This document shows positions 1 to 64,000 of a stretch of 64,000 nucleotides of DNA, one piece after another. Location: IMG/VR virus record IMGVR_UViG_3300026292_000003, positions 1 to 64,000 of that record. One strand, given 5' to 3'. How positions within the stretch are numbered: the first letter of the stretch is position 1; each line of letters opens with the position of its first letter. Below the pieces are notes generated by a model. It made no database searches. It worked only from the letters and a program-made list of their open reading frames with translations, and had not been told where the DNA came from. Position numbers and translations under genes: made by a program.

Positions 1-362
1 AGTATGTGTGCAGAGTATAAGCATAATGTATTCAACATAGCCCCATAGTAGCCGGCCGAAGCTAACTTAACCCTTATATCCTTATATACACCATATAACG
101 CCTGCAGAGCAGGTTCCTTCGGGGAATAGGTATTCCCCTCTGAAAGGTGGTATAGCTTAAAATATGGTGTATATTTTTCTAAAGGCATGGTTGGTAAAGG
201 TGTCGAAAAAAAGAAAAGGCCGGTCAAAATGTATGGTTTTTGTGCCATTATGGTTCTGCATAGTGCCGTATGAACCGTATGACACTATATGGATTCTGCA
301 TAGCTTCACCAGTTAAACCGTTCTAACCACTTCTTTATAGTGTGTTCTGTGTAAATAGTGTT

Positions 363-566
363 ATGGATGAATCATATAAAATCTTTGAATACCGTAATCG
401 TTATACACTATATAAGGATGGTCATGTATTGCTTATAACAAGTAACAAGCATTTGGCTTATCGCTATATGTATGAGTGTATGGGAGTTCCAGTACCTGTA
501 GAGTATACACGTAAGAGATTGGATTCATTATTAAATCAAGACATTTCGGTTGACAAACCTCAATAA
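363..566 (+). CDS. hypothetical protein
   Basis: ORF track 342..566; likely start is ATG 363, 5 nt after a TAAATA late-promoter motif. Confidence 0.55.
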   Translation: MDESYKIFEYRNRYTLYKDGHVLLITSNKHLAYRYMYECMGVPVPVEYTRKRLDSLLNQDISVDKPQ

Positions 567-578
567 TTAGTGTATATT
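550..578 (+). promoter_or_regulatory. sigma70-type early promoter
   Basis: TTGACA-17nt-TATATT, followed by GGAGAG RBS and ATG 601. Confidence 0.8.
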
Positions 579-600
579 ATAGTGATAATAGGAGAGTATT

Positions 601-816
601 ATGAGTAATATTAATTGGGCCGGTGTGGCTCAAATGATCATTGTTGTAGTAGGGGTATTATGGGCCGTTTCCATACTATGTTTACTATGGGAGATCCGTG
701 AGGCCTTGAATTATATAGCATTAAGCAGTGATTCAACGTTTCAAATGATGGATAGTATCTGGACCGAATTAAGCTGGTTGATACATGATCTAGGTCGGCC
801 TCTAGAAGAAGGCTAA
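601..816 (+). CDS. small hypothetical membrane protein
   Basis: Promoter, RBS and an N-terminal hydrophobic helix. Confidence 0.7.
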   Translation: MSNINWAGVAQMIIVVVGVLWAVSILCLLWEIREALNYIALSSDSTFQMMDSIWTELSWLIHDLGRPLEEG

Positions 817-868
817 AAAACCCAAGGAATTCAAGGGTTTATTAAGCAAGAATTCTTGAATTAAATGG

Positions 869-897
869 TTGACAAATGGTATTATATCATGTATACT
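869..897 (+). promoter_or_regulatory. sigma70-type early promoter
   Basis: TTGACA-17nt-TATACT. Confidence 0.8.
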
Positions 898-932
898 GTA
901 TAGTATAAAGTTAATAATGCAGAGGGATAGTT

Positions 933-1217
933 ATGAACTGCAAATGGGACATTGAATCAGAATTGACAGAGGCCCCCGATGGCCGATATCTAATCACAAC
1001 CGAAATGTTTGACTACCGCAAGGAGCAGAGTCCGGATTATGTATTCGAGACCTGGACCTCAGATGTAATAGTTACGGTTGAGAATGGCAAGATCAATAAG
1101 CAAGAAGCCTTGAAGGCGGCCGACGATCTATTAGCACAATGTGGATATTGGGGAACCTTCTTAGAAGAATTGGAATACAAGGGTGGCACAACATTGTCGG
1201 CCACGTTTGGTTCCTAA
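933..1217 (+). CDS. hypothetical acidic early protein
   Basis: ORF with GAGGGA RBS downstream of a promoter. Confidence 0.75.
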   Translation: MNCKWDIESELTEAPDGRYLITTEMFDYRKEQSPDYVFETWTSDVIVTVENGKINKQEALKAADDLLAQCGYWGTFLEELEYKGGTTLSATFGS

Positions 1218-1220
1218 CAG

Positions 1221-1356
1221 ATACTAGCGGAGCCTCGGCTCTATGTACAGAGGATTGTCCCTCCTATGTCAGACTCGCAGTACTGACAACTGTACACAAT
1301 AAATCCAGGCCATAGAGATTATCCTGGAATACGTAACTTGGTCATGTTGCTAGTGT
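1221..1356 (+). ncRNA. putative multibranched structured RNA, family unknown
   Basis: Closing stem ATACTAGCG/TGCTAGTGT enclosing GAGC/GCTC, TGTACAG/CTGTACA (with AGGA/TCCT and TGTCAG/CTGACA inside) and TCCAGG/CCTGGA. Confidence 0.5.
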
Positions 1357-1417
1357 GGCCGGTATGTAAGAACGGACTTCAACCTAAGTGTTATTGGGTT
1401 GACTCCTTAACTAACTA

Positions 1418-1457
1418 GAGTACCCACTATGTTTGTCCGTGTAGTGGGTACTTGTTT
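1418..1457 (+). terminator. intrinsic terminator-like hairpin
   Basis: GAGTACCCACTA...TAGTGGGTACTT followed by GTTT. Confidence 0.55.
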
Positions 1458-1529
1458 AAGGAATCGTATGCTAGAGCTGATAACATTCTTAGTAATAGGG
1501 AACCTAATATTGAGTGTGTTCTCACTATA

Positions 1530-1751
1530 ATGGATTGGGAAGTACATCATAATAGGCGTAGACCCGAGCCACCAGCATGGTCACAATGGAGCCCAATGTA
1601 CCCTGTTACGTACTTGTGTCAGTGGGCATTGTATTGTTTTGTGGTTCCTTTTATACTAGGAATGGTTATGACACCGTTAGGTATACTATTCATAACTGTA
1701 GTAATAGATTATTTCCAATATATCAAAGCGATCAGACTTGAAGAATATTAA
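1530..1751 (+). CDS. hypothetical membrane protein
   Basis: ORF track 1452..1751; ATG 1530 more plausible; two hydrophobic segments. Confidence 0.55.
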   Translation: MDWEVHHNRRRPEPPAWSQWSPMYPVTYLCQWALYCFVVPFILGMVMTPLGILFITVVIDYFQYIKAIRLEEY

Positions 1752-1992
1752 AACCTGACCAGGGGGTTGTCTAATGGCACAGCTAGAGGTCTTGGTTTTT
1801 CAGGGTGGGGGCCCAACGAATTTTTGGATTTTTTCCCATTTTTAGCACAAGACCAATCTTAAGCTAACGTAGGGTTACCGGATCCATATAGGGAAAACCT
1901 TCGCTTACCACTGTTTTAAAAAAAATACGTAGCAATTTTTTTCACAGATTTGCTACAGGGTCTTTCTATAACGCATCACTATAAGGAACTGT

Positions 1993-2250
1993 ATGCACTA
2001 TAACGATACTGATGTTACACGTGTACAAGCTACTAGTAAGCATATTGAGTTTGAACTCTCCGAGTTTATGTGTTTACTAAAGGATTGGATGAACTGTGAT
2101 CAAGCTAACGAGGATAATCACTATATGTACTACAAGCTAATAGATTGGCTTAATGTGTTACAACACAAAGTAAACGATTTAGAGTTAAGTGTAGCTGAAT
2201 TAGAGCTATTAGAACGCATATATGAGTGTGGTTATATAGGAGATTGTTAA
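1993..2250 (+). CDS. hypothetical protein
   Basis: ORF with AAGGA RBS. Confidence 0.65.
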   Translation: MHYNDTDVTRVQATSKHIEFELSEFMCLLKDWMNCDQANEDNHYMYYKLIDWLNVLQHKVNDLELSVAELELLERIYECGYIGDC

Positions 2251-2311
2251 CAACTTATACGTTAATTATCAACAGTTTTAACTAACCAAGACATTTTGGT
2301 TAAATAATAAT

Positions 2312-2695
2312 ATGGATAATATATACATATACGGAAACAAAGCTAATCATGACTTGATTAAACCCAAGACGGAATACAACTACGACTATATCATTAACGA
2401 TGCAGTACGTAGTGCTAAAGCTAAATGGGCTATTACTCCATTCAATAACAATGATGTATTAGAGTATAAAGTAGTTTGTAGAGAGTTTGGACGTCCACTT
2501 GAGATGGTACATCATCATTGGAGTAGTATAATGGAAGCAGATCGTTTATGGTATATAGTAAGTGAAATGGATTGGGATCATATAGAACCAACTGCACGTA
2601 GCAATAGACAGCTAAAATATCAAGGCTGGTATGATCAATACTTCAAAGATATATACACTCCAGAACAATACGCCAGTATACTGCGTCTAGCATAG
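2312..2695 (+). CDS. hypothetical protein
   Basis: ORF starting 5 nt after TAAATA. Confidence 0.65.
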   Translation: MDNIYIYGNKANHDLIKPKTEYNYDYIINDAVRSAKAKWAITPFNNNDVLEYKVVCREFGRPLEMVHHHWSSIMEADRLWYIVSEMDWDHIEPTARSNRQLKYQGWYDQYFKDIYTPEQYASILRLA

Positions 2696-2738
2696 TCGCA
2701 TAGCGACTATAAGGCATACTGTTACATACGCCTTATAG
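2692..2738. terminator. hairpins between convergent genes (bidirectional terminator)
   Basis: ATAGTCGC/GCGACTAT and CTATAAGGC/GCCTTATAG inverted repeats. Confidence 0.5.
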
Positions 2739-2760
2739 CACGTTTTATTACTGAGAAGTC

Positions 2761-3204
2761 TTACTTGATTTCAATAGTTTTTGCTTTTTTAGCATCAGGG
2801 ATTATTCTTTCCATAGATACTTTAAGCAATCCATCTTTCAATTCAGCACCTTTAACTTCTACATCGTCAGCTACTGTGAATACTTTACTGAACATACGTT
2901 GTGATATACCTTTGTGCAGTACATCATTTCCATCAGCATCTTTGTTCACTTCCTTCTCTTTACTCTTTATAGTAAGCAAATTATCTTCATAGTTTACTAC
3001 TATATCATCTTTAGAGAAGCCAGCTAATGCTACTTCAATGTCGTAAGTATTGCTACCAGTTTTAACGATATTGTAAGGTGGGTAGTTTACTTGAGGTACT
3101 TGAAACACTTCATTATCAAACATTGATTCAAAGTGATCAAATATGTTATCAAAACCTACAGTTACAGGACGTAACTGATTAAAAATAGATAAATGTTTAT
3201 TCAT
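2761..3204 (-). CDS. hsp20: small heat-shock protein Hsp20/IbpA family
   Basis: NYPPYNI, ALAGF, LHKGISQRMF and GAELKDGLL alpha-crystallin motifs. Confidence 0.95.
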   Translation of the reverse strand: MNKHLSIFNQLRPVTVGFDNIFDHFESMFDNEVFQVPQVNYPPYNIVKTGSNTYDIEVALAGFSKDDIVVNYEDNLLTIKSKEKEVNKDADGNDVLHKGISQRMFSKVFTVADDVEVKGAELKDGLLKVSMERIIPDAKKAKTIEIK

Positions 3205-3210
3205 CTTTAT

Positions 3211-3229
3211 ACTCCTTTATTAAGCAAGT
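3211..3229 (-). promoter_or_regulatory. ROSE-like RNA thermometer hairpin over the hsp20 Shine-Dalgarno
   Basis: ACUUGCUU-AAUA-AAGGAGU: UUGCU with a bulged G paired to AGGA. Confidence 0.65.
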
Positions 3230-3500
3230 TAATTGTTATTAGTAGACCCTAATGGCATCTACAGTATTATTTATCATAACACTATATATAATATAAGCAT
3301 TATTTACAAAAAGTCAAGGGCCAATTTGAATCTTTTTTTAACGTGACCCTACTATATGTGCCTGTAGATACTATGGCACTATACGTATTCGAATCTTTAC
3401 AAAGTTTACAATAGATGGTTGGAAAAATTTTTTAAGCTGACCTTCGGTGAGTCTAGAGGGGTTATGGACACGCAATCCACCCCCTCTAAAATAAATTTAA

Positions 3501-3779
3501 TTAGTAAGTATACTTGATTGACTTCTTCTTACCAACTGTACCATTGATTTTCTCAACAGTAATTCCAAGTTTACCAGCTTCTAATTGAGCAAATACACCT
3601 TGGTTAAGTGTTATACCACTTTTTAAACCTTCGTGAAACAACTGGCTTCTACCTATTTCAGTGTTACCAGCTTGTTTGCTCTCTGCTAAAAACCTTTTGA
3701 TCCACGTTCTAGCAGTCTCTTGTTTGTTCTCTTTCTTAACTTCAACAGTATTTTCTACTGTATTTGTAGTATTTTCCAT
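3501..3779 (-). CDS. hypothetical early protein, possibly DNA-binding
   Basis: AGGAG RBS, sigma70 promoter at 3813-3841, basic C-terminus. Confidence 0.75.
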   Translation of the reverse strand: MENTTNTVENTVEVKKENKQETARTWIKRFLAESKQAGNTEIGRSQLFHEGLKSGITLNQGVFAQLEAGKLGITVEKINGTVGKKKSIKYTY

Positions 3780-3812
3780 TTTTACTCCTGTGTTTAATGG
3801 TTAATTACTACT

Positions 3813-3841
3813 AATATACACTAATCAAGACGTCTTGTCAA
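3813..3841 (-). promoter_or_regulatory. sigma70-type promoter with palindrome CAAGACGTCTTG overlapping the -35 and spacer
   Basis: Minus strand TTGACA-17nt-TATATT. Confidence 0.8.
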
Positions 3842-3995
3842 CCGAAATACCAAGCTAAAAAACCCTTATAAATCAACAGTTTAGCAAGATGTCTTGGTAA
3901 TTATAACTCAATATATCGGTAAAACCATTAAAATGATGTTTACTATGGGTTGTATTGTTCTAAATACTATACATAAATTGGGAAGGAGGCTTGTT

Positions 3996-4259
3996 ATGAG
4001 ACGTATTAAAAGCCCTGTATCCGATAAGGACTGGAAGAAACTGAAGCGAAAAGCTCCTAAAGTTCCAGATTACACCTGCCCTCAAATCGATGATGTGTTA
4101 GCACGTATCGAAAAGATAAAAGATAAACAGAAGTTGAGTCAATATCAACACGACTTAATAATGAAAAGAATGGAAGCCTTGCGTAAAGCAAATGACGCTC
4201 TACGTGAAAGTGGTATCTATTGGTATGAGATTGCAAAGAACATCAAAGACAACAACTAA
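3996..4259 (+). CDS. hypothetical protein
   Basis: ORF track 3894..4259; ATG 3996 has a GGAAGGAGG RBS and an upstream TAAATA. Confidence 0.7.
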   Translation: MRRIKSPVSDKDWKKLKRKAPKVPDYTCPQIDDVLARIEKIKDKQKLSQYQHDLIMKRMEALRKANDALRESGIYWYEIAKNIKDNN

Positions 4260-4360
4260 TCGTATATAAAAGGATCTTGGTCTTGAATCTTCTTTAGCTT
4301 CTTTTTCATAGCTCTACGATATTTCCATTCACGATACTTTTCTATTATCCATTTAAACAT
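4256..4360 (-). CDS. small basic protein (34 aa, MFKWIIEKYREWKYRRAMKKKLKKIQDQDPFIYD)
   Basis: Below the ORF-track cutoff; GGAG RBS; start overlaps the stop of the upstream gene. Confidence 0.65.
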   Translation of the reverse strand: MFKWIIEKYREWKYRRAMKKKLKKIQDQDPFIYD

Positions 4361-5348
4361 CTGTATCTCCATAGTTCTGTTCTAATTGCCAACCATATTG
4401 GTCTTTCCAAGTGTACGGCCAATCTCTACTGGCTAACAGTTTATTGTTTTCATCTAACAATTCAAATCGTTGTACATTGTTAAACATTTGTATATACTTC
4501 TTATACCACCATTGTTTATCTTCTGGTATTCGCCAACGTGCAATAATTGCATAACCTAATGCGTTAGCAGGATCGTTTTCATCAACACCTAATTGTTTTA
4601 ACCAAGTTCGGAATCCATCCCAATCAATATTTATATCATGGAATACCAAATCAAACTCTCCACTAACATATTTAATAGGTTGCATATCCTCTAATGGTAC
4701 ATTTGTATCTCCACTTAAATATGCTTCTATGAATTGCTTTCCTGTTTGTGGATAATGTAGTCTAACATCTCCGGTTTTGTATTCTTGCATTTGGAATTGG
4801 GATAGGTGTTCTGGTTCTATATTGTGTTTCACATTTGGATACAAACATACAATTATAGATCCACTACTACTATCTTTATTACGACTCCATAGTAGTCCTT
4901 CCATTTCATGACAGAAGTGATTGAATTGATTAATACTAAACCTAATTCCCTTTGGTGCATTTTGTGAAATAGGGTTAGGGGTTTCGTGATGTCCCATTAA
5001 AACTTCAAAGTGTCTATGTATATCATTTAATTGTTTTTGATTTACAGTATCAGCATAGAACTTCATATCAACAATATGATCTATATCGTTTAGTAATAGG
5101 TAATTGTTAACCTTGTCTATATGCCAATTCATTTCGTTGCATAACCATTCTAGGTCTCTGGTGTGCATATCACTCCAACCATGCAAACAGAAGTTCTTAT
5201 CTAATATTACATTGTCGTCATTTATATAGTCTTCGTGTAAACTCTTTGCCCACTTCTGCGATAGTTTAGTTTTAAATATATCATACTCTATCCAAAACTC
5301 TTCGTGCGTATCTGTATGCGTTAGCAATACTCTTAATGTTTTATACAT
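4353..5348 (-). CDS. hypothetical protein in radical SAM operon
   Basis: 331-aa ORF overlapping its neighbours. Confidence 0.8.
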   Translation of the reverse strand: MYKTLRVLLTHTDTHEEFWIEYDIFKTKLSQKWAKSLHEDYINDDNVILDKNFCLHGWSDMHTRDLEWLCNEMNWHIDKVNNYLLLNDIDHIVDMKFYADTVNQKQLNDIHRHFEVLMGHHETPNPISQNAPKGIRFSINQFNHFCHEMEGLLWSRNKDSSSGSIIVCLYPNVKHNIEPEHLSQFQMQEYKTGDVRLHYPQTGKQFIEAYLSGDTNVPLEDMQPIKYVSGEFDLVFHDINIDWDGFRTWLKQLGVDENDPANALGYAIIARWRIPEDKQWWYKKYIQMFNNVQRFELLDENNKLLASRDWPYTWKDQYGWQLEQNYGDTDV

Positions 5349-6282
5349 TGTAATTCTCTTTTATATAAGGTATCAAGTAATTGTGTGCAAATAGTTCATG
5401 CACTTTCCAATTAGGATGTGTTAGTACAGTTCTATAATATTCTTTATTGTCACGCACATCTGCCATACTGTGAGCAAACGTATATGGAAAGAACATTTTA
5501 TTAAATTCTTTTTGTAGAAATTTTGTTATATCTGGATTAAGATTTGTTTTAAAGTCATCTGATTCTCTAGCGATCTGTTCGTGTATAGTATTAACAGGAA
5601 CACATATCTCTACACAATTATCTCTAGGATATATATCTCGCTTTTCTATTTCAGGAACTTCTCTATACATACCTATAGCATCAATCATTATTACATTCTT
5701 AAACATAGCTTTAGTGGCCTGCATTAATCCATATGCTTGTACATACCTTGCAGGAATATCATCTACACTATCAAATATATCTATAGCATCTTTAAATCTT
5801 GGATCCAATAAGTGTTGAGTAAACTTATGAACACTATAAGTTTTAAATTTAGGATGTTCAGTGTGTGTATCCCAATGTACATTTAAACGTGTACTTCTAA
5901 ACGGATATGTATAGTTTAGTATAACAAGTGTATTGTCATCTATTTCGTTTTGTCTATTAATCATCTCTGCGAAGATTGCAGTATTACTATACCCACCTAC
6001 GGCATAGTTTTTATATTCTTTTATCCCAAGCTCTTGGTGTGCTATGTATGTAGTAGTAAGTCTTTCAGCTTGATGTTCCCAATCTGCTTCAGCTCGTTCT
6101 ATAGCATAGTATTTTTTATGATGTTCTGCTTTTCTATTCTTTACTGCTATACTACCATCAAACTCTAAATTTGCATTAAAGTTTTCTTTTGCCCAAGCAT
6201 TAATGTCGCCATAATGTTTTTGTACTAGTTCAGTACCTTTCATATAGCTACAACCAAATACTATAATTTTATTAATGCTCAA
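5341..6282 (-). CDS. SGNH/GDSL hydrolase-like protein
   Basis: IIVFGCSY block I, NYAVGGYSN block II, C-terminal THP; start probably TTG 6282 (track gives 6339). Confidence 0.6.
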   Translation of the reverse strand: MSINKIIVFGCSYMKGTELVQKHYGDINAWAKENFNANLEFDGSIAVKNRKAEHHKKYYAIERAEADWEHQAERLTTTYIAHQELGIKEYKNYAVGGYSNTAIFAEMINRQNEIDDNTLVILNYTYPFRSTRLNVHWDTHTEHPKFKTYSVHKFTQHLLDPRFKDAIDIFDSVDDIPARYVQAYGLMQATKAMFKNVIMIDAIGMYREVPEIEKRDIYPRDNCVEICVPVNTIHEQIARESDDFKTNLNPDITKFLQKEFNKMFFPYTFAHSMADVRDNKEYYRTVLTHPNWKVHELFAHNYLIPYIKENYNV

Positions 6283-7288
6283 TGCTACACTCCTTGTTAC
6301 ATATACCTGGCGTAAATGTTTTCCACATAATACTATCAAAGTAATTTAATATACTGTCAAATGATTTGTTCTGTAATTTCATATGGTCCACATTGAATAA
6401 TGATTTAAGTTCTTGTTTGCTAGAGTCTTCAACATATCTATTGTATAAGTCTCCTATATAACAACAAGGAAATACAGTACCATCTACGTGTACCATTAAT
6501 TCAGTACCCCATGACTGTAGACTTTTACAACTAAACTTCTTTTGCTCTACTGTTTGTTTAACACGTATAGGATTGTTTATATCTACTGTATCCTTTACAG
6601 TATCTATTGCGTCTGGTGTAATAGATAATTTATATAATAGCTTTCCGTCTTTGTCATAAACTCCACGTTTATAGTATTTATTATCCCAAAAAAACCCATA
6701 AGGTTTCTTAAATCTAATATCTTGTAAGCCCCATTCTTTACATTGAGCTTTAGCTTGTTCTAGTTGATGCTTGTTATATTCAAACATAAGATAGTCCCAC
6801 ATACCTTTGGCACCTGTACTTGTATAAGCTCTAATGTTTGCATCTATTCTATCCCACAATACTCCACGTCTATACATATTGTTAGTATCTTCTAAACCAT
6901 CAACACTAAAAAACATTTGATACTTGTTGTTATTCTTTAATATATTTCCTATAGCTTTCCATTGTTTAGTACTTCCTAGGCCACCATTTGTATTAACAAT
7001 AATGTACGCATCTTTATTCAAGTGCGTTACAGCATAATCAAGTATCTCTACTATTTCTGGATTAGCTATTGGGTCACCATAGTTACCACAGAACATTAAA
7101 CGTTTTACTCTGTTGTTTAATAGTTCTGGACTACACCAACTTTTAAATTGTTCTAGAGATACATTGTCTTGTATTAGATTTGGATTAAGAACTGTTGAGG
7201 AGTTTACATATCTTGGACAACCAGGACAGTATGCATTGCATCTAGTACTCAGTTCAAAGTGTAATAATAAATTATTGTTTGCCCACAT
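6272..7288 (-). CDS. radical SAM protein with C-terminal SPASM/twitch domain
   Basis: CNAYCPGC; GNYGDP; C-terminal C..DGTVFPCC..CxxxC. Confidence 0.9.
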   Translation of the reverse strand: MWANNNLLLHFELSTRCNAYCPGCPRYVNSSTVLNPNLIQDNVSLEQFKSWCSPELLNNRVKRLMFCGNYGDPIANPEIVEILDYAVTHLNKDAYIIVNTNGGLGSTKQWKAIGNILKNNNKYQMFFSVDGLEDTNNMYRRGVLWDRIDANIRAYTSTGAKGMWDYLMFEYNKHQLEQAKAQCKEWGLQDIRFKKPYGFFWDNKYYKRGVYDKDGKLLYKLSITPDAIDTVKDTVDINNPIRVKQTVEQKKFSCKSLQSWGTELMVHVDGTVFPCCYIGDLYNRYVEDSSKQELKSLFNVDHMKLQNKSFDSILNYFDSIMWKTFTPGICNKECSIEH

Positions 7289-8597
7289 TGAAGTCAGTCC
7301 TGTTATAGTGTGGAGCTAACTCTGGGAATGTTTCTAAGAAATTTTCTTCACGTATCTCATCTAACTTATTTGTAATACGTAAGAAGTCTTTATGTACATT
7401 GGCTTTATGATTGTCGGGAAACTCTGTCCAAAGATAATCTTTAATACTCTTGTAATACCACTCTAGTTTTTCATATATGTCTTTATCATTTTTATATTTT
7501 GCTAAATGAGAATCTAGTTTTTGATGTACAGTATGTTTTAATTCCGTAGGCATTGTTTTCATATGATACCAATCTGGATTAGTTAACACGTTACTAATAT
7601 GTAAGTTATTAATTTTTAATCCCAACTCAAACATCTTTTCTACATACTCTGGCATATGCCAAACGTTTAGTAATTGTATAGTAGGACTAACATTTAATTG
7701 TACAATGTCTTTGTGTTTTAATACTTCTGCAAAGTTTTCTTCTATCTTATCCCATCTAGTTCCTTTTCTAATATATTCAGCACGTGGTCCTATGTCATCT
7801 ATACTTGCCATAATCTGTACAAGATTAAAATGTTTCCAAAGGTCAACACACTTCCACTTCTTATAGTTTATTTTCATAAAGTTAGTGTTGTATCTTATCT
7901 TAACATCTTTTCTACCTTTGGCTATTAACTGTTCAAGTATATAATAATGCTCGTCCATAATTAATGGTTCGCCACCTGCAAAGTAAACTTCTTCTACCAT
8001 ATGCAAGTTACTGTCAATAACTTTCTTTATGTCTTGTTTACTAAAGTCATTAACGTGTACAATAGCAGAGTTCTCACTAGTTCTTTTATAAAGTTTCTTT
8101 TCATCTTCGTGCCACAAGTGACTTAGGTGTCCTCCACACATTCTACATTTCATATTACATAAGTTACTGAAACGAAAGTCCCAATATATAAGATCCATTT
8201 TATCTAATGATCCATCTGGGTTAGTTTGTTCAGCTTTAGGATACAAGTGATGATCGAATGTCCAGTTTGCATTTACTCTAAAGCTACGAATACCCTTGCC
8301 TTCTTGTTCATAACATTTCATACAAGACTTTGGCTTCTTACCATCTAGTAAATCTAATCTAAGTTTTTTATAATGATCGTTGTTCCATATCTCGTCCATG
8401 GTATTATCTTTTAAGTTACCAGCAACGTTACGCATATCAGTAATACAACATTGATATACATTTCCATTTGGCCAATGATGTATATGTATCCAAGGTATTA
8501 TACAAAACGATTTACTTGGTGGGTTCTTATAAAACTTTTTCTTATCATTAGGATTAGACATCAATGCTCTCCCACCAGGCTGTAAAGTTATCATCAT
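7272..8597 (-). CDS. radical SAM protein with N-terminal twitch/SPASM domain
   Basis: FCIIPWIH..GNVYQCC..CMKC, then CNMKCRMC and AGGEP. Confidence 0.9.
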   Translation of the reverse strand: MMITLQPGGRALMSNPNDKKKFYKNPPSKSFCIIPWIHIHHWPNGNVYQCCITDMRNVAGNLKDNTMDEIWNNDHYKKLRLDLLDGKKPKSCMKCYEQEGKGIRSFRVNANWTFDHHLYPKAEQTNPDGSLDKMDLIYWDFRFSNLCNMKCRMCGGHLSHLWHEDEKKLYKRTSENSAIVHVNDFSKQDIKKVIDSNLHMVEEVYFAGGEPLIMDEHYYILEQLIAKGRKDVKIRYNTNFMKINYKKWKCVDLWKHFNLVQIMASIDDIGPRAEYIRKGTRWDKIEENFAEVLKHKDIVQLNVSPTIQLLNVWHMPEYVEKMFELGLKINNLHISNVLTNPDWYHMKTMPTELKHTVHQKLDSHLAKYKNDKDIYEKLEWYYKSIKDYLWTEFPDNHKANVHKDFLRITNKLDEIREENFLETFPELAPHYNRTDFNVGKQ

Positions 8598-9903
8598 TTA
8601 CAATCTTTATTATATCTTGATTACGTCTTTCAGTATATTGTGTAAAGAACTTTTTAAAATCGTTTTCTTTGTTTTCTGTTGTATCAGTATCATCATAAGA
8701 CTTCTCAACTTTTCTTAAATAAGAAACAAGCCTTTGTAATTGATTTGCCTCGTCGGCTTTTAAAAACTCTTTGTTATTTGTAATCCAATCATCTATCTCA
8801 TCAGCCTTTGATTGTTTAATAATATTAGGTAATACATTTACACTTTGAAAACTAGGAAAACGTAAAAGGTTAACACTTAAATTAAAATAGTTTCTATTTT
8901 CAAATTGTTTTTTTAATTCTATTATGTCATCTAAGAACTTTGTAATACTAAACAAACAACCCCAACTGATTGTCATCATAATAGTAATTTGTGTAGCATT
9001 AGCTTTTTCTGCAAACTGTTTAAGATTAGTAAGCCACATATTATAATCAAGTCCAGCTCTAAGTAGTTCAGCATGGTCACCGTGTGCTTCACAGCTAGTG
9101 TATAAGTCAAACTCTTTAAACTTTTTACTGCAATCAATTAACTTATCAAGTCTTTTTTGATCCATAATAAGATTACTGTTAACTGCAAATTTAAACTTTT
9201 CGTTTTGACACTTCTCAACTAGTTCCCAAAATTGTGGACTACGTGTTGGCTCCCCACCTGTTACTCTAAGTTCTTGTAAATTATATCTTAAACTTTCATC
9301 AAACCATTCAAAGAATCTTCTTATATAAAAATTATCTTGAGGTCGTTTAGGTTCAAATGCGTATGCATGACTACCATCATTCTGATATGTCATACCACCA
9401 TCTGTTTTCATTTCTTTATACATTCCATTCTTTTTAATATCATTACTCCAAGTACTACTAAACTCTGCGTTACAATAACTACAAGCTAGGTTACATAGAT
9501 TATCAAAACTTATTTCTAATGTTTTAGGATCTACATCTTGATCCCACGGAATGTTTTTTATTTCTTCAATTTCTTTATCTGTATACAATGCACTCTTATA
9601 AGTTCTATCACTGTGAACTTCTTTGTCTGCATCTTCAACACGCCAACAATAATTACACTCAGCAGGTCTATTACCTTCTAGCATTTGTTTACGTATTTCT
9701 TTTTTAAAATTAGTATTGTGTAATGCGGCAGGGCTGTCGAATATTTCTTTACTAGGAATGTAATGTGCCTGTGGGTGATGGCAACTAGCAGTTCTGCCGT
9801 TGCTTAACCATACAGTACTGTTATACCACTTGGCCGCACAGAAGCTAGAACTAATCTTGTTATTTCTATCTCTAACGTGGTCTAAATACTTTTTGTCGGC
9901 CAT
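8554..9903 (-). CDS. radical SAM protein with N-terminal twitch domain
   Basis: FCAAKW..SCHHP..CNYCW, then CNLACSYC and TGGEP. Confidence 0.9.
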   Translation of the reverse strand: MADKKYLDHVRDRNNKISSSFCAAKWYNSTVWLSNGRTASCHHPQAHYIPSKEIFDSPAALHNTNFKKEIRKQMLEGNRPAECNYCWRVEDADKEVHSDRTYKSALYTDKEIEEIKNIPWDQDVDPKTLEISFDNLCNLACSYCNAEFSSTWSNDIKKNGMYKEMKTDGGMTYQNDGSHAYAFEPKRPQDNFYIRRFFEWFDESLRYNLQELRVTGGEPTRSPQFWELVEKCQNEKFKFAVNSNLIMDQKRLDKLIDCSKKFKEFDLYTSCEAHGDHAELLRAGLDYNMWLTNLKQFAEKANATQITIMMTISWGCLFSITKFLDDIIELKKQFENRNYFNLSVNLLRFPSFQSVNVLPNIIKQSKADEIDDWITNNKEFLKADEANQLQRLVSYLRKVEKSYDDTDTTENKENDFKKFFTQYTERRNQDIIKIVNDDNFTAWWESIDV

Positions 9904-11297
9904 TGAGTTCCTTTACATAGATTGTAGTAACCAATCAGTTCAGGAAACGTCTCACCAAAGTCTGTGTTTCTTCTTTTGTCATATTCAGTAATAAACTTAC
10001 CAAAATCAAATCTATTTTGCTCTACATTACCTACAGATGATTTGTACATAAATTGACAAAGTCTTTTTATTTGATCTATTTCATCGTCCCAAATAAATCC
10101 ACAATCTTTCATATGATAATTCTCCAACGCATATTTTGTCACTACATCTTCTAGATGCTCAAGCACTTTGTCTTTAGCATCTTTATTTAAATTACATATT
10201 GCCAACATATGAGGATAACGTAAATAGTTTGTCATCATAGGCAATCTATTTCCCTCCTCTATATGGTTGGTTATATACTTCTTACGCAATGATACAACAT
10301 CTTCAATAAATTTATGATATGTTGTAGCACTTAATATATTTACCGTAGTCATAAAGCTGAATATTAGAGGCATCTTTCCATATGTAGCATCTAGTATCTT
10401 TTTACAGTTACGATACCATCTATCATACTCTAATCCGTATCTAGCATACTCTGCCTGCTTACCTACACTTTCTCCGCTTGTAAATATTTGTATTTCTTTT
10501 AGCTTTGGTCCAGTCTTTAACATAAACTCTATAAGTCTGTCTATCATATGATCTGGTACACTTAAATTTGAATTAATACTTAACGTTAGTTCCTCGCTAG
10601 GGTCTTCACTAACTTTATCCATAACACTCCAACAATCTTTACTCATTAATGGTTCACCACCTGTAAGTCTGAGTGTATGTAAACTAGGATAAAGACTAGG
10701 CCACCACTTCCAAAATGCATCAACATATGGATTATGTTCTCTGTTTGGAATTATCTTTTTACCTTGTTCTTCTAATACTTCAAAGCTATTGTATTTTGTT
10801 GTAGTAGGATATGCACCGTGTTGTTTTATTTCGTCATACCACTTACTACTTAAATCTGGACTACAGTAAGCACACTTTAAATTACATACGTTACTAAAAC
10901 TTATTTCAAGGTAGGAAGGGTTAATATCATTTGTTCTTGCATTAAGAACATCAAACGTCCTAGGCTTACTCCAACTGACATTTGATTTATAAACACGATC
11001 ACTAAAATGTTCTTTGCCCATATCTTCAACACGCCAACAGTAGTCGCAACCAGATGGACGTTTACCGTCAAGCATCATTTGCATTTCTTTTTTCTTATGT
11101 TGTGTGTTGTGTAGGGCGGCTGGATTCTTTTCTATTTCGTGTATAGGAATCTTATGAACAGGTGGATGGTGGCAACTATGATTCATTCCTGTTTGCAAAT
11201 ATAGTGTATGTTGTAACCATTTTGCTAAACAAAAACTAGGGCTGATTCCATTTAAGTCATCACGTACCCTGTTAAGTTGATCTATAATTTTTGACAT
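9882..11297 (-). CDS. radical SAM protein with N-terminal twitch domain
   Basis: FCLAKW..SCHHP..CDYCW, then CNLKCAYC and TGGEP. Confidence 0.9.
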   Translation of the reverse strand: MSKIIDQLNRVRDDLNGISPSFCLAKWLQHTLYLQTGMNHSCHHPPVHKIPIHEIEKNPAALHNTQHKKKEMQMMLDGKRPSGCDYCWRVEDMGKEHFSDRVYKSNVSWSKPRTFDVLNARTNDINPSYLEISFSNVCNLKCAYCSPDLSSKWYDEIKQHGAYPTTTKYNSFEVLEEQGKKIIPNREHNPYVDAFWKWWPSLYPSLHTLRLTGGEPLMSKDCWSVMDKVSEDPSEELTLSINSNLSVPDHMIDRLIEFMLKTGPKLKEIQIFTSGESVGKQAEYARYGLEYDRWYRNCKKILDATYGKMPLIFSFMTTVNILSATTYHKFIEDVVSLRKKYITNHIEEGNRLPMMTNYLRYPHMLAICNLNKDAKDKVLEHLEDVVTKYALENYHMKDCGFIWDDEIDQIKRLCQFMYKSSVGNVEQNRFDFGKFITEYDKRRNTDFGETFPELIGYYNLCKGTQWPTKSI

Positions 11298-11307
11298 AAT
11301 AAAGCAT

Positions 11308-12294
11308 CTATTCTAAAGTATCCTCAACCTGATCTTCTCTTACCTGAGCTCCAAGTCTACTAGGATTAATATATACTTCTTTAAAGAAACGAGAACCTTC
11401 TTTACCTAAGTCTGCTATTTCTAAGCCAAGTTCTGATCTAATGTCATATCCTAGTTTATTACTTTCTTCTTGTAACTTTGCATAGTTCCATTTCATTCCA
11501 GTTCTTGGACATAGTTGATCTGAAGACTGTTCAAAATTTGGCAATACATTTTCTTTAAAATAATTTGATAACCAATCAAAGTCTCTAACGTTTTTCCAAT
11601 CCCAACTTTCTCTTTGAATGTTTGTCATATGACATCCAAGTCTAGCACCATAGATTGCCCACAGTCCATTCTCAACATCATCACCAACACTCATCCAAGT
11701 TAGTAAACGTTTATAGTTTTTATTGTGTACTTTAGCTTTTAGATATAACGGATCTATTACATCTCCATCTACTAATCCCATCTTAACACCTTCACGGAAA
11801 CCTGCTCTCCAGGCTTGAAGAGGACTAGCATTATTCATAACATCACAGTAAATATTATTCATTTGTACATAGTTAATATTCCAACAGAAATCAACCTGAG
11901 CTCGTTTATCTCCTGCTGGTGCATTTTCGTGTGTTTGCATTCCATATACAACTTCTTTTGGCCAACACTTAATACCACCATTACCATATACAAGACCGTT
12001 AACTATATTCTTACCAGCCCAACTAATAACGTCAGTATCTCTAATACGTTCCATATCTACTTCAATGCCAAAGAAATCTTCTTTAACAATGTTATCAGCA
12101 TCAATGCCAATAAATCTATCTGTCTCTGCCAAGTCTGCCGCGGCTTTGTGTGCGGCGTCACTTCCAAACACACCATGACTTCTTTTAGCCCATGGTGCTT
12201 TTTCAATTAAATTATTATAGTTCTCATCTGCGTTTGGTTCATCATAGCTAATAAAGACTATATCAAATTCATTGATACTAACCATTTTGCTCAT
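11308..12294 (-). CDS. GT-A fold glycosyltransferase-like protein
   Basis: DIVFISYDEP N-terminal strand, IDADN DxD motif, AWRAGFRE. Confidence 0.6.
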   Translation of the reverse strand: MSKMVSINEFDIVFISYDEPNADENYNNLIEKAPWAKRSHGVFGSDAAHKAAADLAETDRFIGIDADNIVKEDFFGIEVDMERIRDTDVISWAGKNIVNGLVYGNGGIKCWPKEVVYGMQTHENAPAGDKRAQVDFCWNINYVQMNNIYCDVMNNASPLQAWRAGFREGVKMGLVDGDVIDPLYLKAKVHNKNYKRLLTWMSVGDDVENGLWAIYGARLGCHMTNIQRESWDWKNVRDFDWLSNYFKENVLPNFEQSSDQLCPRTGMKWNYAKLQEESNKLGYDIRSELGLEIADLGKEGSRFFKEVYINPSRLGAQVREDQVEDTLE

Positions 12295-13297
12295 TTAATT
12301 CTTCTCCGTTTGTACTTACTGTTACGTAATTATTTCTAAAAACTATAAGTGGATCCTCTGGCCACTTAAAACTTAAATTAACTTTTGATTTCTTTTGTAG
12401 TAGATTTTCTACTGGTACTTGAAATGCACCAACTAAATTATCAATGCTATTGTCGCATACTACAAATTTCATTTGTTTCCTTCCATCAAAGTAATATAGT
12501 TCAGAGTCTTTAATATTGCTGTCTATATAAGCAGTATTATCTACTACGTTAATATTTATGTTAGATTTATCTTGTACATTTCGTTGCAGTATTCTTTTAG
12601 TTCCAAGGAAGTCCTGATTACGTATAAGACTAGCACTTAACGACCATCCATAGTTACTAAAGACTGTTTTTGCATATAAACTAATATTGTTCCAGTCAAC
12701 CTTCTCATTAATTGCAGTAGGAAGCTCAACAATTTGTTTTCCATTTTTAAATAAAGTTAATGGATCAACTTCAATACTGCTTATTAAATAGTCTGGATCG
12801 TTTTTCTTAGTAATATAGATATCTAATAATTTATTCTCAGATGATGCAATTTCCGTTATATCACTTAAATTTTTTAATCCTCTGATGTTACCTTTATTAG
12901 CTTCTATTACTATTTTTGCATCTTCATAAAACACTTTAGCAAATATTTCAGTAGCAGTAGGGTCAGCATCATATGTAAATGGGGTTAGCTTATTATGTTT
13001 TGCTTCAATGATTAATGTAGTGCTACGAAAATCAATATCCCATTTTTCATTTATCATATCCCATATCATACCATATCTTTTTAAACTGGCTTGACCTTTG
13101 ATAATTCTTTTGCAAACAGGATTCCAAGATTCTGCTTCCATGAAATTTTCTTTATCTTTTATTTCATTAGGAGTATTAGTAATCTTTTTTATTTTTCCAG
13201 AGGTCTTTTCAAAAACAATATAATATTTTCTTTTATTATAATGAGGATTAGTCCCCTCGTTTCGCTGTGCTTGTAAATGCTTGTCTGTGTCCATCAA
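12278..13297 (-). CDS. hypothetical protein
   Basis: 339-aa ORF within the operon. Confidence 0.75.
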   Translation of the reverse strand: MMDTDKHLQAQRNEGTNPHYNKRKYYIVFEKTSGKIKKITNTPNEIKDKENFMEAESWNPVCKRIIKGQASLKRYGMIWDMINEKWDIDFRSTTLIIEAKHNKLTPFTYDADPTATEIFAKVFYEDAKIVIEANKGNIRGLKNLSDITEIASSENKLLDIYITKKNDPDYLISSIEVDPLTLFKNGKQIVELPTAINEKVDWNNISLYAKTVFSNYGWSLSASLIRNQDFLGTKRILQRNVQDKSNININVVDNTAYIDSNIKDSELYYFDGRKQMKFVVCDNSIDNLVGAFQVPVENLLQKKSKVNLSFKWPEDPLIVFRNNYVTVSTNGEELNEQNG

Positions 13298-14111
13298 ATA
13301 TTTCTTTTGTTAAAAACTCTTGTTCTCCGTAATATAGATTAGTGTTTATAGCAAAGTTCTGAATTTTAACTTTAGCTCCACTACTAATCCAAGTATTCAA
13401 TCTATCTGTCCACTTTGGCCAGAATCCTATACAGCCATCACTTAACGTTGTAAGCATATTAACTGTTTTAAAAATATCGTTATGCAAGTTTTTATTTTCG
13501 TAGAGTACTACAGTATTAAGTATACTATGCATAATATCATTATTATAATATTTTGGTCTATGTTGTTCTTTAAAGTATTTTGCAAATACAGATCTCCAGT
13601 CTTGCATAAATGGGTCAGCAAGTTTATGATATGCTAATGCTAAATCAGTATCGTGTTTAAAGTAATACATATTTCCATATACAATATCCATATCGTAATC
13701 TTCTTTATATATCTGTAATTTTTTATTTTCTAATGCGTCACCTTTAAAATTATAAGACTCATTAAAGAAACATATATCATATTGATCAATTAAGAATTCC
13801 CATATACTATCATGATTTTCTTTTACTAAACTAGCAGGGTCAATTACTATATTATGCAAATAAGGTGTTGCCCAATATAACTGCCAATCATTACATCTAG
13901 TAGTTTCACTTGAACCAAATGGAAGTTCTATCATATGATCAAATGCATCGTGATAATGATGAGGTATTCTATCTTTATAGTTTGTAACAATAGCTACACT
14001 GGCATCTTTATTATGAGTTTTAATACTATAAGCCAATGCTGTTGCTTGTTCATATTCATAATCCTGCATAGCAGGAATTACATAACCTTGTCCTTGTTTA
14101 TGTTCCTGCAT
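13248..14111 (-). CDS. glycosyltransferase family 8-like protein, degenerate paralogue
   Basis: GYVIPA..Y..A.ALAYSIK..LYWATPY pattern parallels the adjacent GT; DxD altered (VIDPA). Confidence 0.55.
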   Translation of the reverse strand: MQEHKQGQGYVIPAMQDYEYEQATALAYSIKTHNKDASVAIVTNYKDRIPHHYHDAFDHMIELPFGSSETTRCNDWQLYWATPYLHNIVIDPASLVKENHDSIWEFLIDQYDICFFNESYNFKGDALENKKLQIYKEDYDMDIVYGNMYYFKHDTDLALAYHKLADPFMQDWRSVFAKYFKEQHRPKYYNNDIMHSILNTVVLYENKNLHNDIFKTVNMLTTLSDGCIGFWPKWTDRLNTWISSGAKVKIQNFAINTNLYYGEQEFLTKEIFDGHRQAFTSTAKRGD

Positions 14112-15009
14112 TAAGTGTCTCCAATACTTTATCTTTAATTCTACCTAGTGAACGTTTATTCATAACGTGTACATCTTGGTCTTGTGATTTTACTAAAATG
14201 TTTTTCCATTCTTCTTTTGGATCGTGTGCTATAAATATCCACTCGTTATCATTTGTCGCTTCGATGATATCATCTTTCTGACTCATATTAATTAGTGGTG
14301 TGTTGTCAAAGTTTCCAAACATATCTTCTTGCCCAATCATTCCTGTAAGTAAATGAACTGCTATACTTACACAATAGTCTGTTCTAAATAGTTTACTTGG
14401 AAAGTTATACAGATACTGATAAAACTCGTAGTTATCAGCAACGTGAGCCCACGTGTCAAAAAACATTTTACTAAAATCGCTACGGTCAAAGTACACTACA
14501 GTACTCCACCACATCTTAATACCTGCATCATATAACATTCGTTCTCGTTCAGCAGGAGGTTCGTTTCTTAGAGTTAATGCATTATCAAACATTATAACAC
14601 TCTCACCAGCGTCAAAGTATTTTAACAATACATCTGTTTTAACAATGTAATCAATATCTAGTAATAGTGTTTGTTCAAATGGACTGTATTCGTAAATTTT
14701 ATGTTTGTTACTGTTACTAAATTGTGCATTAAATTCTGTCCACGGACTATCATAGTGACGTCTGTGGTTTTCTTTCATCTCATCATTTGTCGTGATAATG
14801 TAATCAAAACATTTATTGATTAATTTTTCATCTTGACTTTGCTCAAGCCATTGCTCTGATCCTACATCAGTAACTAAGGCTACTGGAAGTTTAAGATTTT
14901 TCTTTACGTATAAGGCGGCAGTCATTGCCATACTAACATAATCTAATTGATCATTGTTGTAAGCAAAAAAGCATACACCTTGTTTGTCGGCGTATTCTTT
15001 CATTACCAA
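14098..15009 (-). CDS. glycosyltransferase family 8-like protein
   Basis: GVCFFAYNN..DY..A..A..VK; YSPFEQTLLLDIDY (DxD); HVMNK. Confidence 0.65.
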   Translation of the reverse strand: MVMKEYADKQGVCFFAYNNDQLDYVSMAMTAALYVKKNLKLPVALVTDVGSEQWLEQSQDEKLINKCFDYIITTNDEMKENHRRHYDSPWTEFNAQFSNSNKHKIYEYSPFEQTLLLDIDYIVKTDVLLKYFDAGESVIMFDNALTLRNEPPAERERMLYDAGIKMWWSTVVYFDRSDFSKMFFDTWAHVADNYEFYQYLYNFPSKLFRTDYCVSIAVHLLTGMIGQEDMFGNFDNTPLINMSQKDDIIEATNDNEWIFIAHDPKEEWKNILVKSQDQDVHVMNKRSLGRIKDKVLETLNAGT

Positions 15010-15350
15010 TCCATTATTTTCTTAATGTTCCTTGCCTTCTTTAGACGTTCGTTCTCAATATCAAATTCAGTAGTAGCACTAGTGTAAGCATCAACAAGTT
15101 TATCCATAAGTTCTTTTAAACTTTTTACAGTAACAGGATTTTGTCTACTATCAATTACTATAGCACTTTTCTTATCCATATCTAATAGTGTTTTTATAAA
15201 TGCAATCGTTTCGTGATTAGCAATAAACACACCACCAAGATAGTGTACTATCTGTAATTGTGCTACTCTATTTCGGATATTTCGTTTTTGGTTGTTTATA
15301 GTTAAGGCATAATTACTGAATTCTAATGCCTTTTCAAGTCTTTCATCCAT
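15003..15350 (-). CDS. hypothetical phage protein
   Basis: First gene after the dual promoter; AAGGAG upstream. Confidence 0.8.
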   Translation of the reverse strand: MDERLEKALEFSNYALTINNQKRNIRNRVAQLQIVHYLGGVFIANHETIAFIKTLLDMDKKSAIVIDSRQNPVTVKSLKELMDKLVDAYTSATTEFDIENERLKKARNIKKIMDW

Positions 15351-15391
15351 ATTAGAGTATACTCCTTTATCGTATATAATTATATACGTAC

Positions 15392-15420
15392 ATTATAAAG
15401 TATTTATCGATGTGTGTCAA
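15392..15420 (-). promoter_or_regulatory. consensus sigma70 promoter with a late promoter (GATAAATA) nested in its spacer
   Basis: TTGACA-cacatcgataaatactt-TATAAT. Confidence 0.85.
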
Positions 15421-15427
15421 TGGTTAA

Positions 15428-16540
15428 TTATGGAGTGGGTAATTGGTAGCCAGGCGTTACATCTACTGATTTCCATTCTTCTATTTGTGTAACACTTGGT
15501 GCAGTTCTAGCTAAAAATTGACGTAATGTTCCTAATGTCATAAATGAAGCATTACCATCAGTTGGTACTGGTGTTAATGCTGGAGTAGAATGTCCAGAAG
15601 TTAATGTAATAGGTTGCGTTATAGAAAATACATCGTCGTCATCTTCTACTAATATAACTTTAACAAAAACATTAAACTTACCAGCATCTTCTGTACCTCT
15701 TAATTGTAATCTTATTCTTCTACTATTATATTCACCAGCTACATAAACATATGCGTAAGCATATGCGTAGTCGCCTGTTGTATATCTAAAAACACCTGCA
15801 TCTAATATTGTATTCCACGCACCATCAAATGTTATTCCGTTATAAAAACCTTTTGGTGCTAATGTACTTGTTGACAATATATCTTTTGGATCAGCATCAT
15901 CTTGAACTACTCTACAACCTTCTGCTCCAATTCTTATACTATCAAATTGTTCAAATATTTGTCTCCAAGTATCGTTACCAGCTGATCCGCCTGGTTGCAT
16001 AGATAGTTCTAGTGTTAACTCTCCGCCACTATTAAAAAAATGTCTAGCTTCGTTGTAATCGTTAAATTGAAATCTATGAACACAATATAAGTCTTGGTCC
16101 CAAGCTGTAGTGTTTGTAGTTTCTAAAACATCTAGTGTAAGGTCTGACCATTCTGTTTTAAATTTATCAGTTTCAAATGTAGCAACTTTATCAACAAGTG
16201 AATTATATAATACAGGTGAAATTGGATCTGTATGATTGGCCGCTAACTTTGAAAGTAGTCTAGTAGGGTCATCGTTAATATGATATTGTCCAGCATTAAC
16301 TTGAACAATAGCTTGGTTCATATCATTAGCTTCAATAAGTTTACCTACTGTTACCGCAGGTGTTATTGTAACATTTGATTGTCCCCAACCATATCTTCTA
16401 TTATCATTTTTTGTGTTATGGTTATTGTCAAAGGTATAGGTTCCGCCAGTCCAGATCTCATTATAATATGTAACGAGATCGTTTAAGTGAGAAGCTGTTA
16501 TCTTCTCGCCTGTGTATACTGTAGCGGGCCTATTTAGCAT
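15428..16540 (-). CDS. putative tail fibre/virion structural protein
   Basis: G..ITA..LN, YGWGQ and ARHFFNSGG motifs typical of myovirus fibre proteins; position after the baseplate genes. Confidence 0.6.
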   Translation of the reverse strand: MLNRPATVYTGEKITASHLNDLVTYYNEIWTGGTYTFDNNHNTKNDNRRYGWGQSNVTITPAVTVGKLIEANDMNQAIVQVNAGQYHINDDPTRLLSKLAANHTDPISPVLYNSLVDKVATFETDKFKTEWSDLTLDVLETTNTTAWDQDLYCVHRFQFNDYNEARHFFNSGGELTLELSMQPGGSAGNDTWRQIFEQFDSIRIGAEGCRVVQDDADPKDILSTSTLAPKGFYNGITFDGAWNTILDAGVFRYTTGDYAYAYAYVYVAGEYNSRRIRLQLRGTEDAGKFNVFVKVILVEDDDDVFSITQPITLTSGHSTPALTPVPTDGNASFMTLGTLRQFLARTAPSVTQIEEWKSVDVTPGYQLPTP

Positions 16541-17455
16541 TTACTTTACCCCAACTATAACTTCAATAACGCCTTCACCTTCAGTAGTTTTCTTTTCTAA
16601 AGCTCTACCTAAAACGTGTGACCATCTAACATCATCGCCAGCTTCCATTGCGTGACCTTCTATATCACTTGATATAAGTCTGTCACCTTTATTAACTTTT
16701 CCAGTAACTTTACAAGGAACTCTTCCCATTAAAGCAACGCCTACAGTAAACATACCTTCGGGTGCTTCTAATGTTGAGTTCATTAGCAATGCTGGATTTG
16801 TAGTAACTACTCCAAGTACTTTAGGATCTTTTGTATGTTTGCTAGATGTAACTTCAAATTTGTTTTCATCTTCAGCATCCATCATTATTACAGTTCCTGG
16901 TTCAAATTGCTCATCAGCTGTATACATCTCTGCAACGTCTGCGTATTGTGCGTGTGTTGCAGTTCCGTGAAACTTCATAGCTGACGCTGTAACTGTATTT
17001 AAAGTGATACCAGTTTTGATTGTTGCTACACTACCTGTACCACCATCTAAAAAATATTGATGATAATCAGTTTCTGAAGTGTTAAGAATAAAGTCAGCAT
17101 CTGAACTTGCCATTGATACTGGTATTCCGTTTGCTCTTGCAACAAATACATTGTGGTCTACGTTAGTATTATCTTTAACAGTAATCATACTACTTCCAGC
17201 ATCAACACCTAACCATGTTGAGCCACTTCTTAAGTACATTACTTTTTCTGATGGTTTCCACCAAATCTGACCTTCAATTGGATTGGAAGGAGCAGTTTCA
17301 CTAGCAAAATTCTCTAATAAGCTAACTGAGTTTTGTGCAATAGCTTCACCGTATCCAATATAATCCTTACCAACTAAACGCAGGCTGGTTTCAGTGTTTA
17401 GTGTATCGTCTGCTACACTAATCGTTCCACCGTTTTTATTAATTGTATATGCCAT
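16541..17455 (-). CDS. tail fibre protein with C-terminal intramolecular chaperone (peptidase G2-like) domain
   Basis: TSLRLVGKDYIGYGE N-terminus; YADVAEMY..PGTV..VALMGRVPCKV..KGD..GRALE C-terminus. Confidence 0.75.
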   Translation of the reverse strand: MAYTINKNGGTISVADDTLNTETSLRLVGKDYIGYGEAIAQNSVSLLENFASETAPSNPIEGQIWWKPSEKVMYLRSGSTWLGVDAGSSMITVKDNTNVDHNVFVARANGIPVSMASSDADFILNTSETDYHQYFLDGGTGSVATIKTGITLNTVTASAMKFHGTATHAQYADVAEMYTADEQFEPGTVIMMDAEDENKFEVTSSKHTKDPKVLGVVTTNPALLMNSTLEAPEGMFTVGVALMGRVPCKVTGKVNKGDRLISSDIEGHAMEAGDDVRWSHVLGRALEKKTTEGEGVIEVIVGVK

Positions 17456-17457
17456 GT

Positions 17458-18063
17458 TTAAACTCCTGCTCTAATTCTTAGAGTGTATAGTACCTCTAAT
17501 TTTCTGTTATTACTTTTTTGGATAGGATGAAAAATTAAATGTGTCAAGAAGTCGCCGTTATCAGTAATTAGTGCTATCTCATCAAACACAAAACTATCAG
17601 CGTCATCAAAATCTGATGCGTTGTCTAATGCTGGACCACTTGCGTCCGGTTGGTTGTAATCTAATACAACTTTACATTCTAAGTCTGTGTATGGTTGATT
17701 CTTAGCATTGTTTACTGTAAATTCGGTTACAGATACTTGTAGTGGGTTTGAACTTGGGTTGGCTCCTATTGTCGCCGGGCTTGGTGAATATAATCCACCT
17801 GTTGATCCAGAAACTTTAGGGTCTTTGTATGTAACGTTGCCGTTAGCATCAATGGTAGTACCACCATAACCAAATGCCAGTTTTCCAATAAAATGATTAT
17901 TGCTATTAGTAGTCTGATTAGCCATAGAATTTGCTACAGCCAATGCAAAGTTCTCAAAGTTAATTGCATTGTACTTGTTTAGTAGCACTTCTTGGGAATC
18001 AGCGTCTCTAATTACAACGTGACCTTCAACTCCTAGATGTGATTTATCGTTTAATGTTTTCAT
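17458..18063 (-). CDS. virion/baseplate structural protein
   Basis: FVFDEIAL..LTHLIFHPIQKS motif; late promoter upstream at about 18083-18090. Confidence 0.6.
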   Translation of the reverse strand: MKTLNDKSHLGVEGHVVIRDADSQEVLLNKYNAINFENFALAVANSMANQTTNSNNHFIGKLAFGYGGTTIDANGNVTYKDPKVSGSTGGLYSPSPATIGANPSSNPLQVSVTEFTVNNAKNQPYTDLECKVVLDYNQPDASGPALDNASDFDDADSFVFDEIALITDNGDFLTHLIFHPIQKSNNRKLEVLYTLRIRAGV

Positions 18064-18106
18064 ATCCTATTCCTTATACACTATTTATGATATTCATAAA
18101 CTAGTA

Positions 18107-21100
18107 TTATAACTCTATTCCTTTACCAAAGTCTTGCAACTCTTGTGCAGTCTCTGATACAGGTGTACTCAATAATGAACTGCCTGTTTGATTATAACTT
18201 ACAGTATCATTAGCAAATGTAAGTTGATAGTTTGATATTTGAACTACAGCATCTCCAGTATCTGCTGATACTATAAATGTCTGTCCTACTGCTCTTTTCA
18301 TTATTTTTAATGTAGTAGCATCGGTTTTAGCATATTCAATTATCTCTCCACCAACATATACAAATCCTGTGTCATCAAATGCGGTTGTACTTGCTATTGC
18401 TAAATCTGTACTATCTTCATCTATTGCAGAAGTTAGTGTAGATTTTTTAGCATCAAGTAAGGCATATGCTTTCACATTGCCTGCCGCATCTTGTATATGT
18501 GTAAATGTTCTTGAAGTGTTTGCGTATGTGTTACCTGTTGCGTTTGTTTGAACATTAATACGTAACAATTCAAGTGGGTCTATATTTACAAAACTGTTTC
18601 TTTTCTCATCAGCATTAACATTAAAGTTATATGGTGATAAGAAGTTTATTGCTTCTATAGTATCTGCTGGAGTACTAGTAAAGTCTCCACCTGTTACTAT
18701 GTCTGTGCTATCTGCTCCAACATATGTAGTTCCATTAAATGTTGGAGTAAAATCTTGTGTGTTAAGTGTAATTACGTGTGTAGGCGTATCAGTTACAGTT
18801 ATAGAAGTTTCGTCAATAACTTTATAGTTAGTCTTAACTGCACTTATTTTTGTATGGAAAGGTTTAACTTCATTTATGTAGCCTATCGCATTTACTAAAT
18901 TATCTTTCTTAAATGTTCTTGAAGTAGTATCAATTTGACTATCAACTTCAATTTTAACATATGTTGTTTTTCTAATCCAATTTGTTTGAGCAAAAGAACT
19001 TAATGTATAATCAACTATACTAAAGAATAATTTGTTCATCTTTAGTTTATGATATTCTACAAATATATCTTTCTTTAATGCTTCAATAAGAACTTGCCAA
19101 TACTCAGAAACAAATGTATGATCCCAACCTTTTGAATCCCAAGGTGTCATATCAAATCCATCTGATGGACTTAATAAGTCTACATCAAAACGAACTGTAC
19201 TATTTTTCTTATGTACTAGAATCCATTTTGCAGTATCGCTATTGTAATAATAAATTTCACTTCTGTCAAGTTTTAATGCACTATCATATATAGGTAGCTG
19301 AACTACACTATGGAAATCTTTATCTATGTCAGTCTCAAGTTTATCTGTATCTGTAACTGTAGCTGTATAGTTTAATGTACCCAAGTATGTGTTTAATGTA
19401 TAGTCTTTCCAATTCCATAAGTATCTAGGAAAACTATTTGCTAATAATGTTTTATTCCAACTATCTTTGTACTCGTCGTGTAAGTTTATATCTTCTAATA
19501 ACTTATTAATTGTTATAATTGCGTTACGTCTTGCAGTAGTTAAATTATTAAACCAAGTTTGTCCAATACTTAATTCGTCACCGTACTTGTTAAATCTATG
19601 TAAAGTTTGATGTGGAATCTTTCTCAAACTCTTATCCCAACCTGCTAAATTATATTTCATTCCTTCAATATAGTATTCTGGAATAGTATCTAAGTCTTTA
19701 GTTATTAATGTCCATTCGTTATGAGATTTAAATTTATCTCCTACTAAATTAATTTGTAATACTGTACTTGTATCTTCAACATAATAACTAACATTGTCAA
19801 TAATAAAAGTTTCATTGTCTAATACTGCAAACCAACTTATTCCATTGGCTGTTGGGTTTTCAATAATGTTTGCAACATCAAATGCTGATAAAGTTCTTGT
19901 TCCGTTTATAGTAGTTTTATTTTTAACCCAGTAGTAGAATACATCAGTGTATGTACCTGTGTTAGAATTGTATTCTTGTTCTTGTGAATAATAATATAAT
20001 GTTTCTCTGGCTGTAGCGTCATATACTGAGTAAGCTTCTCCTGTTGCAGTAACACCAAACATTTCTTTTTGTGATGTAACTGATTCAGCATAATCGTCTG
20101 GAGCAACTGTAGATTTAATCCACTCCCATACTACAATTTCACTTCCTGGATATAGTTTACCCCACATATCTTTTTTATATGATATACTACCTTGATCATA
20201 ATCATAGTAACGTACTTTACTTGTATCCCACCATCTAGTTCCTACTTGTTCTTCTCCCCAAGCATTATCATCTTCAATAAAACGATTTGTGTCTGTTGAC
20301 AAGTTATATATTGCATTATCATTTACACCTGAATAATCTAAATTCTGTTCTGCGATACCTGGTATAATTTTTCTCATTGGGTCGTATGCTTCAAGTTGAA
20401 CCTTTGTTTGATTTGTTTTATGATTGTATATAATAATACTATCAACATCTGCATTTGATGGTCTTGCTATAGTTTGTCTTACAGTAGTTAATCCTACTGC
20501 GTCTGTAGTTGATACAAATGTTCCATTTATAGTACCATTGTTACTTGATACAACTAAAGTTCCTGTAGGTAAGTTCCAATGTGATTTTGTTAATGCGGAA
20601 TCTCTTTGTGTATGGTTTGCAAACCTAGTAGTTACTAATGGCATAATTGAAACTGCGTTACCACACTCTTTAATAAACTCATCTATGTAGAAAATTCTAC
20701 CTGCGTTACTTCCTGTACCTAGTTTAGTAACTTTATGTATTCCATCTATGTTAGGTGTAGTGGTTGTGTTTAATAACATAACAAAGTCACCTACTTGTAA
20801 TCCGTGATCAATATTTGTTGTTACTTCTGCATCATTACCATCACTTGTAGCTGTACCTGCACAAATTCCACAATGTGTTCCATCAACACTCTTAGAGTAT
20901 AGTGGAGAATGATTTTGAATTACTTGTAGTACATTGTATCCAAAGAATTTTGTATTAATACCTTCAACATCAGATATTTCAAAATCACTATCATCTGTAA
21001 TTAATATATTAAATGTTGCTGGATCTAAACTTGGATCAACTGGTGCACCACCGAATTGATTTATATCAAATGTATTTTGTACAGTTCCTTCAGCGGCCTC

Positions 21101-24100
21101 AAGTGTTCCTGTAGCAATACCTGCTATTGAGTTAAAGTCTGTATTACCAAGTGTTAATGATTGTCCTGTAGATGTTATTTTAATTCTGTTTGCATCTGCT
21201 GTAATTGTTACTTCAGTATTGTTTGCAGATGTTAATGCAGATTGTATTTGACTAATAGCTGAATTCATTCTAGTAGTTACATTTACACTACTTGTTGTTG
21301 CTGTATAAGACTCATTTAATCCAACTGTAGTTCTAGCAGTACCTGCAACTGACATTGTTGTGTTAGTACTTGTTAGTTTTAATTGACTATTCTCATCTGA
21401 AGCTGTTACTGAAAATAAGTTTGAAGTATCATTAATTTGAGAAACTATATCAGATAAGTTTAATGCAACAGATTGTTGTTGTACTTCTGTAGGAGGTGCA
21501 GTAACTTTTCCACTTGCTGGAAATCCTAAATCAGTATTAGTAGCACCTGCGGACAATGTTAATGTTTCATTAGGATCTGTTGTTGTAAATGTAAGTTCTA
21601 ATAAGTTTGCAGTAGTAACTATACTTGCTGTTAATCCTGTAATACTTGCATTATTAATTGCGTTCATAATTTCAGTAGTCGTCATTTGATCTGGAATATG
21701 TGTTAGTGTTATTGCTACTGCGGCATTCTGCGTTGGTTGTGCATTAAGAGTTAATACTTGACCATTAATAGTCCAACCAGTTTCAAGTACACCGTCTATA
21801 GTTACACTTGCAACACTATAAGTACTATTTGATAATGCTTGTGATATTGTATAAGCTGTCTTAATGAGAGGTTGATGAGTCAGTGTAATATCAACTGCCT
21901 CACCACCTGTCATTGTTGGATTGTTAATTGTAACAACCTGTCCATTCAGAACATAGTCTGAAGTTGGTACGATGGTACTGTCTACTTCCACTTTAAGAAC
22001 ACTCCAGGTACTCGGACTTAAACTTTGATTAATTGTAAAATCTGTTTGACTTGCTGTAGCTGTATTAGTTTCTGTTATATCAGCTGGTGCAATATTATCT
22101 GCGTTAAATGATTCAGTTACGTCTGCTGGTGTAATATCAAAATTAATTAATGTACCATTAACTGTAATTTGTTTACCAGTTACATCTGCAAAACTAGCAT
22201 TACCAGAAGTAGCTCTCATAACTGCATCACCAGTAACTACTGTAACGTTCTGTGATTTACTAAATCCAATACTTACACCATCAATAATTAATGTCTCACT
22301 TGGTAAGAATGTTGGACTTACTACAGTACCTACTGCTTCTATATCTTGATATTCTGTTGCTGTATCATTAAATGTAACTGTAGTACCTGCAATGTTTGCA
22401 ACTGTTCCATTAGGAAATACTGGGTTAGTTACTGTACCAATCTCTTCTATGTTGGCGGCAACTTCCGTAAGTCCTGTAAAGTTAACACTACATTTCCATA
22501 ACTGTCCTTCATGTCTTACTAGGTCATCTTTCTTATAACTTGTAGTAGAATTCCACGTAGGAATTGTTGCGTATGATTCTGTAGAATCAAAAACATTTAT
22601 TTCAGATGAATTTGATATATAATATTTTGTTTCTGTTGTTAATGTTTCTCCACCAGTTAATATTTCTGATGATGAATCGTCATAGCTTAATGTTTCAAAT
22701 GTTGTTGCTACGTCATTTATAATCTTTTTTGTATCAACTTGAGATAAGTCAATAGATAAAGGTAAGTTTATAATATCACTTGATACTATTTCCATCTCAA
22801 ATGGTTCTTGTAAATTATCATTACCTAATGTTGATTGTCTGAACATATATTGTTCAAATGCTGATAGGCTTGTTGTTCCTCCATCGAGTATAGTTGATCT
22901 ACCAAATCTTTCAATCGCACCTTTGGTACCTTTTTGTTTAATAACACCTTGATGAAAGTTTGTAATAGTATTTTTGTTTAGTCCTAATCCACTTACCCAA
23001 TCTTTATCAATGTTACCTATAGTTAAATCTTTTGATTTAGTAATTGCTGAATTAAATTCATCTACATCAGTTCTATAAATGTCATCAACGGCTTGAACTG
23101 CACTATCAAAGTTTTCAACAATATGATCACCGAACACCAAGTAACCTGGTGCATTCTTTTCACCATTCCATTCTTGTGTACGTTGACCTCTTATTAATAA
23201 TCTTTGTTGTCTTTTATTTTTAACATCGTCATATAAGTCAACACCTAATGCTGTTTTATTTTCAAATATTAATGCGTGTTCAAAATTTGTAGTAGCACTA
23301 GTAATACTTCCAATAAATGCTTGTTCTTTAGTTTCAATAGATACTGTTCCATCTTGTCTGTTTATACTTAAATCGCTATGCTGAATCTTATTACTATACA
23401 TATCAAGTATATTATTGTTATTGTAAATTAATGTGTTATAAGGATATACATATCCACTAGGTGGTGTATACGAAACTCTTCTTCCTATTTGTAATATGTA
23501 AGTATCTTTTTCTTCAGCAGTATTTGTCCAATTAACAAAGTCAGCGGCATTTTGGTCGCCTGCAAATTGTAATGTGTATCCTTTGCTTTCTAAATAGTTC
23601 CAGTAGCCTCTGATGAAATTATACACGTCTTGTATCTTAGAAACTTTAGTATCAAATTCTAATGTGCTAGGTGTTGTTACAAATTTATTATATCTTCTTA
23701 CAGTAGCATTATTAATCGTTTGTAATTCATAGTCATTGCCACCGTTACCTAAATTAGGTTCAAAGAATTTAAATTCTCTTTTATTATCTGATACACCAGA
23801 TACTTTATATGCATCTGCAGTTTTAGTAATAAGTAAAATAGATGCATTAACAAAACTATTAGACTGTCCTTCATACATTGATATATTATAATCACTGCTA
23901 CCAAGTTCAAAGTCACCGTAGTAACTAGTTTCTCCAAATATACTTAAAAGATGTTGACTACTATATCCTTCAAGTTTTTGTAATAGTTTTGTTGTTAAAT
24001 TTTTATATAATTCTTTTTGGTTATTATCTAACTGTTTTCTTTTAAAGTAATTGTGTTGTGCTTGTGATATTCCGTTAGCTACAAATGAAACTTCTTTTAA

Positions 24101-27100
24101 AGATAATTCAATACCAGGTGCTACACTTAAACTAGTACTATAAGAAAGAATTGGTATACCAGTAAAGTGTTTACCTCTGTCTACCATACTCATTGCTGAT
24201 ATTTTTGTAGCTGTTGTTTTAAATCTTGCTGTACCTATTGTACTTTGATTATCGTCTAGTATATAAAACTCTTCTGAGTCTACTAGGTTTGAACTAGTAG
24301 ATACTTTTATTTCATTAACAACTTTATAAGTTTCACCAGGCATAGTAAAACAAGAACTGTTTATATATTTCTTATCATATGATGAAGCATAGTCTCTAAC
24401 TTTTCCTGGTTGGAAATAATCTGACCAAGCTCTAGCTGGATTTAATTTCAACATAGCATTAACAGTCATAGCTTGACCTAATGCAGATTGTCTCCATTCA
24501 ATCTCTACAGGACCCCAATCACCAAACACAAAGTCTTGAGATGCATCAACATTTGTTGGCGTACCTAAAACATTATGTGGACTTTCTAACTGTCCATTAG
24601 GTTTTACAGGACAATTATTTGTAAAGTCCCAATTACGTCTTGCGTATTTTATATCTTGTTTTTTATTTGGATATGCTTGTGGTGCAACTGTACCTACGTT
24701 TAACGCACCTATTAGTGCCGCACGTTTTGTAGCATCTGTCCAACTATAATACGTATCCCACCAAGTAGGTTTAAACGCATAGCCTAGCATATGCCAAGGT
24801 GTTAAGTGTGGCGTAGCAGTACCAAACAACGTCATGTATGCACCTTTATAATGTCCTGGCAGTTTGTTAGTACCAAACTTACCTCCAACACTTAATGAGC
24901 TATAATTCCAAGTAAATGTATCGTTAACATCATAATAGTTTTCAGTATTAAATGATGTCTTTTTATTTTGTATAGCCCACTTCTCATAAAACTTTTCTAA
25001 ATAATTATCAACGGTTGCTAAATCATACCAAGCACTTATATGATGACTTGGCATATAATCAGTAGGAGTTTTATATTTGTCTTTTATAATGCTATCATCT
25101 CTGTACATTAAATCTTGTGTAACTAGTCCAGCATATATTCTTTTTTCTAAATCAAACAATGCCGCGTGTACAGGATCAAAGTTAGCACCACTTACGTTTG
25201 TAATCTGTCCGTTAATTGTATAAGTAGAACCATCGTGTGTATATAATGTTGATCCAACTACTTGAGGTTGCATACCAAAAGCTAGTCCAAGTTTAACCAT
25301 ACTCTGTGGAACAAAGCATTCACTATCCATTTGATTGTAAACTACTTTAAGTATTGGACTTGTATTTAAATTATCAAGTGATGCGTATGTAAGTTTTAAA
25401 TATATAGTATCACCTATAAAATCATAATCAGTATCTTTTAATAATATTCTTTCTACTTGGTTATTGTTACCATCGTTTTCAGTTAGATATACATACAAGT
25501 GATCTCTAATATTTTGATCACCGTGCATATTAAATTTTGTTTTAAAATCATATATTGTAATATTTGATATAGTAAATGTTTCAGTATCATAGCTGTTACT
25601 ATAAACCATATTAGAATCAATATAAAGTTCTGAATCTTTTTTATTTCTAATAACTTCATTAATTGCTGATTCAGTTAAAAGTTTTATACTAGAATTATTT
25701 GCTCCTACTGAATATAATCTTTTAGCCTGTGCTAAAAATCTTTTTCTAAAAGCATACCATTCGTTAGCTTGTTCGTTAAGTGTTGCAGTTATATTTAAAT
25801 TTGTATCTGAGTAGTTTATATCATGCATTATACTAATGTCAGGGTGTATAAACATAGTACCACCATAGTATGGAGTATGTACAATACTAGCATAATTATT
25901 TTCACCAAACATAGTTCCAGAGTAACCTGGATTGACTACAAGTTTATCTAACCAATGATCAATAGTTTCACTCATAGTAAATGTTTTAATACATTCATTA
26001 TTAGCATTATGTTCTAATGTTTCTGGAAAACTAATATTTGTTGTTGGATTAGTTTTATCATTGCTCACCCAGTTAAAGTCAACTAGGTCACCTTTTGTGA
26101 AAGCACTCTCATCTATTACAGTACTTGTAGCACCAACAGTTACTAATGAGTTAGAAACTTTGTTGCCATTTATTGTTACGTCATAAAATAATCTATCCCA
26201 ATTCTCTGAGATTGACATTGAAGCCATTTCATTTGCGTCTGCAAATATACTAAAGTTATCACCGTCACTGTTTGCTCCTGTTACTATTGTAATTTCTGTT
26301 CCGTTTCTAGTAATGGTTATAGCAGGTATTGGATTAGAGCCTGGATTTTCAATATCAACTTGCCCAACTTTAAATGTAATTGTGTAACCTGTTAAGTTAT
26401 TAATTTTAATTGTTTGGTTAACACCTAATAAATGTCTAGTGTTTTTATGTGATTCATTGTAAGTACCGTTGTTGTTACACTTGGCTAATACAAGCATATT
26501 ACCTTTAACTATTACATTATATTCTTCAACTGGTCTCCAATTATCAGTACCAACTGGTATAGTCAATGGCGTATCAGCAATAGTAATCTCATATTGCTTT
26601 TCTTCTCTAGCACTTGTTAATTCTCCCGACGGTCTGTAAAATGTATGTAAGTTATTTTTAATTTTAATATGGTTATAACCTTCTACCATTTTTGAATAAC
26701 TTTGATCTCTAACTGCGTCGTCGTAACTCTTTTTATATTCTTTAGTTAATAAATAATTTTCAAATTCATATTCAGCACCCTTTGGTGTATCTTTGTAACT
26801 TAATATATGTCCAATTTCTGGATCAACAAAAGTACCTGTTCCAACTTTATATCCAAAAATCTTTTCTCCAGCAAATCCTGTGCCGAGGATAGTTTCTAAA
26901 GGAACGCCATAGTAATCATAAAATCTATACAATGGATATTGATTGGTTTTTATTTTTTGTTGAGCTAATGTAATTGTACTATTTGTATAATAAACATCTG
27001 CATAGTTCCAATCTGCGTAAGCTGTACTTGCTACAGATTCAATATTCATTGTATCGTTTTCAGCTAAAGTTTTTACTACTGTAGGTGTTGTTGAAGTTTT

Positions 27101-28606
27101 CTTATAAACTTTAGTATCACTATTATCAACATAAACATAAGTAGATCCTATTGGAAAGTCAGTTAAACTTTCTCCACTAACTACACCATAGTTAACTTTT
27201 CCTATACTGTTTGGAGTAATATGTTTTGCGTGATTCCATAAATCTAATCCAGTATCATATTCTATAATAGGCCTTTGTGCTATTCTATATTCTTTTAAAA
27301 TTTCTGTAAAATCATATGTAGGAATTAGTTCTTCTACTTTATTAATTGTAGCAAAGTTAACCCATCTGTTTCCTCTACTCCAAGCTGTTTGAAATACGTC
27401 TGCTCTGTCAATAACAATGTAATCTTTTTTAGGATAAGGAACACTACCGTGATCCCATTTGTCATTGTCATCATATTGATCTAGTGCATTAATAAGAGCA
27501 AGTTCATCAGCAGTAATACCTGCAACGTTTGCTAGTGTATATACTCCACCACTAAACGTTGCTTCTACTAATTTTTTAATTGAAACATCACCTGTGGTTG
27601 CATCTACTTGAGTAATGTATATAGATTCATTGTCGCCTTGATTTGTATGTATCCAATCACTATTAAACTTTATTAAAGTTCCTGATAAAAACTGTGTAGG
27701 GTTAGACTTAATACCATTAAATTTAAAACCATCAAATATAGGTAATCTATTTGTATCAGCATTGTAAGCATCAATTACTAATTGAGGTGAGAGGTTTCCA
27801 GCATTGTAATAAGTATTATCTATATTTGGAGATACTCTTACTACTTCACTTTTATCCCAAGTACCAGGATTATCTGATGAATGTTTAACAACATTTCCAT
27901 ATACCTTAACACCATTTTCATCTTTATATAATTCTAATTTTGTTTCTGGGTTGGTTGCTGTTACTAGATAAGTTTTATTTTCTATTTCTGCCGCCCAACC
28001 TGTTCCACTAAATTTTATAAGCATTCCAACTTGTAATACAAAAGAATTATTATCGTCAGTTAGTTTATATGCTGGTATACTTTGCATTTCAATTAATGGA
28101 TTTGATGCAACATTTCCATTGTTATTATATGTAGTAACATACTTACTTTCATATACTGGCATCTCTTCTACCCATCTATAGTTTTTGTAGTTTAAAAATT
28201 TATCAACATTAATAGGTGGACTAAAAGTATGTTTACTTGATGAATACGAAGCATTGTAATTATAAGTTTCAAAGTTTTGATTTATTGAATATGCTATATC
28301 ATCAAATGCAATTTTATTAGTTAATTCGTTATTATCTGAATAAGATACAATAGCAGGTTTTAATTGAGTTTTATTTCTAAGGTTAGTATCAATACTAGGA
28401 GTTACATAAGTATCACTTGATACTGAATGCTTTCCATTTTTACTTCCTACGTAACCATTAACTTGGCCTAGAGGTCCTTTAGAAACCATTTGGTCAAGAG
28501 TACTATCTAGCCAACTCTTATTAATGTTTGTTTGAAAAACATTAGGTAAGAAATTACTAGTTTTAATCTTGTTTACCTTATTTGGGCCTGCTTTCTTTTT
28601 AGCCAT
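18107..28606 (-). CDS. giant baseplate wedge/structural protein (3499 aa)
   Basis: Follows gp6; YINEVKPFHTKI wedge motif; WNSTTSYKKDDLVRHEGQLWKC carbohydrate-binding-like module; T/N-rich beta modules. Confidence 0.75.
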   Translation of the reverse strand: MAKKKAGPNKVNKIKTSNFLPNVFQTNINKSWLDSTLDQMVSKGPLGQVNGYVGSKNGKHSVSSDTYVTPSIDTNLRNKTQLKPAIVSYSDNNELTNKIAFDDIAYSINQNFETYNYNASYSSSKHTFSPPINVDKFLNYKNYRWVEEMPVYESKYVTTYNNNGNVASNPLIEMQSIPAYKLTDDNNSFVLQVGMLIKFSGTGWAAEIENKTYLVTATNPETKLELYKDENGVKVYGNVVKHSSDNPGTWDKSEVVRVSPNIDNTYYNAGNLSPQLVIDAYNADTNRLPIFDGFKFNGIKSNPTQFLSGTLIKFNSDWIHTNQGDNESIYITQVDATTGDVSIKKLVEATFSGGVYTLANVAGITADELALINALDQYDDNDKWDHGSVPYPKKDYIVIDRADVFQTAWSRGNRWVNFATINKVEELIPTYDFTEILKEYRIAQRPIIEYDTGLDLWNHAKHITPNSIGKVNYGVVSGESLTDFPIGSTYVYVDNSDTKVYKKTSTTPTVVKTLAENDTMNIESVASTAYADWNYADVYYTNSTITLAQQKIKTNQYPLYRFYDYYGVPLETILGTGFAGEKIFGYKVGTGTFVDPEIGHILSYKDTPKGAEYEFENYLLTKEYKKSYDDAVRDQSYSKMVEGYNHIKIKNNLHTFYRPSGELTSAREEKQYEITIADTPLTIPVGTDNWRPVEEYNVIVKGNMLVLAKCNNNGTYNESHKNTRHLLGVNQTIKINNLTGYTITFKVGQVDIENPGSNPIPAITITRNGTEITIVTGANSDGDNFSIFADANEMASMSISENWDRLFYDVTINGNKVSNSLVTVGATSTVIDESAFTKGDLVDFNWVSNDKTNPTTNISFPETLEHNANNECIKTFTMSETIDHWLDKLVVNPGYSGTMFGENNYASIVHTPYYGGTMFIHPDISIMHDINYSDTNLNITATLNEQANEWYAFRKRFLAQAKRLYSVGANNSSIKLLTESAINEVIRNKKDSELYIDSNMVYSNSYDTETFTISNITIYDFKTKFNMHGDQNIRDHLYVYLTENDGNNNQVERILLKDTDYDFIGDTIYLKLTYASLDNLNTSPILKVVYNQMDSECFVPQSMVKLGLAFGMQPQVVGSTLYTHDGSTYTINGQITNVSGANFDPVHAALFDLEKRIYAGLVTQDLMYRDDSIIKDKYKTPTDYMPSHHISAWYDLATVDNYLEKFYEKWAIQNKKTSFNTENYYDVNDTFTWNYSSLSVGGKFGTNKLPGHYKGAYMTLFGTATPHLTPWHMLGYAFKPTWWDTYYSWTDATKRAALIGALNVGTVAPQAYPNKKQDIKYARRNWDFTNNCPVKPNGQLESPHNVLGTPTNVDASQDFVFGDWGPVEIEWRQSALGQAMTVNAMLKLNPARAWSDYFQPGKVRDYASSYDKKYINSSCFTMPGETYKVVNEIKVSTSSNLVDSEEFYILDDNQSTIGTARFKTTATKISAMSMVDRGKHFTGIPILSYSTSLSVAPGIELSLKEVSFVANGISQAQHNYFKRKQLDNNQKELYKNLTTKLLQKLEGYSSQHLLSIFGETSYYGDFELGSSDYNISMYEGQSNSFVNASILLITKTADAYKVSGVSDNKREFKFFEPNLGNGGNDYELQTINNATVRRYNKFVTTPSTLEFDTKVSKIQDVYNFIRGYWNYLESKGYTLQFAGDQNAADFVNWTNTAEEKDTYILQIGRRVSYTPPSGYVYPYNTLIYNNNNILDMYSNKIQHSDLSINRQDGTVSIETKEQAFIGSITSATTNFEHALIFENKTALGVDLYDDVKNKRQQRLLIRGQRTQEWNGEKNAPGYLVFGDHIVENFDSAVQAVDDIYRTDVDEFNSAITKSKDLTIGNIDKDWVSGLGLNKNTITNFHQGVIKQKGTKGAIERFGRSTILDGGTTSLSAFEQYMFRQSTLGNDNLQEPFEMEIVSSDIINLPLSIDLSQVDTKKIINDVATTFETLSYDDSSSEILTGGETLTTETKYYISNSSEINVFDSTESYATIPTWNSTTSYKKDDLVRHEGQLWKCSVNFTGLTEVAANIEEIGTVTNPVFPNGTVANIAGTTVTFNDTATEYQDIEAVGTVVSPTFLPSETLIIDGVSIGFSKSQNVTVVTGDAVMRATSGNASFADVTGKQITVNGTLINFDITPADVTESFNADNIAPADITETNTATASQTDFTINQSLSPSTWSVLKVEVDSTIVPTSDYVLNGQVVTINNPTMTGGEAVDITLTHQPLIKTAYTISQALSNSTYSVASVTIDGVLETGWTINGQVLTLNAQPTQNAAVAITLTHIPDQMTTTEIMNAINNASITGLTASIVTTANLLELTFTTTDPNETLTLSAGATNTDLGFPASGKVTAPPTEVQQQSVALNLSDIVSQINDTSNLFSVTASDENSQLKLTSTNTTMSVAGTARTTVGLNESYTATTSSVNVTTRMNSAISQIQSALTSANNTEVTITADANRIKITSTGQSLTLGNTDFNSIAGIATGTLEAAEGTVQNTFDINQFGGAPVDPSLDPATFNILITDDSDFEISDVEGINTKFFGYNVLQVIQNHSPLYSKSVDGTHCGICAGTATSDGNDAEVTTNIDHGLQVGDFVMLLNTTTTPNIDGIHKVTKLGTGSNAGRIFYIDEFIKECGNAVSIMPLVTTRFANHTQRDSALTKSHWNLPTGTLVVSSNNGTINGTFVSTTDAVGLTTVRQTIARPSNADVDSIIIYNHKTNQTKVQLEAYDPMRKIIPGIAEQNLDYSGVNDNAIYNLSTDTNRFIEDDNAWGEEQVGTRWWDTSKVRYYDYDQGSISYKKDMWGKLYPGSEIVVWEWIKSTVAPDDYAESVTSQKEMFGVTATGEAYSVYDATARETLYYYSQEQEYNSNTGTYTDVFYYWVKNKTTINGTRTLSAFDVANIIENPTANGISWFAVLDNETFIIDNVSYYVEDTSTVLQINLVGDKFKSHNEWTLITKDLDTIPEYYIEGMKYNLAGWDKSLRKIPHQTLHRFNKYGDELSIGQTWFNNLTTARRNAIITINKLLEDINLHDEYKDSWNKTLLANSFPRYLWNWKDYTLNTYLGTLNYTATVTDTDKLETDIDKDFHSVVQLPIYDSALKLDRSEIYYYNSDTAKWILVHKKNSTVRFDVDLLSPSDGFDMTPWDSKGWDHTFVSEYWQVLIEALKKDIFVEYHKLKMNKLFFSIVDYTLSSFAQTNWIRKTTYVKIEVDSQIDTTSRTFKKDNLVNAIGYINEVKPFHTKISAVKTNYKVIDETSITVTDTPTHVITLNTQDFTPTFNGTTYVGADSTDIVTGGDFTSTPADTIEAINFLSPYNFNVNADEKRNSFVNIDPLELLRINVQTNATGNTYANTSRTFTHIQDAAGNVKAYALLDAKKSTLTSAIDEDSTDLAIASTTAFDDTGFVYVGGEIIEYAKTDATTLKIMKRAVGQTFIVSADTGDAVVQISNYQLTFANDTVSYNQTGSSLLSTPVSETAQELQDFGKGIEL

Positions 28607-28609
28607 TTA

Positions 28610-31600
28610 TTATGTTCCTGCTCTAATGTTTTCGTCTGTTATATTTTGAATAATGTCAATATCGTTAACACTTACATCTGAAATAATAAGTTCATCGCTG
28701 TTTGGTGTAAATTCAAACATATCACCAAATACACTACCTGCACCTTGTGGTACAATAACAAAACTACTTAACACACCTGCAAGTTTCTTATGCACGTATG
28801 CCGCTAGTTCTGTAAAGTAGAATGTTTCTCCAAAGTCCCAATTTGAAGCATCAAAGAATTCTTTAATAGCCTCAACGGTTTTGTTTTTTAAATCACTGTC
28901 AGTTATATTTGATCCTATAAGTTTAATTACTCTAAATCTTGCCTTTAATGAATCATCTGCGTTTGTACCAAAAAGACATTTGTATCTTACTGGCTTATAA
29001 ACTATAGTATCACTCATTGCTTTCTTTTCACCTATAGATGCAAACAGTTGACCTAGTTCGTAACTTGTTGGTGGTGCTGGCATATTTGTAACTGTACCTG
29101 CTAACCAATTTTTATATTCTGTATCGTATGCTGTAGTTAATGCAAATACATCAATAACATTTGTAAAACTTGGATCAACAACTTGATTGTCAGAAGCAAT
29201 ATGCTCCCATTCAAAGTTTAGGTTTTCTTTACCTCTGTAAAAATTGTCACCAATAGATATGTTTTCAGTTCCTACTGTATTATAAAATACATCTGGATCA
29301 TCTGGTCTACTATCTGCATTACCATCAATTAGAACTGTTCTATAAGTGTTTGTTGCTATTTGATCATAACCATATACATAAAACTTTCCTAGTTTAGAAA
29401 TGTTATTATTTAAAACACCCAATGCTTGTATACTATCTCGTTTTGCTTTTTTAGTAAACGAGCTAATTTCGTTTTCATTTTGAATGTTACCAAGTTTAAC
29501 TGCATTACTATTAAAATTAAATCTTAAAGTTCTTAAGTAAATATCATATTGTTGATTAACATAATTAAAATATATTGACCAACTATCATCTGATAAATTA
29601 AAGTCTGTAGGGAAAACAGTACTAGTACTAAATGCACTTGGTGTAGTATCAACTTCCCAACTCTTGTTCACATAATTATATTTTACACTAAATGATTTTT
29701 TAGCATCAAGGTAAGTTATAATAATATCTCTTTCTCTATTGCTAAAGTTTCTTGATAGTGCAGGGTATATAATATCTATTGTACTGTTTGATGGAATTTC
29801 AGCATCAAGAATAATTGATCCTGTACCATCGTTTTGTACGCCAGTTGGTTCACCAGCATTTGTTCCTGTACCTTCAATACCAAGTCCGTAATTGAATACA
29901 TCTACTACCTTTGCCCATTTACTACCACTTGTTGTAGTAAACTTAATTAAAGCACCAGGCGTAATATATTGCATATATGTAGATACTGTATTACCTACTC
30001 TAACAATAGAATTAGTATTGTCTGTTAGATATCCAGTTTTAACACCACTTACTGTTTGACTTGGACTTTGCCATGTCATGCCATCAGTTACGTAACTATG
30101 TTGTGTTTTTAATCCAATAAATGCATTTCTATATTTTGTGTAATATAAATTTATATACTCATCATTGTTAATAATATCTTTTACAAACTTTTCAAATGTT
30201 TGACTTGAGTTATATGTACCACTAGTTGATGATGTAGATAATTTTTCTTCTTGATATAATCTTGCATCATTTCCTTGTAAGTATAAATTACTATATTCGC
30301 CAGTAGGGTCAATAAATTTTGAATATCTACTGTGTCCACTAAATGTTCTGTTTATGCTTTTTACTTTTACTACTCCGCCTGTGTTGTTAGCTAAAATAGT
30401 ATTGTAGTCTTGAGCAGTAATCATTCTGTCTTGACTTGCATAATTCTTTGGTGCGTTTTCTCTTATACTATCTAACGATTCACTTGAAGTAGCATTTGTT
30501 ATTGCTTGTTTTAATTGTAAAGTAAACACCGCTGTATATGTGTTACCATCTTGTCCTGTATAGTTTACATTAATTTTCTTGTTAGTTAAATCATCTGGTC
30601 TAAGAACGTATGTTGTATTCTCACTAGATCTATACCAAACTCTAATTGTATCTTTTGGAATATTACCAAAAGTTCTATCAGGAAATAAAATTGATACTTG
30701 ATTATTATCTCTAGTCTTAACACTAAAGATATCTCTGATTCCAGAAGCTAAATTGTTATATACTATATTACTATTAACATCTTTAACTTTAGTCCATTCT
30801 TTAACTACGTTTCCTGTAGCATTTACATTTTGTACAAAACAATCTGTGTTGTTAATGTTAGCAACATTAATATCAATAACGTTACTATCAATAGGGTCTG
30901 CTATTGGAAAATCTTGATATAATAAGTCACCTTGTTTAACACCAAAGAAGAAACCAGTGTTAGCACTACTAATTCCTCTACCATCATTTTTGAAATACAT
31001 TCCAAAATTAGAAGATGAGTTAGGAGATTTTTCTTTGAATGTTAAATTAGTTTCATCGTAGTCACTGCTAACAATATTAAATGTTTTTGTAGAACCTGTT
31101 ACAGTACCTTCTATATCAAACTTAATTTGGTTTGGTGTGTTGTTTAAATCATAAAAATCTGTTTTAATATTATTAAGTACTACACTTTTATTTGGGCTAC
31201 CATATTGGTTACTATTTTGTAGTACTGCATTTATTATAGTAATAAAGTCATCTAAATTATTAACATCATTAGTGACTTCATATTTAATTTCTGTTCCGCC
31301 TAAACTTGTTCCGGCACTACCTATAACAGCTTCGTTTGTTTTAACACCAACAACTTTCATTTCACCATACGCAGGCACATTACGTCTTGGAGAGTATCCT
31401 AAGAATTCAGCTAGTTTAAAAACTGATTCTTGTTTTTCTGCTGTTGTTAAAAAATTATTTCTAGCATTGAGGTCTACTCTATATGCTAGGTTGTGTCCAA
31501 ACTGAGCTACTACATCAAGTAGTGATACAAATTCAGCTGATTCAATCCAGTCGTTGTAATTTTCTGGATACGTATTGCTGACATAATCAACCATAGCAGT

Positions 31601-31711
31601 TCTAATAGTATCATAATCAAATGCTTGAAAATTAGCATTTACATATGATTCATAAACTACTGTATAGTCTTCTGCCGCAAATATTTTATTTTGTCTAGTT
31701 TTCTGTGCCAT
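28610..31711 (-). CDS. gp6: baseplate wedge protein gp6-like
   Basis: DYDTIR..ENYND..NFLTTAE..SVFKLAEFLGYSPRR; ESLDSIRENAP..QDRMITAQDY. Confidence 0.85.
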   Translation of the reverse strand: MAQKTRQNKIFAAEDYTVVYESYVNANFQAFDYDTIRTAMVDYVSNTYPENYNDWIESAEFVSLLDVVAQFGHNLAYRVDLNARNNFLTTAEKQESVFKLAEFLGYSPRRNVPAYGEMKVVGVKTNEAVIGSAGTSLGGTEIKYEVTNDVNNLDDFITIINAVLQNSNQYGSPNKSVVLNNIKTDFYDLNNTPNQIKFDIEGTVTGSTKTFNIVSSDYDETNLTFKEKSPNSSSNFGMYFKNDGRGISSANTGFFFGVKQGDLLYQDFPIADPIDSNVIDINVANINNTDCFVQNVNATGNVVKEWTKVKDVNSNIVYNNLASGIRDIFSVKTRDNNQVSILFPDRTFGNIPKDTIRVWYRSSENTTYVLRPDDLTNKKINVNYTGQDGNTYTAVFTLQLKQAITNATSSESLDSIRENAPKNYASQDRMITAQDYNTILANNTGGVVKVKSINRTFSGHSRYSKFIDPTGEYSNLYLQGNDARLYQEEKLSTSSTSGTYNSSQTFEKFVKDIINNDEYINLYYTKYRNAFIGLKTQHSYVTDGMTWQSPSQTVSGVKTGYLTDNTNSIVRVGNTVSTYMQYITPGALIKFTTTSGSKWAKVVDVFNYGLGIEGTGTNAGEPTGVQNDGTGSIILDAEIPSNSTIDIIYPALSRNFSNRERDIIITYLDAKKSFSVKYNYVNKSWEVDTTPSAFSTSTVFPTDFNLSDDSWSIYFNYVNQQYDIYLRTLRFNFNSNAVKLGNIQNENEISSFTKKAKRDSIQALGVLNNNISKLGKFYVYGYDQIATNTYRTVLIDGNADSRPDDPDVFYNTVGTENISIGDNFYRGKENLNFEWEHIASDNQVVDPSFTNVIDVFALTTAYDTEYKNWLAGTVTNMPAPPTSYELGQLFASIGEKKAMSDTIVYKPVRYKCLFGTNADDSLKARFRVIKLIGSNITDSDLKNKTVEAIKEFFDASNWDFGETFYFTELAAYVHKKLAGVLSSFVIVPQGAGSVFGDMFEFTPNSDELIISDVSVNDIDIIQNITDENIRAGT

Positions 31712-31713
31712 GA

Positions 31714-32091
31714 TTAAAACTCTGCGTCCTGTTCCCTATCGAACTTAATTTGCAAATCTATTGCTGTTGTAGTAGGTATATATGTTAAATTTACGTTAAT
31801 GGTAACATAATGTTCTTCTTGTCTTATACGAACATCTGTATCATTAACTGTAAAACGAGGATCATAGTTTACTACAGCAAATACTTCTTCTTTTATAGCG
31901 TCAGTAGTTTCATCATCTAACGGTTCAAATACATATAAAGGCAAATTACAACCAAATGTTGGGTTGGTCCATTTCTCACCTTTACGTATATGAAAATGGT
32001 TTAACAGGTCACGTTTAGCAAGTTCAAGGCCAGAAAGACCCTTACTAGTATACGGCTGTTCAACTGTAGTATATCCAATAATATCGCTCAT
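31714..32091 (-). CDS. gp25: baseplate wedge subunit gp25/GPW family
   Basis: LLNHFHIRKGEKWTNPTFGC..LYVFEP..YDPR. Confidence 0.9.
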   Translation of the reverse strand: MSDIIGYTTVEQPYTSKGLSGLELAKRDLLNHFHIRKGEKWTNPTFGCNLPLYVFEPLDDETTDAIKEEVFAVVNYDPRFTVNDTDVRIRQEEHYVTINVNLTYIPTTTAIDLQIKFDREQDAEF

Positions 32092-32124
32092 ACAACTATT
32101 TATGCGATTTATTATGTTAGTAGT

Positions 32125-32676
32125 TTATGATTGTATAATTAACTTATCTTCTGGCCATTGAACGTAGTCTTGCCAGGAAATATCTGGAATTGTTATAGTA
32201 TGTCGCTTGTTTGACTTATTAATTATATGCCAACTTGGTGCTATTGGCTTTGTAATTGGTTTCATTGATGTGTTACAACCTTTTTTAACATTACAAGGAC
32301 CACAAGATGTAACTACATTTGTCCAACCTAGTCTTCCACCTTTAGATTTTGGTATAACATGATCCATTGTAAGTTCTAGATATGTAAATTCATCACCACA
32401 GTACTGACATTGATATTGATCTCGTAAATAAACATTCTTTCTACTAAATCTAGCTCTGTCGGGTTGTCTGTGATATCTGTTAAGCATTACAATACTTGGA
32501 AAGGGAATAGAAAGTGACGTACTTCTTATAACTTCATTATCATAAGTTTCAATTACATGAACTTTATCAGAGAACATTGCCTTTATAGCATTCTGCCAAC
32601 TGATCGTACTTAATGGTAATGTGGAGAGAGGTTGCCCATCTGCGTTAAGTAAAAGAACATTAGGTTTCATGGTCAT
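32125..32676 (-). CDS. HNH endonuclease (McrA-like)
   Basis: RDQYQCQYCG..TMDHVIPKSKGG..WTNVVTSCGPCNVKKG. Confidence 0.9.
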   Translation of the reverse strand: MTMKPNVLLLNADGQPLSTLPLSTISWQNAIKAMFSDKVHVIETYDNEVIRSTSLSIPFPSIVMLNRYHRQPDRARFSRKNVYLRDQYQCQYCGDEFTYLELTMDHVIPKSKGGRLGWTNVVTSCGPCNVKKGCNTSMKPITKPIAPSWHIINKSNKRHTITIPDISWQDYVQWPEDKLIIQS

Positions 32677-32711
32677 CTTTCTTTTATATATTTACTATAT
32701 TTTTATAGTTA

Positions 32712-33437
32712 TTAACTTAACTGTTTTACTAAAACTCTTTTTCTACTTTCAGAAAGATTTGGTAGGAACCTATTAGTTTCTGCATAGTATACATATTCAG
32801 CCTGAGCTTTTTGTTTGTCAGTGAGCTGAAAAGTACTATATTCTTTTAATAGCTGTTGAAGTCCTTGTTCTTTAATTAATGACCTATCTTTATATTGTCC
32901 ATAGTCTGCTAACATTATTATTCTAGATTCAGCTTGTCTTTGTGTTCTTTTTGCTCCGCCTAATATCATTGCAGTACAAAGATAATCCCATTTCTTTTCT
33001 TTAATAAAATCTAATATACGAAACTGTCTTTCTGGGTTACCTATATAATCAATATTATTTGTAAACCAGTATAAACTTAATAACCCATCGTATTGACTTT
33101 GAGACAATGTATCAATAGGTAAAAGGCTTTTAAATCTTCTTTCCTTATCTTTAAAATATCCTGTCCATATAGTATATGCTGTGTCTTCTGTTAATCCATC
33201 GCCGTCTAAGTCTGAAGGTGTAACATTTTTATACCCTATTCTTTCAATTCCGTCAACGGTTTTTCTATATCCATTCCAACCCATAGTTCTGATAATATAG
33301 TTCATAACATTATCACTAGCTTCTAAATTCTTTAATAGTATTTCAGTATTAGCTGTAGTATTATTAAGAACTGAAAATAAACTAAAGTCTATTAGGTTCT
33401 TTTCGTTAACAACGTTTGGAAAGTTAAATGTAGGCAT
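32712..33437 (-). CDS. baseplate-associated lysozyme-like protein (GH24-like, possibly inactive)
   Basis: IGY, LSQSQYDGLLSL and QRQAE resemble phage lysozyme elements; adjacent to gp5. Confidence 0.5.
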   Translation of the reverse strand: MPTFNFPNVVNEKNLIDFSLFSVLNNTTANTEILLKNLEASDNVMNYIIRTMGWNGYRKTVDGIERIGYKNVTPSDLDGDGLTEDTAYTIWTGYFKDKERRFKSLLPIDTLSQSQYDGLLSLYWFTNNIDYIGNPERQFRILDFIKEKKWDYLCTAMILGGAKRTQRQAESRIIMLADYGQYKDRSLIKEQGLQQLLKEYSTFQLTDKQKAQAEYVYYAETNRFLPNLSESRKRVLVKQLS

Positions 33438-34636
33438 TATGCAGTATTTCCTTTTCCTGATGTAAATGTTTCTTGTGTTCCTTCAACACCTAACCAAGGA
33501 TGTTTTTCTGGAACTCTACTTGCAGTACTGAGTTTTACATTTTGATTTTGTGTTTGATTTTGTACTGTTGTTTTTGTAGCCGCTTTAGGTTCTGGACCAT
33601 TCATATCTATTCTAGCACCTTTAATAATTTGATTACCTGCTACAGTTAAATTATAATTTACATCACTTTGTATATTTAAATCAACTGCACTATAGATATC
33701 AATACTGCCAACACTTGTTTCTAATTTTAATCCATCACCGCCTGTGCTTTTTATATTAACACCCATTTCTGCCTGCATATTAATACTGCCTTTAGAATGA
33801 ACATTATAATCACCTTCAGTGTGTATACTTACTCCACCTTTACTATATACGTCTACTCTACCTTGTTGATCCATTTCAATCCAAGCATCGCCGTTTTGTG
33901 TAGTAACAAAAATAAAACCTTTAGTATCTTCAAGTAATACTTGAGCACCACCGTGTGTTCTTAATCTAATATTTTTACTATTGCCAGATGCATCACCATC
34001 GTCCATTGTAAAAGTATGTCCACCACGTGTTGTTATACCAAACACTTTACTTGGACTTTCTCTTCTAGCACTACTCTGACTATGTCCTCTTGTATAATCT
34101 AAACTTAATCCTTGTTCGTTTAATACTGCCTGAAACCATTCATTTAATGGTTTAGTATCTGCATCATTTTGATCATATGGATTTTTCTCAACTGCTGGAC
34201 CTAAACTTTTTTCTCCATTTGCATAAACTTGATAACTAGCATTTCCACCCATCATAGCATTTCTATCTTTAGCTATAAGGCTTCCTACTACAATACCTTG
34301 TTCTATACTACTTGTATAAGCAACTAATACGTTTGTTCCTATTTCAGGTGGCTGTGGCCAAAAGCCATAACTCATTGGAGCTTGAGCTTCTTTAGTTTCG
34401 TCATCACCACTTTCTTTAATTTTTGTATGCCCACCCATAGGTATTGATAACAAACAAATTCTATCTGCATCTTTTGAACCAAAGTCTGATATTCTAACTT
34501 TAATTCTACCTGTGCGTAAGGCATCTGAATTTTCTGTAACTTCACCAACATATACTCCACTGATATTATTAATATTAAAATCAGAGCTTTGTCTTACTTT
34601 TTTACTTACGTGAACACCGTCGTCTTTAATACCCAT
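33437..34636 (-). CDS. gp5: baseplate hub/central spike gp5-like (OB fold plus beta helix)
   Basis: D..RTGRIKVRI, SYGFWPQPPEIGTNVLV, TRGGHTFTMDD, beta-helix repeats, P..HPW end. Confidence 0.8.
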   Translation of the reverse strand: MGIKDDGVHVSKKVRQSSDFNINNISGVYVGEVTENSDALRTGRIKVRISDFGSKDADRICLLSIPMGGHTKIKESGDDETKEAQAPMSYGFWPQPPEIGTNVLVAYTSSIEQGIVVGSLIAKDRNAMMGGNASYQVYANGEKSLGPAVEKNPYDQNDADTKPLNEWFQAVLNEQGLSLDYTRGHSQSSARRESPSKVFGITTRGGHTFTMDDGDASGNSKNIRLRTHGGAQVLLEDTKGFIFVTTQNGDAWIEMDQQGRVDVYSKGGVSIHTEGDYNVHSKGSINMQAEMGVNIKSTGGDGLKLETSVGSIDIYSAVDLNIQSDVNYNLTVAGNQIIKGARIDMNGPEPKAATKTTVQNQTQNQNVKLSTASRVPEKHPWLGVEGTQETFTSGKGNTA

Positions 34637-34637
34637 A

Positions 34638-37058
34638 TTATGTACTTCCTTCCGTTGATGTTGAATTTGGATTAAAATCAGTTCCAGTCATTTGAATTAT
34701 CTGATTTAATACCAATGCTGGATTAGTATTTGTATCTTTAAATCCTACTAGGTTCTGTGTAAATCTTCCACTTTGGAATCTACTTTCTACACTACGAACA
34801 GCATATACTCCAGTTGATATCATGTCAACTGGGCCCCTAGTTTGTTTCTCTAATAAATCTGTTGCGTTAGGATTATAGTTTAACAAAGTTATTAGTAATG
34901 ACTGATTTCCTATATTAGGTGAATTATCTTTACCTTGTACGTGAGCTTTAAATGTATTACCTTGCCAAAAAGGATCACCTTTAATTTCTATGTTAAAATT
35001 AACAGCATCCATTGATCTTAACGCCAAGGCTTGTAACCTTTGAGCATAATGAGAATCACTACCATCAGTTTCATTTTTTTGTTGTTCTTCAACTCCTAAT
35101 GCTTCGTCAACATATTGAACTAAATCGTTGTATCCTTTTTGCATATCGTTAAACGGAATATCATCTAAAAATTTTGTAACTTTAGTTGGTGTTGTAGGAG
35201 TAAACTGTTCTCTACCATCTGCATGGTATATTCCATCCATTGGAATTTTTGAGGTAGTATATAATTGCTCTACGTCAAGTTGATAGTTTAATACTTCATT
35301 ATTTAATCCTGTATACAAATAACTATAACTTTTTGGTATAGTTAAGTTTTTTATTCTTTTCACTTGATGTTGAGGATTGTTAAATTCTTTTTCCTGGTCT
35401 GCAGGATTTAAACTTGGCACAACCTCTGATTGCCTTACGTGAATTGTAAATGTAATAAGTTTCGCTTCAACTTCAACGTTACCTTCACTTGCTTCTACAT
35501 AGTTCGGAGCCGTTTCATATTCTATAGTTGGCTCAACGTGTATGCTGTAAACAATTCCTATTTTCTTTTTAGCTTCTATAACGTATTTTGCAAATGCTGG
35601 GCAGTTAGCTTGTATCTGTTTTTGTATGTATGGAGCTAGTGCAGTTTTAGCATTAACTATTGCTTCTTTTGTTTCTGGTTTATCCATTGTAGTGGAACTT
35701 CCACTACCTTTGTCTGCGTTGGCTGTTGATGCCCACGGTTTAACTTGTAGATTAAAACTCATTAGATCTGTATCTTTATCTCCAACAATTCTAGCACTAT
35801 CAGCAAATACTATTTTAATTTGTTTAGAAGGTTTTATCGCTTTATTCTTTTGTTCTGGTCTAAGTTTATCCCATTCAGCCTGGTTGTATGCTTTTTCTAA
35901 ATTTTTAGCAAATGTACCTACACTATCAATATTTTTTACTGTTATATCTGTTACTGTAACACCTTCTGTTTGTGCGTGTTTAATTAAACTAAATGCAATA
36001 ATATTATATCTAGTACCTTCTGGGCCAGTCTGACTTCTTACTTGGTTTATCTTTATAGGATAAAAAAATGTGTTAGGATATTTTATACTACCGCCAGTAG
36101 CTGGGTCTCTACCTAAAAATTCTAATCTTAATATATAATGTTGTGATGGTAAGTTTGCTGGTCTACCTAATGCTATTCCGGCTTTTAATATTCTGTCTAA
36201 GAAAGTAAATCCAAGAGGTTCCATTAAATCAAATTGAATGATACCTGGTGTAGTATTACCGTGTGCTTGTCCAGGAATTACAGTTTGAATCATAGCAAAG
36301 TTATCCATTGCAAATTCAGTAGTTACTCCAGTTTGTGCTACAATAATAGCATCACCGTTATTAATAGCCGCACTATCTGTACCTTCTAATAGTTCTGGCT
36401 TATTGAATACTTTACTTTTTACAATATATAAAGTCCACCTATATGTTGGACTATCTACTGAACTCATCCAGTTACCTTCAACTCTATTATTTAATTCTGT
36501 TTTTTGTATTTTTTGATTAACTGTTTTCTTTTTGTCTTCTTCTCTTTCTTCTACTTCAATTGTCTCATCATCTTGTCCTTCAGTAAGAGAACTATCATCT
36601 TTAACCTCTGGTCCGTCGTCTGGTAATTTGTCAAAATCAATTTCACTTGCATCTTTTCCGTTTGCTAATGCTATACCATTTTCAATTTGGTTATCATTAA
36701 AACGATTGTTTGGACCTTCGTGCTCGGTCATGGACTTCAATAATTTTTTTGTTAAATTTGGATTATTTTTTAAGCTACCTAAATCAGCATCTGGGTGAAC
36801 ACCTAAATCGTTTGAAACTTTTTGAACATAGGCTTCAGTGTTGTTTTCATTATTTGGAGCCCACTTAGAAATAAGTTCTCTGGTTGTAGTAAGCCCATCT
36901 CGTTCATTGTATGTGTAAAGATTTTTAGCCGCGGCCCTGTAACCATATTCGGGTTTTGAAAATTTTTCAAAGCCCTTATTATTACCTACCTTGCCTACCC
37001 AATCAATTTTTGTAGCTCTGATGTTGAGTGGATTATAATTTCTATAATTTAAGTCCAT
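34638..37058 (-). CDS. baseplate hub protein with N-terminal lysozyme-like domain
   Basis: RNYNPLNIR..F..PEYGYRAAA..KWAPNNENNTEAY domain; C-terminal IEIKGDPFW..SGVY.V.SVESRF.SGRFTQ.L hub motif. Confidence 0.65.
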   Translation of the reverse strand: MDLNYRNYNPLNIRATKIDWVGKVGNNKGFEKFSKPEYGYRAAAKNLYTYNERDGLTTTRELISKWAPNNENNTEAYVQKVSNDLGVHPDADLGSLKNNPNLTKKLLKSMTEHEGPNNRFNDNQIENGIALANGKDASEIDFDKLPDDGPEVKDDSSLTEGQDDETIEVEEREEDKKKTVNQKIQKTELNNRVEGNWMSSVDSPTYRWTLYIVKSKVFNKPELLEGTDSAAINNGDAIIVAQTGVTTEFAMDNFAMIQTVIPGQAHGNTTPGIIQFDLMEPLGFTFLDRILKAGIALGRPANLPSQHYILRLEFLGRDPATGGSIKYPNTFFYPIKINQVRSQTGPEGTRYNIIAFSLIKHAQTEGVTVTDITVKNIDSVGTFAKNLEKAYNQAEWDKLRPEQKNKAIKPSKQIKIVFADSARIVGDKDTDLMSFNLQVKPWASTANADKGSGSSTTMDKPETKEAIVNAKTALAPYIQKQIQANCPAFAKYVIEAKKKIGIVYSIHVEPTIEYETAPNYVEASEGNVEVEAKLITFTIHVRQSEVVPSLNPADQEKEFNNPQHQVKRIKNLTIPKSYSYLYTGLNNEVLNYQLDVEQLYTTSKIPMDGIYHADGREQFTPTTPTKVTKFLDDIPFNDMQKGYNDLVQYVDEALGVEEQQKNETDGSDSHYAQRLQALALRSMDAVNFNIEIKGDPFWQGNTFKAHVQGKDNSPNIGNQSLLITLLNYNPNATDLLEKQTRGPVDMISTGVYAVRSVESRFQSGRFTQNLVGFKDTNTNPALVLNQIIQMTGTDFNPNSTSTEGST

Positions 37059-37342
37059 TATGAGAACCTTACTGGAACTTTTATTGTGACACCTTCTTTA
37101 AAATCTATAATTGGGTCTTTTAACTTATCTTGATTAAACAATGCAAAGACCCACCATAACTTTGAGTTACCATACAATTCGTATGCTAACAAGTCTGGTT
37201 TCTCATTATGTTTTAATTCTAATTTAACAGATTTAGTAGTAGTGTTATCAATATCAATGTCATCAACATTTAAAGTATCTAAATATTGATTACTAACAAT
37301 GTTTGTATTTCTGTACAAGCTATCTGGTCTATAAGTAGCCAT
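37058..37342 (-). CDS. gp53: baseplate wedge protein gp53-like (LysM-like)
   Basis: KPDLLAYELYGNSKLWWVFALFN. Confidence 0.8.
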   Translation of the reverse strand: MATYRPDSLYRNTNIVSNQYLDTLNVDDIDIDNTTTKSVKLELKHNEKPDLLAYELYGNSKLWWVFALFNQDKLKDPIIDFKEGVTIKVPVRFS

Positions 37343-37959
37343 TAAATAAATCCTCCTGTGTTTCCACCTCGAAGCAACGTACCTGTTGCATAATTTCTAA
37401 TGTTAAATTGTTCTTTAACTTTCTTAGGTGGTATCTGTGGAACTAAATCTATTGAAACTAATAACAATGTAGGAACAGTAACACTATCACCTGTAGCTAC
37501 TTCTACATCAACATAATCACTATCTTCAACTAACGTGTAGTTAAAGTTTCTCATTACTACTGGTACATGACTTGCATGAATAACTCCATACGCACTAAAT
37601 TTTAAAATAGGTGGTGGTGTTCCAGCCGTAGCTTGACGCTCTACACCAAAGTCACTTTTAGTACAACTTTTAAAAAAGTGTATTGCCGCCGCTGTATACT
37701 TTGCTTCTTCTACAGTATTTGAAGAAAACAATGCAGTAACGTTGATAGTAGGGTTAGCAGTATTTGAATAATAGTTTTGCTGATATACAGAACCTTGAAC
37801 TTCGTAAGCTCCATAGTTAGCATTATGAGAAAACTGAATAGTAGGTGTATAAGGAAATTGAACTCCACCATCATCGTGTAATGGTTTTAATATACCAAAC
37901 GTTGTAAATGGCTTACCTTTTTCCTTTAGTACTAATTTTACTTTATTTTGAACTGTCAT
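37342..37959 (-). CDS. tail tube initiator/baseplate-tube junction protein (gp48/gp54-like)
   Basis: FPYTPTI..GTPPPILKFSAYG..VPVV..F motifs. Confidence 0.6.
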   Translation of the reverse strand: MTVQNKVKLVLKEKGKPFTTFGILKPLHDDGGVQFPYTPTIQFSHNANYGAYEVQGSVYQQNYYSNTANPTINVTALFSSNTVEEAKYTAAAIHFFKSCTKSDFGVERQATAGTPPPILKFSAYGVIHASHVPVVMRNFNYTLVEDSDYVDVEVATGDSVTVPTLLLVSIDLVPQIPPKKVKEQFNIRNYATGTLLRGGNTGGFI

Positions 37960-38567
37960 TATTTTAATCTGTCCTCGATAAAAGCAAATATGTTCTCATC
38001 ATATTTTCCAAAGAACTGGTTAAATGCTTTTACCTTATCTTGTTTATCAACTTCACTTGCCATAACTTTTCTAAAGTCACTTGCACTCATTCCACCCTGC
38101 ATAACTGGAGCAACATATACATATCCTCTTTCTTGTGCAGTAGGAACTAATTCATTCATATCTTTTGGTAAGTCGTGTAAGAAACCTTTTCCAGTTTCTA
38201 GTCTAGATGCATCTTTTTGTCCATATACAAGAATAGTAGCAGTTTTATTAGGATCTCTACCTACTGCTGATAAGTCTGGTCTATATGGATTAGTCTTAAC
38301 AATTTTGTCTGCTGGTATTCCAAACATCTTGCTCATTATAGATGCCTTTTCGTCAAATGTAAAAGGATCTTCGCTATAATTGCCACCTGCGTGGGCTTTT
38401 TGAGCTTTTTGACTAAAAGTAGTGGCGATAAATACGTTATTAGCACCAAACTTACTTACTAGATGTTTGTAGACATCATGATGTCCTTGGTGCATAGGTT
38501 GGAACCTTCCACCATAGAAAACAGCTATATTGTCAACACTTTCTTTTAATATTTCATTAATTAGCAT
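37959..38567 (-). CDS. cytidyltransferase-like (HxGH) nucleotidyltransferase
   Basis: YGGRFQPMHQGH and MSASDFR. Confidence 0.8.
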   Translation of the reverse strand: MLINEILKESVDNIAVFYGGRFQPMHQGHHDVYKHLVSKFGANNVFIATTFSQKAQKAHAGGNYSEDPFTFDEKASIMSKMFGIPADKIVKTNPYRPDLSAVGRDPNKTATILVYGQKDASRLETGKGFLHDLPKDMNELVPTAQERGYVYVAPVMQGGMSASDFRKVMASEVDKQDKVKAFNQFFGKYDENIFAFIEDRLK

Positions 38568-38690
38568 AATACGACTCTCCGTTTATACTATTTATCAAAT
38601 TAAAAAACCGGTTGACTTTGGGTGCAGGTTCAACTATAATAAGCATATCAAAAGATAGAATTAAGAAATTCTAATTTCCGAAAGAATAAA

Positions 38691-39575
38691 ATGAACAGAC
38701 CTAAGAGACAGTTCTATTTAACTAACAAGGACTTATTAAAAGAGATTCACAAAAGCAAGATGTCTTATTGCTGGACTAAAAATGAAGACTTTTCTCATTT
38801 TGATATTATTGTAGATGATATTAAAAATCTTAAGAAAAGAACAGTAATGGCTGAAGCAAAACAAAATAGAGCATCTAGGTTGCAAAAACAAGCCCACGAA
38901 GCAGAAGTAATAAGATGGGAACAAGGACTTACAGGTAAAAAAACTAAACCAAGAGTAGCTGATTTTGCAGTAGATGTAAAGAGTATCAAAGATTCTGACG
39001 TTGTAGTCAGAGTGATGACTTTTGATCACGTACCAGAAGAGAATAGAAAAAACAAACCAAAAACAGAAGCAGACCTTCATGCAAAGTGTAACTTTCCTCC
39101 ATTCAAGCATTATGCTAAACAAGATGGAGAATGGGAAGAAGTAGCAAGATCACATTGGGAAGGTGGAGTAGATAATGGTCACTTTAATGTAGGCCATGGA
39201 AAAACTAGCGATAATTTAGCTCGTATGTATATCAAGTTATGCGAAAGATATAGTATGCGTGGTAACTGGCGTGGTTATACATATGTGGATGAAATGCGAG
39301 GACAAGCACTATTGCAACTTGCACAAATAGGATTACAATTTAATGAATTAAAAAGTAATAACCCTTTTGCATATTATACTGCCGCAATTAATAATAGTTT
39401 TACTAGAGTATTAAATTTAGAAAAAAGAAGTCAAAATATTAGAGATGACTTATTAGAAGAAGAAGGATTAAATCCTAGTCACACTAGAACATTCAATGCA
39501 CAATGGGAAGCTGACCAGGAAAGAAGAGAGCAAGAAAAAAATAAACCAATTATACCAAGTCCATTATCAAAGTAG
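38691..39575 (+). CDS. gp55: late-transcription sigma factor gp55-like
   Basis: YLTNKDLL; NWRGYTYVDEM; NPFAYYT; directly upstream of gp47/gp46. Confidence 0.85.
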   Translation: MNRPKRQFYLTNKDLLKEIHKSKMSYCWTKNEDFSHFDIIVDDIKNLKKRTVMAEAKQNRASRLQKQAHEAEVIRWEQGLTGKKTKPRVADFAVDVKSIKDSDVVVRVMTFDHVPEENRKNKPKTEADLHAKCNFPPFKHYAKQDGEWEEVARSHWEGGVDNGHFNVGHGKTSDNLARMYIKLCERYSMRGNWRGYTYVDEMRGQALLQLAQIGLQFNELKSNNPFAYYTAAINNSFTRVLNLEKRSQNIRDDLLEEEGLNPSHTRTFNAQWEADQERREQEKNKPIIPSPLSK

Positions 39576-39583
39576 GAGACTAA

Positions 39584-40474
39584 ATGATTACAGTAGTTTA
39601 TGGTACTCATAATGGTACCCAAGATAGTATAGCTTGGTGGTTATGTCACTCTCCTTTTAAAACAGTTGGCCCACAGGTTTATGAAGCTTGTTATTTAAAC
39701 AACGAGTGGAATGGATCTCCTAATGGTTGGAATGGCTTAATCATTGATGAAATAAGACACGAAGAACATACAGAATGTCATAGACTTATGGAAAACATAC
39801 GAGGTGATATTATTGCACCAATGCGTAAGTTTGAAAAAGATTATGATATGTTAATATGGAGTAATTTCTTTGGCGGCTTAAAACATACAGATCAAAAAAT
39901 AGACTGCGATAAACTTATTATATGTGACGAAGACAGATATGAAGATACGTTTCATTATGTAATTACTCATGCATTTAGACCAATAGTAGACAAAAAGAGA
40001 ATAGATGATCAGAGTGAAATATGGTGGATGGATCATAAACTAGTAAATGGTAATGTTACAGATAATTGGAAACAAGTATGGTATGACAGTTACCATCAAC
40101 AGATGCACGATGAATTTCAAAAAGGTAACTTGGTATATATGTGGCAATTAAATTATATGCATTGGGATGTGAATAGTTTAGTTACCGGTAATAATATAAA
40201 ACCAAAACTTGAACCTGCTGATAATTTAAAAAGATTATTATATGAAAAAATAATTGACCGTCACTGGCCAAATAGAACAGACAGAACACTATGGGCTAAT
40301 CCGGGTGCGTTGTATATAAGAGACCCAAAATGGTTTGACAATGATACAATGATACTTGATTATTTAGAAATTGATAAAAGTGAAAAACTTACAGAAACAC
40401 TTGACAAATACAAATATGAGTATACAATAAGACGTGACTGGTTTGATTCATTAGTTAAGAAAACCTTAAGCTAG
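39584..40474 (+). CDS. hypothetical protein
   Basis: 296-aa Trp-rich ORF with AGGAG RBS. Confidence 0.8.
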   Translation: MITVVYGTHNGTQDSIAWWLCHSPFKTVGPQVYEACYLNNEWNGSPNGWNGLIIDEIRHEEHTECHRLMENIRGDIIAPMRKFEKDYDMLIWSNFFGGLKHTDQKIDCDKLIICDEDRYEDTFHYVITHAFRPIVDKKRIDDQSEIWWMDHKLVNGNVTDNWKQVWYDSYHQQMHDEFQKGNLVYMWQLNYMHWDVNSLVTGNNIKPKLEPADNLKRLLYEKIIDRHWPNRTDRTLWANPGALYIRDPKWFDNDTMILDYLEIDKSEKLTETLDKYKYEYTIRRDWFDSLVKKTLS

Positions 40475-40482
40475 GAGAATGA

Positions 40483-41505
40483 ATGTTTTTTGAAAAAGCA
40501 ATGATGTTTACCGATATTCATTTCGGTATGAAAAATAATAGTAGGCATCACAATCAAGACTGTGAAGACTTTATTATATGGATGATTGATGAAGCTAAGA
40601 AAAGAGGCATAAAAAAATGTTTCTTCTTAGGTGATTGGCATCATAATCGAGCAAGTATTAACGTTAGTACGTTAAACTATACAACAAGTAATTTACGTAG
40701 GCTAAATGATAACTTTGAACAAGTTATTATGATTACTGGTAATCACGATCTCTATTATAGAGAGAAACGTGAAATCCATAGTTTGTCTATGATTGAAGAT
40801 TTTAAAAATATAACCATGATTAATGACAAACCATTAATAGAAGGTGATGTAGCATTTATTCCTTGGTTATGTGATGATGAATGGAAAAGTTTAAGAAAAA
40901 TTAAATGCAAATATATGTTTGGTCACTTTGAGTTACCAAAGTTTCTTATGAATGCATTAGTTGAAATGCCTAACACAGGTGGATTGCAAGTAGAAGATTT
41001 AGCTGGTCCTGAATTAGTATTCAGTGGTCACTTTCATAAAAGACAGCAAATGAACAATGTAGTTTATATGGGAAATGCTTTCCCACACAACTATGCAGAT
41101 GCCTGGGACGACGATAGAGGTGCTATGATATTAGATTGGTCTGGAAATATGGAATATTTAAAATGGCCAGATGCACCAAAATATAGAACATTATCATTGA
41201 GTAAACTTATTGATGATCCAGACAAGTATCTTTCAGATAAAACATATTGTAGGGTTACACTAGACGTTGGTATAACATATGAAGAAGCAAACTTTATTAA
41301 AGAAACGTTTGCTAAACAATATAATTTAAGAGAGATAGCTCTTATGCCAAGTAAAAAAGAAGAACATACAAATGATTGGAACAAGGGTGTAGATATACAA
41401 GTAGAGAATGTTGATCAAATTGTTTTAAATCAATTAGAATCAGTACAAAGCGATACAATCAAAAAAGAATTATTAGTAGACATATACAGAGGGCTTGAAC
41501 GATAA
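40483..41505 (+). CDS. gp47: recombination nuclease subunit gp47 (Mre11/SbcD)
   Basis: DIHFG, GDWHH, GNHD, GHFE, SGHFH phosphoesterase motifs. Confidence 0.95.
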   Translation: MFFEKAMMFTDIHFGMKNNSRHHNQDCEDFIIWMIDEAKKRGIKKCFFLGDWHHNRASINVSTLNYTTSNLRRLNDNFEQVIMITGNHDLYYREKREIHSLSMIEDFKNITMINDKPLIEGDVAFIPWLCDDEWKSLRKIKCKYMFGHFELPKFLMNALVEMPNTGGLQVEDLAGPELVFSGHFHKRQQMNNVVYMGNAFPHNYADAWDDDRGAMILDWSGNMEYLKWPDAPKYRTLSLSKLIDDPDKYLSDKTYCRVTLDVGITYEEANFIKETFAKQYNLREIALMPSKKEEHTNDWNKGVDIQVENVDQIVLNQLESVQSDTIKKELLVDIYRGLER

Positions 41506-41506
41506 T

Positions 41507-43282
41507 ATGTTAAAAATTAAAAACATCACCGTAAAAAACTTTATGAGTGTGGGTAATGTCACACAGGCTGTTCATTTTGATAAACACGGCCTTACACTTG
41601 TACTAGGTAATAACATTGATTTAGGTGGAGATGGTTCACGTAATGGTACAGGTAAAACAACAATTATTAATGCGTTAAGTTATGCGTTATATGGCAATGC
41701 ACTTTATAATATTAAAAAAGATAATCTAGTTAACAAAACTAACAACAAAGCAATGATGGTTACTGTTGACTTTGAAAAAGATGGTATAGCATATAGAATC
41801 GAAAGAGGGCGTAAGCCAAATACATTTAGATTTTTAGTAAACAATCAAGATACAACAGAAGGTATCACTGATGAGATGCAAGGCGAGGGTAGACAAAGCC
41901 AAGCAGTAATTGAACAACACTTGGGTATGACTCATACAATGTTTAAACACATTGTGGCTCTTAACACATATACAGATCCTTTTTTAAGTATGAGAGCAAA
42001 CGATCAACGTGAAATGATTGAACAGTTATTAGGTATTACAAAGTTAAGTGAGAAAGCAGACATACTAAAAGAACTTTCAAAGAATACCAGAGACAAAATT
42101 ACAGAAGAAACATATAAAATAAAAGGTATAGAAGAAGCTAACGAAAGAATTAATAGCAGTATTAAAGATTTAGAACGTAGACAAACACAATGGACACTAA
42201 AACGTGATCAACGTTTAGATGAATCTAAACAAGAAATACAAGTGTTAGAACATATTGATATTGATAAAGAATTACAAGCTCATGAAGATTTTACAAAGTT
42301 TACAGAAAAGAGAAATCAAATTGATACACTAAACGCAGAAATTGCTAAACTTGTTACTGCTATTGAACGTGAAACAAAACGTAGAGACAAAGCACAACAA
42401 GATTTAGATCATGCAAAAGATCATAAGTGTTATGCGTGTGGGCAAGAAATACACGACGAGCAACACGATAAAATTGTTACTGCAAAAACTGAAGCAGTAA
42501 ATGAATGTCAAGAGATTATTAACGAAGACGAAAAGTTATTAAAAGATTACAAAGCAGGATTAGAACAAATTGGGGAACTTGGTGATTCTCCTAGAACGGA
42601 ATATAATAGTTTACAAGAAGCATATGAACATCAAAATAAAATTAAAGAATTGAAATATGATTTAACAAATGCAGAAAACGAAGTTAATCCTTATGCAGAA
42701 CAAATTGAATCACTTAAAGCAACAGGATTACAAGAAGTTGATTGGGCAGAAGTAAACAGATTAACAGAATTAAAAGAACACCAAGACTTTTTAATGAAGC
42801 TACTTACAAACAAAGATAGTTTCATACGTAAAAAGATTATTGAACAAAACTTGCAGTTCTTAAACACAAGGCTTGAATATTATATTACAAGACTTGGACT
42901 ACCACACGAAGTACAGTTTCAAAGTGACTTAACAGTTACAATTACACAACTAGGTCAAGACTTAGACTTTGATAATTTAAGTAGAGGTGAACGTAATAGA
43001 CTTATACTTGGATTAAGCTGGAGTTTTAGAGATGTATTTGAAAGTATGAATCATCCTATTAACTTATTATGTATTGACGAACTTGTTGATAGTGGTATGG
43101 ATACTATCGGAGTAGAGAGTGCATTAGGTATTCTTAAAAAGATGGAAAGAGATAGAGGCAAGAATGTATTACTAGTTTCTCATAGAGATGAGTTAGTAGG
43201 TAGAGTAGGTAGTGTGCTTCAGGTTGTAAAAGAAAATGGGTTTACTACATTTAATACCGAGATAGAAGTAATTGACGCATAA
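41507..43282 (+). CDS. gp46: recombination ATPase gp46 (Rad50/SbcC)
   Basis: NGTGKTT Walker A, CYACGQ zinc hook, LSRGE signature, IDELVD Walker B. Confidence 0.95.
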   Translation: MLKIKNITVKNFMSVGNVTQAVHFDKHGLTLVLGNNIDLGGDGSRNGTGKTTIINALSYALYGNALYNIKKDNLVNKTNNKAMMVTVDFEKDGIAYRIERGRKPNTFRFLVNNQDTTEGITDEMQGEGRQSQAVIEQHLGMTHTMFKHIVALNTYTDPFLSMRANDQREMIEQLLGITKLSEKADILKELSKNTRDKITEETYKIKGIEEANERINSSIKDLERRQTQWTLKRDQRLDESKQEIQVLEHIDIDKELQAHEDFTKFTEKRNQIDTLNAEIAKLVTAIERETKRRDKAQQDLDHAKDHKCYACGQEIHDEQHDKIVTAKTEAVNECQEIINEDEKLLKDYKAGLEQIGELGDSPRTEYNSLQEAYEHQNKIKELKYDLTNAENEVNPYAEQIESLKATGLQEVDWAEVNRLTELKEHQDFLMKLLTNKDSFIRKKIIEQNLQFLNTRLEYYITRLGLPHEVQFQSDLTVTITQLGQDLDFDNLSRGERNRLILGLSWSFRDVFESMNHPINLLCIDELVDSGMDTIGVESALGILKKMERDRGKNVLLVSHRDELVGRVGSVLQVVKENGFTTFNTEIEVIDA

Positions 43283-43707
43283 TGATAGATTGGACTTACA
43301 AAGGTGAAGTGGTAACAGAAATTCCAACAGGCGTTGAAGGATTTGTATATTTAATTACAAATACTACAAATAATAAAAAGTATATAGGTAAGAAGTTAGC
43401 AAAGTTTAAAACAACTAAACCACCTCTTAAAGGTAAAAAGAATAAAAGACGTGGAACAAAAGAAAGTGATTGGAGGGACTATTGGGGTTCTTCAGATCAT
43501 TTAAATGCTGATGTATTAAAGCTGGGTGAAGATAAGTTTACCAAAGAAATACTGCATTATTGTCCTAGTAAAGGCGTGTTAAGCTATATGGAAGCAAAAG
43601 AACAGTTTGATCGTAAAGTACTAGAAACAGACGAATACTACAATGGAATCATTAATGTAAGAGTAGGAAGTTCAAAAATTCTTACAGAACATCTGAAAAA
43701 AGGTTGA
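43282..43707 (+). CDS. small GIY-YIG nuclease
   Basis: GFVYLITN..KKYIGKK, YWGSS, conserved E and YYN; catalytic domain only. Confidence 0.85.
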   Translation: MIDWTYKGEVVTEIPTGVEGFVYLITNTTNNKKYIGKKLAKFKTTKPPLKGKKNKRRGTKESDWRDYWGSSDHLNADVLKLGEDKFTKEILHYCPSKGVLSYMEAKEQFDRKVLETDEYYNGIINVRVGSSKILTEHLKKG

Positions 43708-43732
43708 CAATGTTATCAATCTTTGTTATATT
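43704..43732 (+). promoter_or_regulatory. sigma70 promoter driving a non-coding region
   Basis: TTGACA-17nt-TATATT with TG extended -10, overlapping the GIY-YIG stop codon. Confidence 0.8.
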
Positions 43733-43738
43733 ATTGAA

Positions 43739-44260
43739 AATTGGGGTTTTTAACGCATAAACCAGCGAATAATTAAAACATCATATAATTACAAGTAACA
43801 ATTCCCAATAAAAAGCAAAACAGACTTAAAGTCAGACAATTACCGGCAAAACATTTCAATACTAATATAGGCATCAAGGCTCCGTTTGGTCGTCATAAGT
43901 CGACTCACCTTGAGGTCACGTTTCACGTGATCGGATTCTGGTGTTGCCAAAAAACGTCAATGCACTGATTTGACAAATCAAAAAGATCAAGCTCTCCTGA
44001 CACTTGGAACTTGAGGATAGTCCGAAGTTGATAATATAGCAACGGATGTTTCTGCGTTAGTAAAGCAGTATGTAATAAGGGTACCGCGTAACCGCCCTTC
44101 CTAGGTGCTAATCTAGGTTTACTATATTATTGTGTGTATGCTTCTCGGTGAAGAACATTATTTACACTTGGCCTGCGGAAGGCGAAGTGTGAATAAAACA
44201 TCTGGTGAAGTAGCAAGTATTCTACTAACATAAATACTATTACAAAATTTTGCTTTTCTA
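43739..44260 (+). ncRNA. putative large structured non-coding RNA (~520 nt)
   Basis: ORF-free; own promoter; long-range helices 43811-20/44248-57, 44031-39/44122-30, 44043-51/44196-204 and many local hairpins. Confidence 0.55.
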
Positions 44261-44351
44261 GACAGCGATAGCTAATACATCGAGTTTGACGCAGTCAAAC
44301 GAAGATGGTGATGTCGTAGACATCAATTACCTGACAAGCAAGAAAGAAACA

Positions 44352-44810
44352 ATGAACTTCGACGACTTTATTAACAAATTCATACAATGGACTGAAGATA
44401 CGATAGAAAAGCCTCGTTCTGACTTAGATGCCCAACCTATATGTCCATTTGCACGTAAAGCCAGATTGCAAAAGAAAATCCAGTTCTTGGATGCACGTAA
44501 ATCCCTAGATGAAATAAAAACGTTTGATAAAGAAAACTTTGAGATTGGTATTGCCTGGTTAGGTGATATAGATGACATTAGTCCTGTAGAAAAATTTTGC
44601 GAAGAACATATGGAAGCCAATCCTGACTTATTACTTTTTACAAGTACACGTAATAGTGGACACTTTGCAAAAAACTTTACGGATTGTGTGTTTGTTCAAT
44701 TAAAAGGTGATATACTTAAGAAACGTAAGTATTTAAAAACTACTAATTATTATGATAATTGGCCTGCAGAGTATTATAAATTAATTACCGGCGACCAGAA
44801 GCCTGTTTAG
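44352..44810 (+). CDS. hypothetical protein (CPFA motif, DUF1415-like)
   Basis: W..D.IE..PICPFAR; ATG 44352 preferred over TTG 44286; late promoter CATAAATA at 44229-44236. Confidence 0.65.
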   Translation: MNFDDFINKFIQWTEDTIEKPRSDLDAQPICPFARKARLQKKIQFLDARKSLDEIKTFDKENFEIGIAWLGDIDDISPVEKFCEEHMEANPDLLLFTSTRNSGHFAKNFTDCVFVQLKGDILKKRKYLKTTNYYDNWPAEYYKLITGDQKPV

Positions 44811-45026
44811 TTTGCTTGTTCAATTCCTCAATCCTATTATTCATTCTATCAACTAATAACTTTATACTGTTCACAGGCATAGTCATTATGTCTTGATAAC
44901 TGAAAGAACCTTCAGATCGAATTACTATGTCGATATAGTTTGATTCAGTCTTGTCGTGATCTTTGTTATAACGTTCAACAATTTTAATAATTTCTTCGGG
45001 TTGACGAGAAGCTATCAACCCACGAA
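44785..45026 (-). CDS. gp51-like tail/baseplate assembly chaperone extension, likely reached by -1 frameshift from the upstream gene
   Basis: GSFSYQDIMTMP motif; reading frame overlaps the end of the gp26-like gene at A_AAT_TTT_TTC. Confidence 0.55.
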
Positions 45027-45842
45027 AAAATTTGCAATATCCAAGTCCACACCAGTTTTCCATTCATGTTGACATTCTTGACACTTTGCGTTAAACGCAG
45101 TTTCAAGACCTGATTCGCTGAGTTCTTCAACTTTAGCTTTTATTAGATCATAATCTTTTTTGGTTATATTTTGTAACCATTCTTTGATCATTTCTTTATC
45201 AACGATTGCTTCTCCGTTTGCATTAACACTACTAATACTGTTAGTGATTAAAGCAACTGTAAGTTCTGCAATCTCTACAAATGTTTTACCAAACAACTCT
45301 TGCCTTGCCTGGTCATCTAATTTTGCGTCAGCTAAACTAGCAATCATTTTTTGCTGTTTAATTTGTTGTACTTGCAATGTAGTTCTGTCATTTAATGTAT
45401 AAGGATTACAAGTAACTTTAATGTCGTCTTGTATAATACATTCTTGATCTGAACTAGTTGACTTTGTGTTAGATAACATAGCACTTGCGTCAAGTGTTAA
45501 TTGATTTTGGTGTTCGCATTTAGGACACTTAACATCAATGTCAACGTCCTTGCCGAAACTTGCCTGTCTAATCCCAACTAGTATGACTAATAAATCACTG
45601 ACCGGCATATCGTTTGGATTTTGAATATCCGGACAACAACTTTTAATCAAACTTACTGTGGCTTCTCCGTTAAACAGAGCATCCGGTGTCTTGGTTATAA
45701 GTTCATCCCTTGCTGTCATCGCATATACTGCCAGTTCGTTATCTGCTGAAAGTTTTGGTTTATCCTTATAGAATCTACCGCCACTTGGCAATGTAACGTA
45801 CATATTAGGCTTTCGATATGCTTGAATTAATGGGTTTGTCAT
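45015..45842 (-). CDS. gp26: baseplate hub assembly/tail chaperone gp26-like
   Basis: YVTLPSGG..MTARDE..L..IRQASFG..CPKC..CQEC..ANFF; GGAG RBS before ATG 45842. Confidence 0.75.
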   Translation of the reverse strand: MTNPLIQAYRKPNMYVTLPSGGRFYKDKPKLSADNELAVYAMTARDELITKTPDALFNGEATVSLIKSCCPDIQNPNDMPVSDLLVILVGIRQASFGKDVDIDVKCPKCEHQNQLTLDASAMLSNTKSTSSDQECIIQDDIKVTCNPYTLNDRTTLQVQQIKQQKMIASLADAKLDDQARQELFGKTFVEIAELTVALITNSISSVNANGEAIVDKEMIKEWLQNITKKDYDLIKAKVEELSESGLETAFNAKCQECQHEWKTGVDLDIANFFVG

Positions 45843-45885
45843 TAGTTTCTCCAATTTATACATTATAGTATACTTTAATGAATAC

Positions 45886-45917
45886 CATAAATACTGTATA
45901 TTACAAGTGTATTTATA
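45886..45917. promoter_or_regulatory. face-to-face T4-type late promoters
   Basis: CATAAATA (+, 45886-93) and TATAAATA (-, 45910-17). Confidence 0.7.
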
Positions 45918-45943
45918 CGAATTAAAACACCAGAAAATGAGCT

Positions 45944-47869
45944 ATGCAAGAATATTTTGATAACCTAGTAAAAAACTACCCTTGGGCAACCGAGGAAACG
46001 TTAGAAATGTTAAATTCGGAATTAACCGAAGGTAATATGACTATCGCAAAAGTAGCGGCAATAATAGGTGATGGCTCAAAAGCCGTACAAGTTGATAGAG
46101 CAAAAAACAAATCAAGTGACGCAAAAAAGAAAGCAAAAACTGCTCAACAACACGTAGAAGGTGGTTTAAAAGAAACTAGTGGTATGCTAAAGAAAGTTAT
46201 GAGTAATGCTGAACCAGCCAATGCTATAGCAGAATTATCACACGAAGTATCTAAGATATTATATAATGCAGGTGCTACAGTTGGTAACTTTTTAGGACCA
46301 GCGGCAGGTAAAATTGGAAAAGGTGTACAGATGGCAACTAAAGCAGGTGGGTACGCAATGGTAACTGCAACAGGTCTTGGAGTAATTTATGCAAAACTTT
46401 TAACAGAGCAAGACAAGTATGCAAGACAATTAATTAATTATGGTTCAGTAGTTTCTGATGTTGACTTATATACAACCTTAAGATCTTCTATAAGAGGATT
46501 AGGTATGGGTTTTAAAATGTATGCAGATGTTACAGAATCAGCATTACCATTTATTATAGCATCAGAAGGAGATGTGTTTAAAGGACAAATAGCATTGTCG
46601 CAATTTTTACAAGATATTAATAACAATGAAGCATTTAGTGATTTTGGAATGACTATACAACAACAGTCACAGTTTATGGCACAAGAAGCAGAGACACTTT
46701 ATCAGTTAGGTGAACTTGATAAGATGGATCAAAAAGGACAGAGTACTATAATTAATGCATTTGAAGGTGCAAATAAGTTAGGATTGTTTATGGCAGATAG
46801 TTTAGGACAATCACGTATGGATACTCTTAAATTAAGAGAAGAAGCACGTACTACTTTTGATCTAACAACTGGTCTATTACAAAATGCTCAGTTTATAAAT
46901 GAAAACCTTGGCGAACAAGCATCAGCTAATATACAGGCGGCAACAGGATATTTTGCACCATTGATGCAGGCAACGTTTGGGGACGAGTTTAGAGAAGCCT
47001 TTCAAAAATCAGTAGAAGGTACAGTAGGAGATATATCTTTTGATCAGGACGCAATGAACAACATTCCACAAGAGTTTAAAGAAAAATTACAAACACTAGG
47101 ACCAGGTGTTTTACAAATGTATGAGAAAATGGTAGAAGATACTGCTACAGGAAAAATTGCAACACCAGCTGAAGCAGTAAGAAGACAACAAGAATTTGTT
47201 AAGTTAATAGAAAAACAGGCTAGAAAGTTAGGAGGAGATAGTGAGTTATTTAATTGGGTTAATACAATAATATCACAAGCAAAAGTAATTCCAGATTCTT
47301 TCTATACAGCAGATCCAGATGAAATAACAGATCCTGATTATTACAAAAGTATAACCGAAGGTGCAGATTCTTCTATTGATGCAATAGATCAATTCTCAGT
47401 AACATTTCAAAATATACAAGAAGTGTTAACACCAGGATTTGGTACTATAGGAAAATCAGCAGATTTTTTAACAAAGAACTTATTAAGATTTGGTGGTGCA
47501 GTAAGTGGATTCTTTGGAGGAAGTGAATCTTTTAATAAAATTTATAATGAAGAAGTGCAACAACAAATTAATGATCATTTAGCAGTAGTAACAGAGAAAA
47601 ATATAGATGCAACAATACAAGCGGCATCGGCTAATATAGATAACTTTAAAAAACAAAAAGAACAACTGTTAGAAGATGTAGAGACAGCTAAAAATGAGTC
47701 AGAAGATGGAACACTATCTGCAGATGATCAAGCAATAGTTGATCAAAACCTAAGAGTATTAGACGAACAACTAAATCAATATAGAAATTATCATAAACAA
47801 TTATTAGAGAAGAAAAAACAATTTGCTATGAAAGAAGCTGAAACAGACGGAATGGAGACTGGAGACTAA
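45944..47869 (+). CDS. tape-measure-like protein 1
   Basis: Helical A/G/Q/K-rich sequence with PWATEETL motif; next to the tail chaperone. Confidence 0.6.
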   Translation: MQEYFDNLVKNYPWATEETLEMLNSELTEGNMTIAKVAAIIGDGSKAVQVDRAKNKSSDAKKKAKTAQQHVEGGLKETSGMLKKVMSNAEPANAIAELSHEVSKILYNAGATVGNFLGPAAGKIGKGVQMATKAGGYAMVTATGLGVIYAKLLTEQDKYARQLINYGSVVSDVDLYTTLRSSIRGLGMGFKMYADVTESALPFIIASEGDVFKGQIALSQFLQDINNNEAFSDFGMTIQQQSQFMAQEAETLYQLGELDKMDQKGQSTIINAFEGANKLGLFMADSLGQSRMDTLKLREEARTTFDLTTGLLQNAQFINENLGEQASANIQAATGYFAPLMQATFGDEFREAFQKSVEGTVGDISFDQDAMNNIPQEFKEKLQTLGPGVLQMYEKMVEDTATGKIATPAEAVRRQQEFVKLIEKQARKLGGDSELFNWVNTIISQAKVIPDSFYTADPDEITDPDYYKSITEGADSSIDAIDQFSVTFQNIQEVLTPGFGTIGKSADFLTKNLLRFGGAVSGFFGGSESFNKIYNEEVQQQINDHLAVVTEKNIDATIQAASANIDNFKKQKEQLLEDVETAKNESEDGTLSADDQAIVDQNLRVLDEQLNQYRNYHKQLLEKKKQFAMKEAETDGMETGD

Positions 47870-49908
47870 TGGCTAAATCAACAAACATAAATTTACCTGA
47901 CGGAAGTGTAATACAAGTACCAGCCTGGGCTACAGAAACCACATTGGTTGCAATGGCTCAACAAATGCAACGTACAAATGTACTTACTAGTACTATGTTA
48001 GACGGTGTTAAAGAAATGGCTGAGTTAGATGATGAAGTAATTAAAGCCATAAACAATACTATTACAGCTACAAAAACTAATGCAGAGACTAATAAAAAAC
48101 AACAAGATGGTCAAGGCAATATGGTAATAGGTGCAGTAGGTGCTATTAAAGATACTGCTAGTTTCTTTGGTGATGCAGAAAAGCCTATGTCAAGTATGGT
48201 AGGTGCAGTTAAAGAACTTACTAGCAAAATGTCTGGCCCAGGTGGTAAAAAAGGTTTAGCAAATTTAACTAAAAAGTTTCCTGCTATGGGAAAATTCTTT
48301 GAGAAGTTTGGCGGAAGTTTAAATGTTGTTACTGACGTTGCACTAGCTTGGGCAGGTTGGAATGCGGCCAAGTTTGAACAGTTTGCAGAAGTACAACAAA
48401 AGATGATAGACAGTGGTTCTATATTTTATGCTAGTGCGGCTGAATTTGATAAACTGTATGAACAAAGTTTTAAATCAGGTGTAACTTATAATGCCTTTGC
48501 AGACACAATATCCAATTACGGAGCAACAATGACAGCATTGGGTGGAAACGTTTCGAGAGGTAGTAAACGTTTCTTAGGAATGTACAAACAGTTAAGTGAA
48601 GTTACAGATAGTATGGGTGACTTAGGTATGCAGAACACAGAGTTAATGAACCAATATGCGGCTTACTTAGAAATGGCACGTTTAACTGGACAAGTTAATG
48701 AACGAACTATGGCAGAAAAAGGTAAACAACTAGGAGAGTCATTTGCTAATCTTGTTGTTGAATCTACAGCCCTAGCAAGTTTAACAAAATTAAATAGAAA
48801 CGAAGCACTAGCGGCACAACTTGCGGCAATGAGTGATGTAAGGTTAGCGGCAGGTGCGGCAGATTTAAGACAGTATGGATTTAACGATCAAGCAGAGACT
48901 ATTGAAAACTTTGCAAAACAACTTTCAGTAATAACAGCAGATGATTCATTAGGCGCTGGTGCACAGATTTTTGGAAATATAGCTGAAGCCCTTAATAATG
49001 CAACAGGTCAGTATGCAGATAATATACATAACTTTGATATAGTACCGTCAATGGATAAAGAAACATTACAAACACTACAGACAGTAGCACCGGGTTTAAT
49101 TGAAACTATAAACACTAAAGTTAGAGAAGGTTCGCTAACAGGTGACGGAGTACAAGGTTTCTTATTAAATGAAATAAACAAAATTGATACAGAAGGAAAA
49201 CTTTTCACTACACAAGCAGATGCGGCTGGACAAGCAATTATAGCTTTTAGAGCTACAGTACAAAAAGTAAAAATGAATTATTCAGCTGTTACTGGTAAAA
49301 GTCAAAAAGACTTACAGGACCTTAATAAAGATACAAAGAAGAAATTAGAAGCATCGGGTACTACAGTAGAAGCAATGAACGATGCGGCTAAAATGTTTTT
49401 AACTGCTCAAGAAGCTATCACATTAGATATTAATAGTTTAAGTACAGGTGTAGAGTCGGTATCTAGATGGTTTGAAGAAAATACTTCAATAATAAAGAAC
49501 CAAGCTACTGGATTTTTTAACGGAGAAGTAGAAACTAACTATAGCAACAGTAAACCAGAAGAAAAAACCAATAATAGTACTATTGATAAAAATGATCCAT
49601 ATTATGGTTATCACCTAGAAGGGCAAAAGATGGCCGGCAATGACTCTAATACGAATAATTCAGTAGTAGCACCAACAATAGCACCAAGTGTTTATAATCT
49701 TAATACCGATGAATTAAACCAATCTAAAAAATTGTTGACAGAGTATATAGATCATGTTAAAATATTGAATAAAAACGTAGAAGAATCTAAGAAAAAGGAT
49801 TTAGCCTTATATAAAGAGCAAATTAGTCTAATAGAAGCAGAGCTAGATGCTAGAGAAAAGAAAGAAGCGATGAAACTCAGAGAAAAGATGAAGCACTTCT
49901 CTCAATAG
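47869..49908 (+). CDS. tape-measure-like protein 2
   Basis: PAWATETTL motif; helical; paralogous to the previous gene. Confidence 0.6.
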   Translation: MAKSTNINLPDGSVIQVPAWATETTLVAMAQQMQRTNVLTSTMLDGVKEMAELDDEVIKAINNTITATKTNAETNKKQQDGQGNMVIGAVGAIKDTASFFGDAEKPMSSMVGAVKELTSKMSGPGGKKGLANLTKKFPAMGKFFEKFGGSLNVVTDVALAWAGWNAAKFEQFAEVQQKMIDSGSIFYASAAEFDKLYEQSFKSGVTYNAFADTISNYGATMTALGGNVSRGSKRFLGMYKQLSEVTDSMGDLGMQNTELMNQYAAYLEMARLTGQVNERTMAEKGKQLGESFANLVVESTALASLTKLNRNEALAAQLAAMSDVRLAAGAADLRQYGFNDQAETIENFAKQLSVITADDSLGAGAQIFGNIAEALNNATGQYADNIHNFDIVPSMDKETLQTLQTVAPGLIETINTKVREGSLTGDGVQGFLLNEINKIDTEGKLFTTQADAAGQAIIAFRATVQKVKMNYSAVTGKSQKDLQDLNKDTKKKLEASGTTVEAMNDAAKMFLTAQEAITLDINSLSTGVESVSRWFEENTSIIKNQATGFFNGEVETNYSNSKPEEKTNNSTIDKNDPYYGYHLEGQKMAGNDSNTNNSVVAPTIAPSVYNLNTDELNQSKKLLTEYIDHVKILNKNVEESKKKDLALYKEQISLIEAELDAREKKEAMKLREKMKHFSQ

Positions 49909-49935
49909 GCATAAATACTGCAAAGGAAATAAATT

Positions 49936-51606
49936 ATGAGCTGGAAAAAGCATTTTACAAGATATAATGTAGGTGGTGCAAACACTACAAGTACAAAAAC
50001 AAATCGTTGGCAGAGTTGGCTACCTGAAGTATACAGTGGTCAGCCAAATCGTATTGAACGTTACACACAGTATGATCAAATGGATCAGGATAGTGAGATT
50101 AATGCGGCATTAGATACTATAGCTGAATTTAGTACACAAACAGATGCTGAAACAAAACTTCCATTTAAAATTGACTATAAAACAGAACCAACAGATTCTG
50201 AAGTAAATGCTATTGAGACTACATTAAAACAATGGATTAGAATAAACGACTTTGAACGTAGAATGTTTACTATGTTTAGATCGTGTATAAAATATGGTGA
50301 TCAATTTTTTATTAGAGATCCAGAAACTTACAAACTTATTTGGGTACAACCAGGTGATGTTGCAAAGTCTATCGTTAACGAAAGTGAAGGTAGAAAAATT
50401 GATCAATATATTGTAAAAAACATTGCTCTTAATCTACAAGACCTTGTAGCTACAGATACTAAGAAGCACACAGACTCTACTACTATTAATCCTACAACAG
50501 GTTATTCAGTAGGTAAAGGTAACGCAGGAATTGTTACTGCAAATAATTCATCAAGTATGAGTTCAGAGTTTGCAGTAGATTCAAAACATATGGTTCACGT
50601 AAGTTTAAGTGATGGTATGAATAATAACTGGCCATTTGGTAACAGTATATTAGAAGCAGTATTTAAAGTATACAAACAAAAAGAATTATTAGAAGATAGT
50701 ATTATTATCTATCGTGTACAAAGAGCACCTGAAAGACGTGTGTTCTATATTGACGTAGGTAATATGCCAGCACACAAAGCAATGGGCTTTGTTGAAAGAG
50801 TTAAAAACGAAGTACACCAAACACGTATTCCAAATATGAGTGGTGGTGGTACTAAGGTTGTTGATGCGGCTTATAATCCTTTATCAATTATGGAAGATTA
50901 TTTCTTTGCACAGACAGCAGAAGGAAGAGGATCTAAAGTTGAAGTTTTACCAGGTGGTGAAAACTTAGGTGAAATAGATGACTTAAAATATTTTAACAAT
51001 AAACTAATGCGTGGTCTACGTGTTCCAACTTCTTATCTACCAACAGGTAGTGAAGATGGAATCGCGGCATTTAATGACGGACGAGTTGGTACTGCAATGA
51101 TTCAAGAATTTAGATTTGCAAAATATTGTGAAAGATTACAAGCAACTTTACAAAACTCTTTAGATAGAGAATTTAAATTATTCTGTAAACACAGAGGACT
51201 AGACGTTAGTGCTAGTTTATTTGATTTAAACTTTGTTGAACCACAAAGTTTCTCACAATACAGAACTATTGAAATTGATGCACAAAGAGCTCAACTATTT
51301 GGACAACTTGAAGGTGTTCCATATCTATCAAGAAGATTCTTATTAGATAGATATCTAGGATTAACTGAAGAAGAAAGAGTAGCAAACGAGAGATTGTGGA
51401 AAGAAGAAAACCAAGCTGGTAATCAACCAGCAAGTAGTGCAACAGGTGATCTAGGAGGATTAGGTATCAGAAACAGTGACGTTGAAAGTTTTGAACCAAC
51501 TGATGTAGATGCAGAAAATGCAGATCCAGCAGATGATGCTGGTGGAGCAGATGTTGATACACCTGATTTAAATGATGATGGAATAGGAACTGGCGATGAG
51601 ATTTAA
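49936..51606 (+). CDS. gp20: portal vertex protein gp20
   Basis: LLEDSIIIYRVQRAPERRVFYIDVGNMP; EDYFF; LPGGENLGEIDDLKYF; late promoter CATAAATA at 49910. Confidence 0.95.
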   Translation: MSWKKHFTRYNVGGANTTSTKTNRWQSWLPEVYSGQPNRIERYTQYDQMDQDSEINAALDTIAEFSTQTDAETKLPFKIDYKTEPTDSEVNAIETTLKQWIRINDFERRMFTMFRSCIKYGDQFFIRDPETYKLIWVQPGDVAKSIVNESEGRKIDQYIVKNIALNLQDLVATDTKKHTDSTTINPTTGYSVGKGNAGIVTANNSSSMSSEFAVDSKHMVHVSLSDGMNNNWPFGNSILEAVFKVYKQKELLEDSIIIYRVQRAPERRVFYIDVGNMPAHKAMGFVERVKNEVHQTRIPNMSGGGTKVVDAAYNPLSIMEDYFFAQTAEGRGSKVEVLPGGENLGEIDDLKYFNNKLMRGLRVPTSYLPTGSEDGIAAFNDGRVGTAMIQEFRFAKYCERLQATLQNSLDREFKLFCKHRGLDVSASLFDLNFVEPQSFSQYRTIEIDAQRAQLFGQLEGVPYLSRRFLLDRYLGLTEEERVANERLWKEENQAGNQPASSATGDLGGLGIRNSDVESFEPTDVDAENADPADDAGGADVDTPDLNDDGIGTGDEI

Positions 51607-51790
51607 TGAATTAGCTCAAAATGATAAAGATGATAAGTCTAATCAATGGGAATTAGACGATACACGTAGACCTAAATTAACACTTAGACATCTTAATAAA
51701 ATGAGAAATAGAAGAGAATTAGCACGTGCTGAGCATAAAGATAAATTAGAAGATGTGCAATTACAATACGGTGCGGCACCTAAAGAATAG
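51596..51790 (+). CDS. small head-module protein
   Basis: DTRRPKLTLRHLNKMR..QYG; overlaps the portal stop. Confidence 0.7.
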   Translation: MRFNELAQNDKDDKSNQWELDDTRRPKLTLRHLNKMRNRRELARAEHKDKLEDVQLQYGAAPKE

Positions 51791-51845
51791 CCATTAAATA
51801 TCCATTTAACGGCGAAATATTAAAATTTTAATGAATTTAATTAAT

Positions 51846-51872
51846 CGCGGCGTCAAAACCGCGGTTTTTTTT
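51846..51872 (+). terminator. intrinsic terminator
   Basis: CGCGG-loop-CCGCG followed by a T run. Confidence 0.7.
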
Positions 51873-51943
51873 GTATTATATATTGGTTTAAGTCAAGATG
51901 TCTTAAATATGTATGTAATAACCTCGATAAAGGAGAAAATGCT

Positions 51944-52864
51944 ATGAGTACTCGCGAACGTTATATTAAAGTAATCGAATCACTAGTAAATGGTGAAGAG
52001 GCTAAAGCCGCTGACCAATTACATGAAGCATTCGTAGAAAAAGCTCGTGAAATCTGGAATGACCTAGTCGAACAAGACGAGATCATTGAAGACGAGGTTG
52101 CTGAAGAAGAATCAGTTGATGAAACTGTTGGCGGTGATAAAGCTGACGATTTTATTGATGACATCGAAGAAGACGATGATGAAATAGAAGCAGAAGAAAT
52201 GTACGGCGAAGACGAGAAGGGCGATGACGCACCTGATATGTCAGAACCAGAAGCTGAAATGGAATTATCAGACGAAGAGCCAAAAGATGGCGACGATGTA
52301 GACTTCGACGGTGACGGTGAAACAGACGATCACGAAGAAGATCATGAAGAGATTAAAGATAAGTTAGTAAACGTTGAAGACGCACTAGCGGATCTTAAAA
52401 CAGAATTTGCCAAAATTATGGGAGATTCAGAAGAAGAAGCGCCAGCTGAAGAAATGCCAGCTATGGAGCCAGAAATGGAACCAGAGATGGAAGCTGTAGC
52501 AGAAACACCTGTAGAAGAAGCTAAAGCAGAAGATGCTGAAGCAGAAGAAACAGTTGAAGAAGCTAAAGACGACGCTGAAGCAGAAGAAAACCTAGAAGAA
52601 GCGGCTGAACTTAAAAAAGTAGGCAAAGACGGAATGCACCCAAAAGATATGCCAGCAGGTGACGATGGTAAAGCATCGCCAGTAGCAGGTAAAAATGATA
52701 TGGGCGGCAAAGCAGTTGATATGTCAAAAAAAGGTTCAGAAGGTGACAAAAAAGGTTTAGTTGATGCTCCAAAAGATATGGGTGTAACACATCCAGGTGA
52801 TGGTGCTAAATTAAAACCAGAAACAAAAGGTCACGGCGCTGAGAAAAAAGGCAAGGCTGAATAA
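51944..52864 (+). CDS. highly acidic prohead core protein
   Basis: E/D-rich; lies between portal and protease; late promoter and AAGGAG RBS. Confidence 0.7.
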   Translation: MSTRERYIKVIESLVNGEEAKAADQLHEAFVEKAREIWNDLVEQDEIIEDEVAEEESVDETVGGDKADDFIDDIEEDDDEIEAEEMYGEDEKGDDAPDMSEPEAEMELSDEEPKDGDDVDFDGDGETDDHEEDHEEIKDKLVNVEDALADLKTEFAKIMGDSEEEAPAEEMPAMEPEMEPEMEAVAETPVEEAKAEDAEAEETVEEAKDDAEAEENLEEAAELKKVGKDGMHPKDMPAGDDGKASPVAGKNDMGGKAVDMSKKGSEGDKKGLVDAPKDMGVTHPGDGAKLKPETKGHGAEKKGKAE

Positions 52865-52866
52865 TT

Positions 52867-53505
52867 ATGCTTAACTCAAGTACATTAAAAGAAAATCTTT
52901 CGTATGATCAGGCTCAAATCATTACTGAAACTTCTCAGGATGGTAAGAACCTGTTCATGCAAGGTATTTTTGTACAAGGTGATAAACGTAATCAAAATCA
53001 AAGAGTTTATCCAGTAAACGAAATAAGTAAAGCTGTTAAAGCGATACAAGAAAAAATCGAATCTGGATTCTCAGTATTAGGTGAAGCAGATCACCCAGAC
53101 GATCTGCAAGTAAATTTAGACCGTGTTAGTCACATGATTGAAAAAATGTGGATGGACGGTCAAGACGGTTATGGTCGTTTAAAACTGTTGCCTACTCCAA
53201 TGGGAAATATTTGTAAAACCCTTTTAGAGAATGGAGTAAAACTTGGTGTTTCATCAAGAGGTAGTGGTAATGTAACAGAAAGCGGCAATGTTAGCGATTT
53301 TGAAATACAAACAGTTGATATTGTTGCAAATCCAAGTGCACCAGATGCTTATCCAGACCCATTATACGAACAAATAATGAATGGTAAGCGAGGTAACGTA
53401 TTAATGGATGTTGCATCCGCAGTAAACAACGACAAAATAGCTGAACAGTACTTCCAGAAGGAAGTACAAAAGTTCATTGAAAAACTAGATATTAGGAGAA
53501 AGTAA
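52867..53505 (+). CDS. gp21: prohead core protease gp21
   Basis: NQNQRVYP, LGEADHP, LGVSSRGSG, DIVANPSAPDAYP. Confidence 0.95.
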   Translation: MLNSSTLKENLSYDQAQIITETSQDGKNLFMQGIFVQGDKRNQNQRVYPVNEISKAVKAIQEKIESGFSVLGEADHPDDLQVNLDRVSHMIEKMWMDGQDGYGRLKLLPTPMGNICKTLLENGVKLGVSSRGSGNVTESGNVSDFEIQTVDIVANPSAPDAYPDPLYEQIMNGKRGNVLMDVASAVNNDKIAEQYFQKEVQKFIEKLDIRRK

Positions 53506-54608
53506 TGGCTAAAAATGCAATAGAACAACTCCTAGGTTCAGAAGTTATATCAGAGGAAGTGAGAAATACACTTTCAGAGGCGTGGGAATCAAAGCTGAAA
53601 GAAGCTCGTGAAGAGTTAACTGCAGAGCTTCGTGAAGAATTCGCTAACAGATATGAAACTGATAAAACGCAAATGGTGGAAGCACTAGATGCTATGGTAT
53701 CAGATACAATCAAATCAGAGTTAGAAGAATTCAAAGCGGACAAACAAGCGGCAGTTAAAGCTCAAGTTGAGTACAAAGCTAAGATTGCAGAACACGCAGA
53801 TCTTTTAGATAAGTTCGTTATGGAAACTTTGAAAAAAGAAATCGCTGAGTTACGTAATGATAGAAAAGTTCAAGAAGGAAACTTTGAGAAACTTGAAGAT
53901 TTCGTTATGGAACAACTTACTTCGGAACTTAATGAATTCCATAAAGACAAGAAAGACCTAATTGAACAGAAGGTAAAACTTGTTAAAGAAGGTAAAGAAA
54001 TAATTGCAAAAGCTAAAACTGAATTCGTAGATAAGGCTTCTTCTAAACTAGCAGGTATTGTTGAGAATACACTAACAACAGAACTTGGTACATTAAAAGA
54101 AGATATTAAAACTGCAAAAGAAAATATGTTTGGAAGAAAACTATTTGAAACATTTGCGGCTGAATTTATGGGTTCTCATTTAGCAGAAGGAACACATATT
54201 TCAAAACTTTCAAAAGAACTTTCTGAAGCTAAAGCGGCAGTTGAAGCTTCTAAAGAAGAAATTGCTGATAGAGAGACAAAGGTTAAAGAAGCAAACACAA
54301 AAATTGCTAGAATTAACGAGAGTCGTGAACGTGAGGCGGTGCTAACTGACCTTATGGGACCTCTATCAAAAGATAAACGTGAACTAATGACTAACTTACT
54401 TGAATCAACAGAAACAGGCAAGTTAAAAGCACAATTCAACAAATACCTACCAACGGTATTAAACGAAGGTGCGCCTAAGTCAAAAACTTCACAAACAATA
54501 ACGGAATCTCAGAAGACTGAGATTACAGGTAACAAGGCTCACACACAGTCAACTGAAAGTGAAGCCGAAATTATTAACCTTAAAAAGTTAGCAGGAATAT
54601 CAAATTAA
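53505..54608 (+). CDS. gp22: prohead scaffold protein gp22-like
   Basis: Coiled coil between protease and major capsid; GRKLFETFAAEF. Confidence 0.85.
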   Translation: MAKNAIEQLLGSEVISEEVRNTLSEAWESKLKEAREELTAELREEFANRYETDKTQMVEALDAMVSDTIKSELEEFKADKQAAVKAQVEYKAKIAEHADLLDKFVMETLKKEIAELRNDRKVQEGNFEKLEDFVMEQLTSELNEFHKDKKDLIEQKVKLVKEGKEIIAKAKTEFVDKASSKLAGIVENTLTTELGTLKEDIKTAKENMFGRKLFETFAAEFMGSHLAEGTHISKLSKELSEAKAAVEASKEEIADRETKVKEANTKIARINESREREAVLTDLMGPLSKDKRELMTNLLESTETGKLKAQFNKYLPTVLNEGAPKSKTSQTITESQKTEITGNKAHTQSTESEAEIINLKKLAGISN

Positions 54609-54623
54609 TAAGGAGAATTCCAA

Positions 54624-55787
54624 ATGACACAGAATCTATTTGAAAATTGGGATGCTACAAAAGGCGCCCTAACAGATGGCTTAGAAGGTAACAAGAAGGT
54701 TGTAATGGAATCAGTTCTTGAAAATACTAAGAGCTACCTTTCAGAATCAGCTAATTCTGGTACAACAATGGCAGGTAACGTTGCTTCACTTAACAAAGTG
54801 ATTCTACCAGTTATCCGTCGTGTGATGCCAACAGTTATCGCAAACGAACTAGTAGGTGTACAACCTATGACAGGTCCAGTAGGACAAATCCACACATTAA
54901 GAGTAAGATATGGTCAAACAGCGGCAGGTGTTGCGGCTGGTGACGAAGCACTATCACCATTTGCTATTGCAAAAGGTTACTCTGGTGACGCATCAACAGG
55001 TGGTCCAACTTCAACTTCTTCTTTAGAAGCAGAAGCTGGTAGAAAACTATCAATTCAAGTTTTAAAACAAACTGTTGAAGCAAAAACACGTAAACTATCT
55101 GCACGTTGGACATTTGAAGCGGCACAAGATGCTAATTCAATGCACGGTTTAGATGTAGAAGCTGAAATTATGCAGGCTTTAGCTCAAGAAATTACAGCTG
55201 AAATCGACCAAGAAGTTTTAACTTCTCTACGTACTCTAGCAGGTGCGGCTACTGATACATACGATCAAGCAAACGTATCAGGTCAAGCTACATTCGTTGG
55301 AGACCAACACGCGGCACTAGCAGTTCTAATTAACAGAGCGGCTAACCTAATCGCTACAAGAACAAGACGTGGCGCAGGTAACTACGTTGTTGTTTCACCA
55401 ACAATGTTAACAGTACTACAATCAGCGACAACTTCAGCGTTCGCAAGAACAACTGAAGGTCCTTTCGAAGCTCCAACAAACACTAAATTCGTTGGTACTC
55501 TAAACGGTACAATGAGAGTGTTCGTTGACCAGTACGCGGCAGACGATGCTCCAGTACTAGTTGGCTACAAAGGCGACGGTGAGATTGATGCGGCGGCATT
55601 CTATTGTCCATACATCCCACTAATGTCATCAGGTACAGTACTTGATCCAGCAACATTCGAACCAACAGTATCTTTCATGACAAGATACGGTTATGTAGAG
55701 CTAAACAACCAAGCTTCATCTCTTGGTAATGCGGCTGACTACCTAGCTAAAATTGGTGTTACAGCTGGTAACCTATCATTCTCATAA
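54624..55787 (+). CDS. gp23: major capsid protein gp23
   Basis: GVQPMTGPVGQI, AKTRKLSARWTFEAAQD, EITAEID, FYCPYIPL, FMTRYG. Confidence 0.97.
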   Translation: MTQNLFENWDATKGALTDGLEGNKKVVMESVLENTKSYLSESANSGTTMAGNVASLNKVILPVIRRVMPTVIANELVGVQPMTGPVGQIHTLRVRYGQTAAGVAAGDEALSPFAIAKGYSGDASTGGPTSTSSLEAEAGRKLSIQVLKQTVEAKTRKLSARWTFEAAQDANSMHGLDVEAEIMQALAQEITAEIDQEVLTSLRTLAGAATDTYDQANVSGQATFVGDQHAALAVLINRAANLIATRTRRGAGNYVVVSPTMLTVLQSATTSAFARTTEGPFEAPTNTKFVGTLNGTMRVFVDQYAADDAPVLVGYKGDGEIDAAAFYCPYIPLMSSGTVLDPATFEPTVSFMTRYGYVELNNQASSLGNAADYLAKIGVTAGNLSFS

Positions 55788-55810
55788 TCCGAGAATATAG
55801 AAGATATATT

Positions 55811-55840
55811 AAAAGGGCGGCTTTATGTCGCCCTTTTTTT
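55811..55840 (+). terminator. intrinsic terminator after gp23
   Basis: AAAGGGCGGC-TTTAT-GTCGCCCTTTTTTT. Confidence 0.9.
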
Positions 55841-55939
55841 ATGACCTAATTACAGGTTGTAAAAAAATTTAAAAAAATATTGACAAGATACGTTACCGTG
55901 TAGTATATTAAAACAATATATGACAAAGGGAGGGCACTA

Positions 55940-56902
55940 ATGGGTGACTTAACTATTTGGATGGGACTAGGATTCTTATTAGCGGCCTATTCAGTTATCG
56001 CAAACGATTCAGTACAAACTCTTGGTACGTGGATTGCATCAAACCACGAAAGATTTCATTGGAAAACATTATGGTTTTCTGCTTCGGCAGTTTTACTTTG
56101 GGCCTTATGGTATGGCTGGACAGTGAATGGAGGAGATATATCATACGGGCGACTTAATAGAATTCCGTGGCAGGAAGTAAAGTGGTATCATGCAATGGCA
56201 CCTGCATTACTTTTATTGCTAACAAGAGTTGGTGTACCAGTTAGTACATCATTTTTAGTATTATCAGCATTTGCTAGTACATTTGTATTAGAAAAAATGT
56301 TAATGAAATCTATTATGGGTTATGCAGTCGCGGCTGTGGCGGCGTATGTTATTTGGATTATTATTACAAAAATTGTTGATGAAATAAACGATCCTGTAAA
56401 AGAAAAACATAAACCATATTGGCGAGTAGCACAATGGGTAACTACTGGTTTCTTATGGTGGACTTGGCTATCACATGACATGGCAAACATTGCCGTATTC
56501 CTACCAAGACAAGTAAACTTTGAATTAATGGTAATGATTAGTTTGGTGTTTGTTATCGGATTAGGATTTATGTTCCGTGAAAGCGGAGGTAAGATACAAA
56601 AGATAGTATTAGAAAAACACAATACAAAGTATGTTCGATCAGCAACACTTATTGATTTATTTTATTGGCTGATACTTTGGTTCTTTAAAGAACTAAACGA
56701 TATTCCAATGTCAACAACTTGGGTGTTTGTTGGATTACTATGTGGACGTGAACTTGCAATGGCTACAATGCTAGGCAAGGGAAAACTAAAAGTAGTATTT
56801 CCATTAATTGGAAAAGATTTTATTAAAATGATAACAGGGTTGTTAGCATCTATTGGAATTGTACTAACAATACATTATATTTTAATTCCAAACGGATTCT
56901 AA
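55940..56902 (+). CDS. PiT/PHO4-like inorganic phosphate transporter-related membrane protein
   Basis: Many TM helices; ANDSVQ and HDMAN signature-like repeats; PVSTS and PMSTT motifs; own sigma70 promoter at 55880. Confidence 0.65.
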   Translation: MGDLTIWMGLGFLLAAYSVIANDSVQTLGTWIASNHERFHWKTLWFSASAVLLWALWYGWTVNGGDISYGRLNRIPWQEVKWYHAMAPALLLLLTRVGVPVSTSFLVLSAFASTFVLEKMLMKSIMGYAVAAVAAYVIWIIITKIVDEINDPVKEKHKPYWRVAQWVTTGFLWWTWLSHDMANIAVFLPRQVNFELMVMISLVFVIGLGFMFRESGGKIQKIVLEKHNTKYVRSATLIDLFYWLILWFFKELNDIPMSTTWVFVGLLCGRELAMATMLGKGKLKVVFPLIGKDFIKMITGLLASIGIVLTIHYILIPNGF

Positions 56903-56950
56903 AAAAACTTGACAAGCTGATTAACGTGTAGTACTATCAAAGTATAGTTA

Positions 56951-57025
56951 ATCAGCTTGGTGCTAATGGTAACATAGCGGTCTCCAAAACCGAAGACGAG
57001 GGTTCGATTCCTTCAGCTGGTGCCA
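56951..57025 (+). tRNA. trnW: tRNA-Trp (anticodon CCA)
   Basis: Acceptor ATCAGCT/AGCTGGT, anticodon loop CTCCAAA, GGTTCGATTCC T arm, encoded CCA end. Confidence 0.92.
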
Positions 57026-57039
57026 ATTTAGGAAGTTAT

Positions 57040-57234
57040 ATGGATCCTGATAATCCTGATTATAAAGAATGTTGCAGACTGTTTTATATGCTTAAAGGAC
57101 ATCTGAATACATCTCCAGACACAATTCGTAGTTCATATAATGGTTACTTCAAACGTCTATGGTATAATAATGAAGCATACTTAAAAGAAGAAGGCTTCGA
57201 AGAAGCATATAAAAAACATTTAGAAAATATATAA
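57040..57234 (+). CDS. hypothetical protein
   Basis: AGGA RBS; 64-aa ORF. Confidence 0.7.
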   Translation: MDPDNPDYKECCRLFYMLKGHLNTSPDTIRSSYNGYFKRLWYNNEAYLKEEGFEEAYKKHLENI

Positions 57235-57246
57235 TAAATATATAAA

Positions 57247-58152
57247 ATGTTTAGAGGAAAATACACACAAACACACAGTCATTTCTATATGCTTTCCGAT
57301 ACTCACAGAGTAAACGGATTTATTAATGCAATTAGAGAAAGAGTTTGTGTTGGCGATATTGTTGTTGATTTAGGTGCAGGTACAGGTATACTAGGTATTG
57401 AATGTGCTAAAGCAGGTGCAGATACAGTACATTTAGTAGAACAAGAACCTAAACTAATTCCAGTAATAGAAGCAATGATAAAAGAACACGGTGTTGAAGA
57501 ACAATGTGTTATACATAATAAAAGATCAGATGAATTTATAAAAGAGTTTAAGGGGCAAGTTAATCTAATAGTTTGTGAAGGTATTGGAGATCATATATTT
57601 GAAAGCAGACTAATAAAAGATTTTTTAGAATTCAAAGATAAACACAACATAGATAGTATTCCAGAAGATTTTAGACTTTACGTACATCATACACCTGTAA
57701 AAATAAACAGAGAATTACTTGGCAAGTATCATACAGTACTAGACAAGTTAGAAAAACCAACACTAGATTCTGTTAATATAACAAATAATATTATACATGA
57801 TAGGTTATACAAGTTTGGAAATAAAATAACTGAAGCAAAATGTATTTTAGAGTTTAATTCATTAGATCAACTTAAAACACGTTGTGAACAGATTTCATTA
57901 AACAGAATGCCAGATGATGATGAATATTTAATTCTATATTTTGAAATTGACTTAATAGATAAAATAAATATTAGTAATAAACCTACAAGAGAAGATTTAC
58001 CACATAGCTATTACCAAAGATTAATTAGCTGTAAAGATATAAGATCTCAGAATATACAAATAAAAATTGATTATGAAAAACACGTTACAGGAATCGAAGA
58101 CGAGCCCTTTCCAAATATAGAGATAAAACCAAGCAATGTCCAAATTTTATAA
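57247..58152 (+). CDS. SAM-dependent methyltransferase, protein-arginine methyltransferase (PRMT)-like
   Basis: HxxMLxDxxR; VVDLGAGTGILG..AKAGA..V..VE; double-E loop CEGIGDHIFES. Confidence 0.75.
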   Translation: MFRGKYTQTHSHFYMLSDTHRVNGFINAIRERVCVGDIVVDLGAGTGILGIECAKAGADTVHLVEQEPKLIPVIEAMIKEHGVEEQCVIHNKRSDEFIKEFKGQVNLIVCEGIGDHIFESRLIKDFLEFKDKHNIDSIPEDFRLYVHHTPVKINRELLGKYHTVLDKLEKPTLDSVNITNNIIHDRLYKFGNKITEAKCILEFNSLDQLKTRCEQISLNRMPDDDEYLILYFEIDLIDKINISNKPTREDLPHSYYQRLISCKDIRSQNIQIKIDYEKHVTGIEDEPFPNIEIKPSNVQIL

Positions 58153-59116
58153 CGAAGATTTATACGAGTCAATAGAACATCCAGACTTTTTTAATGCAGA
58201 ACAATTACTCTTTATTAAAAATGGTTATAAAAGTTTATATAACGATGTAATAAAAGATATAGAATATAACGATGATACTGAGTATGTAAGAATTGAAGAA
58301 GCGAACTTTACAAGATCACCAATTAATAAAAGATTAAATTGGGGACAAATTGGAGCATCGGTTCGTGATAAAGAATCGCATGATAGCAAAAGATTTAAAC
58401 AATTATCTTTTCAAAGAAACAAACCAGGCTTTGAGTTTGTTGACAACTTAAATGAATGGACTAGTACCATTGTTAGTATAATGGAAAAAAGATTTGAAGA
58501 AATAGGAAGACCTGCAAAAGTTATGGATATTGCATTTCATAATTTTAGTCAAGGTTTACGAATACATTGTGATGGACAAGATATTTTAACTGAACTAAAA
58601 AATTCAGTTCCAAGACCAGCACATCATCCAAATTATGCAATAGAAGAATATGCACCAAAAGAAGGTGGAACAAAACACGCCCATCAAGGATTAGTTAATT
58701 TAGATGCACAACCAGGAAAAGCAACAATTATTTTTGATCAATGGTTTCCATACAGTACATATTATGATATTACAAATGATTTAGATAATTTAGATGAAGC
58801 AAAAAGACCAGTTATAACATTTGCCAAAGGTGATGATTTTGAAATGTTTGGTGAGCATATAAGAGAGCTAACAGGTAAACCTTTTAACAGGCGTACTTGG
58901 ATGCAACTAATCGCACCAGAATTTCATTTACAATTTCCACCAGAAATGTTTCATGGATTGACACTTAATAAAGTATTAGATTTTGGGGAACCAGGACAAT
59001 TAATATCTTGGGATAATAAACGATACCATATGGCAAAACCTTTTATGTTATGGGGAAACCATGGTATAGGACAAGAAGATAGACTAATGTTACAATACGA
59101 AAGTTTATGTTTGTAG
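58136..59116 (+). CDS. 2OG-Fe(II) oxygenase-like protein
   Basis: IHCD (HxD) ... GQLISWD..RYH ... DRLML (distal His and Arg). Confidence 0.6.
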   Translation: MSKFYNEDLYESIEHPDFFNAEQLLFIKNGYKSLYNDVIKDIEYNDDTEYVRIEEANFTRSPINKRLNWGQIGASVRDKESHDSKRFKQLSFQRNKPGFEFVDNLNEWTSTIVSIMEKRFEEIGRPAKVMDIAFHNFSQGLRIHCDGQDILTELKNSVPRPAHHPNYAIEEYAPKEGGTKHAHQGLVNLDAQPGKATIIFDQWFPYSTYYDITNDLDNLDEAKRPVITFAKGDDFEMFGEHIRELTGKPFNRRTWMQLIAPEFHLQFPPEMFHGLTLNKVLDFGEPGQLISWDNKRYHMAKPFMLWGNHGIGQEDRLMLQYESLCL

Positions 59117-59152
59117 TTAAATAAGGTAAATAATTTAGTAAATAATAGTACA

Positions 59153-59204
59153 ATCGTTCATCCTGTAGATTTCGGACGGAAGTAAGCGAAAGCTGAAGGA
59201 ACGC
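59153..59204 (+). ncRNA. glutamine riboswitch (glnA motif) aptamer 1
   Basis: AUCGUUCA-UCC..GGA-CGGAAGUA-AGC GAAA GCU-GAAGGAACGC matches the glnA three-way junction with E-loop. Confidence 0.85.
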
Positions 59205-59210
59205 ATTATC

Positions 59211-59259
59211 ATCGTTCATCTCGTAAGAGACGGAAGTAGGTAATGAACCGAAGGAACGC
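59211..59259 (+). ncRNA. glutamine riboswitch (glnA motif) aptamer 2
   Basis: AUCGUUCA-UCUC GUAA GAGA-CGGAAGUA-GGU..ACC-GAAGGAACGC. Confidence 0.85.
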
Positions 59260-59284
59260 ACTTAACTGTAAAAAGGAGAGTGTC

Positions 59285-59437
59285 ATGAATCACAGAGACT
59301 TTGAAATCGCTCGTAAAAAGAAGCGAACTGAAGAGGCACACAAAGCAATACATAGAAAGCAAATGGAAAGACCGCTATCTAGACCTCGTGCTGAGAAGAA
59401 CATCTTAAGCTCAGACCCTAAAATGCAAAAAATCTAA
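59285..59437 (+). CDS. small basic protein (50 aa) downstream of the tandem glutamine riboswitch
   Basis: AAGGAGAG RBS and ATG 59285; MNHRDFEIARKKKRTEEAHKAIHRKQMERPLSRPRAEKNILSSDPKMQKI. Confidence 0.75.
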   Translation: MNHRDFEIARKKKRTEEAHKAIHRKQMERPLSRPRAEKNILSSDPKMQKI

Positions 59438-59456
59438 TATTTTTGGTAAAAAAAGG

Positions 59457-59485
59457 TTGACCTTTAGGTAAAGTTAGTATATATT
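59457..59485 (+). promoter_or_regulatory. sigma70 promoter for the ncRNA
   Basis: TTGACC-17nt-TATATT. Confidence 0.7.
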
Positions 59486-59490
59486 ATAGA

Positions 59491-59708
59491 TAATACCAAC
59501 AGCGGATTGATCATCCAATGTTAATAGTGCAAGGAAGAGGCGTTTACCAGAGCGTCGAACTTGACTGTAAAGAGGTGGTACTCAGGCATGGTTGCAGAAA
59601 TGCGTTGTGTCACATCGCTCTACCGAGCGGTTGCAGGTTCCCTGGGTTAGAAATGGTATCTAGTCGAGGGGTTGAGGGTGTACCCAAGTCCCTCCTATTT
59701 TGGTATTA
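59491..59708 (+). ncRNA. ~220-nt structured ncRNA, manA-motif-like
   Basis: Promoter, paired ends TAATACCAA/TTGGTATTA, internal stems and terminator; GTGCAAGGAA..AGAGGTGGTRCTC..CTCTACC blocks recall the marine phage manA RNA (from memory). Confidence 0.65.
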
Positions 59709-59713
59709 GTATT

Positions 59714-59741
59714 AAAACCCACATTAATTGTGGGTTTTTTT
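59714..59741 (+). terminator. intrinsic terminator
   Basis: AAAACCCACA-TTAAT-TGTGGGTTTTTTT. Confidence 0.85.
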
Positions 59742-59844
59742 ATGGCCATACGTTAAAACGCAATCTAACATAGCAAAATGCATAAATACATATATAATTT
59801 TAACTAATTAAAATATGGAAGTAGAAAAATAGGAACAGTATATT

Positions 59845-60450
59845 ATGTCATCACATATTAATCCAGACGCAGGGCGTCTAATTATAGAAAGTACACAAAA
59901 TCTAGACTTGACTGCAAGTCAAGCTAATATGCCTACAGGCGCATCTTTGTATAACAAAGGTGGAATGTTTAATGCTGGGCACCTGTACGTTCAAGGGACC
60001 CTTGTTGTTAATGGTGATATTATTACTTTAGGTAACAGTGGTGGGTCACTTACCTTGAACAGTAATATTAGTAGTGATGTATTACCAGATACAACTTCAG
60101 GTATTCAATACAACATTGGTAGTACAACCAAACCTTGGAATATTGGGTATTTTGAAAAAATAGTATCAAGTCAGAATCCAGCAACAGCAACAACAGATGT
60201 ACCATCAACAAAAGGAACAGTTCTTTTAGATGGTTCAACAAATACATCTTTAGCACTAGCCAATGGAACTGTAGGTGAACGTAAAACAATTATAGTCACA
60301 GCAACTCCATCAGGTACAATCACAGTTACTCCAGCAACAGCATTAGGATATACTAGTATATCATTTGCGGCCGTTGGCGATACTACTGAATTAGTTTACA
60401 CATCAAACGGCTGGTCTATTCTATCTATCTTCCGTGCAAACGTTACGTAA
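59845..60450 (+). CDS. virion structural/fibre-associated protein
   Basis: T/S/G-rich beta protein; late promoter CATAAATA at about 59781. Confidence 0.65.
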   Translation: MSSHINPDAGRLIIESTQNLDLTASQANMPTGASLYNKGGMFNAGHLYVQGTLVVNGDIITLGNSGGSLTLNSNISSDVLPDTTSGIQYNIGSTTKPWNIGYFEKIVSSQNPATATTDVPSTKGTVLLDGSTNTSLALANGTVGERKTIIVTATPSGTITVTPATALGYTSISFAAVGDTTELVYTSNGWSILSIFRANVT

Positions 60451-60510
60451 GCAATTTTAATACGTTAATACAAAAACGCAAGAGCGGCGAGATTGTGAGG
60501 AATAAGAATA

Positions 60511-63500
60511 GTGGCTATTAATATAAACCATAGCATTGGAAAACTTAAATCAGATGACGAGTTAATTCTTGACGCAGGTGTAGGAAAAAATATTGATGTA
60601 TCTACAAAAATAATAAAAAATGCATCTGATCCAGTTGATCCTCAAGATTTAGTTACAAAAGCCTTCCTCGACGCAACCCTTGCAAATTTTGATTCAAGCC
60701 AAGATTCAGAAATTACAGCAGACCTTACTGATGTTTATGAAACAATAGAAAACGTAAGAAACAATACATATGTCAAATCAGTTGATTTTGTTTCAGATAT
60801 TACTTCTGGTGGTGCAGGTTTAACTGCAACACTTAATATTACAACTGAAGGAAATCCAAATAGATATACTATTTCTTGGGGTGACGGAGATGTTACTACA
60901 GCTACAACTGATAGTACTCCAACTCACACATATGCTGATAGTTCTGGTTCTCCATTTGACGTACAAGTTACAGCATTTAATAATCAAGGTACAGGTGCTG
61001 GTAGCACACAATCAAAAACAAGAGAAGATTATATTTCGATATTTACCGCCAACCCAGTAGTTAGCTTCGTCGCATATGACGCACTAACAGGCGGTTCACA
61101 GGTTACCACCTGGAATGACGGTGATACTGTCTACTTCCAAAATACAACAACGAACACAGCCGGAGCAACAGTCCAATACACTTGGAATTGGGGCGATGGT
61201 ACTGCGGACGATGTTATATCTGACAACTCCGTTTCAGGTGGTAGTGCTGGGCCGAGGATAGCTCACACGTTCTCGGCCAGCACACTCACAGACGTTACTC
61301 GTACAGTATCATTGACACTTGATGCACACGATACAATGACACAAAGTCTATTACCATTAAGTGGTAGTGACTTGTTTAAAATTTATGATACACATACACC
61401 AGATACAACTTCAGATATTACAACAGGTATTAATGAAGAATCATCTAATGGATTAGATGTTACCTTTACAAATAATACTGAAGCTACAGTAGGAAGTTAT
61501 GCAGATTATGGAATAACTTACAGATGGGATTTTGGTGATGGAACAATACAAACAGTCAATGTAGGTTCAGGTCAAGCAGGAGATACAGGTAGTACGATAA
61601 CACACAAATATACATTACCTACAAATAATGCACCTCAAGATTATACAGGTAATTTACAAGTAATAAGTGGACATACAAGTAGTCCATTTACAAGTTCATC
61701 TTTTACTATACACGTTGAACCAGATGTTAGAGCTAACATTTCAGGAACAGCAGTACATACATCAGATAGAAGTGGAGATAACCAGTTTGATGTTTATGAT
61801 GGGTTTGATTACTTAGGTAACAATAGAGCAATAGTAGAAGTAACAGATACTTCAGAAAATAAAGATAGTGCTGAGTTTGACTGGAATGATGGAAGTACAA
61901 ACGATACAACAACTACAGAAACACTTGTACAACACGACTTCTCAGGCAAAGCACCTGGCAATTATCAATTAGATTATACAGCTAGTGGTACACCAGATAT
62001 CACAGCTCAAACAGATACACAGAATTTAACTTTCCAAGTTAATGCAGTTCCTACTGCTCCAGATGGACTTGGAAATAAAACAATTTCACTAGTAGATCCT
62101 GCACAAGGTACAGATCCAAAATTAGCATATAATTTCACAGACAATAGTGCAACATCACCATTAACAGCAGGTGACGATTTGGATACAACTACTGCAAGGA
62201 GATATACAGGTGGAACACTTGACACGACAATAGCAGAGAATGCATACGATGGACTATCGGGAACTGTAACTGCAATAGTTAATGGTACCCCGAGTGGATC
62301 AAAAACCTTTTCTACTTCCCTCAACGAAACTGGTACATTTAATGATTTAGTGATCACTCAACAAGATGATGCTCACAATACAATAAGTGCTTCGACATAC
62401 CCAACTGGTTTCTACCAAACATTTGATTCAAAAATTTCTAAACCATTTGCAGAGTATGCTATTGGTGTTAATGATCAGAGAATAGAACATAGTACAACAG
62501 GTGAAACAAATTACGTAACTGTTATGTGTGATGACCTAACAGACGTACCTACACTTGATGATACTAGTTCTATTCTTTCTGAGAGTGTTTCAGGAAATTA
62601 CAGATACATATCAGGTATACCATACTATAATACAGGAAATCCAAAATTAACTTTATCAGGATTAAGTGTAACAAATTGGATAGGACAAGCATATAGAGAT
62701 ACTAGTAATGTTTTAGAATTTAGTAATGGTACTAATTCAGAAGGTACTACAGGCGGAACAATTCAAACACAATTTGCAAGTTATGCAGATTTAGAAGATG
62801 CTACATATCTAGTAAATGGTGTACCAACAGCTAATACATTAAGTTATTCATTTGCTGATCAAACTATTGATATTACACAATCAAACATAGCGGCAGTTGA
62901 AACTATCAAAGCTAGAATTAAGAATGTTAATGGATCAAGTAGCTATAAAGAATTTAATACAAAAGTACAAGTACACAGATCTAATCCAACAGGTGTAATA
63001 GAAGATAGTATACCTGTAGCAGGTAGTTTAGGTAATGGAGCAATAACAGACAATGCAATACGTATAGCAGATTTTGTTTCAGATGGTACAGACAACCCAA
63101 CAATAGTAGGTGCAACAGATTATACAGCTACACCATTTACAGGTGCAGTAAGTGTAAGTGGAACACAAGAAGCAACTGTACGTTGGGGAACATTAGAACA
63201 CAATACAACAGATTATTCAACTGGGTATCTTCCAGTTGGTCCTGATAGAAGTGCAGATACAGGAACACAATATTTTACATTCGCATTCCGTAGACAGGTT
63301 GTAGCTAATTTTAGTATTACAATTAATACAACTGGTATAAGTGGATTGTGGGTAGCGGCACCAGGTACTGCTATTGATTCAGCAAGTGGATTAAATGGTT
63401 GGATAGATGGAACAGCTCAATACGCAGGTGTTGGTGTACCAGGTAGTAATACAGCTTCAGGTGGTAACGGAGGAGACGGTTGTGCGTTAACAGGTGCAGA

Positions 63501-63654
63501 CGTTATTCCAACTAATACAAGTATTAACTCAACTTATACAATGACATTAGGTAGTGAGAATATGAGTAATGCAACTAACAATGTTGTACTAGTTAGAGTA
63601 GCATTAGAAGCAGGAAAACAAATTACTAACTTACAAATAGGGGAGTCTAGCTAA
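60511..63654 (+). CDS. PKD/Ig-domain virion protein (fibre or adhesin)
   Basis: Repeated WGDG/WNWGDG/WDFGDG/WNDG..H.Y PKD motifs; DPVDPQDLVTKAF fibre motif. Confidence 0.8.
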   Translation: MAININHSIGKLKSDDELILDAGVGKNIDVSTKIIKNASDPVDPQDLVTKAFLDATLANFDSSQDSEITADLTDVYETIENVRNNTYVKSVDFVSDITSGGAGLTATLNITTEGNPNRYTISWGDGDVTTATTDSTPTHTYADSSGSPFDVQVTAFNNQGTGAGSTQSKTREDYISIFTANPVVSFVAYDALTGGSQVTTWNDGDTVYFQNTTTNTAGATVQYTWNWGDGTADDVISDNSVSGGSAGPRIAHTFSASTLTDVTRTVSLTLDAHDTMTQSLLPLSGSDLFKIYDTHTPDTTSDITTGINEESSNGLDVTFTNNTEATVGSYADYGITYRWDFGDGTIQTVNVGSGQAGDTGSTITHKYTLPTNNAPQDYTGNLQVISGHTSSPFTSSSFTIHVEPDVRANISGTAVHTSDRSGDNQFDVYDGFDYLGNNRAIVEVTDTSENKDSAEFDWNDGSTNDTTTTETLVQHDFSGKAPGNYQLDYTASGTPDITAQTDTQNLTFQVNAVPTAPDGLGNKTISLVDPAQGTDPKLAYNFTDNSATSPLTAGDDLDTTTARRYTGGTLDTTIAENAYDGLSGTVTAIVNGTPSGSKTFSTSLNETGTFNDLVITQQDDAHNTISASTYPTGFYQTFDSKISKPFAEYAIGVNDQRIEHSTTGETNYVTVMCDDLTDVPTLDDTSSILSESVSGNYRYISGIPYYNTGNPKLTLSGLSVTNWIGQAYRDTSNVLEFSNGTNSEGTTGGTIQTQFASYADLEDATYLVNGVPTANTLSYSFADQTIDITQSNIAAVETIKARIKNVNGSSSYKEFNTKVQVHRSNPTGVIEDSIPVAGSLGNGAITDNAIRIADFVSDGTDNPTIVGATDYTATPFTGAVSVSGTQEATVRWGTLEHNTTDYSTGYLPVGPDRSADTGTQYFTFAFRRQVVANFSITINTTGISGLWVAAPGTAIDSASGLNGWIDGTAQYAGVGVPGSNTASGGNGGDGCALTGADVIPTNTSINSTYTMTLGSENMSNATNNVVLVRVALEAGKQITNLQIGESS

Positions 63655-64000
63655 TGGCAATTAGTGATAATCAAAAAATTGACTACCTATTTAAAAAGAT
63701 TGGTTATGGTGCGACTAAAACAGATACCAATGCTAATAAGTTGGCGGCTAACGAATCAATTCCAAGTCCGTTATTATTACGTGGTGATAAAGTTTGGGCA
63801 GAAGCTGGCAACGTTCCAGCAGTTAAACCAAATGCAGATACAACTGTAGTCAAGTTATATAATGCTGTTGAATGTACAGAAGATATAACGTCAACAGGAA
63901 ATAGAACTTGGAAAACTAATATTACAGATTGGATTACACCAGAGTTTGGTAGTACATATCTAGTAAGTGTTTATATACATGACGCAAATGATTCAGCAGG
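63654..64000 (+). CDS. virion structural protein, truncated by the window end
   Basis: ATG 63654 overlaps the previous stop; MAISDNQKIDYLFKKIGYGATKTD... stays open to the window end. Confidence 0.8.
   Translation, partial: MAISDNQKIDYLFKKIGYGATKTDTNANKLAANESIPSPLLLRGDKVWAEAGNVPAVKPNADTTVVKLYNAVECTEDITSTGNRTWKTNITDWITPEFGSTYLVSVYIHDANDSA

What the first reader, a model, noticed from the sequence alone, without database searches (positions are those of the whole stretch)
59139..59437. Phage-encoded tandem glutamine (glnA) riboswitch controlling a 50-aa basic peptide: a nitrogen-sensing switch in a virus
Seen: two near-identical aptamers (59153-59204, 59211-59259) share AUCGUUCA...CGGAAGUA...GAAGGAACGC, while their P2 and P3 stems differ in sequence but still pair. 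They follow a TAAATA late-type promoter. Just after aptamer 2, GCACUU (59258-63) can pair with GAGUGU (59278-83), masking the AAGGAGAG RBS and overlapping the 3' end of the aptamer, which predicts a translational ON switch with ligand. Known: glnA-motif RNAs bind L-glutamine, often occur in tandem, and in cyanobacteria switch on gifB, a small basic glutamine synthetase inactivating factor. Inference: the phage reads host nitrogen status and expresses an unrecognised small K/R-rich effector, possibly acting on glutamine synthetase or on infection timing.
Basis: partly seen in the sequence, partly recalled or inferred. Interest (0 to 1): 0.8.

Follow-up and report, generated by a model that had tools for sequence, protein, structure and literature searches.

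The report
Phage tandem glutamine riboswitch plus microprotein
A marine phage carries two genuine glutamine-sensing RNA switches in front of a conserved 50-residue basic protein of unknown function; the switch type is already known from phages, but what it controls had been overlooked.

Summary
Rfam's glutamine riboswitch model (RF01739) hits 59153-59207 (61.4 bits) and 59211-59262 (65.7 bits), against a cut-off of 35. A TAAATA late-promoter box lies 10 nt upstream. An AAGGAG ribosome site and a 50-codon ORF (59285-59437) follow.

The proposed masking helix (59258-63 with 59278-83) covaries across related viral leaders. It contains the C that pairs inside the aptamer when glutamine binds, as in the published gifB model. 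A translational ON switch is therefore the best reading.

The ORF is real. It has the same length in 35 protein clusters, changes mostly at third codon positions, has homologues in four Pelagibacter phages, and is covered by metatranscriptome contigs while the flanking genes are not. It is not a DUF4278/IF17 relative, and its target is unknown.

Phage glutamine riboswitches, tandem copies and ON control of small basic proteins are all published, so this is a new member of a known kind. Three points may be new:
- Viral copies precede several microprotein families.
- The Melnitz "riboswitch-controlled tmRNA" reading looks wrong.
- Aptamer 1's tail is complementary to aptamer 2's P3, which suggests a relay.

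The parts
59118..59144 (+). Three TAAATA boxes just after the stop of the upstream ORF (59116). The proximal one (59139-59144, context AGTAAATA) is the likely T4-type late promoter.
   Evidence: Sequence. In 108 of 165 distinct related upstream regions a TAAATA box ends 4-14 nt before the first aptamer's CGTTCA, against 0.9% of background 16-nt windows. TATAAATA and CTAAATA are the dominant forms.
59153..59207 (+). Glutamine riboswitch aptamer 1. P1 is 59155-59/59199-203; P3 is 59185-87/59192-94.
   Evidence: RF01739, 61.4 bits against a cut-off of 35. P1 and P3 pairs are conserved or covary in 79 tandem leaders.
59204..59210 (+). 3' tail of aptamer 1 (CAUUAUC), starting with the C that follows P1. 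Proposed relay strand.
   Evidence: Complementary over 7 bp to 59239-59245. The helix is in the MFE and centroid folds. 81% of cells are paired, with UA/CG and AU/GC/GU covariation. Inference, not shown experimentally.
59211..59262 (+). Glutamine riboswitch aptamer 2. P1 is 59213-17/59254-58; P2 is 59219-22/59227-30; P3 is 59239-41/59247-49.
   Evidence: RF01739, 65.7 bits. All these pairs are 86-100% paired in 79 tandem leaders.
59239..59245 (+). 5' strand and loop of aptamer 2's P3 (GGUAAUG). Proposed target of aptamer 1's tail.
   Evidence: Nucleotide 3 of this segment covaries both with its P3 partner (UA 63, CG 15) and with the tail of aptamer 1 (AU 41, GC 15, GU 6).
59258..59283 (+). Expression platform: helix GCACUU (59258-63) with GAGUGU (59278-83), closing a 14-nt loop that holds most of the Shine-Dalgarno sequence.
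   Evidence: Present in the MFE and centroid folds. 91% paired with UA 39/CG 32/AU 8 and CG 35/UA 6 covariation. Among 126 unique leaders there are many covarying helix types; mean helix length is 5.5 bp, against 4.2 bp with shuffled partners (maximum 4.4 in 200 shuffles).
59273..59278 (+). Shine-Dalgarno sequence AAGGAG, 6 nt before the start codon.
   Evidence: Sequence. The same SD-spacer-ATG layout occurs in the relatives.
59285..59437 (+). ORF for a 50-aa basic microprotein ('family A'): an N-terminal helix plus a conserved C-terminal tail (SRPRAEKNILSxDP+xQKI).
   Evidence: 35 homologous clusters, almost all 50-51 aa. Profile search finds 48 small-protein relatives and none annotated. 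Codon-position differences are 393/312/637 and the other frames are closed. All 9 ORF differences in metatranscriptome contig X4 rec7 are at third positions. AF2 gives a helix over residues 3-28 and an extended tail.
59714..59741 (+). Hairpin plus T-run. First intrinsic-terminator-like site downstream of the ORF, and the probable 3' end of the late transcript (inferred).
   Evidence: Sequence. A hairpin plus T-run at the same place in four related loci has a different stem sequence in three of them. RNA-library contigs bridge the ORF and the manA-like RNA, and coverage stops at about 59758.

Best explanation
Transcription unit. This is an autonomous late transcription unit of a large T4-related marine phage. 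A TAAATA-type late promoter (59139-44) starts an mRNA whose 5' UTR consists of two class-I glutamine aptamers (59153-59207 and 59211-59262).

Switch (inferred from covariation, from folding and from the published gifB model). Without glutamine, the C that follows P1 of aptamer 2 (C59259) and its neighbours pair with 59278-83. That locks the 3' end of the Shine-Dalgarno sequence and the spacer into a hairpin and blocks 30S entry. Glutamine binding draws that C into the aptamer's long-range pair and the 6-bp helix melts. The 50-aa ORF (59285-59437) is then translated, so this is a translational ON switch.

Relay (inferred, less certain). Aptamer 1 uses the same trick on a different target. Its tail CAUUAUC (59204-10) pairs with GGUAAUG (59239-45) and unfolds P3 of aptamer 2. 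Aptamer 2 would then become competent only after aptamer 1 has bound glutamine. This gives a two-step, steeper response.

Product. The product is a conserved microprotein with a basic helix and an invariant, probably unstructured, C-terminal docking motif. It is made late in infection only when host glutamine is high. Its target is unknown. My best guess is a host protein of nitrogen assimilation such as glutamine synthetase, by analogy with IF17 (about 30%). A role in lysis timing is the main alternative.
For: - Aptamer identity: two RF01739 hits at almost twice the gathering score.
- Phage and late context: portal, major head and baseplate genes in the window; the late-promoter box is positionally conserved in 108 of 165 related upstream regions; terminators directly precede the promoter in L019 and L091.
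- Mask helix: in the MFE and centroid folds; 91% paired with compensatory changes in 79 leaders; many covarying types among 126 unique leaders and beyond all shuffled-partner controls. Cyanobacterial leaders show the analogous GCGCCUC...GAGGCG helix, as described in PMC6212724.
- Relay helix: with three-way covariation of P3b nucleotide 3. OFF is -20.1 and ON is -15.3 kcal/mol.
- ORF. Homologues occur in Pelagibacter phages, with a single glutamine aptamer upstream in Mosig.
- RNA evidence: contigs from four metatranscriptomes cover 59149-59758 and almost none of the flanking genes.
Against: - No ligand-binding or reporter data exist for this RNA.
- The mask helix pairs only one nucleotide of GGAG here; most of the Shine-Dalgarno sequence lies in the hairpin loop.
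- The mask helix shares only G59258 with P1, so exclusivity rests on the published linchpin-C model rather than on strand competition.
- The relay helix is absent or at most 3 bp in several tandem classes (linkers CCGAAC, CCACAUU, CAUUGUAAAA) and in cellular amt/glnA tandems.
- The sequences are related, so shuffle controls overstate significance.
- The metatranscriptome evidence is assembled contigs, not reads, and flank absence could partly reflect strain divergence.
- Nothing ties the peptide to glutamine synthetase: no Pfam, PHROG, NCBIfam or PDB hit, and no similarity to DUF4278.
Confidence: 0.75

Rival explanations
1. The two aptamers act independently ('pseudo-cooperative' tandem, as tandem glutamine riboswitches are classed in PMC9481103). 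The tail-1/P3b complementarity would then be a lineage-specific accident, and only aptamer 2 gates the ribosome site.
For: The relay helix is missing or at most 3 bp in several tandem classes and in cellular amt/glnA tandems. In the CAUCUU class, tail 1 simply duplicates tail 2's anti-SD sequence. Covariation rests on few independent events among related sequences.
Against: There is 7-bp complementarity in the window's class, with compensatory variants (UAUUAUC/GGUAAUA, CAUUGUU/GGCAAUG, CAUUACU/GGUAAUG). It is in the MFE and centroid folds. Mean helix length is 5.5 bp, against 2.6 bp with the aptamer's own P3a and 4.4 bp with shuffled partners. With a 6-nt linker, aptamer 1 has no other visible expression platform.
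Confidence: 0.4
2. The peptide is a lysis-timing factor rather than a nitrogen-metabolism effector. Rising glutamine late in infection would signal that synthesis is finished, and the peptide would act on the holin/spanin system.
For: In podovirus HTVC023P the homologue (gp47) lies directly upstream of a 119-aa protein with an N-terminal membrane segment and coiled coil, followed by an M15 endolysin. HTVC104P has the same peptide followed by a membrane/coiled-coil protein. Buchholz et al. speculated on glutamine-timed lysis (PMC9004378).
Against: In the window, and in L011, L019, L186 and Mosig, the gene is not next to lysis genes; it lies in a structural/ncRNA region. The peptide has no membrane segment. 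The podovirus copies lack a riboswitch. Synteny in two related podoviruses is weak evidence.
Confidence: 0.2
3. The small ORF is mainly a translation-dependent relay for downstream RNA. Glutamine-dependent translation would protect or extend the late transcript into the manA-like RNA, and the peptide itself would be incidental.
For: The order riboswitch, peptide A, manA RNA is conserved in L011, L019 and L186. No terminator lies between the ORF and the manA-like RNA. RNA-library contigs bridge the two.
Against: The peptide sequence, especially its C-terminal motif, is under purifying selection. It occurs without a riboswitch or manA in podoviruses and apart from manA in Mosig. The manA-like RNA has its own invariant sigma-70-type promoter.
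Confidence: 0.08
4. The element is an OFF switch or acts on transcription rather than on translation initiation.
For: Cellular tandems upstream of amt and glnA have long, different leaders and are plausibly OFF switches, so the class can work either way.
Against: There is no terminator-like hairpin plus U-run between the aptamer and the ATG; only 25 nt separate P1 from the ATG. The conserved alternative helix sequesters the ribosome-site region using the nucleotide that ligand binding captures (PMC6212724). The only experimentally tested members are ON switches (PMC6212724).
Confidence: 0.05

Closest known systems
Type 1 glutamine riboswitch of the gifB (IF17) 5' UTR, Synechocystis sp. PCC 6803 (Klahn et al. 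2018, PMC6212724; Rfam RF01739)
   Same: Same aptamer class. It sits in the 5' UTR of a small basic protein. The C after P1 and the following nucleotides pair with the ribosome-site region. An ON switch is postulated and was shown by reporter in Synechocystis.
   Different: The window has two aptamers instead of one. It uses a phage late promoter instead of an NtcA-regulated one. The mask helix is GCACUU/GAGUGU rather than GCGCCUC/GAGGCG. The product is unrelated to DUF4278/IF17. The host is probably a marine heterotroph, not a cyanobacterium.
Glutamine riboswitches of Melnitz-like and pelagimyophages (Buchholz et al. 2022, PMC9004378)
   Same: Same RNA class in related marine T4-like phages. 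The Melnitz leader has the same GCACUUAAC...GGAGAGUGU-AUG platform. Mosig carries one aptamer in front of a family A homologue.
   Different: Those authors read the riboswitch as controlling the tmRNA. In Melnitz the aptamer lies 3' of ssrA and directly 5' of an unannotated 32-codon ORF. The window has no tmRNA, a tandem instead of a single aptamer, and a different peptide family from Melnitz.
Tandem glutamine riboswitches (Weinberg 2010, PMC2864571; Sherlock et al. 2022, PMC9481103: 157 doublets, 4 triplets, classed as pseudo-cooperative with multiple expression platforms)
   Same: Two RF01739 aptamers head to tail.
   Different: Here the linker is 6 nt and aptamer 1 has no ribosome site or terminator of its own. 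Its tail is complementary to P3 of aptamer 2, so aptamer 2 may itself be the expression platform of aptamer 1. This architecture is not described in the papers I could read.
Tandem glycine riboswitch
   Same: Two like aptamers and one expression platform.
   Different: Glycine aptamers communicate through tertiary contacts. Here the proposed communication is a mutually exclusive secondary-structure helix. No evidence for tertiary contacts was sought or found.

Membership tests
Glutamine riboswitch, class I (glnA RNA, RF01739) | Covariance-model score at or above the curated gathering score, full-length match | tested here: met
   61.4 and 65.7 bits against 35; model positions 1-53 of 53 for both.
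Glutamine riboswitch, class I (glnA RNA, RF01739) | Three-stem junction (P1, P2, P3) with conserved junction blocks CGGAAGUA and GAAGGAAC | tested here: met
   Both blocks are exact in both aptamers. The native helices are 96.6% paired with compensatory changes across 79 tandem relatives.
Glutamine riboswitch, class I (glnA RNA, RF01739) | Conserved C immediately 3' of P1 that forms the ligand-dependent long-range pair (Ren 2015, as cited in PMC6212724) | tested here: met
   C59204 and C59259 are present. The aptamer-2 C is invariant in 79 of 79 relatives. Its long-range pairing itself was not testable.
Glutamine riboswitch, class I (glnA RNA, RF01739) | Selective binding of L-glutamine with structural change | not testable with these tools
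   Needs in-line probing, ITC or NMR.
Translational ON riboswitch | Conserved alternative helix that sequesters the ribosome-site region and is incompatible with the ligand-bound fold | tested here: met
   The helix 59258-63/59278-83 is in the MFE and covaries. Incompatibility rests on the published linchpin-C model; only one nucleotide is shared with P1.
GS-inactivating factors IF7/IF17 (DUF4278, PF14105) | Match to PF14105, or profile similarity to DUF4278 peptides (YRG motifs) | tested here: not met
   No Pfam family at E<=1. hhalign of the family A profile against the viral DUF4278-type profile gives probability 0.1%, while 13 of 14 of those viral peptides do match PF14105.
GS-inactivating factors IF7/IF17 (function) | Binds and inactivates glutamine synthetase | not testable with these tools
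   Needs a GS activity assay or pull-down. No complex modelling is available here.
T4-type late promoter | TATAAATA-like box about 6-10 nt upstream of the transcript start, in a late gene region | tested here: inconclusive
   The window has AGTAAATA (6 of 8) with correct spacing. The position is conserved in 65% of related loci, mostly as TATAAATA or CTAAATA. No 5'-end mapping is available; the contigs give no start site.
Cooperative tandem riboswitch | Ligand binding at one aptamer changes the affinity or competence of the other | tested here: inconclusive
   Comparative and thermodynamic support exists for a tail-1/P3b helix. It is absent in other tandem classes. There are no binding data.

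The most novel reading that the evidence does not exclude
Marine phages of streamlined heterotrophs (SAR11-type hosts) and of cyanobacteria may use glutamine riboswitches as a general late-infection nitrogen gauge. In this reading the riboswitches switch on a set of at least six unrelated microprotein families, of which only one (DUF4278/IF17-like) has a known cellular counterpart. In the window's class the two aptamers would be wired in series: aptamer 1's tail disables P3 of aptamer 2 until glutamine binds. That is a riboswitch whose expression platform is another riboswitch, giving a digital response without tertiary cooperativity.
Probability: 0.35. Interest if true: 0.7.

Novelty: new member of a known kind. 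Interest (0 to 1): 0.5.

Why it matters
Glutamine is the cell's main read-out of nitrogen status, and nitrogen limits both hosts and phage production in the surface ocean. Phage-borne glutamine riboswitches have been recorded but not explained, and in Melnitz the riboswitch was assigned to the tmRNA. They lie directly in front of short conserved ORFs and carry a covarying ribosome-site mask.

This gives a concrete, testable target list: family A in the culturable Mosig/HTCC1062 system and family C in Melnitz/OM43. With it one can ask what a phage does differently when its host is nitrogen-replete. SAR11-type genomes use the same aptamer on amt and glnA, so phage and host read the same signal. 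The possible aptamer-to-aptamer relay would add a simple design principle for steep riboswitch responses.

Tried and rejected
- Megablast of the region against 50,697 phage records found nothing. Only blastn at low stringency found Mosig (manA part) and Melnitz (aptamer).
- The peptide found no named relative in Pfam, PHROGs, NCBIfam, PDB sequence profiles, the ESM Atlas or a 1.84-billion-protein HMM search. The longer hits were frameshift or adapter artefacts.
- hhalign of family A against family B and against the DUF4278-type family showed no relation. I had suspected A-B homology from a shared 'SR..NI' stretch and dropped it.
- AF2 gave only a helix plus tail, so I did not run a fold search; a single helix would give meaningless matches.
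I removed those rows and did not resend them.
- Ames & Breaker 2011 (tandem binding data) is not in the library.
- I considered that the aptamer 1 tail might act as a second anti-SD strand. In the window that pairing is only 5 bp with two wobbles, against 7 bp with P3b. It does fit the CAUCUU class.
- I considered control of a tmRNA as in the Melnitz paper. No tmRNA is present.
- The overall fold z-score of 59150-59300 is unremarkable (-0.98). The argument therefore rests on covariation, not on stability.

Full report

Yes. A gathering-threshold cmscan of the whole window gave three hits. Two are full-length matches to RF01739 (glutamine riboswitch aptamer) at 59153-59207 (61.4 bits, E 4e-11) and 59211-59262 (65.7 bits, E 2.6e-12), with a curated cut-off of 35 bits. 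The third hit is a tRNA.

Three TAAATA boxes lie between the stop of the upstream ORF (59116) and the first aptamer; the proximal one is at 59139-44. AAGGAG (59273-78) and ATG 59285 open a 50-codon ORF that ends at 59437. GCACUU (59258-63) and GAGUGU (59278-83) are complementary and form a hairpin in both the MFE and the centroid fold.

**2. Genomic setting**

The window is phage DNA from a structural/late module. It encodes a portal protein, a T4-type major head protein, a baseplate hub and a tail lysozyme-like protein. The head protein is 65-70% identical to those of jumbo T4-related phages such as Phosso, PA5oct and Vibrio 2.275.O. A near-identical leader lies on a 221,643-bp IMG/VR contig (L179).

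No cultured phage matches the region at megablast level. At low stringency the aptamer matches Methylophilales phage Melnitz, and the RNA downstream of the ORF matches Pelagibacter phage Mosig.

**3. How common is this in viruses, and what follows the aptamer?**

A scan for two aptamers in tandem also stopped at 120.

In nearly all loci the last aptamer is followed within 17-36 nt by a Shine-Dalgarno sequence, a start codon and a short ORF of 18-81 codons. The ORFs fall into several families:
- **A:** the window's family, about 50 aa, with the C-terminal motif SRPRAEKNILSxDPRLQKI.
- **B:** 63-65 aa with NGNGTSGY.
- **C:** about 30 aa with W..YCR or WC[YF]. This family includes an unannotated 32-codon ORF in Melnitz.
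- **D:** YRG repeats. 13 of 14 members match Pfam DUF4278, the IF17 family.
- **E:** MKTKNNWQL...
- **F:** MTKY...LPxYIxxNPFYP.

A TAAATA box ends 4-14 nt upstream of the first aptamer in 108 of 165 distinct upstream regions, against 0.9% of background 16-nt windows. It occurs mostly as TATAAATA or CTAAATA. In L019 and L091 an intrinsic terminator immediately precedes the promoter. The riboswitch plus microprotein is therefore a self-contained late unit.

**4. The expression platform**

Among 126 unique leaders, the nucleotides right after P1 pair with the stretch just before the start codon. The combinations covary: GCACUU/GAGUGU, GCACCU/GGGUGU, GCACUUU/GAAGUGU, CACUC/GAGUG, GCAUCU/GGAUGU, GCAUCUC/GAGAUGU, CAAUCUUC/GGAGAUUG, GCGCCU/AGGUGC and CAUUUUCC/GGAGAAUG. 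Mean helix length is 5.5 bp, against 4.2 bp with shuffled partners (maximum 4.4 in 200 shuffles).

On a MAFFT alignment of 79 distinct tandem leaders the helix is 91% paired. One pair shows UA 39/CG 32/AU 8 and another CG 35/UA 6. Sliding the partner by 1-3 columns drops pairing (both proposed helices counted together) from 86% to 30-53%.

Cyanobacterial leaders from the genome scan show the analogous GCGCCUC...GAGGCG helix in front of DUF4278 genes. Klahn et al. (PMC6212724) proposed exactly this: the C after P1 and its neighbours pair with the ribosome site, and glutamine binding melts the helix because that C is captured in the aptamer's long-range pair. The ON behaviour was shown by reporter for gifB. 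By inference, the window's element is the same kind of translational ON switch.

Two caveats apply. In the window only the last G of GGAG and the spacer are paired, whereas in some relatives all of GGAG is paired. The helix also shares only one nucleotide with P1.

**5. The tandem: a possible relay**

The linker between the aptamers is 6 nt. Aptamer 1 therefore has no ribosome site or terminator of its own. Its tail CAUUAUC (59204-10) starts with the equivalent C and is complementary over 7 bp to GGUAAUG (59239-45), which is the 5' strand and loop of aptamer 2's P3. This helix is in the MFE and centroid folds.

Comparative support:
- Among the 57 distinct tandem combinations (27 distinct tail/P3b pairs), compensatory variants occur: UAUUAUC/GGUAAUA, CAUUGUU/GGCAAUG, CAUUACU/GGUAAUG, and shorter CAUC/GGUG and UACU/GGUA forms.
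- Mean helix length is 5.5 bp, against 2.6 bp with the aptamer's own P3a and 4.4 bp with shuffled partners (maximum 4.8 in 500 shuffles).
- On the alignment the helix is 81% paired, with UA 53/CG 15 and AU 41/GC 15/GU 6.
- The third nucleotide of P3b covaries with both of its alternative partners, which is the signature expected of a switching segment.

Secondary-structure energies give -20.1 kcal/mol for OFF (relay plus mask) and -15.3 kcal/mol for ON (both aptamers native). A gap of that size is plausibly paid by ligand and tertiary contacts.

Against the relay:
- Several tandem classes lack the helix.
- In the CAUCUU class, tail 1 instead duplicates the anti-SD sequence of tail 2.
- Cellular amt/glnA tandems have long linkers and no such helix.

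I rate the relay at about even odds. The published view is simply 'pseudo-cooperative' (PMC9481103).

**6. The ORF is a gene**

- Thirty-five 90%-identity clusters were found, almost all exactly 50-51 aa and all 'hypothetical'.
- A profile search of 1.84 billion representatives found only 48 relatives, and all genuine ones are small.
- Eight distinct 50-codon genes differ at codon positions 1/2/3 in the ratio 393/312/637, and they carry 2-8 stops in the other frames.
- Homologues occur in four Pelagibacter phages. In Mosig (myovirus) one glutamine aptamer lies upstream. In HTVC023P, HTVC104P and HTVC103P (podoviruses), no riboswitch was found in the two I scanned (HTVC023P and HTVC104P; HTVC103P was not scanned).
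- Contigs from four marine metatranscriptomes cover 59149-59758, with next to nothing on the flanks (nothing over 58600-59148; depth under 3 in one run over 59759-59941). All nine differences within the ORF in one 429-nt contig are at third codon positions.
- AF2 with the family alignment predicts a confident helix over residues 3-28 and an extended, lower-confidence tail that holds the most conserved motif. That suggests a docking peptide.

**7. What does the peptide do?**

This is unknown. It is not a DUF4278/IF17 relative.

Two leads exist:
- **Analogy.** The same riboswitch drives IF17 in cyanobacteria and DUF4278 peptides on other viral contigs. SAR11-type genomes put the same aptamers in front of amt and glnA. 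A nitrogen-assimilation target is therefore reasonable.
- **Synteny.** In HTVC023P the homologue directly precedes a protein with a membrane anchor and coiled coil, followed by an M15 endolysin. HTVC104P is similar. This fits the lysis-timing idea floated in PMC9004378.

Neither lead is strong.

**8. Comparison with the literature**

- Glutamine riboswitches are recorded in T4-like cyanophages (PMC9602691, PMC9964418) and in Melnitz, Mosig and pelagimyophage MAVGs (PMC9004378).
- Tandems have been noted since 2010 (PMC2864571) and were counted at 157 doublets (PMC9481103).
- ON control of a small basic protein is established for gifB (PMC6212724).
- The finding is therefore a new member of a known kind.
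- The Melnitz paper states that the tmRNA is 'controlled by' the riboswitch. In the Melnitz record the aptamer (L001 2499-2547) lies 3' of ssrA. It is followed by the same platform and a 32-codon ORF (2570-2665), while a 34-codon CDS is annotated on the opposite strand. The downstream microprotein is the more likely regulated gene.
- I found no paper in the searchable library describing these viral microprotein families.

**9. Verdict**

- It is unsupported on any tie to gifB or glutamine synthetase, and it overstates the novelty.
- Interest is moderate.

Noticed in passing
window 59457-59741: A manA-like RNA (RF01745, 49.3 bits, below the 55.2 cut-off, E 2e-11; 59505-59704) is flanked by a sigma-70-type promoter (TTGACC-17-TATATT, 59457-85) and a hairpin plus T-run (59714-41). 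The promoter hexamers are invariant in four related loci, and the hairpin keeps its place while its stem sequence differs in three of them. This looks like a stand-alone small RNA gene, whereas the manA motif is usually described as a 5' UTR element. It has the highest depth of the region in metatranscriptome contigs (up to 821).
   Followed up: partly
L011 4319-4966 (-), L019 3972-4623 (+), L186 86-810 (-): The order glutamine riboswitch, peptide A ORF, manA RNA, freshwater-2 RNA (RF02980, 59-76 bits) is conserved in these loci. The freshwater-2 element follows a GATAAATA late-promoter-like box and precedes an SD and ATG. The window lacks freshwater-2.
   Followed up: partly
L001 (Melnitz MZ577097) 2499-2694: The Melnitz glutamine aptamer lies 3' of the annotated tmRNA. 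It is followed by an unannotated 32-codon ORF on the + strand (2570-2665), while MelnitzEXVC044M_89 is annotated on the opposite strand over the same DNA. This is probably a mis-annotation, and it undercuts the published 'riboswitch-controlled tmRNA'.
   Followed up: partly
L239, L263, L301, L307, L322, L329, L351; L246, L300, L338: Cellular tandem glutamine aptamers lie upstream of ammonium transporter (427-428 aa) and glutamine-synthetase-like (476 aa) genes. The genomes are marine alphaproteobacterial SAGs/MAGs, including a Pelagibacteraceae MAG and SAR116. One locus has four aptamer cores (L322) and one has three (L302). Tail 1 there is GCAUGC, and a GCAUG element recurs downstream of aptamer 2.
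   Followed up: partly
L229 (HTVC023P) 1501-2631; L231 (HTVC104P) 1250-2012: In two Pelagibacter podoviruses the peptide A homologue has no riboswitch. It sits immediately upstream of a roughly 120-aa protein with an N-terminal membrane segment and coiled coil, and in HTVC023P an M15 endolysin follows. The layout looks like a possible lysis cassette.
   Followed up: partly
window 56951-57025: tRNA-Trp (CCA) lies between the head genes and a SAM-methyltransferase-like ORF at 57247-58152.
   Followed up: no
window 18107-28606 (-): A single 3,499-codon ORF lies in the tail/baseplate region. It was not examined.
   Followed up: no
L022, L023, L108: Some riboswitch-controlled viral peptides end in a cysteine-rich stretch (for example CACRCCC), which suggests metal binding.
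   Followed up: no

What the first reader, a model, noticed from the sequence alone, without database searches (positions are those of the whole stretch)
59457..59741. Stand-alone ~220-nt structured RNA gene (manA-like) with its own promoter and terminator
Seen: promoter, 9-bp closing stem TAATACCAA/TTGGTATTA, inner helices (GAACTTG 59558-64 / CAGGTTC 59634-40, GCA-GAAA-TGC GNRA hairpin, CGCTC-TACC-GAGCG, GAGGG/CCCTC), a possible GGTAC/GTACC pseudoknot, then a strong terminator. It is much more GC-rich than its flanks. It resembles, from memory, the manA RNA motif of marine phages, whose function is unknown. Here a terminator follows directly, which argues for a trans-acting RNA rather than a cis regulator.
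Basis: partly seen in the sequence, partly recalled or inferred. Interest (0 to 1): 0.6.

Follow-up and report, generated by a model that had tools for sequence, protein, structure and literature searches.

The report
Stand-alone manA RNA in marine phage
A marine jumbo phage carries a manA-family folded RNA as its own small gene, with a promoter and a terminator, instead of as the leader of a protein gene; it is letter-for-letter conserved between diverged strains, which suggests this orphan RNA family can work on its own.

Summary
Window 59491-59708 (+) is a manA-family RNA (Rfam RF01745). The Rfam match is full length at 49.3 bits, 6 bits below the curated cut-off (E 1.2e-11). It scores 210 bits against a model built from relatives, and those that pass the cut-off score 57-81 bits.

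21 of 46 consensus pairs show compensatory changes. The 63-aa ORF is not conserved.

The arrangement is unusual. Roughly 60-70 relatives, mostly pelagimyophage-like and cyanophage-like contigs, have an ORF start directly downstream of the motif. Only this lineage (the window plus two metagenome contigs) has three features:
- a consensus sigma-70-type promoter ending 6 nt before the outer helix
- an intrinsic terminator 6 nt after the outer helix, with no competing antiterminator
- a separate late-type promoter motif in front of the next gene, which is probably structural

Between strains that are 83-86% identical in flanking genes, the RNA is 218/218 identical. The promoter hexamers and terminator stem are kept, while the promoter spacer and terminator loop vary.

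Metatranscriptome contigs lie on the RNA, but contigs cannot show its ends.

Best reading: a discrete ~250-nt RNA that acts through its fold. A 2026 preprint shows other manA RNAs self-assemble through loop-loop contacts, and the matching loops here are complementary. The function is still unproven.

The parts
59457..59485 (+). Sigma-70-type promoter: -35 TTGACC (59457-62), 17-nt spacer, -10 TATATT (59480-85). The predicted start is about 59491-59493, at the base of the outer helix.
   Evidence: 10 of 12; 6 such sites in the window against 0.36 expected; the same TTGACA-17-TATAtT sits at the same distance in the Mosig-like relatives; both hexamers are kept and the spacer has 5 changes in L141 and L156. 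The start site itself is inferred.
59491..59708 (+). The whole manA-family RNA from the outer helix P0 5' strand (TAATACCAA, 59491-99) to its 3' strand (TTGGTATTA, 59700-08). The Rfam manA match covers 59505-59704.
   Evidence: RF01745, 49.3 bits, positions 1-192 of 192, E 1.2e-11; 210.6 bits against model R1; 21 of 46 pairs compensatory; 218/218 identical in L141 and L156, while flanking genes are 82-86% identical; the longest identical run in the alignment is 59475-59708.
59504..59516 (+). P1 hairpin (GGAU/AUCC) whose loop UGAUC contains the self-complementary GAUC.
   Evidence: MFE fold; the hairpin is present with different sequences in all subgroups. The alignment in this stretch is poor, so pair counts are weak.
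59523..59527 (+). P2 long-range helix, 5' strand AATAG. It pairs with CTATT at 59695-59699.
   Evidence: 4 of the 5 pairs are formed in all 25 distinct relatives (the fifth, 59523-59699, in 11 of 25), with AU/GC and AU/CG/UA covariation. Subgroup versions are GCATTG/CAATGC and GTGTCG/CGACAC.
59530..59563 (+). P3 (CAAG/CTTG) enclosing a hairpin GGCGTTT-ACCA-GAGCGTC. Loop L3 is ACCA (59546-49).
   Evidence: P3 is invariant, and the inner hairpin covaries (for example GC/UG/CG/UA at 59542-59553).
59565..59636 (+). P4 junction helix CTGTAA (59565-70) / TTGCAG (59631-36), enclosing P5, P6 and P7.
   Evidence: columns 81-86 / 147-152: strong covariation. The window's lineage carries double changes of its own at three of these pairs.
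59572..59583 (+). P5 hairpin GAG-GTGGTA-CTC. Loop L5 is GUGGUA.
   Evidence: It is invariant in this data set, partly because the relatives were retrieved with this 16-mer.
59585..59611 (+). P6 hairpin with a G-U-rich outer stem, an inner stem and the GNRA loop GAAA (59597-59600).
   Evidence: the inner pairs covary (GC/CG, CG/UA, AU/UG/GC). The G-U pairs fix the strand as +.
59615..59630 (+). P7 hairpin TCGCTC-TACC-GAGCGG. Loop L7 is UACC, complementary to GGUA of L5.
   Evidence: covariation GC/AU and CG/AU. L5 with L7 is complementary in 25 of 25 distinct relatives.
59640..59670 (+). P8 long hairpin: outer CCCT/AGGG, inner GGTTAGA/TCTAGTC. Loop L8 is AAUGGUA (59652-58).
   Evidence: this is the variable stem with many compensatory changes; variants in RNA contigs at 59662, 59663 and 59675 keep the pairing.
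59674..59694 (+). P9 hairpin GAGGG-TGTACCCAAGT-CCCTC. Loop L9 contains UACC, complementary to GGUA of L8.
   Evidence: covariation AU/GC/UA/GU and GC/AU.
59715..59746 (+). Intrinsic terminator: a 10-bp stem AAAACCCACA / TGTGGGTTTT, loop TTAAT and a run of seven T.
   Evidence: dG -12.9 kcal/mol, pair probability about 1, and no alternative pairing for the 5' arm when the hairpin is forbidden; the stem is kept and the loop changes to ATTT in L141 and L156.
59781..59790 (+). Late-type promoter motif GCATAAATAC, 56 nt before the next ORF.
   Evidence: ATAAATA is present in 37 of 99 upstream regions of this genome against 1.8 expected; it is kept in relatives while the surrounding spacer varies. 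Its function as a promoter is inferred.
59845..60450 (+). Next gene, 201 aa, a viral protein of unknown function with weak leads to baseplate or tail-fibre proteins. It is followed by a 1047-aa PKD-domain protein (60511-63654).
   Evidence: 102 nucleotide changes give about 20 amino-acid changes against the relatives, so it is a real gene.
59153..59437 (+). Upstream context: two tandem glutamine riboswitches (59153-59207 and 59211-59262) and a 50-aa basic ORF (59285-59437). No terminator lies before the manA promoter, so this transcript probably also runs into manA.
   Evidence: 61.4 and 65.7 bits; the ORF has 4-6 nucleotide changes and 0-1 amino-acid changes, and riboswitch 1 shows a compensatory stem change.

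Best explanation
This is a true member of the manA RNA family (RF01745). In this jumbo-phage lineage it has become, or has remained, a small self-contained gene.

Host RNA polymerase would start at a consensus sigma-70-type (early) promoter. The predicted start falls at the base of a 9-bp outer helix. The polymerase would transcribe the nine-helix manA fold and stop at an intrinsic terminator 6 nt after that helix. The product would be an RNA of about 250 nt with both ends base-paired.

The RNA would then act as a free molecule through its three-dimensional fold, not by gating a downstream ORF. Most plausibly it self-associates through the GGUA/UACC loop pairs L5-L7 and L8-L9, as other manA RNAs do in vitro. 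Alternatively, or in addition, it binds a ligand or protein.

What is shown:
- family membership by homology
- structure supported by covariation
- conservation of the promoter hexamers, the RNA and the terminator stem
- absence of an antiterminator
- a separate promoter motif for the next gene

What is inferred:
- the transcript's ends
- action in trans
- multimerisation
For: Family and structure:
- Full-length Rfam manA match, E 1.2e-11.
- 210.6 bits against model R1, built from relatives. Of the 16 relative loci scanned, 14 pass Rfam's cut-off at 57-81 bits.
- 21 of 46 pairs have compensatory changes, some specific to this lineage.
- Every column that is invariant across the 35 aligned sequences is kept in the window.

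Transcription unit:
- The promoter is one of six consensus sites in the window, against 0.36 expected.
- Its position relative to the motif is shared with the Mosig-like relatives.
- The terminator is strong and structurally independent of the fold.
- In L141 and L156 the hexamers and the stem are kept, while the spacer and the loop vary.

Not a leader:
- Of roughly 60-70 relatives, only this lineage has a terminator. All the others have an ORF start downstream: 7-21 nt away in most, up to about 95 nt before gp32, and about 135 nt (L040) or 233 nt (L058) in two of the gp32 contigs.
- The next gene carries the genome's enriched (G/C)ATAAATAC motif.
- That gene looks structural.

Selection without a cis target:
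- The RNA is 218/218 identical, against 82-86% identity in flanking genes. It is the longest identical run in 3.9 kb.
- Even the neighbouring coding ORF and riboswitch 1 show changes.

Expression:
- Contigs from four metatranscriptome runs (three studies) lie on 59512-59750. They include exact 101-nt and 127-nt contigs.

Self-assembly:
- The preprint 10.64898/2026.07.01.735769 reports manA pentamers, decamers and a 60-mer built through L5-L7', L8-L9' and L1-L1' contacts.
- The corresponding loops here are complementary, GGUA:UACC twice.
- The L8-L9 pair differs compensatorily from that of the published manA_A0F1 sequence. This was read by eye.
Against: - No transcript ends were observed. Only assembled contigs were available, and these cannot show starts, ends or strand. 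RNA libraries can also contain DNA.
- One 453-nt contig from an RNA library (59534-59982, a diverged strain) crosses the terminator into the next gene. Read-through is therefore possible.
- Every other known family member sits in front of an ORF, and the family is curated as cis-regulatory (PMC2864571).
- The upstream riboswitch-ORF50 transcript has no terminator of its own. manA may therefore also be its 3' end.
- Perfect identity could partly reflect recent recombination between strains rather than selection alone.
- Multimerisation has been shown only in vitro, at high RNA and Mg concentrations, and for other family members.
Confidence: 0.55

Rival explanations
1. It is still a cis-acting leader, a riboswitch-like attenuator. 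The manA fold senses a ligand or protein and sets how often polymerase reads through the terminator into the 201-aa and 1047-aa genes early in infection.
For: All other relatives lie directly 5' of ORFs on the same strand, and the family is curated as a cis-regulatory riboswitch candidate. An aptamer followed by a terminator is the classic transcriptional riboswitch layout. One RNA-library contig spans from manA into the next gene.
Against: No alternative pairing competes with the terminator. When the hairpin is forbidden, its 5' arm simply stays unpaired and the manA fold is unchanged. The terminator starts 6 nt after the outer helix and shares no bases with it. A 136-nt spacer with the genome's own promoter motif precedes the ORF. 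The downstream genes look like late structural genes.
Confidence: 0.2
2. It is the structured 3' end of the upstream early transcript (tandem glutamine riboswitches plus the 50-aa ORF). In that role it would serve as an exonuclease block or a processing site, or it is a stranded remnant of a manA-plus-gene cassette whose gene was lost.
For: There is no terminator between the ORF50 stop (59437) and the manA promoter, so read-in is expected. Relatives show cassette turnover: L040 keeps only a 44-codon stub of the rubrerythrin gene after manA.
Against: The RNA has its own conserved consensus promoter. A remnant would decay, yet it is 218/218 identical between strains, keeps all family-invariant positions and has lineage-specific compensatory pairs. 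A simple 3' stabiliser would not need a nine-helix fold.
Confidence: 0.15
3. The region encodes the 63-aa protein of ORF 59518-59709.
For: An ATG-initiated open frame exists.
Against: The frame is interrupted by 1-4 stops in the 34 aligned relatives. There is no Pfam or PHROG match. The substitutions are pairwise compensatory, not codon-patterned.
Confidence: 0.01

Closest known systems
manA RNA motif (Rfam RF01745; Weinberg et al. 2010, PMC2864571)
   Same: It has the same nine-helix architecture (P1-P9), the same conserved loops (L5 GUGGU, the GNRA loop L6, the ACC-containing L7) and the same long-range helix P2. It is found in marine T4-like phages. The Rfam alignment is full length. It is 74% identical to the copy in Pelagibacter phage Mosig, which passes Rfam's cut-off at 64 bits.
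   Different: It scores 6 bits under the curated cut-off. It has an extra 9-bp outer helix. It is followed by an intrinsic terminator instead of an ORF. It sits in a jumbo phage whose capsid is closest to the PA5oct, Phosso and Vibrio 2.275.O types, not in a cyanophage or pelagimyophage.
manA leaders of pelagimyophage-like contigs (Mosig EXVC030M and about 40 IMG/VR contigs)
   Same: The promoter type and its spacing to the motif are the same in the Mosig-like group. The conserved core is the same.
   Different: There the RNA is the 5' leader of rubrerythrin, peroxiredoxin, gp32, a gp33-like coactivator, 2OG-Fe(II) oxygenase or small unknown genes. In one subgroup it begins within about 12 nt of a phage tmRNA gene. 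None of them has a terminator.
Self-assembling manA RNAs solved by cryo-EM (bioRxiv 10.64898/2026.07.01.735769)
   Same: The helix and loop plan is the same. L5/L7 and L8/L9 are complementary here too, and a GNRA loop L6 is present.
   Different: Those were metagenomic and Photobacterium sequences, transcribed and refolded in vitro. Nothing is known of their behaviour in cells. Assembly of this copy is untested.
ROOL, GOLLD and OLE: large RNA-only multimers, ROOL and GOLLD often phage-borne (PMC12286853)
   Same: These are structured non-coding RNAs of unknown function, carried by phages and expressed as independent RNAs. They form homo-oligomers through loop-loop contacts.
   Different: They are unrelated in sequence and three to four times longer. 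No Rfam match to them was found here.
Transcriptional riboswitches (aptamer plus terminator platform)
   Same: A conserved folded domain transcribed from its own promoter, followed closely by an intrinsic terminator.
   Different: The terminator shares no bases with the fold, there is no antiterminator, no ligand is known, and the next gene has its own promoter motif.

Membership tests
manA RNA (RF01745) | Score at or above Rfam's gathering cut-off (55.2 bits) | tested here: not met
   The score is 49.3 bits with E 1.2e-11 over 601 nt, and all 192 model positions align. It is not listed at gathering threshold. The cut-off is a curation threshold, not a biological feature.
manA RNA (RF01745) | Homology to accepted members | tested here: met
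   210.6 bits against model R1, built from relatives. Of 16 relative loci scanned, 14 pass the cut-off at 57-81 bits, including Mosig at 64.0. Identity to Mosig is 74%.
manA RNA (RF01745) | Conserved helices supported by covariation | tested here: met
   46 consensus pairs, 21 of them with changes on both sides. P2, P4, P6 inner, P7, P8 and P9 were checked pair by pair.
manA RNA (RF01745) | Conserved loop and junction nucleotides (L5 GUGGU, GNRA L6, ACC in L7, GUGUCACA) | tested here: met
   The window is one of the 35 aligned sequences, so every invariant column is kept in it. L5 invariance is partly due to how the relatives were retrieved.
manA RNA (RF01745) | Position in the 5' UTR of a protein gene. 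This is the usual context and the basis of the 'cis-regulatory' label. | tested here: not met
   A terminator starts 6 nt after the fold, and the next ORF is 136 nt away with its own promoter motif. This lowers 'it is a cis-regulatory manA leader', not 'it is a manA RNA'.
Riboswitch with transcription-terminator platform | Mutually exclusive terminator and antiterminator pairings that overlap the aptamer | tested here: not met
   Constrained folding finds no partner for the terminator's 5' arm, and the aptamer fold is unchanged.
Riboswitch with transcription-terminator platform | Specific ligand binding | not testable with these tools
   No ligand is known for the family.
Self-assembling RNA (manA cage or oligomers; ROOL/GOLLD-like) | Complementary loops at the positions that form intermolecular contacts | tested here: met
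   L5 GGUA with L7 UACC, and L8 GGUA with L9 UACC. Loop naming follows the preprint's supplement. Covariation cannot tell intramolecular from intermolecular pairing.
Self-assembling RNA (manA cage or oligomers; ROOL/GOLLD-like) | Formation of defined oligomers | not testable with these tools
   This needs native gels, SEC or cryo-EM of the 59491-59708 transcript.
Independent small RNA gene | Own promoter and own terminator under selection | tested here: met
   The hexamers and the stem are kept while the spacer and the loop vary in two diverged contigs. The promoter pattern is enriched 17-fold over chance.
Independent small RNA gene | A discrete transcript with defined 5' and 3' ends | tested here: inconclusive
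   RNA-library contigs lie on 59512-59750, but contigs cannot show ends. One diverged contig crosses the terminator.

The most novel reading that the evidence does not exclude
manA RNAs are not riboswitches but architectural RNAs. This phage makes the RNA as a free, doubly end-sealed transcript that assembles in the infected cell into pentamer-based particles or cages through L5-L7, L8-L9 and possibly palindromic L1 contacts. The leader copies in other phages would then tether or co-localise their mRNAs to such assemblies. This locus would be the first natural stand-alone manA gene, and the first genomic hint that the cages seen in vitro have a cellular counterpart.
Probability: 0.2. Interest if true: 0.85.

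Novelty: new variant of a known kind. Interest (0 to 1): 0.6.

Why it matters
manA has been an orphan 'riboswitch candidate' since 2010, with no ligand and no tested function. A copy that has no gene to regulate, yet keeps its own promoter and terminator and is the most conserved stretch of its neighbourhood, amounts to a natural separation-of-function experiment. It argues that the fold does something by itself.

Together with the 2026 finding that manA RNAs self-assemble, this gives a concrete, small construct (59491-59708) and clear predictions for transcript mapping, termination assays and oligomerisation tests. It also extends the family from cyanophages and pelagimyophages to a jumbo-phage lineage.

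Tried and rejected
- Protein-coding reading of ORF 59518-59709. Rejected because relatives have stops in that frame and there is no family match.
- Antiterminator search by constrained folding: none found.
- T4-type late promoter TATAAATA: it is depleted in this window, 3 against 15 expected. A k-mer scan of the whole genome instead found (G/C)ATAAATAC.
- Further manA copies in the remaining 158 kb of the genome: none. The 'own genome' family search found no candidates and was uninformative.
- A window-specific 19-mer in viral contigs: no hit.
- A looser two-block pattern in viral contigs added 17 loci, all chance matches. The census therefore remains anchored on the L5 16-mer and is biased towards that variant.
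- blastn of a cyanophage-type manA against isolated phages: no match. Cultured cyanophage contexts were therefore not surveyed.
- Atlas look-ups for the 50-aa and 201-aa proteins gave only weak leads.
- Reads: only Logan contigs were available, so 5' and 3' ends and strand could not be seen.

Full report
**What is there.** The window is the first 64 kb of a 221.6-kb linear IMG/VR virus record, estimated about 60% complete.
- It has a T4-like head and portal module.
- Its major capsid protein is closest (65-70% identity) to jumbo phages such as Sinorhizobium phage Phosso, Vibrio phage 2.275.O and Pseudomonas phage PA5oct.
- At 59457-59746 the sequence reads, in order: a sigma-70-type promoter, a G+C-rich segment and an intrinsic terminator.
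- The segment folds better than any of 200 shuffles, z = -3.75.

**Identity.** At Rfam's gathering thresholds the window gives only two glutamine riboswitches and a tRNA.
- With E-value reporting, 59505-59704 (+) matches manA (RF01745) over all 192 model positions at 49.3 bits, E 1.2e-11. That is 6 bits under the cut-off.
- The only isolate with similar DNA is Pelagibacter phage Mosig, at 74% identity. There the region is unannotated and lies just upstream of a rubrerythrin gene.
- A 16-mer from loop L5 retrieved 67 IMG/VR loci.
- A covariance model built from 35 of them hits 61 of the 67 retrieved loci, plus Mosig, and gives the window 210.6 bits.
- Of 16 relative loci scanned, 14 pass Rfam's manA cut-off at 57-81 bits.
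- The RNA is therefore a manA family member by homology. The sub-threshold score reflects divergence, not a different fold.

**Structure.** RNAalifold on the MAFFT alignment gives 46 pairs, 21 with compensatory changes.
- The long-range helix P2 reads AATAG/CTATT here, GCATTG/CAATGC in one subgroup and GTGTCG/CGACAC in another.
- P4, the inner P6 stem, P7, P8 and P9 also covary.
- Three singleton double changes in P4 belong to the window's own lineage, so structure has been maintained in this lineage too.
- The 9-bp outer stem is real and covaries with ATGC/GCAT in the Mosig-like group. It is absent from the other groups.
- G-U pairs in P6 fix the strand as +.
- The 63-aa ORF is broken by stops in relatives.

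**Context in relatives.** In the IMG/VR census of 58 relatives, and in 13 further metagenome contigs, some of them duplicates, no terminator follows the motif.
- An ORF begins 7-21 nt downstream in most. These include rubrerythrin, peroxiredoxin, 2OG-Fe(II) oxygenase and several small unknown proteins.
- For the gp32 single-strand-binding gene the distance is about 95 nt, with a T4-type TATAAATA between. In two of these contigs it is longer, about 135 nt (L040) and 233 nt (L058).
- The Mosig-like group shares the promoter TTGACA-17-TATAtT, ending 7-10 nt before the motif.
- In another group the motif begins within about 12 nt of the end of a phage-encoded two-piece tmRNA.
- This is the classic 'leader' picture on which the family's cis-regulatory label rests (PMC2864571).

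**What differs here.** Only the window and two syntenic metagenome contigs (L141 and L156) have a terminator directly after the RNA.
- The hairpin (dG -12.9 kcal/mol) forms with probability about 1.
- When it is forbidden, its 5' arm finds no partner and the manA fold is unchanged. There is no antiterminator.
- The 136-nt spacer before the next ORF contains GCATAAATAC. ATAAATA occurs in 37 of 99 upstream regions of this genome against 1.8 expected, and ATAAATAC in 26, so the motif is probably this phage's late promoter.
- T4's TATAAATA is depleted in the window.
- The next genes are a 201-aa viral protein with weak baseplate or tail-fibre leads and a 1047-aa PKD-domain protein, so they are probably structural.
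- The manA promoter is one of six TTGAC-N18-TATAWT sites in the window, against 0.36 expected.

**Conservation.** L141 and L156 align to window 58058-64000.
- Identity is 82-86% in the flanking genes, but 218/218 from the first base of the outer helix to its last.
- The longest identical run in the alignment is 59475-59708, that is, from the -10 box to the end of the RNA.
- The promoter spacer has 5 changes with both hexamers intact.
- The first difference after the RNA is at 59709.
- The terminator stem is intact while its loop changes from TTAAT to ATTT.
- The late-type motif is kept while the surrounding spacer varies.
- At about 15% background divergence, 218 unchanged bases have a chance of order 1e-15 (my calculation).
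- By comparison, the neighbouring 50-aa ORF has 4-6 changes, nearly all synonymous, and riboswitch 1 has a compensatory stem change.
- This is the signature of a promoter, an RNA and a terminator that are each under selection. Recent recombination of a block cannot be fully excluded, but the block is not uniformly identical.

**Expression.** Four metatranscriptome runs from three studies hold contigs on the RNA:
- exact 101-nt (59537-59637) and 127-nt (59512-59638) contigs
- a 163-nt contig with 8 differences
- a 144-nt contig (59608-59750) ending at the terminator's T-run
- a 453-nt contig of a diverged strain (59534-59982) that crosses the terminator

Contigs cannot show ends, strand or level, and DNA carry-over is possible. 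This shows presence in RNA libraries and no more. Three of the four listed variant positions inside P8 and P9 keep the pairing.

**Mechanism.** I commit to a discrete RNA of about 250 nt, sealed at both ends by helices, that acts through its fold.
- A July 2026 preprint (10.64898/2026.07.01.735769) reports that five manA RNAs form pentamer-based octamers or decamers, and one forms a 60-subunit icosahedral cage. The contacts are L5-L7', L8-L9', L3-L8', L6-P6' and L1-L1'.
- With the same helix numbering, the window has L3 ACCA, L5 GUGGUA, L6 GAAA, L7 UACC, L8 AAUGGUA and L9 UGUACCCAAGU.
- L5/L7 and L8/L9 each offer GGUA:UACC.
- Against the published manA_A0F1 sequence, the L8-L9 pairing differs by a U-A to G-C double change. 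This was read by eye.
- L1 contains the palindrome GAUC. This is weak evidence.
- The sequence therefore keeps what self-assembly would need, but assembly of this RNA, in vitro or in cells, is untested.

The rivals are an attenuating leader (0.2), a 3'-end element or remnant of the upstream transcript (0.15) and a small protein (0.01).

**Verdict.** It is a known RNA family in a new, informative arrangement.

Noticed in passing
window 59153-59437: Two tandem glutamine riboswitches (61.4 and 65.7 bits) precede a 50-aa, very basic ORF. The ORF is under purifying selection: 4-6 nucleotide changes give 0-1 amino-acid changes against two relatives. Riboswitch 1 shows a compensatory stem change, AGC/GCU to GGC/GCC. 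This is a glutamine-sensing unit in a jumbo phage. The peptide has no family match.
   Followed up: partly
G000 about 162,260-162,602 (L073:19060-19402) and L072/L074: The phage encodes an alphaproteobacterial-type two-piece (permuted) tmRNA and at least 12 tRNAs besides tRNA-Trp at window 56951-57025. The tmRNA type hints at an alphaproteobacterial host.
   Followed up: no
L002, L011, L012, L016 (for example L011:2879-3169 tmRNA, 3180-3387 manA): In one subgroup of relatives the manA RNA begins about 10-12 nt after a phage tmRNA gene, with no promoter between them. The two RNAs are therefore probably co-transcribed and then processed apart.
   Followed up: partly
whole genome G000; window example 59781-59790: The motif (G/C)ATAAATAC is strongly enriched upstream of genes: ATAAATA is in 37 of 99 upstream regions against 1.8 expected, at a median 32 nt before the start codon. 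T4's TATAAATA is depleted. This is probably the phage's late promoter.
   Followed up: partly
relatives L001, L017, L022, L052, L011, L050, L018: Genes led by manA in relatives are mostly stress or metabolic cassettes: rubrerythrin, peroxiredoxin, 2OG-Fe(II) oxygenases, and a small ORF followed by a short glutamine-synthetase-like gene. L040 keeps only a 44-codon stub of rubrerythrin, so the cassette turns over while manA stays.
   Followed up: partly
L001 (Pelagibacter phage Mosig MT647606, record 108168-108397): The Mosig genome record has no feature annotated over its manA RNA, although the RNA passes Rfam's cut-off at 64 bits.
   Followed up: yes
window 18107-28606 (-): A single 3499-aa ORF lies next to a 1033-aa ORF in the tail and baseplate region. 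It was not examined.
   Followed up: no
L006, L018, L068 and similar: about 10-90 nt after manA: In cyanophage-like relatives the spacer after manA contains a long-range complementarity, CCCTCTTTTT...AAAAAGAGGGG, before the 84-aa ORF. It could be a further structured element and was not analysed.
   Followed up: no
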